From: Raillietiella orientalis
Taxonomy: Eukaryota
Length of the DNA: 33,303 nt
NCBI GenBank assembly: GCA_036172245.1
Contig: JAYWIR010000195.1
Coordinates: 1-33,303, forward strand
Reading direction: 5' to 3'
Part shown: one piece after another, positions 1 through 33,303 of the stretch
How the letters are laid out: every line of letters starts with the position of its first letter
Numbering within the stretch: position 1 is the first letter of the stretch
Made by a program: the position numbers and the translations under genes
The notes under the pieces: model-generated
What the model was told of the DNA's origin: nothing
Databases searched by the model: none
What the model saw: the letters and a program-made list of their open reading frames with translations, nothing else

Positions 1-2138
1 TTGATCGCCGGACTGTGGGCTCCGCGTCTGGGGCAGGTGGCCAATTCCATAATTAGCCCGGAGCAGACTTACGCTGTTCCCGGGCGAAGTATGGAGGCCA
101 ACCTTTTCTTCGCGAGCACATGGTTTCATGTGCAGAGTAGTCAAGAAAAGGAAGAGAGAAGGATTGGCAGCCCCGCTTTGTGGGCGTCAGCCGGGCAGGG
201 ACAGGACTCCCAGGTGGGGAAGGGAGCCCTAGCGATCGCAGTCGATCTGCATAAAGCGTTTGACTGCGTGGACCAGGATCTCCTGCTGGAGCTCCTGGGA
301 CGCATGGTCTTCCCTCCCTCCCTACTGACCTACCTGCGCTCTTGCTGGCGCAGCGTGCTAATCAATATCTCTTTCAGAGGTCAAATGGCGTACGGCTTGC
401 CGGTACGGCGGGGCATACATCAGGGTGACAGCCTCAGTCCCCTGCTCTTTAGCACCTACTTTGATCTGGTGCTGAGAGCGTACAGTTGACTTTGGCCCCC
501 TTGCCGAGCTTGTGCCCCGGCACGCCCGCCGTAGCAGCGTACTCCGACGATCTTTTACTCTTGTTACCGATGTCCACCCCGGCTTCGGCGGTCCAGAAGT
601 TCTTCGACCTGCTGAATCGAGGAACCGGACTTACGGTAAACAGGGCGAAGTCGACGGTGGTGTCAGTCGGTTCGGCGCAGGCTGGGCAGCAGGACTGGGT
701 CCGCTTGGGGTTTCCCACGGCGAGGTGCTTGAAGAATTTTGGTGTGCCGTTGGGGGACTACTCCTCTGCGGAATCGTGGTCCGGCTGCCACCAGAAATTA
801 GAGACGGCGATCGGCCCGTTCCTGGAAGGCAAGTTACACTTGCCAGAACGGGCCGCGGTATGGAACTTGTTCGCGGCTCCTATCCTCCGCCCCCTGCTTT
901 TTGTTTGCCATGTCCCCAGAGAGTTGAAAAAACGGACGAAGGACCTCCTGAGAATTGCCCTTTGGGGAAGAGGGAGGCGCCGACTCCCGTTGAAGGACTT
1001 GTGTGCTCCACGTCGGGATGGCGGTCTCTGCCTCTTGACGATGGAGCGAGTAGAGATTCAGCTGCGGTGGCGAACCCTCGCCATCGCAGCGAAGTTATGG
1101 AGCACCCCTTGGTGCGTTCCGGCCCGACTCCTTGCCAGCCGTGTATCCGGAACGGAGGGTCTCGCGTCCTATCTTCTGTGCCGTGGCAGGAAGATCAAGA
1201 GATGCGGACTTCTCCTGGGACGCATGGCAACTCTGGCTAAGGAAAACGGCTGGATGGTATGCAGCCCCGCCAACTCCTCCGCATGGCTGGAGGAGACAGC
1301 TGGCACGTGGGCGAAGATTAATGAAAAGAATGAAGAGATGTGGAACTGCCTGCGACGCGGCGCCTATTCCCGCTGCACTCTGCGGAAGATACTCCAGTGT
1401 CCCGCGAGAAGCACGTGGGCAGAGACAACCCCCCTAGCTACGGCGATGCCCTTCCTGAGGAGGGCGCTCTCCAGCAGCCGCAAGCCTAGGTGGCAAGTCT
1501 CCTGCCGCATCGCAGGCAAGGAGAAGTTGATCAGCGGCTGGTCCACGGGTGAACTGGCGGACGCCAGTACCCCTAGTGTCCAGCCGAGAGGACTGCAGAG
1601 ATGGGGCGAGCTACTCGGCATCCAGCCGGATGACCTGAAGTGGCCCCCGGTATTAATTGGATCTAGGATCCTCCCCCTGAAGTGGCAGGAGTCGGCGCTT
1701 CTGTTGTTGCATTGGGGTCTACCCTGCAACGCACGCCGCCACCACTGGACCAGGGGTCGAGTAGATCCTACCTGCATCAGGTGTGGGGAACGGGAAACTC
1801 TCCCCCACCTCCTTGTTGATTGTGCTGCCCTCCGACCCCTGTGGGAACGTCTTCGTGCCTCCCTACGGATCCAGGAGGGCAGCCAGCCCAGAGACGTTTT
1901 TCGGCTTCTGTTCGTGCATGATGCCCTGCGTCCAGCCGCTACCCTGGCTGCACTTTGCTGCGTACGCGGGATTGTGACGTGCTGGAGCAACGTCGGAAGA
2001 CCGAGCCACGACAGGGATGCCGTCGTACTTGCAGTCCGCTACCTGCGGATTGTGACCAGATGGCCCCACCTGGGAATTATACGGACGGACCTCGAAGGCA
2101 TCCTGCGAAGGATGGACCCTCCTCCCAGTGGTCAGTGA
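1..2138 (+). pseudogene. ORF2 reverse transcriptase, C-terminal two-thirds, one frameshift near 485
   Basis: ORFs 1..489 and 486..2138 carry consecutive RT motifs in different frames. Confidence 0.9.
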
Positions 2139-2343
2139 TCCCCCCCAACCCTCCCAAATCTTTTTGTTTTTATGTTTTATTTTTCTTTTTGTTTTTTCCC
2201 CCACCCCCTTCCGCTGCCGAGGAGAGTCGCGCCGGTCTGCGTACCGGCGACCCGGCAGGTCCAGTTGAGTTGGCCGTAGTGGGGCCTCGTACCACGAATC
2301 AAAGAGAATTTTTAATAAACGCCCCGGCGTGACCGGGTGGCAA
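1..2343 (+). mobile_element. L1/Tx1-like LINE copy A: RT, thumb, C-terminal CCHC and 3' UTR (runs off the window's 5' edge)
   Basis: RT motifs DLHKAFD, GIHQGDSLSPLLF and YSDD; CIRCGERETLPHLLVDC zinc motif; stop at 2138; U-rich 3' UTR; AATAAA at 2314-2319 followed by the terminal hairpin. Confidence 0.95.
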
Positions 2344-4440
2344 CTATCAACTTGGCATCCGCATTCACTATTGTGATGGGACGCCAGTTGTTCATGCTCC
2401 TCAGATCTCCTCCCTTAGGGAGAAGCCGCACCTTTGCCGAACGAAACGAGGCGGGAACGTCACCTGTCTCGCGTATCAGCAAGGTGAGTTGATGTACCAC
2501 GGGGGTTGGCTCAGCCGCGAAAGTTTGATAAAACTTTGCGGACAGGCCGTCCTCCCCTGGAGCCTTTCGCCTCTTGAGCTTTCGGATGGCCGAGATGAAC
2601 TCGCCCATCGTGAAAGACTCGTCGAGGGACTTTTTCTCCTCTTCCCCGATCGCAGTAACGCCTACCGGAAGCAGGATTCCTGAGAAATCCCGCTCGGGAG
2701 GCGTTCTTGCGTACAGGGAGGAGTGAAAACGCCGCAGCAGGCCGCGGATCTGAGCAAGTGCCGAGTGCTCCCGGCCCTGATCGTCCAGCAAGCTGGCCGA
2801 TCCTGACTGCCAGGCTTGCCTCGCGGCTCCCGCTTTGTATTCCGCCAGCCTGCGGATGTCGGGGGTCCTGGCGTAACGGCAAGCCTGCAGATAGGCTCGT
2901 TCGTTACGTACCCCGTCCACAAATCCCGAAGGTAGGCGGTGCCGAGGGAACTGGTCGCAGAACTCCTGGACCGACCGTCTGAAGCGGTCCCAATCCTGAA
3001 GTGTCTGTATCCTAAAGCTCCGTATAAACGTGCGGAGATGTTCCGTCGCGTCCGGGAGCTTCAGCCAGTCCCCTGGCAAACGCCACGCTGACGAGGGGGG
3101 GCACCTGTCGCGCGGATGGATTTCAATCACGATTGGTCGATGGTCGGACAACTCGCACGGCAACTTGCAGCGCCTGCCCACACGAGTGCACAGGTGCTCG
3201 TCAAGGAACACGTGATCGATGTTGTCCTCCATCCCTGGTACACTGGCCAACAAATTACAAGTGTGCACCGCCGCGCACACCTCGTTGACCAGGTCACGCT
3301 CGTGATTCGGCCCATCCGGTTTCAGACGAACGTTAAAATCGCCTGCAACCAGATGGGCATTCCGCACGCCTGCCTCGGTCAATCAGTCGCGATGGAGGGC
3401 AAGGAAAAATTCTTTCCTGGCCCTCCTGTTCGTCAGGTCCGCTCCGCTCGGGGCGTAAACGTTCGTTACGATCAGGTCGATCGAGTCGGACCAGCTGAGA
3501 GTCAGCTGGCCGACACGACCGTGATCGTCGGACCGAACTCCACGGGCGGCGGCCTCGATGGCGGGCCGAAGCAGGTAGGCGACACCACAACTTCTCGATG
3601 TTCCACACCGATACCACAGCCGCCCTTCGTAGATGCGTTCGATCTCCTGCGCTTGTTCTGCAGAGATCACATGGATCTTCTGCAGCAGTCCAAGGTCGAA
3701 CGATCCTAGAATGGCGGCCATGTTTCGTCTCCTGCCGGCGTCTGTCATCCCGTTCACGTTGCAAACGGCGATGTGCATACGACGGCGGGAGGAGATTCCC
3801 GGCATTACTGCCGGGAAGATGACGGTGTGGGGGAACCCGCCTCTTCCGAGGCGGGTGAGATGACCATTAGGGTTTCAGCCTCCTTAGGCACCTTGGGTAC
3901 CTTTCCGGCTTCAACCCCCTCCATCTCCTCCGTGTCTGTGCGTGGTGGTCTCTCAGGTGACGATTCGCAAGATTCTCCCACGCTCATGGCACCTTCGCAG
4001 TCGGAAGTCATCTCCACGCCTTCGACCTAGAGAGTGGCTTTCCAAGGTTTGCTGGACTTCCTTCCAGCCTTCCGGCGGGGTGCCGCGGAGATGGAAACTT
4101 GGTTTCCGGCCTGCGCTTCGGGGTCGGAAGTTACCGACTCCTCGGTGGAGGCCGGACGCCTCACTGCCTTTTTGCCAGCCTTGGAGGGGTCTGGCTGCAA
4201 CGATGCAGCCAGCTCCTCTGCCGCACGCTCGAAGGCGGCGTCATCGATCACGGTCTCGATGACGGACGCTTCCGCCGGTTCGCTCCCCACGCTGTTGACA
4301 TTTTCAACAGTGGGTTGCTCGTCGGTAGCAGCGATTTCTACCTTGCGGCGTTCGGCGGAAACGCGTTCCACGACGACGCTGCATTCTTTTGAATTCTCGC
4401 TAACCTGCTGTTTTTTATTTTGGTAGGCGAGCCTTTTTTA
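2344..4440 (-). mobile_element. LINE copy B: ORF1 C-terminus + ORF2 APE endonuclease, tower and RT N-terminus (truncated at NADAKLI)
   Basis: APE motifs CNVNG, NVYAP, GDFN, IDH, SDH; KAPGEDG and NWRPITIVNADAK RT motifs; in-frame stop at ~3383; TAATG overlap at 3803-3807. Confidence 0.93.
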
Positions 4441-4455
4441 AATTCGTCGTTCTAA

Positions 4456-6561
4456 GGCGTTTGAATGCGTCGAACAGGAACTCCTTTTGGAGCTCCTGGA
4501 ACGCGTGGGTTTCCCTGCCGTGCTCGAGTCCTACCTGCGCTCCTGCTGGCGCAACGCGTCTATTAATATTGGTTTCAGCGGCCGGTACGTGTACGGCGTG
4601 TCATTGCGCCGCGGCATCCGATAGGGTGACAGCCTGAGCCCCTTGCTCTTCAGCATCTACTTCCAGTTGGTTCTGAGGGCATACAGGGTAACTCTGGCAA
4701 CTCTGCCGAGCTCGTGAGCCGGCACACCTGCCATGTCGGCCTATGCAGACGATCTTCTGCTGCTGCTTCCCGAGTCTACCCCGGCGAGTGCGCTCGAGGA
4801 CTTCTCCGAGTTGCTGCGCCGCGGGACGGGCCTGGAGGTGAACTGGGCGAAATCGTCCATGGTCTTCGTCGGTTCGGCGTGGGCTGGACGGTCGGACTGG
4901 ATCCGCTTGGGGATCCCCATGGGCAGGTGCTTCAAGTACCTTGGCGTTCCGTTGGGGGACTTCTGCGCAGCAAAAGCCTGGTCCGTCCGTCTCCAAAAGG
5001 CAGCGTTGGCGATCGGTCCGTTCCAAGAAAGCAAGCTCTACTTGCAGGAACGGGCCGCAATGTGGAACGCGCTTGCGGCCCCCCTCCTTTGCCCCCTACT
5101 TTTTGTTTGACTTTCCCCTCATATCATCCAGACACGGAGCAAAGCCCTCTTGAGGACTGCCCTTTGGGGCACAGCGAGGTCGCAAGTCCGATTGACTTGT
5201 GCGCTCCACGCCGGGATGGTGGCTTGTGCCTCCTTACGTTGGGGCGCATGGAAGTGCAACTCCAGTTTAGGATTCTCGCCCTCGCGGCAGAACTGTGGGA
5301 CACGCCCTGGTGCATCCCAGCACGCCTCCTGGCCCAACGAGCCTGTGGATCCGGCGGACTTTTGTCGTTTCTGTCTGCGCTTGTCAACAAAAGAGCACAT
5401 TGTGGCTCTCACGTGCGACGCATGGCCGTTGCGGTTCGGGAGAACGCCTGGATCTCCTGCCTCCCAGGGAACTACTCTGCCTGGTTGCACGAGTCAGTCT
5501 CCACCTGGGAAAAGATCCACGTTCCGGCGGGCACAAGGAACACTTGCCTGAAAAGGCACGCCCGCTGGACGCTGCAGGAGATCGTGCAGTGGCACGACAA
5601 GCTTCTGTGGGCCTTGATAACCCCCCTCACTCCAGTGCTGCCCTTCCTTGTGAATGCCAGGGACAGTAGCGAGCAGGGGAAATGGACTGTGTCCTGCACC
5701 ATAGGCGGCAGGATACAATCGATAAAGGCGTGGACATCTCGGCAGCTAGCGGACGCTGCGACGCCGAGTGTCCCGCCCAACGGAATTCGACGCTGGGGCG
5801 AGCTACTCGGACTATCTTTGGAGGAGATAAAGTGGCCCCCAGCGTCCTGGAACAGTGCATCCCTCCCCCTGAAATGGCAGGATGTGGCGTTGCTTGTGGT
5901 ACTCTGGGGATTACCATTCAAAGCACGCCTGCATCACACCACCCGGGGGGCTGTGGATCCTAATTGTGACCGGTGTGGGGAAAAAGAAACATTCCTCCAC
6001 CTTCTCCTTGAGTGCAGCGCCCTCCGCCCTTTGTGGGATCGTCTCGCGGCGATCCTGGAATTGCGCGGATGCGGCCCAAAGGACGTTTTAAGGCGCTTCT
6101 TCTGTAGTGACCCCTTGTCCCCGCCCGCTAGTGTAGCAGTCTTATGCTGCATTAGAGGAATAGTGACGGCTTGGAACGCCACCAGATGAAGGCGTGAGCC
6201 AACCGGCAACGCCTTGAACTGGGCTCGCCTTTTCGCGCGCAGTGTCTGCAAGTGGCGCCACTTAGGCGCTGAAAGGACTCAGCTTGTCCGGATCCTGAAT
6301 AGGATCTAGAGGACCTGTCTACGCGCAACGTGATCCCTTCCCTGCCCTCCCACCCCTAAAACATTTGTTCCCCCCCCACATTTAAACTTTTTGTTTCTTT
6401 TTGTTTGTTATTTCCCATCCCAGCGCATCGGAAGGACCTCTCCGGCATGGAGCCGGCAACCAGCAAGCTGTTTTGGAGTGGTGAACCTTCGAGTTCGTCA
6501 CGCTACATTTCATGTATTTTTATTTCAAAGAAATAAATGCCCCGGCACATCCGGTTGTGAA
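4456..6561 (+). mobile_element. 5'-truncated LINE copy C (different subfamily): RT to 3' end
   Basis: KAFECV, YADD, KYLGVPL and CDRCGEKETFLHLLLEC motifs; stops and frameshifts; AATAAA at 6532-6537 + hairpin. Confidence 0.93.
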
Positions 6562-7600
6562 TCGCGACGGCGCGCGTCACCATGGACGACCGGAGGCTCA
6601 TGCCTTCGCAGATCCTCCTCGGTGACGTTGTCGTCTATCTCTGGTTTGCCGGGCAAACCCCTGCTTGCGGCAACTGCTGGAAGGAGGGCCACCGTCCGCG
6701 GAAATGCCCAACACGCACTTGCCGATACTGTAAGCTGCTCGGCTAGTCGATTAACGAGAGCGCCGAGCTAAAACGTAAGAGGAGGGCGAGAAACCTCCCC
6801 GCAACATCGCCGTCCGCGCCGCCTCCATCCGCCCCGTCGTCTGGGAAGAAATCCGGCGTGAGCGAGGTTCCGCAGCGGACAAGCACAAAGTCCGATCGTG
6901 AGGGCGCGTCTGGGAGCAATGCTTCACAAAAACCCGCGCTAAAGGACAAGAAGCCTCTCCAGGCTGCTTCAGTAAAGCGTCGAGCGACCCAGCCCGCCGA
7001 TAACATCGGGCAGGCTGCAAAACCACCACCGCTTCCGCCCGCTCTCGCTCCGGAGCGAAATAGCGGTGGCACTCCCGGGAAGTCCACTGGAGCGTCGAAA
7101 AAGGGGTCGCGCGCCCCTTTGCCCGCGACAGGCAAGCCGGCAACGGCGGGCAGAACGCCAGCAAAGGCTGAAAAGCCTCGCGCGACCTCCGAGAATCCCG
7201 CCACTCTGCCCGCATCTTCCGGTAAGGAGGTGCAAAAGGCAGACGTGGCGAAGGAGAAACTGGCCTCCATCGCCGTATCCGAGGCCTTGGAAAGGATGCG
7301 AAGGACCCTGGAAGCCCTCGCGCCCAACCGGGGCAAACAGGAAGGCGGCGAGGATGGCTGGACCTTCGTCGGGGTAAAGAAGGAGCGCAAACCGCGCGAT
7401 CCTTCCCACTTCCCGATTAAAATGGTAGGCGGGGTGAAGAGGCAGCCCCGCACGCCAAGGAAGGCGCAAGAAAAAGCCTCCGCTGCCGCCGCGTGCGCCG
7501 CCGCAAACACCCGCGGCGAGAGGGGAGCTGCCGAAGCCGTGACCCCGAAAGGGGGATCGGCGACGAAGGCACCCTCTAAGAAAGCTGGATCAGCTACGGG
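6562..7600 (+). mobile_element. LINE ORF1 fragment D with CCHC zinc knuckles and a basic low-complexity tail
   Basis: CGNCWKEGHRPRKC starting at 6666; decayed second knuckle CRYCKLLG*SINES; same frame as ORF 6858..7652. Confidence 0.85.
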
Positions 7601-7619
7601 TTGCCAGCGAAAAAAGAGC

Positions 7620-8545
7620 AGGCGACTGCTCCAAGTATTTCCACACCGTTAGTTGTGGTGTGTAGATGGATATGCTATTTGAAAAGACGGTCGTGTATGG
7701 CATCTCGCTAACGCCACAAACCATCGTCCCTTGAATACTGATCCCCTTCTGGATCAATCTATTCCTAATGTATTCACAGACCGTAAAGACCGTGAACCCG
7801 TTGTTGCTGGGAATGATCGCTTGAATACGATCAAAATCTATGTCTGCCTTGTCTAGAAACAGATATACCTCCCGGATATTGCTGAATTTGATCAATCTAG
7901 TCTTGAAAATAATGAGCTTCACCTCTGTCCCTAACTGGACGATAGGCCGATCTACCTTTTCGACTTTCCCCCTTAGGGGTTTGCCGAATTTCCTTGGTGA
8001 ATGGACACTGACTTGCCCCGCCGCCACCGTCGCGTACGAAAAGGACTTCACCGCCGCAGCCGAGCAAGATGGCGTCGCATCTTGCGCTCCCTGCACCGCG
8101 TGGACGCCCGCGGGTCCCACCTGGAAAGCCGCCGCGGGCGCAACCCTCGACGTTGCCGCCGTCGCCGCTGCGGGAGCGATCCTCGGCGTCAACGCCGAGG
8201 GCACGACCTCTACCGTGACCGCTGCGGGCGCGACACTTGGCATGGCCGCCGCCGGCGCAGCAAAGCTCGCCGCGGGCGCGATCCTCGGTATCGCCGCCGC
8301 CACTTCACCGTTGCCATACGTTACCTCCATCTGCATGGGGGACGTCGGCCTCTCCTCTCCTGCTGCTTCCTGCATCCTCGCGGCTGGTGCTGCTGCTGAG
8401 GAAGTATGCAGGTCTTCCGCGGTGATCTCTTCGGCGCTTCTTTTGTAGTTGTATGAGCAGATCCTACGCAGCACACTCTTGTGCACACTCACTTTCTTCT
8501 GGACACTTTCCCTCCTTGGGCACACACGATCACAATTAACTAACT
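7620..8545 (-). mobile_element. LINE 5' end E: 5' UTR + ORF1 N-terminus
   Basis: Ala/Pro repeats (PRIAPAA), SYATVAA motif typical of LINE ORF1 N-termini, then an RRM-like segment; ERPTSPMQME resembles the ORF1 start of copy L (ATG at 17068). Confidence 0.75.
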
Positions 8546-8569
8546 AACCGTCGTAGTGCGCGCAAAACA

Positions 8570-10160
8570 ATGAACCTCGAAGCCAGGTCACCGACTCGGG
8601 AACAGAGGAGCAATCTCCCGACTGCAAGATGGTGACTCCGCTGCCTCCTTTCAAACGCATGGCGAAAGCGACGCTCCTAGATGCGGTAGCGAAAACTCCG
8701 GAGGTTTTCGGGACGGAAGTCGCAAAAGTGTCCGAAAATCGTCACGGCGAATGGAAGGATGTGGAGAGGAGAGAAGAAAAAACTCCCAAGAAGGCTTCGC
8801 AACCTCCATCCGTTGACTGTTTGAAGGCAAAGAACAGCCGCGTGAACAAGAAAACACGAGCGGAGGGTTCTTCTGCCCTGGAAAAAGCCAGCGCCGTAAA
8901 CGCGTGCAAGTCCGCCTCTTTGACCGCCGAGAAGACGATTCCGGTGCGATCGGTCGGATGCAAGCGCACGTCGATCGTGCGAGCGTCAGACTCCGTATAG
9001 GGTTCCGATAACGCCACTGAACCACGTGTTACTCGCGCGGGAGCGAGCGCCCGCAGGGCTGAAGCCCTGAGGCGTGACACACTCGCCGCGGAAGGGCGAT
9101 TGCTCACCCCGGAACCCACAGGTTCTGCACCCGGGGAGGAGCACTCGATTACGCGCAGCATGGTGGAGGCCGGTGATGATCGCGCCCTCCAGACCGTCGT
9201 GCTGCTTACTGCCCGCTCCCCAGGTGAGGCGAGCACCACGGCCTCGCTTTCCCAGCCGTGATGAGGGTGATCGCGTCTTCTTGTCGTCTTGCCGTGGCGT
9301 GCTGGAACGTCAACGGTCTCCAACACGACGAGAAGAGGCGACTAGTTGCTAACGCTCTGCGTGCCTTCGACTTGACGCGCCTGCAGGAGATTCACAGCAT
9401 CTCCGAAGAGCAGGCTGCCGAAATCGAACGGCGTGCGGGCGGAGAGCTACATTACAGATGCGGCGTCGCTTTCCTCGTACGAAGAACTTTGGCGGGAGTG
9501 GTGCGCGGCGTTCGCTTCGACACGGAAGGCCGAGTGCGATAGCTTGTACTCAAGTAGTCAGACTCGATCGACCTTGTCGTAACGAACGTGTACGCGCCAA
9601 GCGGTGCCTGACAATGGGCCGAAAGGATTGAGTTCTTCGGCACCGTTCAGAGTAAGTGGCTCACTCTTTCTCACCCTACTGTGGCGCATCTCATTGCGGG
9701 AAACTCAATCGTCCACCTGCTGACCGAGAATAGCGCACACAAAAGGGAAAAGTTGCTAGTGGAAGAGATGTACGCGTCCGTGCACGCGTGCAACTTGTTC
9801 GCCAACGACCCTGTTATGGTGACATCATTGGACCATGTATTTCTCGATGAACACTTGCTCTCTCAAGTGTGTTGGAGAGGTCCCATGCCGTCCGTGCTTT
9901 CAGACCACAACAGGCTCAAGTTCCAGTTGCTCCCGCGAGGCAAGGGGCCTGCAAACTGTGTTTGGAGGATGCCTGCATACTGGTTAAGTCACCCGTTGGC
10001 GTCGCAGCATCTTTGCCAGTACCTCCGCGGCTTCGCCAGGTCAGGTCGCGTCAGGCATCGCTGCCTGATCGACCAGCGAACCACAAGACGCTAGCACTAG
10101 GGGAGACTTGCTGACACGAGGAGCACGGAGAAAACACGTCCGCCCTCGAGCGCATAAGGC
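8570..10160 (+). mobile_element. LINE fragment F: ORF1 C-terminus + decayed APE and tower
   Basis: TGATG at 9259-9263; CWNVNG, LQEIH, NVYAP, LDHVFLD and SDH motifs. Confidence 0.88.
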
Positions 10161-10164
10161 GTTC

Positions 10165-11058
10165 GATTTTAACCCGGATTTCGCTGAGCGCTTATTGTAA
10201 CAATGAACTTTAAGAAAGACGTGCAGTGGCTGGACCATTGCTCCAGCCACGCACGAAGAAACACAGAGCCTGCCGGGTCACCTGTTCGCATACCGGAACG
10301 GTCCACGACGGCAACAGGGGGAAGAGGGAAAAAAAACAAAAAAACAAAACAAAAAGAAAAGAAAAAGTGCGAGGGTACGGAAAGGGATCACTGTAGCTGG
10401 TGGGGCCGTTGCATCCTTTGGAGGATGCCGGCAAGCTCTATCTGTATTTGAGAATCCAGGTGGTGCCATCGCGACGCCTTCCTCAGAAATTGGAAGGCGC
10501 ACTGGATGGCATCCTGATCGCTTGGTCCTTCCGTAGCTGTGCTGCATGCGGCAACAATCCGGCGAAGGCAAAAGAAGGCTGCTATCGAGGCCGCTGGCCG
10601 GAGGGCGCCGGCAACGGAGAGCGCTTTTAAGGCGTCCCTGGGGTTGCCGCAGAAGATTCCGATGGCCGCGGCAAAGCGGAGCCAAAGGGGCCGAGAGGCA
10701 ACACAATCCACAAGCAGGTAGGGGAGGGACTCCCTTTTCCCACACCTGACGCAATAGTGGTCCACCGCTCCCCAGGTCCAGTAGTGTCGGCGGGCGTTGC
10801 AGGGGAGTCTTCAGTGCTGCAACAGGAATGCCGACTCCTCCCATTTCAAGTGGAGGATGGAGGTGTTCATAAGTACCGGGGGCCACTTCAGACGTTCAAT
10901 GGGAACGTCAAGCAGCGCTCCCCAGCGAAGAAGTCCATGGGAAGGCGCACTCGGGGTGGCAGCGTCAGTCAGCTGACCCGTCTTCCACTCTCCTATCTTC
11001 TTTTTTCCGGAGATTGTTACTGTAACCTCCCACTTTGCCGCAACATCGCTTTCCAGTT
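10165..11058 (-). mobile_element. 5'-truncated LINE 3' fragment G (left arm of fold-back)
   Basis: CVRCGKRESLPYLLVDC; 3' UTR and terminal hairpin on the minus strand (10167-10196). Confidence 0.92.
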
Positions 11059-11904
11059 ATCTCCGGGAAAAAGAAGATAGGAGAGTGGAAGACAGGTCAG
11101 CTGACTGACGCTGCCACCCCGAGTACGCCTCCCCATGGACTTCTTCGCTGGGGCGCGCTGCTCGACGTTCCCATTGAACGTTTGAAGTGGCCCCCGGTAC
11201 TGATGAACACCTCCACCCTCCCCTTAAAATGGAAGGAGTCGGCATTCCTGTTGCAGCACTGGGGACTCCCCTGCAACGCCCGCCGACACCACTGGACCTG
11301 GGGAGCGGTGGACCACTATTGCGTCAGATGTGGGGAACGGGAGTCCCTCCTCCACCTGCTAGTGGATTGTGTTGCCCTTCGGCCCCTTTGGTTCCGCTTT
11401 GCCGCGGCCATCGGAATCCCCTGCGGGAACCCCAGGGACACTCTAAAAGCCCTCTTCGTTGCCGACGCCCTTCGGCCTGCGGCCTCGTTAGCAGCTTTGT
11501 GCTGCTTTCGCGAGATCATGACCGCCTGGAGCAAGGCTACGGGAGGACAACGCGACCAGGGTGCCATCCAGCCAGCCTCCCAGTTCCTGAGGAGGGCGTC
11601 CCGATGGCCATACCTGGATCCAGGAATACAGAAGGAGCTTGCCGGCATCCTGCAAAGGATGCAACGGCCCCACCAGCAACTGTGATCCCTTCCCTTACCT
11701 TCCCAACTTTTCTTTTCTTTTTTGTTTTGTTTTTTGTTTTTTCCCCCTTCCCCCTGCTGCCGTGGTGGACCGTACCGTTCTGCGAACCGGTGACCCGGCA
11801 GGCTCTGTGTTTCTTCGTGGGTAGCTGGAGCAATGGTCCAGCCACTGCACGTCTTTGTGAATGTTTATTTCATAATAAACGCCCCGGCGAAATTTGGGTG
11901 AAAA
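11059..11904 (+). mobile_element. 5'-truncated LINE 3' fragment H (right arm of fold-back)
   Basis: CVRCGERESLLHLLVDC; stop at 11685; AATAAA at 11874-11879 + hairpin. Confidence 0.92.
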
Positions 11905-11909
11905 TCGAG

Positions 11910-12940
11910 GACTGTACGCTGGACAGCCGCTGCAGGAGATTATCAACACGCCCCGGAAGTTTCTGTGAGCTTCTTTCACCCCCCTTGCCCCCGTTCTGTG
12001 CTTCCTGAATAAAATTAGGAGCAGCAACGAGCGGGCATCTTGACAAGTGTCCTGCTTCGTCCGAGGCAGCAGAAAATCTTCAAAGGCGTGGACGACTCAA
12101 GAGCTAAGGGACGCTGCCACTCCGAGCGTCCCGCCTCAAGGGATTGCGCGCAGGAGAGAGCTGCTCGCTATACCTCCAGAGCAGGAGAAGTGGCCTCCAG
12201 CGTGTTAAGATAGCGGCACCCTTCCTTTAAAGTGGCAGGATATGGCGTTGCTATTTCTGCGCTGGGGACTGTTACGCAGAGCACGCCTGTCTCACTGTAC
12301 ACTGAAGAATGTAGATGCCCGCTGTGTCCTGTGCCGTGAAAAGGAAACCTACCCGCATCTCACCCTCGAGTGTGTTGCCCTGGTTGAACTGTGGAGTCGA
12401 ATCGCCCGAATTTTTCATTTTCCTGTAGGCGACCCAAAGGAAATTTTCCGTCGCCTCTTCCTGCGTGACGGCCTGCGCCTCGCAGCGTCTCTAGCAGTCC
12501 TCTGCTGCGTGCGCGGCATCGTGCAATGGTGGCACGTCAGAAGAAGAGGCCCAAGATGCAGGGACGCTATCCACTGGACGACGATGTCTTTGGAGACGGC
12601 GACAAGGTGGCGTCCACCTCCAACTATTACAACAGAACTTGTCTGCATCCTGAATAGGATGAGGACGACCGACCCAGGCGTCCAGTGATCCCTTCCCTGC
12701 TCTCTACCTCCCCATATAACTGTTTCCCTCCCGGTTATTTCTCTTTTTGTTTCTTTTTGTTTGAGTTTCTACTTCCCACGCGCCTCGGGAATGGACCTAA
12801 CCGGTCTCGGCACCGGCATTCGACACGTCTTCCAGCGTGGGAAAACCAAGAATTTTTCCCACAAAAACATATCAATAGACTTTATTAACTAAATTAATAT
12901 TAATTAGATTAATAAATGCCTGGCATATCCGGGTGACAAA
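11910..12940 (+). mobile_element. 5'-truncated LINE 3' fragment I
   Basis: DAATPSVPP, LPLKWQ and CVLCREKETYPHLTLEC; stop at 12688; AATAAA at 12911-12916 + hairpin. Confidence 0.9.
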
Positions 12941-14745
12941 CTCGGGAGCGAAGAAAAAACACGTCCGTCCACCGCTGGCAGGGGGTGGCAATTGCCCACC
13001 TGCTCCCCCTCCTCCATGGGGGTGACCAGCTTCTCGGTCGCGGAGAGTGGGAAAATCCCTCCCTCCGTTCTCACGCTGACGGTTTCCCCCTCGGCTGCCA
13101 GGGTGACCCCCTCCTTCGTCGGGATGCGCCTCTTCGGATTCTTGGACTTCCGTCCAGTCTTCTCCTGAGGCGCCTCCGCGGAGGAGGACGCACTTCCGGC
13201 ATCCGGGTCGTGGTCACTTGCGTCAGATGCCTTGGTCCCGGTCGGCGTTCGCAAGGCCTTACGCGAGCCGTTCTCACGGTAAGCGAGTTCGGCCGCGAGC
13301 TCTTCTGCCGCCTGTTGGAAGGCGGCCTCGTCGATTGCGGCGAGCGCGTCGCGCGGTTCCCTCTCTGTTTGCACAGAGTGTTCGCCTTTTGTGATCGCGT
13401 CTTCTTCGGCAACGAGTCGGGATATATCTCCCCCGATGACAGTCTCTGGGACTTCCACGCCCTCCGAAGTGACCGAACATGTGCAGAGCAACGCGCGGCG
13501 CTGTCTCTATTTAGAGGAGTTGTCGCGGGTTCCGCTGTCGGGTCTTCGGTTTTTCTGGCTCTTTTACTTTTTGGCATCACCGTCCTCCAGCCCTCGTTCT
13601 CAGCAGCGTCGTCGGGAGTTTTCTCGACCTGCGATTGCTAAGAGGGTTGGGACTCTGGCTTTTGGCTTGACCTTTCTTTGGCCTCTTAAAGGCTTACTTG
13701 GTTTCTCCAAGGGTTTCCCTGTAGCTTTCTTCAAAGCAGAGGGAGCTGGAGGTTCCCGCTTTGGGCGCACTTTTCGGAGCTGGCCCTTTTACCCGGAGTG
13801 GAAGCACTGGATGTGAGGGTACCGTTTTTTCAGGTGCCCTGTGGCATCGTATTGTCCAGAGTACTTGGACTTGCCCACGTACCACCGTTTTTGTAAACGG
13901 TCACACGCGCTACAGCCATGCCACTAAACAATCTTCCGTAACTTTGGGAGACGTTCGGCTTGGTCCAGACAGCGTGTACCCCACCATGTTTAATAGATTG
14001 CTCTCTCACGGCGGTTTTTGATATTCGAAGGGTGACTCTCGTGAGATGCGCTACTACAGAGCGATCCTCGGTCACCAGGAAGACCTTTCTGCCTTCCAGC
14101 ATGAGGAGGGTATTCAGCAGGCGTTGAGCCAGGCTTGCATCTCTGCAAGTAATCTCCACCCGCTGGCCCCCACTGAGCACTGAAAAACCTTATAGGCCCT
14201 CCTCTTTAGTTTTAAGCCGCAGCATTTCCCTCTTGAAATTGCGCGCGGTATTTACAACGAACAGATTTACTACCTTGTAAATCAAGGACGGCTTGTATCC
14301 TTGTTCCAGTTAGGCGCGCTGTTCTGCTACGGCAGGAGATGGCAGCTGAAGATGCAGGAGATGGCGCTGCAGGAGATGGCGCTGCAGCCATGGCGCTTTA
14401 CGTCTTCGTGGATGGAGAAGACGGATCCACGGACGCGGTTGCCCCCTTTTTCAAGGGGGCGGATGCGCCCTTTTCCAGGAGGGCGTTTGCCCCTTTTTTC
14501 AAGGAAGCAGTTGCCTCCTTCTTGAAAGGGGTGGTTGTTTTCGTTTCCGCAGAAGAAATTGCCTTCCTTTTCAAGAGGGCGGTTGCCCTTTCCTCCTTAG
14601 AAACGGTCGCCCCCACCTGCGTGGGTTGGAAAGAGGAACAAGCCTCTCACCCTCTAATCTCCATCGCGGTATTCTCAGGCAATTTTGCCATGGGACACTG
14701 GCGATGCATCACTCACAAACACACCAAAAAAAAGCCTCGCAAACT
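12941..14745 (-). mobile_element. LINE 5' part J: 5' UTR and nearly complete decayed ORF1
   Basis: ATG at 14691 (MAKLPENTAMEI); LKKGATA-type repeats; RRM-like segment; degenerate knuckles at ~13780-13860; IDEAAFQQAAEELAA shared with copy B (IDDAAFERAAEELAA). Confidence 0.85.
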
Positions 14746-14749
14746 TGTG

Positions 14750-16640
14750 CGGCAGGAGCGCAGAGAAAGTTCATTCGCCCGGCTCCCGTACGCGAGAGTG
14801 CCTCCCGAGCGGGATGTCTAACGACTCCTGCTTCACGAAGTCGCTTAAGCTATCAGGGAGGACGAGAGAAAATCCCTCGACAAGTTTTTCACGATGGGCG
14901 AGATCATCTCGGCCTTCGGAAAGCTCAAGAGGCGCAAGGCTTCAGGGGAGGACGGCCTGCCAGCGAAGTTTTCTCAAACTTTCGCGGCTGAGCTTTCCCC
15001 CTGGTACAACAACTCATCTTGCTGATACGCAGGTGACGTACCAGGCTCGTTTCGCTCGGCAAAGGTGCGGCTCCTCCCTAAGAAAGGAGTTCTAAGGAGC
15101 ATGAATAGCTGGCGCCTTATCACAATAGTGAATGCGGACGCCAAGTTGCTAGCCAAGGTTCAAGCAGAGCGTTCCGGACGGGCTGCAAACGCCGTCATCA
15201 GCCCTGAACAGACGTATTCTGTTCCCGGGCGAAGAATGGAGACGAACCTGTTCCACGCTTCCACCTGGCTTGTGCTCCAACATGTAAGGAGCCTGATGCG
15301 CAGTGGAAATTCCAGTGAGTCCGTCAGCCGTGGGACGAATGGTCAGGTGGGGGAGGGAGCCCTTACGGTCGCTGTCGACTTCCGTGAAGCATTCGACAGC
15401 ATCGACCAAAATCTCCTGCTGGAGCATCTGGAACGCTTGGACTTCCCGCCTCATTATTGGCCTATCTGCGCTCCAGACGGTGCGACACGCTAATCGGTCT
15501 TACTTTTAGCGGGTAGACCGTGCATGGCGTGCCGGTGCGGCGTCGGATACGGTAAGGAGACAGCCTGAGCCCCTTGCTTTTCAGTACCTACTTTGAGTGG
15601 GCACTGAGAGCGTACAGGGAAATTCTGGCGCACCTGCCTCACGACTGCGCAGGTACGCCTGCGGTTTCGGCATACGCGGACGACCTTCTGCTGCTGTTTC
15701 CTATGTCCACCCCTGCTTCGGCGGTGGGGGAGTTCTTCGACCTGCGGAATCGAGGAACCGGTCTTACGGTGAACAGGACGAAGTCGTCCGTGATGCCAGT
15801 TGGCGCGGCGTGGGCAGGGCAGCAGGACTGGGTGCGTTTGGGGATCGCCACGGTGAGGTACTTCTAGTACCTAGGAGTGCCGTTGAGGGACTACTCCCCT
15901 GCGTAAGCGTGTTCCGGTAGACTCCAAAAAGTAGTGACGGCGATCGGCCCGTTCCGTGGCGGCAGGTTTTTCTTGCCTAAACGGGCCGCGGTTTGGAATA
16001 CGTTCGCGGTTCCTCTTTTCCTCCTTCTGATTTTTGCTTGCTCCCGCACAGAGAAGATTAGAAAGGGGACGAAGGACCTCCTCCCTATCGCCCTTCGGGG
16101 CAACGGGAAAGCCCGAGTCCGTTTTAAGGACTGGTGCGCTCCGCGTCGTGACGGTGGTCTCGGAATCCTGACATTGGAGCGTCTGCAGCTTCAGCTCCAG
16201 TTCCGTTTAGTGACTATTGTGCCGGAGTTTTGTTGAAACTGCTGGTGCGTCCCTGCACGTCTTCTCCTCCAGCAAGCCACTGGCAAGACGGGACTCACTA
16301 CCTTACTTTCACTCCATCACTTCCGCATCAACCGATGTGGGCTCCACCTTCGGAGGGTGACTGCCTTGGTTCGAAAAAATCGAAGATGGATCACCTATTG
16401 CCCCGCGAACGGTATTGCCTGGTTGCAGGAAACCGTTCGCACGTTGGCCCAGTGCAGCATGCAACGCGCCCAACAGGAATGACGGTTCTTGTTTGGGTGC
16501 TACATAAGTTGCACGCTCCGACAGATCCTGGTGGCAGACGGAAAGGATCGCAATCTTTGTTGGGGGAGCTTTCGCGGGTTTCTTTCGCCGACTCACCTTC
16601 ACACGAAGCTTCGAGCTCCTTGATGGTTTCTTTTTAATCA
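14750..16640 (+). mobile_element. LINE internal fragment K: tower end, RT and thumb (decayed)
   Basis: KASGEDG, WRLITIVNADAK, DFREAFD, YADD and CAPRRDGGL motifs; many stops. Confidence 0.9.
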
Positions 16641-17160
16641 TCTTTCTTACCTGCATCCAGCCGTCTCCCTTCGCGTCGCAGTTATCTTTGCCATCCTTAC
16701 ATGGCACTGCGTCCGCGGATGTAAGAGGCGTTGCCTTGGCTGCCTCTTGGAGTGCTGCCTCTGGGCAGGCGTAAGCGACTCCCTTGGCGATCGCCAGAGG
16801 CTCTGCTTCTTCCTGATCGGAGGATTCGCGCGTCGCTTTTGCGACCGTTAGGGGCGCTGCTGTATCGGTTGTACTCGCCGTGGCAGTTTCTTCCGTGGCC
16901 CGAGCAGGTGCTGCGTTTGGGCGTTAGGGTTGCAGGTTTACCTGCTGTTTCGTCGCGGCACTAGGCGCCTGGTGCACCTTTGCCGTGCTCCACTTTCATG
17001 GGTGGAGGAGAGCAAGTCGGCTCTCTTTCTGCAATTTCCATCGCGGTGTCCTCAGGCAAATCTGCCATAGGACACCGGCGCTCCCACACACCAAACAAAA
17101 CCACCCAAAACCTACGCACTTACCAGACCACTGTGCGATGCCACACCACTTACGCTCCCT
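16640..17160 (-). mobile_element. LINE 5' end L: 5' UTR + ORF1 N-terminus
   Basis: ATG at 17068 (MADLPEDTAMEIAEREP), homologous to copy J's start; GT-rich 5' UTR. Confidence 0.75.
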
Positions 17161-17164
17161 AGAA

Positions 17165-17773
17165 GGACACAGGTGAGAATCCAACTGTGCTCGGTGTGGG
17201 GAGCGGAAAACCCTTCCTTATCTATTAGTTGACTGTGCTGCCCTCCGGCCCCTCTGGAAACGCTTCGGTTCCAACTTAGGGATCCAGGAAGGTAGCCTTA
17301 CCAGAGACGTTTTTCGTCTCCTCTTCGTGCGGGACGTCTTGCAGTCAGCCGCCGCTGTCCTAGCAGCTCTGCTGCGTACGCGGTATTGTGGCATCTTGGA
17401 GTGGATCCGACGAAGTAGAGGATGTTAACGGAAGGGATGACCTGAAGTATGCAGTTCGCTCTCTGCGAATGGCATCCCGATAGCCTAACCTAAGAAATCT
17501 GTACCAGGACCTCGTCGGCATCCTGCAAAGGATGGAAGCTCCACGCTACGGACAGTGATCCCTTCCCGGCCCTGCAAATGCCAAGTGTTTTTTCTTTTTC
17601 TTTATTTTTTTATTTTTGTTTTTCCCCCAACCCTATTCCTTGACGTGGAGTGTCAAGTCGGTCTGCGCCCCGACCACCCGCCAGCTTCATAGAACTATTA
17701 GCCGCAGCGGGGCCTGGTACCGCAAACACTGTAAGTTTTTTTAAATAAACGCCCCGGCTTGACCGGGTGAAAA
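17165..17773 (+). mobile_element. Short LINE 3' fragment M
   Basis: CARCGERKTLPYLLVDC; CAGTGATCCC stop context; AATAAA at 17744-17749 + hairpin. Confidence 0.9.
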
Positions 17774-18800
17774 CGTCAATGCTCGAAGATTTCTTCGAGA
17801 ACGTGAATTGCGTCCTTATGGGACTATCCTGAATTTGAACAGTACGAAGTCGTGCTTGCTTTCTGTCGACTAGGCGTGAACTGGACGGCCGTACTGGATC
17901 CGCTTGTGGATTCCCACGGGCAGGTGCTTCAAGTCCCTTGGCGTTTCGCTGGTGGAGTTCTGCGCAGCAGGAGCCTAGCACGACCGTCTCCAAAAGTCAT
18001 CGTTGGCGATGGGATGCGTTCCAGGAAGTCAAGTTTTACTTGCAGAAACGGGTCGCGATGCAAATCGCGTTTCCGGCTTCCCTCTTTCGTCTCTTGCCTT
18101 TTGTTTGCTTCGCTCCTGCTTTCATTCGTAAAGGAGCAGCGCGCCTCCTAAGGGCATCTCTGTGGGGCAAAGGGAGTTCCCGTGTGAGACTGAAAGACTT
18201 GTGCGCTCCACGAAGGGATGCAAGACTTGACCTCTTCACTTTGGAGCTCATAGAGCTTCAGCTCCGACTACGGACACTCGCCCTTGCGGCGGAATTCTGG
18301 GACACGCCTTAGTGCGCCCAAGCAAGGTTGTTGGCGCAACAAGCCTCAGGATTTGGCGGATTTCGTCGTTTCTGCCGAATCGCTACGGCAGGCTCACATG
18401 ATGAGGAATGCAGCTGCGTCGTATGACAGTTGGGGTTTGAGAGAACGCCTGGATCCCCTGCCTCCCCTGACACTACTCCGCATGGCTGTAGGGGTCAGTC
18501 ACCACGTGGTAACAGATCCACATCCCAAGCGATACAAGAACAGTTGCCTGAGAAGACACGCTTGCTAGATGCTGCAGGAGATTCATACCCTGCAAACTAC
18601 GCCTCACTCTCTGAATTCGTGAAAATGTGGATGACCGTTTTGCACGGTGCAGAGAGAAGGGGACCTTTCCTCACCTTCTTCTGGAATGCATCGCCTTCCG
18701 CCCCCTCTGGGATCGTCTTTCTACGATCCTGAACATTGGCGGAGGCACACCCAGGAACATGTTTCGGAGATGCTCTACGTGTGCCTCCGTGCCTCCTTGC
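17774..18800 (+). mobile_element. Decayed LINE RT/thumb fragment N with an internal deletion
   Basis: Homologous to copy C (LEDFF, KDLCAPRRD, FWDTP, CARCREKGTFPHLLLEC). Confidence 0.85.
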
Positions 18801-19598
18801 AAATCCTGATACATGAAATCTGATTCATGGAATTTCGCGGCTTTCCATCACACAGCGAATCTTTCAGAATTTCGGAGAAATTGATTGCCCCAATAGATCG
18901 AGTAAACTTATTCAACGGTCAATTGAGTTCAAAAACGGATCACTCTCATACACAAGAGTCACAACGAAATACATTTTCAATTCCACTATAATACTTTCTA
19001 GTGTGTGATAAGCTCTTTTTTGAGGGAGCCGTTTGATGATTGATCATTGCGTGCGCCACGCTTATGCTTTAGAAACATCGACTTCTGTAAGAAACTTCTT
19101 TAGACGAAACCCTTATCTCTTCGTAGGTGGCACCTAACGTTTCCAGTGACTTACTAAGTTTCGATCACTTTACAGTAGGCATCCTTTGAGTAAAGACTAT
19201 CGTAGTCGCGTTTGGAAAGCAGCGATATCTTCATAAAAAGAAAGGGTTGGATTTCATACTATTCCGTGAACACTTGAATTTTCATATCGTCTTCGTGTTG
19301 CGAATTCAGAAATTGGTAATTGCACTAGAAAAATTGAATTTTTTTTTTGTAAACGAATATTTCAAAGGTTCTGATTTTTACTGTATCTTATTAGCAAAAG
19401 CATGAGTCATCCTTAAATTGTCATCTTCCACAGCGATTAATGACTGCTTCATTCATCAGCACAGCACAAGCAGGAAGTGAATAAGAATCCCAGCAGTATA
19501 TTTATTTTCACTTTATTCCGTCACTACTAGCGAATACGCAGGGAAGGCTACTTTCGCTGCAGATGGTGAGAGTTTTCTTGGATCTCACTAGTTTTCAG

Positions 19599-20160
19599 AA
19601 ATTCCAAAAGGCATACGGAATATTTTCCAAACGTGCAATTTACATTAAATGGCGTTTCAAGCACGGCGACCAATGTATTTTCTCCCTCACTGAAAGATTG
19701 TATTTAAGAAAAAGGTTTCCTTGCGATTGCGAAGCGGTTGTGCACTTTTAATTTTGATCACATTTCTAAGGACTCTTTGGATAATTCATGTAGGAAGGTT
19801 GTTCAAACTTTCCCAAAGGTGTACGCATTTTGGACGCGAAGCACAAGGATGTTGTCCAGAAAACTGACAATTTCGGGAGACTAAGAAAGGTAACGCTAGG
19901 AAATTAAAAATTCTGAAAAAGTTCGATTGGTTTCCGAGTTTTGATGTTAGATGATGCAACTGCGACCTAACGTGGAAACCGAGCGTATTGCTTTCATGCC
20001 TTATCAATTTGTGGCAGATGCTTCTATCCCGGCTGGCGATTATGTCGTCATGAAAAACGCAGCAGGGGAAAAAGCGCAAGTTCAAAGAATAAGGGCATGT
20101 CCAAATCATAAGGAAACCCGGATGCGTTATTCATGCGGAAGCGACGCTGGTGCTTGGTAG
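19599..20160 (+). pseudogene. Possible divergent p53-family DNA-binding-domain fragment (spliced, one frameshift)
   Basis: HTEYFPNVQF...STATNVFSPSLK/RLYLRK, FPKGVRI, RIAFMPY and RIRACPNHKE occur in p53/p63 motif order; phase-0 GT-AG introns at 19737-19793 and 19890-19950; C-terminal half of the domain not seen. Confidence 0.35.
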
Positions 20161-20227
20161 CTTAATTAGGAAGGTGTCTTACTCGATATTCGGTGAAACT
20201 GAGCACTGACATGGTCCTTTTAAGAAG

Positions 20228-22616
20228 TTAGCAAAGACTGATACATTCACCGGTAGGTCGAAAAAAGTCTAAGAAAAACGATGTAATCTTACTGCATGTG
20301 CGCTTTTTTCTTACCGTCACCACCACTGAACAACTTTCCTCCTGAGGTGTAAAAAGCTCATTCGCAGTCCATGCTACCGAGCACGGTTCCCATGGTTCCT
20401 CAGGAGGTGGCGTCACAAGAATAAAAGAGCAATTTCCTTCGGAATTCTCAAACTTGATGTCGCCAAAAGTCTGTCGGAACTGCAAAGCATTGCGCCTGGC
20501 GCTGTTCATTTCGAGGCTAAGAAGTGTCACGAACATCAGCAGCCACTGAAACATGAAATTTGTCAGAACGAAAACCTTCTGCCATGTTGTGCATGGCGGG
20601 CTAAAAAAGTCAATCTCCCTTCTCGCCTCGATCTCAAATGCACATGGAAACTCTCGAAAAAAAGGAGTTGAGCTCCGACATAGCAGAAAGCCCATTGCAC
20701 AACGTGTTTGCTTCGATACTTTCCGTATTTCAAATGACTCGTGTTGTATCTTCACCGTTTATAGCGTTCTGGTCCTCAGTATGCAAGGATGAGTTTGATT
20801 TTTTAAGCTTCGAAGATTTTGTTTTCCGATCGAAGTAGCCTTGACAGTGAGAGATTTCATTCAAATACTATCTTTGCTCGCATCCCATGCTCCTGAATAT
20901 CTATCACAGTACGAGTGTGCTTCCGACGATGGTGAGATAAGGTAAAACCTCGGACGCGGTCAGCGTGTGCCTTACAGTTGCACAAAATGATGAGAGGTAC
21001 GAAACCGCAAAATAGGGCGGCATTTTTCAAAACATCTTTGCCTTTTAATTCTGAAACGCGAAACTTCCATTTCCTCGTTAACATAGGCAGGTCGATTTTT
21101 CGTAAATTGCGAAAGGGAGCGTTTCGCATGAGCGTAGACCCTGGCATGCATTTTTCAAGTTGCGGTATGCTGGTTTGCATTCAGTGTTTCGCGAACGTTC
21201 AACATGCAAACTCCCTACCTGCCCTACAGTTTGTCTGAATATTCATCAAGCATTTCCTTTATGATAACTTCATTAAGATTTGAGAATTTCAAAGAAGTTA
21301 GACCCGTACGCACATTTGTAAGCACCATTATGACGGAATTATTCTAGACTTCTTCTTGTTGTTACTGGAGCATTCAAAGCAAGAAGAATGCACTCAGTTA
21401 TTAGAAGAATTGAAGTTCGTTTGTTAAAATGTGGTGCGGAGTCGGTCAATTTATAGTTGGTCGAGGGAGCACAACAGGCGAACCCCTTGCGTAATTGCCA
21501 CAATATGGTACTTGTCAAAACACAGACACATCATCTCCATGCATGCCAGAAGATTTTTCAGAATTTTTTCTTTCATGATCAAAAAAAAAACTCAAGATAC
21601 CTCTTTATGAGGTGCAGACTTCTCTCTTGGTTGTGAGCTCTGATGCATTTGTGGTCCGCTGCATCATTCCTCCCTCATGTTCTCGGAGAGCAGCAGCCAA
21701 TTCGAAGCTGATGCGAAAGGTGGAATAACAAATGAGTGAACTCTTTTCTGGAACAGAAAGAAAGGTTTGACTGCAGGAACAGATGCTGCGAGCATCCTTA
21801 TGTGCGCTTCGTCCACTTTTCTCCCTTTTAAATTCCTAGACTCACTTTATCCACTGAAACAAAGTTGAGAACAGAGAGAAGCATACAGGGAAAGCCGTTG
21901 ATCACTACTGGTACTATTAAGATATGAAAAGTGGGATTGCGGAGATAGTGTGTACTCTTGCAAAGTGAGTTTGATGCTGGGAAGAGAAAACTGGGTTTAG
22001 AGGTGAAAACAAGCCTAGGCGTGATAAGTTGGAGTTTAAAGATTTGTTATGTCGCTTTGCTATTCCCTCAAGAAGTTGCGCTAGGGATCATAATTGTGAT
22101 GCTTCCATACCAAGGAAGTAGGAAATAGGCAAAACCATGGTGTCATTCCCCCAATTGAGCAGACAGAAAAGTATAAACGTGAAACTGCGTTCGGAAAGTA
22201 TACTTGGTTGCTTGGAGAATAAGTGCAGGGGAACAACGATCTTATGATTGCGTTTATACAAGCAACTGCTTTGGTAATGCTTTCTTCCGAGCTGCTTTAG
22301 CTGCTTTTGAGTAAAAGTCGGGAAAGACAAAAATGATAATAAGAACGAAAATAAGATGAAAATCGTCTATGCCACATAGAGGGAAGAAGAACCACAAATA
22401 AATCTCTCAGAAGGATATTCTGAACTTGGTGATGTTCAACATTCTTGATAATGTAGCCAGTGATCCATCTGGATTCGGCGGGGTTTTCGACAGTAAGTGA
22501 AATGGTTTTCTCGTGATTAACTTCAGCAAGGGTCTTCACCTTGTTCGCTCACTCGTTCGTTTATGCAAAATCTCATTCAGCGCAGTGGAAGGCAACCTAG
22601 GAAAGGTCGCAGCCAT
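20228..22616 (-). pseudogene. Host gene or pseudogene of unknown family, paralog 1 (weak F-box/LRR-like hints)
   Basis: ORFs 20228..20755 and 20857..21180 resemble the sequence at 22990-25157; FPRLPSTALNEIL from ATG 22616; LRR-like LTSLKFSNL and NLRKIDL. Exon structure unresolved. Confidence 0.35.
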
Positions 22617-23286
22617 GAAATCTTCATACTAACGTACAAATTTACTCCACAAATTTACAAAAGAAGGAGAATCTTAGTATGAATAAACATGCTATTTTAA
22701 ATCTTCAGAGCGCGTTTGCCCGGTAAAACAGGTAAGCAGCATCGCCTCGCATGAAAGGAAGTTCCAGAAATGAAAAACACGTGATGTTTTGGATTCCCAC
22801 GAGAACTTTCTGCGTGCCTTATCAAGAGTATTGAGGGATTTAAGCACAGATTGAAATTTGTTTTGTTTCATTTATAAGCATAGGGGAGGAACAACTGATC
22901 TTTTTAAGCGATAGCACCTGCACATTTCTTGTTCTGCTTCCAAATTGCTAAACAGGTGGAAAGAGGCTAATACAAGAAGAAGCTCTCATTTCTGCTGCCA
23001 TAGATTCCATGCAGCCTCTCTTGCAGGGAGGATGACACATGGGGCAAACGACATTTGCGGAATGCTGAGTCTGAATTCTCTAGTCGCGATTCTTAAGTAT
23101 GCAGCAATACTGGATCTCAAGCAAGGCGAAAGACGGATGTCTTCTCTTATTGCAGCATTTGTCATTTGCCCATTGTCCTTCGGATCCATTGCTCTACCTT
23201 TGGAGTGCCTTTAATCGAGGAGAGCATTCACCCTGTATTGCAACCGGGACTAATGAATATGCAATCCATCGTATGCATCAATCATA

Positions 23287-23382
23287 TCTTGATAGTCCTA
23301 AATTGTTTTCTAACTTCTTTCAAGGATTTTGGAGTCTTGATAGTCCTAAATTGTTTTCTAACTTCTTTCAAGGATTTTGGAG
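23287..23382. repeat. Perfect 48-bp tandem duplication (2 copies)
   Basis: tcttgatagtcctaaattgttttctaacttctttcaaggattttggag at 23287 and 23335. Confidence 0.97.
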
Positions 23383-23602
23383 TTCTGCATTATGGAAAAA
23401 ATTTGGTCAGCTTTCCACGACATAACACACGACACCTTTGCATCTCCACTGACAAAAAAGCAAAATTTGCTCCAGCGTGATAAATTGCCATGTGTGCTGC
23501 AAAAAATGGAATTAATTATTTTCATGTTCATTTAGAGACTCTTAAAGAAAGGACTGCTTTTCGGCAAATGCGGCATCCTGGTGGTTTGAAAGAATTGGAC
23601 AC

Positions 23603-24700
23603 CTTTTTTCTTTTCATTTTACGGCCAGGAGCGACCCCCACGAGGAGTTCGTTACTATTGGCCGAAAACGATGGAAATCCTTGGGTTCTTCTTTTTTCTT
23701 CTCTAGGCTGTTTTTCTTTCAGTTTTATTGCTTTAAAAGTTTTCTTTTTTTTTTTTAGTTTGCTTAGTACCTGAGAGCCGGTCGCGTGCCTCGCGGCGCA
23801 CGTGGTTCCTTTTAAACAATAAACACACTGTTTTGTTTTCATGCCTCTTCGCCCGCGGCAACCCGCAAGGGGGCGTGTAATTATTCAGTGTAATTATTCA
23901 GGATAGGGGCTCCTAGGGATGGAGGTCTGCCCTATGAATCTAGGAAGGGCTCGACATCCGTTCCTCTCACGCATGGGAAGGGATCCCCCCGGAGGGGGAG
24001 GATCGCACCTACAATCCTGGTTGTCTCCGAAGGGGAACCGCGAAGGGAATCTCCTTCCTCATTCTCTCCGTAGGGACACCCCCTGGGAGGAAGATGATCC
24101 TCTCCATTCCAACTTCTCCTCAGGGAACCCGGATAGGATCGCTTGTAGGAATTTCTTCTCCGGAGGCAACCCGCAAGGGAACCGCTCCCGTTCACTCCTC
24201 TGAAGGGAACCCCGAAGGGACGCTTCTGAAACTTGTAAGGGGCGCTGCAGCTTCTCACAGGGAATCGCTCTCGCTTGCTTCCTTGCACTCTGTGAAGAGG
24301 CGACGACTAGGAGTGTACCCCCGCAGCGAGGAGGGTCCGCTCATTTGAACAACTGGGGAGGTGGCCGTGTTGGCTCCTGCTCCATCTTATAACCGGAGGG
24401 CTTCCCCGGTGGGGGTGTCCGCTCTTTGTTGTCCGCTCTTTGTTGTACCACTCCTTTATTCCTGGGAAGACTTGAAGGTCAATTTCCCATTGTTCTGGTT
24501 TTCATCAGGGGCATTCGGCTTAATCCACCGCCGGTGCCACGCCCGAATGTATCGGCCAACCAGCGCCATTGCAGGAGAAACTCGGAACCCTACGACGCAG
24601 TCGCGTCAGAGTTGCTGCCAAAATATGCGAACCCGCGACGCATGGTGCCACACGTGGAAGCCTTAACCACGAGGCCTCCTACGCGGGCCAAAAAAAAAAC
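23603..24700. mobile_element. Non-coding ~1.1-kb insertion with a 12-bp target-site duplication
   Basis: agaattggacac at 23591-23602 and 24701-24712; A10 at 24690-24699; T-rich left end; GC-rich core; the flanks rejoin into a host paralog. Confidence 0.75.
23984..24265 (+). repeat. Degenerate ~40-50-bp tandem array of paired mini-hairpins (tctcc-gNa-ggg / ccc-gcaa or cgaa-ggg)
   Basis: Units at ~24024, 24065, 24115, 24157, 24196 and 24253; also cccgcaaggg at 23862 and cccccggaggggg at ~23986. Confidence 0.75.
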
Positions 24701-26944
24701 AGAATTGGACACTCGCCAATCTGATTTTGCTAGGATTGAAGACCATAATCTTTAATGCATTAGAACGTCTTGCTATGTTTACTGGTGCACACAATCTTGA
24801 AGGTGCATGATGAGAACTATGATGAAAAACGCGGACGGTGAGAGAGAACATACCAATGATACATGAAGCAACATGCGAGACAAACTTTCTGCCGTGGACA
24901 TGGAAACCAAACATGAGGCTTCGATCTGTGTATTTCCTGACACCTGTGAAAATGGGGCAAGGCGTTCTCCCCAGTGTACACGGAATGTTTCTGGCGCAGG
25001 AGCAGCAGGTGTAGGCCACGTGAGCAGGAAAGTTGCCAAAAGCGAGTCTTACCATTGCTGAATACGACGAGATCAAACCAGGTGTGTGCAAGATTCTTGA
25101 GTAGGCTGATGATTTATAGTTCTCAGCATGTGCGCAAGTTTCCGAATATGCAAACACGGATGCGATGAAATGAAAATCACAGTCGTTAAATGAACATGCA
25201 CTTAGTCTCGTGAAGCTTCATGGGGATTTATCAGGAACACATTCCATAATGTATCTATAATCCAATGAGGAGCTTAAGAAATTTTTGGAAAAGGACACAT
25301 GAAACAGCAAGCATGCCAATAAACCTAAGTAATCACGAAATGGTGTGGAGTTTGAGTTATGTGCTAGGGCGTCGCACCAGCGATGCGCTTTGTTGCTCCT
25401 GCATTCAGATAATAAAATCTGACAGTTCGCTGCATATGTGGAGGCTGATGCAATTATGGCCTAGTATGGATATTCGCAATCTCAAAGTTTAGATTTCCAA
25501 GATGGAGGAAAGTATAGCTTTTAACAAGAATTACGGCAGCAGAACATGGAGAGTTTGGAGCACTAAAACAGCAAAGAAATTTAGGAAATACAGCATGTTC
25601 ATAACAGACCTTCTATCTCCAGTAGCAGAGAGTACGTAAATTTCTTCGATTAGAGGAATCACAAGAACATGTTTTTCTCTGGTTGCACGGCTGCAGATGT
25701 TCAACACTCTAAGTCCTCAGTTGAAGATGTGTTTGAAGAACCACGAGAACATCCAAGGTGGCATTTTTAAACAAGGCATGGAAGTCGCTGTTTTTCGAGG
25801 TTTCAGCAAATCTGCCGGAGATGCAAAAGCAGCATCCTGTAATTAGGATTCAGATTCTTGCTCAGGCAGCTTGTGCTCTACTCACTACTGAAGTTCAGTT
25901 TATTCGCATTGAAGGAAGGAAACTACCCACCTGGCAGGTTCAGGGAAACACCGAAGATGAGAAAACCGACGCAAGAAATGCTGTAGACGGGTACAAACAT
26001 TGAGGAGAATGAAGTGCATGCGCTTATCGCGTTCCAGCAGCTATCGCCTAGGCAACTGCAACAAACGCTTTCTCATTGTTCCTTCCGCACTTCGGTGAGA
26101 TAGAGCTTCTCTCACAGGTGAGTCACAGGAAGATGGAATGCGCTCCTGCTGGAGAGAGGTCCTCCTTTGGCGTAGCACTCGCCTAATGATTCCATTCGCA
26201 CCATTGCATGCACGGGGATGCCGAGATTTCCGGGACTCAGCCTGCCTCTCGGAATCCACAGCTGTGTTTATGCGGACATCGCTGACTAACGCAGAGGTTC
26301 GTCTGCTATCACGAGAATGCGATGCGGGTAACTTCATTACCAAAGTGCGGTTTGTAGGGTGTCTCGGATTCTTAAAAATTCTGAAGTGTCCTTTCTGTTC
26401 AAAACTTTCGACAAATCACTTTGAAGAGCAGTAAGGGGCCGCGCTGCTGATTATATGAACGGTATCTTGAGGAGAAATGGTAGCTGACATGAATATCTCG
26501 GGAAACTGGGTACCAATGTCATCAGCTTATTTCACTTTCCTGGACACCGTTTTTGATCCGAAGTTAATCGAGTCCCGTTGCTCACCAACATTGAGTTAAG
26601 TTCTTGAAATCGCCACCATAAATACGGCATGGTCTTCGACGAATCCTCAACAGCGAAAAGTACATTTTTTTTGTACGCGGATAAAACTATCTGTTTGCTT
26701 TCTGTTGCATTGCACTCTCTGTGAGATAAAGCCTGCTTCCAAGTTTATATCGTCCGGAATATAAGCATGAAAAAACGTAAGACAATCACCTGAAAGATTA
26801 CGACGAGCAACAGCTCTAGGAAATTCATACTATCATGCGCGAGGTCTAAGAATGATGCTGTGTTTGCTGTTGATTTGTAGTATTTTGTTCTAGACCACGT
26901 AATCTGAAGAATTACAGGGTTCTTGAAAAAGAGGACTAAGGACT

Positions 26945-28329
26945 TACCTTGCATCGCCCTCTGGGGCAGCGGGAGACCCAGAGTGCCTCTGAAGGATTTA
27001 TGCGCTCCGCGTCGGGATGATGGTCTTGGTCTCCTGACGCTGGAACGCCTCGAGATTCAGCTGCGGTGGCGCACCATGGCCATTGCGGCGAAGATGTGAT
27101 GCACCCCTTGGTGCATTCCGTCCCGCCTCCTTGCCAGACGTGTGTCTCGGTGCGAAGGACTCGCGTCTTTTCTTCTGTGCCGCGAACGGAAGATTCTAAG
27201 ATGCGACTACTGCTCGAAAGCATGGCAAACCTGGAGAAAAAGAACAGCTGGATAGTTTACTGCCCTGCCAACTCCGCCGACTGGCTGGAGAAGACTATTG
27301 ACACCTGGGCTGTAGTAAACCAGAGAAGGCACGAGACGTGGAATCGCCTGTGACGCGGCGCCTACTCCCGCTGAACCCTGAGGAGCCTATTGAAGTGTCC
27401 CGCTAAGAGCACGCGAACAGAGACGACCTGTCTAACTACGGCGCTGCCCTACCTGAGGGGGGCACTTCACAGCAGCCAGACGCCAAGGTAGCAAGTTTCC
27501 TGCTGCATCGCGGGACATAAGAATTTGATGAGCGGATGGAAAATAGGAGAGCTGGAGGATACCGCTACCCCGAGTATCCTACCGCGTGAACTTTTGAGAT
27601 TGGACAACATGCTCGCCATCCCAACGAATGAGCTGAAGTGGCCACCGTTTCTCATTGGGTCCAGGATTTTGCCGATGAAGTGACAAGAGTCGGCGCTGCT
27701 GCTGTTGCACTGTGGTCTACCATGCAAATCGTGCCACTTCCACTGGACAAGAAGAGCTGTAAATCCTGATTGTGCCAAGTGCGGGGAGCGGCAATCGCTC
27801 CCCCACCTTCTTGTAGACTGTGCTGCCCTCCGACTCCTATGGGTGCGGTTCCGGACGACTCTCGGGTGCCCGTTATACAGTCAATCCAGAGACGTTTTTC
27901 GGCATCTGTTCGTGTGGGAAGCCCTGCAGTCAGCCGCAGCGATGGAAACACTTTGCTGCAACCATGGCAACGTGGCTGCCTTGAGTGATACCCGCGACGA
28001 AGGAGTGGATCCAAACGAGGAGCCTGTCATCCCATATGCGCTCTGCTTCATGAGAAGAGCTACAGGATAACCCCAGGTAAGAAAAATGCAGAAAGACCTC
28101 AAAGGCATTCTGCAAAGAATGGTCCCTCTTCAGAGTAGACAGTGATCCCTTTCCCTCCCTGCAAACTCTTTTTGTTTTTCTTTCATCCCATTCCACTGCC
28201 AAGGAGAGTCACACCGGGCTGCGTTCCGGCATTCCGGCAGGTCCGGTGTTGTGTGACCGTTAGTGGGGCCTTATACCACGTTTTCTGTAAAGATTTTAAA
28301 TAAACGCCTCAAGCGTTACCTGGTGGAAA
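26945..28329 (+). mobile_element. 5'-truncated LINE copy O: thumb to 3' end
   Basis: ALWGSG..KDLCAPRRD; CAKCGERQSLPHLLVDC; AATAAA at 28299-28304 + degenerate hairpin. Confidence 0.92.
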
Positions 28330-28750
28330 TCTCAAAATCTGCACGTAGGCGGTGCAGAGGGAACTGGTCGCAGAACTCCTGGACCGACCTCTTAAAGCAG
28401 TCCCAGACCTCGAATGTCCGTATTCAGAAGTTCTGTATGAACAAGCGGAGAAGTTTCTCCGCGTCCGCGATCTTCAGCCGGTCCCCAGGGAGACGCCACG
28501 CTGACGAGGGGGGACATCTGTCGCGGGGATGAACCTGGAGCACGATCAGGCGATGGTCGGACAGCTCGCACGGTAACTTGCCGCTCTTGCGCACGCGAGG
28601 GCACAGGTGCTCGTCAAGGAACACGTGATCGAAGCTGTCCTCCATACAAGGTTACTGGCCGACAAATTACAGTTGTTCACCGCCATGCACACCTAGTTGA
28701 CCAGGTCTCGCTCGTGATTCTGCCCATCTGGTTTCAGGCGAACGTTAAAG
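28330..28750 (-). mobile_element. LINE APE fragment P (FNVRLKP to HRLRADF)
   Basis: FDHVFLD, ELSDHR and SSAWRLPGD motifs. Confidence 0.9.
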
Positions 28751-29630
28751 TTTCATAACCAGTCTCGCCGGTACCTTTATTACGGTGAACTAGAGGGAAA
28801 CAGTTGTTTCTCTCCAGGGACTGCAAAAAACCAGCAACGAAGATACTCCACGAGCACGCAGACCAGAAAAACAAAAGGGCCTGAACGAATGTGTGAGAAG
28901 AGGTCTTCAAACAAAAAAGAAAAGTCTAAATGGGAGGAATGGGCCAGAGAACTATGGTGATGCTCCCCAGTCACCGGGAAAAACAGAGTGGACGCACAAA
29001 AGCACTACGGAGCGAATAAAAGGAGTGACGCGACAACAACAATGCAGTTTAAATGGAATGGAGGTGAATTACCGGGTTCGTCGTTCCAATCCGTGCCTTA
29101 TACAGCGATGGATGAAGGCGAGCTCCTCCGTTAAGTTTTCGCTCAATTGTCGCAACTAAGCGGCCGAACTGATGAAGTCGGCTGCCATCCTCGTGACACA
29201 GCATCGCTGGCCAGTGTTATCCAGCACGTTTGGGACCATGAAGATGGCGCGGATACAACCAACTGTAGAAATCGTCATAGATGTCTTTGTAGTTGGAAGA
29301 ACCGTCGCAATACTTCTCAATTGGTGTCCACCGTTGAGAGGAGAGCTAATGCTAACCACCGCCACAGTTACTGAAGGGCAACACAGTCCATAACAAGGTG
29401 CAGGAACGACTCGTCACAAGCACATTAGGAAGAAGCCACCCCACCGGAAACTCGGTGACGCCGCTCGCTGTAACGCAAGCCCCGGTGCAAGAAGAGATTG
29501 ACGTCATGCTACCATGCAAGGTAAAACACCGAACCGTCCAAACACCAAGCAGGAATTATAAGTTTCTTCGAAGCAACACGAAGAGCTTCTCCTCACCGAA
29601 GTGGGGCGGCCCTAGTCCACGTCCCCCACC
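28751..29630 (-). mobile_element. Divergent LINE 3' fragment Q
   Basis: Minus strand reads LFLHRGLRYSERRHR...ESFLHLVMDCVAL; ends taataaaggtaccggcgagactggttatgaaa. Confidence 0.78.
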
Positions 29631-29633
29631 TCC

Positions 29634-30122
29634 CATTCTACCTTGCCCTCGGAAGCGATTGGCTGACCAAATCACGTGTTTGCAAAGCGCACCTCATCAA
29701 TTTTAACCTGCGCCTGCTTTCAGGCGCGCCGGTTACACCGAACGACCGCGTCAACGAGTTGTGCGCACAAATGCACACGTGCAACTTGTTGTCCGGAGAT
29801 ACGGACATGGAACGCAGCATCGATCACGTGTACCTCGACCAGCACCTATGCTATCGCGTGGGCAGGCGCGGAAAGTTACCGTCCGAGCTGTCGGATCATG
29901 CCCGAATCGTGTTCGAAGTGCATCAGCGTGACAAGGGACGCCCCACGTCAGCGTGGCGTCTCCCAGGGGACTGTCTGAAGCTCCCGGACGCGGCGGAACA
30001 TCTCCGCACGTTCATACGGAGCTTCAGGCTGCGGACACTTCAGGAATGAAACCGCTTCAAGCAGTCGGTCCAGGAGTTCTGCGACCGGTTCCCTTTGCAT
30101 CGCCTACCTGCGGGATTTGGGG
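29634..30122 (+). mobile_element. LINE APE fragment R (FYLALGSDW to HRLPAGFG)
   Basis: SIDHVYLD, ELSDH and TSAWRLPGD motifs. Confidence 0.9.
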
Positions 30123-30328
30123 TTGCCACCCGGGTACTCCCAGGGCGTTTATTTCAAGACTCTACAAAACGTGGCACTAGGCCCCACTGACTGCCACACA
30201 ATACCGGACCTGCCGGGACGCAGCCCGGTGAGACGCTCCTTGGCAGTGGAGGATAGTTTGGGATAAAAAACAAAAATAAAATAAAGATAAAGAAATAACC
30301 AAAAGAGTTTGGTGGAGAGGAAGGCATA
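30123..30328 (-). mobile_element. LINE 3' UTR-only fragment S (copy O subfamily)
   Basis: ccactgccaaggag...ccgggctgcgtcccgg...aataaacgccctgggagtacccgggtggcaa. Confidence 0.88.
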
Positions 30329-33303
30329 ACGTTTATTGTAAACTCTTTTTACAATTCGTGGTACTAGGCCTCACTACGGCGAACACAACAGGACCTCCCA
30401 GGTCGTCGGTACGCTGACCGGCGCGACTCTCCTCGGCAGCGAAAAGAGGTGGGGGAAAAACAAAAAGAAAAACAAAACAGAAAACCAAAAGAAGCTGGAG
30501 GGCGGGAAAAAGATCACGGTTTACTGGGAGGAGGGTATATCCTTTCCAGGATGCCCTCGAGGTCCGTCCGCATGATTCCCAGGTGAAGACATATGGTTGC
30601 AAGCCGCAGGTAGCGGACTGCCAGTTCGAAGGCACCCCTCTCGTGGCTCGGTGTTCTGAAATCGCTCCAGCTCGTCACAATCCCTCGGATGCAGCAGAGT
30701 GCTGCCAGGGCTGCGGCTGGTCGCAGGGCATCCCTCACGAACAGAAGCCGAAAAACGTCTCTGGGCTGGCTGCCCTCCTCCAGCCGTAAGGAGGTACCAA
30801 GACGCTCCCACAGGGGTCGGAGGGCAGCACAATCAACAGAGAGGTGGGGGAGGGTTTCCCGCTCCCCACACCTGACGCAGGCGGGATTCACTCGAAACCT
30901 AGTCCAGTGGTGGCGGCGTGCGTTCTCAGGGTAGACCCCAATGCAACAGCAGAAGCGCCGACTCCTGCCACTTCAAAACGACGATCCTCGATAAAAGAAA
31001 ATCCGGTGGCCACTTCAGGTCATCCATCGGTATGACAAGCAGCTCGCCCCATCTTTTGAGACCACGCGGGAGGACACTTCAGGTAGTGGCATCGGCCAGA
31101 TGCACCGTGGTCCAGCTACTTAACTTCTTCTCTCTGCCTGCAATTCCGCAGTAGACTTGCCACCTAGGCGTGCGGCTGCTAAAGAGCGCCCTCCTCAGGA
31201 AGGGAATCGCCGTAGCTAGGGGCGCAGGCTCGGCCCACGTGTACCGGGCGGGATACTGAAAGAAGGTCCGCAGGCTGCAGCGGGCGCGGTTGTGGAATCG
31301 CAGGCAGTTATAATTTTCTTCTCTTTGGACATTTCACCTCGCCCACGTTCCAACAAATTCCTCCAGCAATGCGGAGGAGTTGGCAGATCTGCATACCATT
31401 CAGCCGTTCTCCATGGCCAATGTTGCCATGCGCCCGAGCAGCAGGCCGCATCTTCTTCTCATCGGGCTTGGGCGCAGAAGAAAAGACGCGAGTCCATCGC
31501 AGCGGGACGCACAGCTGGCAAGGAGGCAGGCCGGAACGCACCATGAGGTGCTTCACATCTTCGCTGGATGGCAAGGGTTCGCCATCGCAGCTGGATTTCC
31601 ACGCGCTCCAGCGTCAGGATGCTGAGACCGCCGTCCCGACGCGGAGCGCGCAACTCCTTCAAAGGAACTCGGAGCCTCCCGTTGCCCCAAAGGGCTATGC
31701 AAAGGAGGTCCTTTGTCCGCTTTTTAGATTCCACGTGGGCGGGGCAAACAAAAAGCAAGAAGCGGAGGATGGGGGCCGCGAAGGCATTCCAAACCGCGGC
31801 CCGTTCTGGCAAGGGAAACTTGCCTTCCAGGAACGGGCCAATCGCCGTCTCGACTTTTTGGAGGCAGCTGGACCACGCTTCCGGAGGGAAGTCCCCCAAC
31901 GGCACACCCAGGTGCATGATGCACCTCACCGTGGGGATCCCCCGACGGACCCAGTCCTGCTGCCCTGCCCACGTCTCTCCAACTGGAACCACCGACGACT
32001 TCGACCTGTTAACCTGTAATCCAGCCCCATGGCTAGGCAGGTCGAAGAAATCTCCGACCGCCTTCCCCGGGGTGGACATAGGTAAGAGAAGCAGAAAATC
32101 GCCGGCATTCGCCGCTACGGCTAGCGTGCTGGGGCACGAGCTCGGCAAGAGGGCCAAAGTCACCCTGTACGCTCTCAGCACCAACTCAAAGTAGGTGCTG
32201 AAGAGCAGGGGGCTGAGGCTATCTCCCTGCCTTATGCCCCGCCGCACTGGCACGCCATACACCTTGTGACCGCTGAAAAAGACGGTAATCATCGCATTCC
32301 GCCAGCAAGAGCGCAGGTAGGAAATCAGGGAGGGTGGGAAGCCCATGCGACCCAGGAGCTTCAAGAGTAGTTCCTGGTCTACACAGTCGAACGCCTTGTG
32401 AAGATCGACTGCGAGCGCTAGGGCCCCCTTCCCCGCCCGGGATTCCTTCCCAGCCCGGCTGACGGCCCCAATGTGGAGTTGCCGACTTTCCCTATCCCTT
32501 TCTTCTCTCTTCTCTGTAGGTGCATGCATGTGCTTGCGAAGAAGAGGTTGGCATCCATACTTTGCCCGGGAACAGCATCAGTCTGCTCCGGGCTAATTAC
32601 AAATTCTGCCACCTGCCACAGACGCGAAGCCCATAGCCCTGCTATTAACTTGGCGTCCGTATTCACGATCGTCATCGGACGCCAGTTTAAATCTCGGAGG
32701 TCTCATCCTTTCGAAAGGAGCCTCACTCTGGCTGAGCGAAACGAGGCGGGAACATCGCCTTCGTCTCGGATCAGCCTGATCAACTTAAGCAACAGGGGTG
32801 AAAGCTCTTCCGCGAAGCTCTGAAAGAACTCCGCGGGCAAGCCGTCTTCCCCTAAAGCTTAACGCCTCTTGAGCCTTTTGATACCGGCGAGCATTTCTCC
32901 GGTGGTAAAGGGCTCGTCGAGGCTTTCCATCTCCTCCTCCCCTATAGCCGGGGCGCAATCCGGAAGCAAGCGACGAGAGGCGTCTCGATCCGGAGGCTCC
33001 CTGGCGTATAGGGAGGAATAAAAACTCCGCACGAGATGCCGTACCGACGCCGAAGACGAACATTCCCGGACCTAGTCGTCCAGCATGCTGGCCGACCCGG
33101 ATTGCCAGCCCTGGCGTTCGGCCCCGGCGCGGTACTCGGCCAGGCGACGGACATTAGGGGTTCTCTCGTACCTACGGGCCTGTAAGTAGGCCCAATGGTT
33201 GCGAGGACCCTCGCCGAATCCAAGGGGCAGGCGGTCCAGGAAGAGCTGCTCACAGAACTCGCGGAACGATTCCTTAAAAAGGTCCCAGTCCTGGAGATTC
33301 CGG
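30329..33303 (-). mobile_element. LINE copy T (copy A subfamily): tower, RT, CCHC, 3' UTR; runs off the window edge
   Basis: DLHKAFD, GIRQGDSLSPLLF, mutated active site (NAGD for YADD), CVRCGERETLPHLSVDC; the 3' UTR stops just after AATAAACG. Confidence 0.95.

Follow-up and report, generated by a model that had tools for sequence, protein, structure and literature searches.

LINE copies in the stretch of DNA analysed here (33,303 nt in full, referred to as the window) share one particular way of ending. All nine LINE 3′ ends that can be defined in the window carry a module of 30-31 nt, composed of AATAA[A/G], ~20 nt able to form a GC stem of 4-8 bp and a final run of 2-4 A, and at each site this module lies on the same strand as the element, ~160-430 nt downstream of its last ORF2 homology. 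In the full layout, the hexamer (AATAAA in eight of the nine modules and AATAAG in one, at 10196 on the minus strand) is followed by two bases, mostly CG or TG, a CCGG-type inverted repeat with a loop of 4-6 nt, TG, one or two further bases and the 2-4 A. The consensus of the stem is YG-CCC(C)GG / 4-6 nt loop / CCGGG-UG, often with one bulge, and the end reads ...RMAA. We put at about an even chance that these 30-31 nt are the true and selectively maintained 3′ terminus of a diversified L1-like family, and for the annotation of 3′ ends in this poorly represented family the module is a precise marker. An earlier note on this DNA had claimed nine sites with a common ending, and all nine are present at the positions and on the strands given below, with about seven of them independent.

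The 33-kb window has a GC content of 55-60% on either side of an AT-richer stretch (42-48% GC, ~18-26 kb), and its CpG observed/expected ratio of 0.77-1.17 means that CpG is not depleted; a ratio of ~0.8-1.2 is presumably unlike that of methylated plant or vertebrate repeats. Mapping by tblastn with the window's own ORF pieces placed at least 10 LINE fragments, which make up ~63% of the window, and gave the order of the element as endonuclease, a linker of ~350 aa, reverse transcriptase (RT), zf-RVT and a 3′ UTR of ~160-230 nt. The copies share 65-86% DNA identity, where they are alignable at all, and ~30-77% protein identity in their ORF2 C-termini. All insertions that bear a terminus are old and broken, and the longest open frames are kept in copies A and F (557 and 519 aa, respectively).

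Most of the ORF2 domains were recognised in several copies. An Exo_endo_phos match at 9228-9539 (+) lies just below the cut-off (E 5e-5, 23.6 bits vs 24.5), and a homologue of it is found at 3838-3512 (−), directly upstream of linker and RT homology. RVT_1 was matched above the cut-off at 1-489 (+), 15026-15493 (+) and 31459-32577 (−) (E 1e-10 to 4e-7). zf-RVT was matched in four copies (E 5e-6 to 7e-4), of which only 4630-6189 (+) reaches the gathering score (27.6 vs 27.5), and its C..C..H..C columns are nearly invariant in an alignment of the copies. A profile made from two window ORFs and eight relatives, and dominated by distant ones among these, matches the whole length of human L1 ORF2p (E 1e-196), whereas R2 proteins match the same profile in the RT only; searched alone, a window ORF matched no PDB chain. 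The best Atlas protein cluster is named ‘LINE-1 ... ORF2’ (score 0.96). Among 63 matches with E<=1e-3 in a search of 1.84 billion protein representatives, one or two are close relatives (P0001, 59% identity, and P0002); one relative was found in the similar-length range and none among longer proteins, and a scan of prokaryote genome contigs and viral contigs with the ORF2 protein returned no relative. As far as sequence comparison can tell, the elements fit an L1-like non-LTR type, and the same assignment in the earlier note is borne out by the AP-type endonuclease, RVT_1 and zf-RVT together with the end-to-end match to human L1 ORF2p.

Copy A (1..2343, +), which is cut by the window start, runs from RT to zf-RVT with a 3′ UTR of ~180 nt and closes with the module at 2314..2343 (+), which reads AATAAA, CG, CCCCGG / CGTGA / CCGGG, TG and GCAA, with 2 A; its minimum free energy is −9.8 kcal/mol and it scores 42.2 bits against a nine-copy covariance model. 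Directly after this tail lies the antisense LINE piece C (3874-2344, −). The 5′-truncated copy F (4454..6561, +) covers RT to zf-RVT and the 3′ UTR, and its module (6532..6561, +) has a 4-bp CCGG stem and 2 A. Piece G (9216 to ~10127, +) is followed by three copies that each consist of the ORF2 C-terminus and a 3′ UTR. The first of these, H (10167..11065, −), has a module at 10167..10196 (−) with AATAAG, a decayed stem and 4 A, which scores 30 bits and is the palindrome partner of that of I. In copy I (11056..11904, +), the 3′ arm of the module (11874..11904, +) is TTTGGG and pairs only via G-U wobbles, followed by 4 A. Copy J (11906..12940, +) begins directly behind the tail of I and has a 6-bp stem with a U-G wobble and 3 A in its module (12911..12940, +). 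Copy D/K (14789..17773, +), which we infer to be one single copy, comprises linker to RT, a degenerate stretch and the ORF2 end with the 3′ UTR, and its module (17744..17773, +) forms a 7-bp stem with one bulged C, followed by 4 A. Copy L (17807-18794, +) is degenerate and has no recognisable end.

The remaining copies lie in the last third of the window. Copy E (26923..28329, +) is 5′-truncated, and its module (28299..28329, +) has a decayed stem and 3 A. It is followed by an antisense linker fragment, M (28752-28334, −), and by copy N (28751..29688, −), the most divergent copy with ~30% amino acid identity to A and F in the ORF2 C-terminus, whose module (28751..28781, −) has the stem ACCGG/CUGGU and 3 A. 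Next come a further LINE piece (29663-30118, +) and copy B (30123..33303, −), which is 80% identical to A at the nucleotide level and has a duplicated 3′ UTR; its module (30123..30153, −) forms an 8-bp stem with a bulged U and the loop AGUA (−12.8 kcal/mol), followed by 2 A.

The genomic 3′ ends are thus uniform, reaching 30-31 nt from the first A of AATAAA and closing with 2-4 A in nine of nine copies, and the base after the A-run is always C or T. No copy among the nine has more than 4 A, and none shows an A-rich flank or a degenerate A-rich tail directly behind the run. In A and F, whose open frames are the longest, the run is of the shortest length, 2 A.

Several tests bear on chance and conservation. 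A scan with a loose IUPAC pattern was not significant, giving 7 matches against 2.87 expected, with at least 7 in 7 of 100 shuffles. In a held-out test, only the four termini of A, K, F and J went into a covariance model, which, run over the window, recovered four of the five termini that had been left out (B with E 5e-8, I with 1.3e-6, N with 1.5e-4 and E with 1.9e-4); it missed the decayed module of H (10196, −), and its next match, at E 5.9, is noise. This non-circular test has a clear outcome, and the common ending is real and beyond chance. Averaged over pairs of copies, the module is 72% identical (67% once AATAAA is left out), whereas the remaining 3′ UTR reaches 52-55%, the end of ORF2 54% and the 30 nt past the A-run 48%; shuffled sequences give 47-51%, or 47-48% for the flank. 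Alignments between independent copies stop at the A-run (for copy A at 2343, 2339 and 2344). Because the alignments end at this point and the identity of the module exceeds that of UTR, ORF2 end and flanks, the module is best seen as the element's own and its best-conserved part. That 2-4 A are followed by unrelated sequence, as the earlier note had also stated, agrees with the run lengths in all nine copies and with the shuffle-level identity of the flanks. In addition, a motif scan of viral contigs gave no match to the module, and a lone match in a metagenome contig (L001) was set aside as chance, since it lies in a 59% GC stretch without LINE homology by tblastn or blastn.

Two pairs of copies owe their likeness to duplication at the DNA level. 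H (−) and I (+) are the arms of a palindrome (10163-11908), 86% identical and arranged head-to-head around a centre at ~11035-11060; both begin at about the same ORF2 residue and their tails point outward. TCGA is present on each outer side of the dimer, where, being self-complementary, it is indistinguishable from an extension of the palindrome. H and I could be an inverted dimer with a 4-bp target duplication (e.g. by snap-back synthesis) or a later DNA foldback, and apart from this possible TCGA, inspection of the junctions by eye gave no convincing target-site duplication. E (28299, +) and B (30153, −) have at least 300 nt of flank in common, with 77% identity and the same junction, and their tails join an antisense LINE fragment at the same linker residue (...EFCD.FP.HRL...F, ~aa 154). 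Since the H/I and E/B pairs are inverted duplications of DNA, the nine termini represent about seven independent insertion events. The larger inverted duplication around E and B pairs 26923-28752 with 29663-31725, such that E with M mirrors B with the piece at 29663-30118, and N sits at its centre. The flanks of E and B are 77% identical and their bodies only 68%, while the body of B is 80% identical to that of A; copy B may be a recombinant. The antisense piece at 2344-3874 ends within ~6 nt, in element coordinates, of where A starts at position 1, which looks as if the 3′ part of one element had been inverted in place, or as if the start of the window and contig were the centre of another palindrome.

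At four tails, the 5′ end of a further LINE fragment in the same orientation lies within 0-33 nt (G behind F, J behind I, L behind K and M behind N, at 6561, 11904/11906, 17773/17807 and 28751/28752, respectively). Such abutments suggest that insertion sites were re-used, or that template jumping or nesting took place, and some are expected by chance where LINEs occupy this much of the sequence. G and J may once have formed a single old element, which was split by the H/I dimer with a loss of ~1.9 kb. Every internal junction of the nest shows the hairpin and 2-4 A.

Other features of the window were noted alongside. An open frame at 6579-7650 (+) contains a single CCHC zinc knuckle (6666-6707) and, behind it, a long stretch rich in Lys, Arg, Pro, Ala and Ser; it has no Pfam match at E<=0.01 and, lying directly after the tail of F, is probably a 5′-truncated remnant of ORF1. 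The AT-richer region at 18800-26900 separates two LINE nests; within it, at 23287-23383, 48 nt are perfectly duplicated in tandem. Neither LINE homology nor a Pfam match nor a gene-like ORF was found within these 18.8-26.9 kb, and the layout recalls, by analogy, a centromere core flanked by repeats. Between the tail of J and copy D (12941-14788), a 24-nt tandem repeat is found at 14435-14537 (4.3 copies, 68% matches), the unit of which contains CCCC-TTTTTCAA-GGGG. A match to mir-8830 in Rfam at 8146-8235 (+) reached 33 bits, where the gathering score is 76 (E 0.043), and is most likely due to chance; this sub-threshold match overlaps a 36-nt GC-rich tandem repeat. No other Rfam match, even below threshold, and no tRNA were found in the window.

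The 3′ UTRs have a common layout as well. Each starts, just past the ORF2 stop, with a conserved GTGATCCC, which is followed by a pyrimidine-rich tract of 50-70 nt made of T runs broken by G or C and then C runs, parts of which were caught by Tandem Repeats Finder (e.g. 2160-2215, 10329-10360, 11708-11740 and 30455-30490, with equivalents in the other copies). In copy B, the UTR is duplicated (~168 nt, within 30123-30537, −): the proximal UTR copy has the upstream hairpin and AATAAACG at 30337-30330 and stops without a terminal stem, and a complete UTR with the stem comes next. A T-rich stretch precedes AATAAA in eight of nine copies, the ninth having AATAAG, and the distance from the hexamer to the A-run is 20-22 nt, with the run often placed after CA, GA or UA. 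Ordinary poly(A) sites are laid out in this way, so polyadenylation of the RNA probably takes place exactly where the element ends, and the lack of a tail would then be a property of the DNA copies only. The proposal of a hairpin instead of a poly(A) tail therefore stands for the DNA copies, none of which exceeds 4 A, and does not extend to the RNA, which probably is polyadenylated.

The evidence for an RNA stem within the module is mixed. In an alignment that had been fitted to the structure beforehand, standard pairs occupy 85.5% of the pair cells, compared with 29-48% when the partners are slid. Among the seven pairs of the terminal stem there is one double change (C-G to A-U, in copy N), and most of the changes are G-U compatible. 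Stem covariation, a check put forward in the earlier note, turned out not to be significant, since the share of paired cells was reached by 137 of 500 shuffles and the number of double changes by 332 of 500. Folds of single sequences (z −1.76 to +0.96) were no better than those of dinucleotide shuffles; the stem is present in the single folds of six or seven copies and weakened or lost in I, E and H. RNAalifold returned 0 pairs for the nine copies over 125 nt, and for the closer copies A, K, E and B it returned the terminal stem and an upstream GUGG/CCAC stem. The stem arms are among the most conserved positions and the letters of the loop vary much more, so that the earlier statement of varying loops on a mostly retained stem is sound as a description; as an argument for structure, it is inseparable from plain sequence conservation, and three of the stems have decayed. 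Two further hairpins are found upstream. In copy A, the first of these is GCCGG-TCTGCGTA-CCGGC at 2231..2248 (+); its CCGG-N8-CCGG core occurs in all eight copies aligned, ~70-85 nt before the hexamer, with 82.5% of cells paired and two double changes, and 46 of 500 shuffles were as good. The second, GTGG-N9-CCAC at 2279..2295 (+) in copy A, is common to A, K, E and B and has one double change (K has GCGG/CCGC). Taken together, this suggests, and does not prove, that the 3′ UTR of these LINEs is structured. Conservation of the primary sequence, e.g. as a single-stranded RNA or DNA site for a protein of the element or the host, with the stem as a mere by-product of CCGG composition, would be in line with the insignificant covariation, the shuffle-level fold energies, the empty nine-copy consensus fold and the high conservation of the stem arms themselves; we nevertheless think it quite unlikely, because the arms pair in register far more often than when slid, the loop varies far more than the stem, an insertion makes the stem of B longer and N has A-U in place of C-G.

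In our view, the best-supported reading, with roughly even prospects of being right, is that of an L1 lineage with a fixed start that recognises a stem-loop (‘stringent-like’), for which we infer RNA folding, ORF2p binding, cleavage and the start of the cDNA. In the proposed model, the T-rich stretch and AAUAAA would act as the poly(A) signal, cleavage and poly(A) addition would take place right after the stem, and the transcript would gain its poly(A) immediately 3′ of it. ORF2p would bind the terminal stem-loop, possibly with the two upstream UTR hairpins, and target-primed reverse transcription would start within the first 2-4 A of the tail, leaving integrated copies almost tail-less; this precise initiation would represent a ‘stringent’ mode, in contrast to that of mammalian L1. 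Because no copy has more than 4 A or an A-rich flank, cDNA synthesis indeed seems to begin at a fixed place by the stem. The earlier note's inference of a ‘stringent’ L1/Tx1-like group is reasonable and supported in part. Possible, but on the unlikely side, is a stem that is mainly an element of 3′-end processing, fixing the element's last nucleotides as the place of cleavage and polyadenylation or strengthening both there, with the short A-runs arising separately, e.g. from annealing of the nicked target to no more than the first A's. The stem does lie downstream of the poly(A) signal and ahead of the predicted cleavage site, in what has the layout of a poly(A) site, and structures at such a position are known in some retroviruses. 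An element that ends at its own cleavage site would also be without a downstream GU/U-rich signal, and a processing role explains the conservation of the module and the held-out recovery equally well. By itself, however, it leaves the absence of tails longer than 4 A in all nine copies unexplained, and the 3′ UTR, with two more conserved hairpins, is reminiscent of those of stringent LINEs. Recognition by the RT and a role in 3′ processing are not mutually exclusive. The many inverted duplications in this rearranged nest and the age of all copies (65-86% identity) would allow for short tails that are secondary, the poly(A) having been lost later, or for a recurrence inflated by DNA-level duplication. 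We consider this very unlikely: seven junctions have unrelated flanks, a decayed poly(A) normally leaves A-rich remnants, of which there are none directly after the run in any of the nine copies, and A and F, with the longest open frames, have runs of the shortest length. That the module was already in place as a target for LINE insertion is hardly credible, as it has in its favour only the general tendency of the Tx1 group to site-specificity (PMC3472496), and a shared target would continue beyond the A-run, where the sequence is unrelated (48%, as in shuffles). The nine-copy covariance model, run over the 33 kb with filters off, found no tenth instance up to E=10, so that the occurrence of the module as a target without an attached element, which the earlier note had named as evidence against its own proposal, was not encountered in the window.

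The idea of a stringent lineage within the L1 clade is already in print. L1-clade lineages with a conserved, hairpin-forming 3′ end have been described, and stringency has been argued to be ancestral (Ohshima 2012, PMC3472496; review PMC3747384); L1-clade families without any 3′ repeat number 9 of 233 in flowering plants and 5 of 15 in green algae (PMC3472496, Table 1). The present elements are set apart by the motif, its position between signal and end, the near-absence of a tail and a host that looks neither plant- nor vertebrate-like. Within the literature covered, Repbase entries and subscription journals being outside its scope, the exact arrangement of signal, hairpin and 2-4 A was not found described. 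More tentatively, and with some doubt, we propose an L1-like lineage, from such a host, in which poly(A) signal, stem-loop and cDNA start are fused in one module of 30 nt.

Outside the L1 clade, stringent LINEs are described as binding the 3′ stem-loop through ORF2 (PMC4176376). Eel UnaL2 and zebrafish ZfL2-1 and ZfL2-2, of the L2 clade, likewise have a short terminal stem-loop and fixed initiation of the cDNA; binding of the cognate stem-loop by the ORF2 region between EN and RT, and dependence on the stem-loop, have been shown experimentally for L2-clade LINEs, whereas here both are proposed, and their ends are short repeats, e.g. (TGTAA)n, rather than A's, with no poly(A) signal beside the stem in that account (PMC4176376). 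SART1, an R1-clade element of silkworm, depends on both particular motifs in its 3′ UTR and the poly(A) junction to start reverse transcription precisely; by the summary of it in PMC3472496, it differs in that its genomic copies keep a poly(A), in being telomere-specific and in belonging to another clade. For human L1 and Alu, a bulged stem of several bp, placed near the 3′ end and having a loop of 5-7 nt, has been proposed as a recognition element for the RT (Grechishnikova and Poptsova 2016, PMC5135761); this proposal is likewise computational only, and human L1 differs in having a long poly(A) and in being functionally ‘relaxed’.

In its domains and context, the window recalls Grem-LINE1 from the pericentromeres of Mucoromycotina, which, according to 10.1101/706580, has an ORF1 zinc finger, an ORF2 with AP-endonuclease, RVT and zf-RVT, and a 3′ poly(A) signal, and whose copies cluster in gene-free nests round an AT-richer core. 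The same domain set is found in the window, with the CCHC knuckle in the frame that follows F and with nests flanking the AT-richer region. Grem-LINE1 copies are at least 90% identical in that account, compared with 65-86% here, and the two are likened by architecture and context only.

Close parallels are found in plants and algae. In the monocot ‘1a’ L1 (LINE1-1_ZM), together with maize and sorghum SINEs, and in L1-1_CR of Chlamydomonas, the last 45-80 nt are conserved far above the body and are capable of forming a hairpin, and these 3′ ends, like the present module, have been read as stringent recognition inside the L1 clade (PMC3472496). The plant and algal hairpins have the loop UCU and the 3′ flank CGAG, unlike the letters of the present module (PMC3472496). 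The present hairpin further differs in lying between AATAAA and the end, in the 2-4 A that follow it and in having no SINE partner in the 33 kb, where no module was found without a LINE body. Whether the L1 clade was originally ‘stringent’, reading a 3′ RNA structure, and later became ‘relaxed’, reading poly(A), in mammals and some plants is an open question (PMC3472496, PMC4176376), to which one more unrelated L1-like lineage, nearly tail-less and with a fixed module at its end, would add a data point. The coexistence of divergent subfamilies with different loops would also offer a natural series for cognate recognition between ORF2p and tail. If poly(A) signal, stem-loop and cDNA start are truly fused in one module, the head-to-tail abutments and the head-to-head dimer would be explained by the same fixed start, and this would be a third independent case of stringency in the L1 clade, supporting stringency as its ancestral state.
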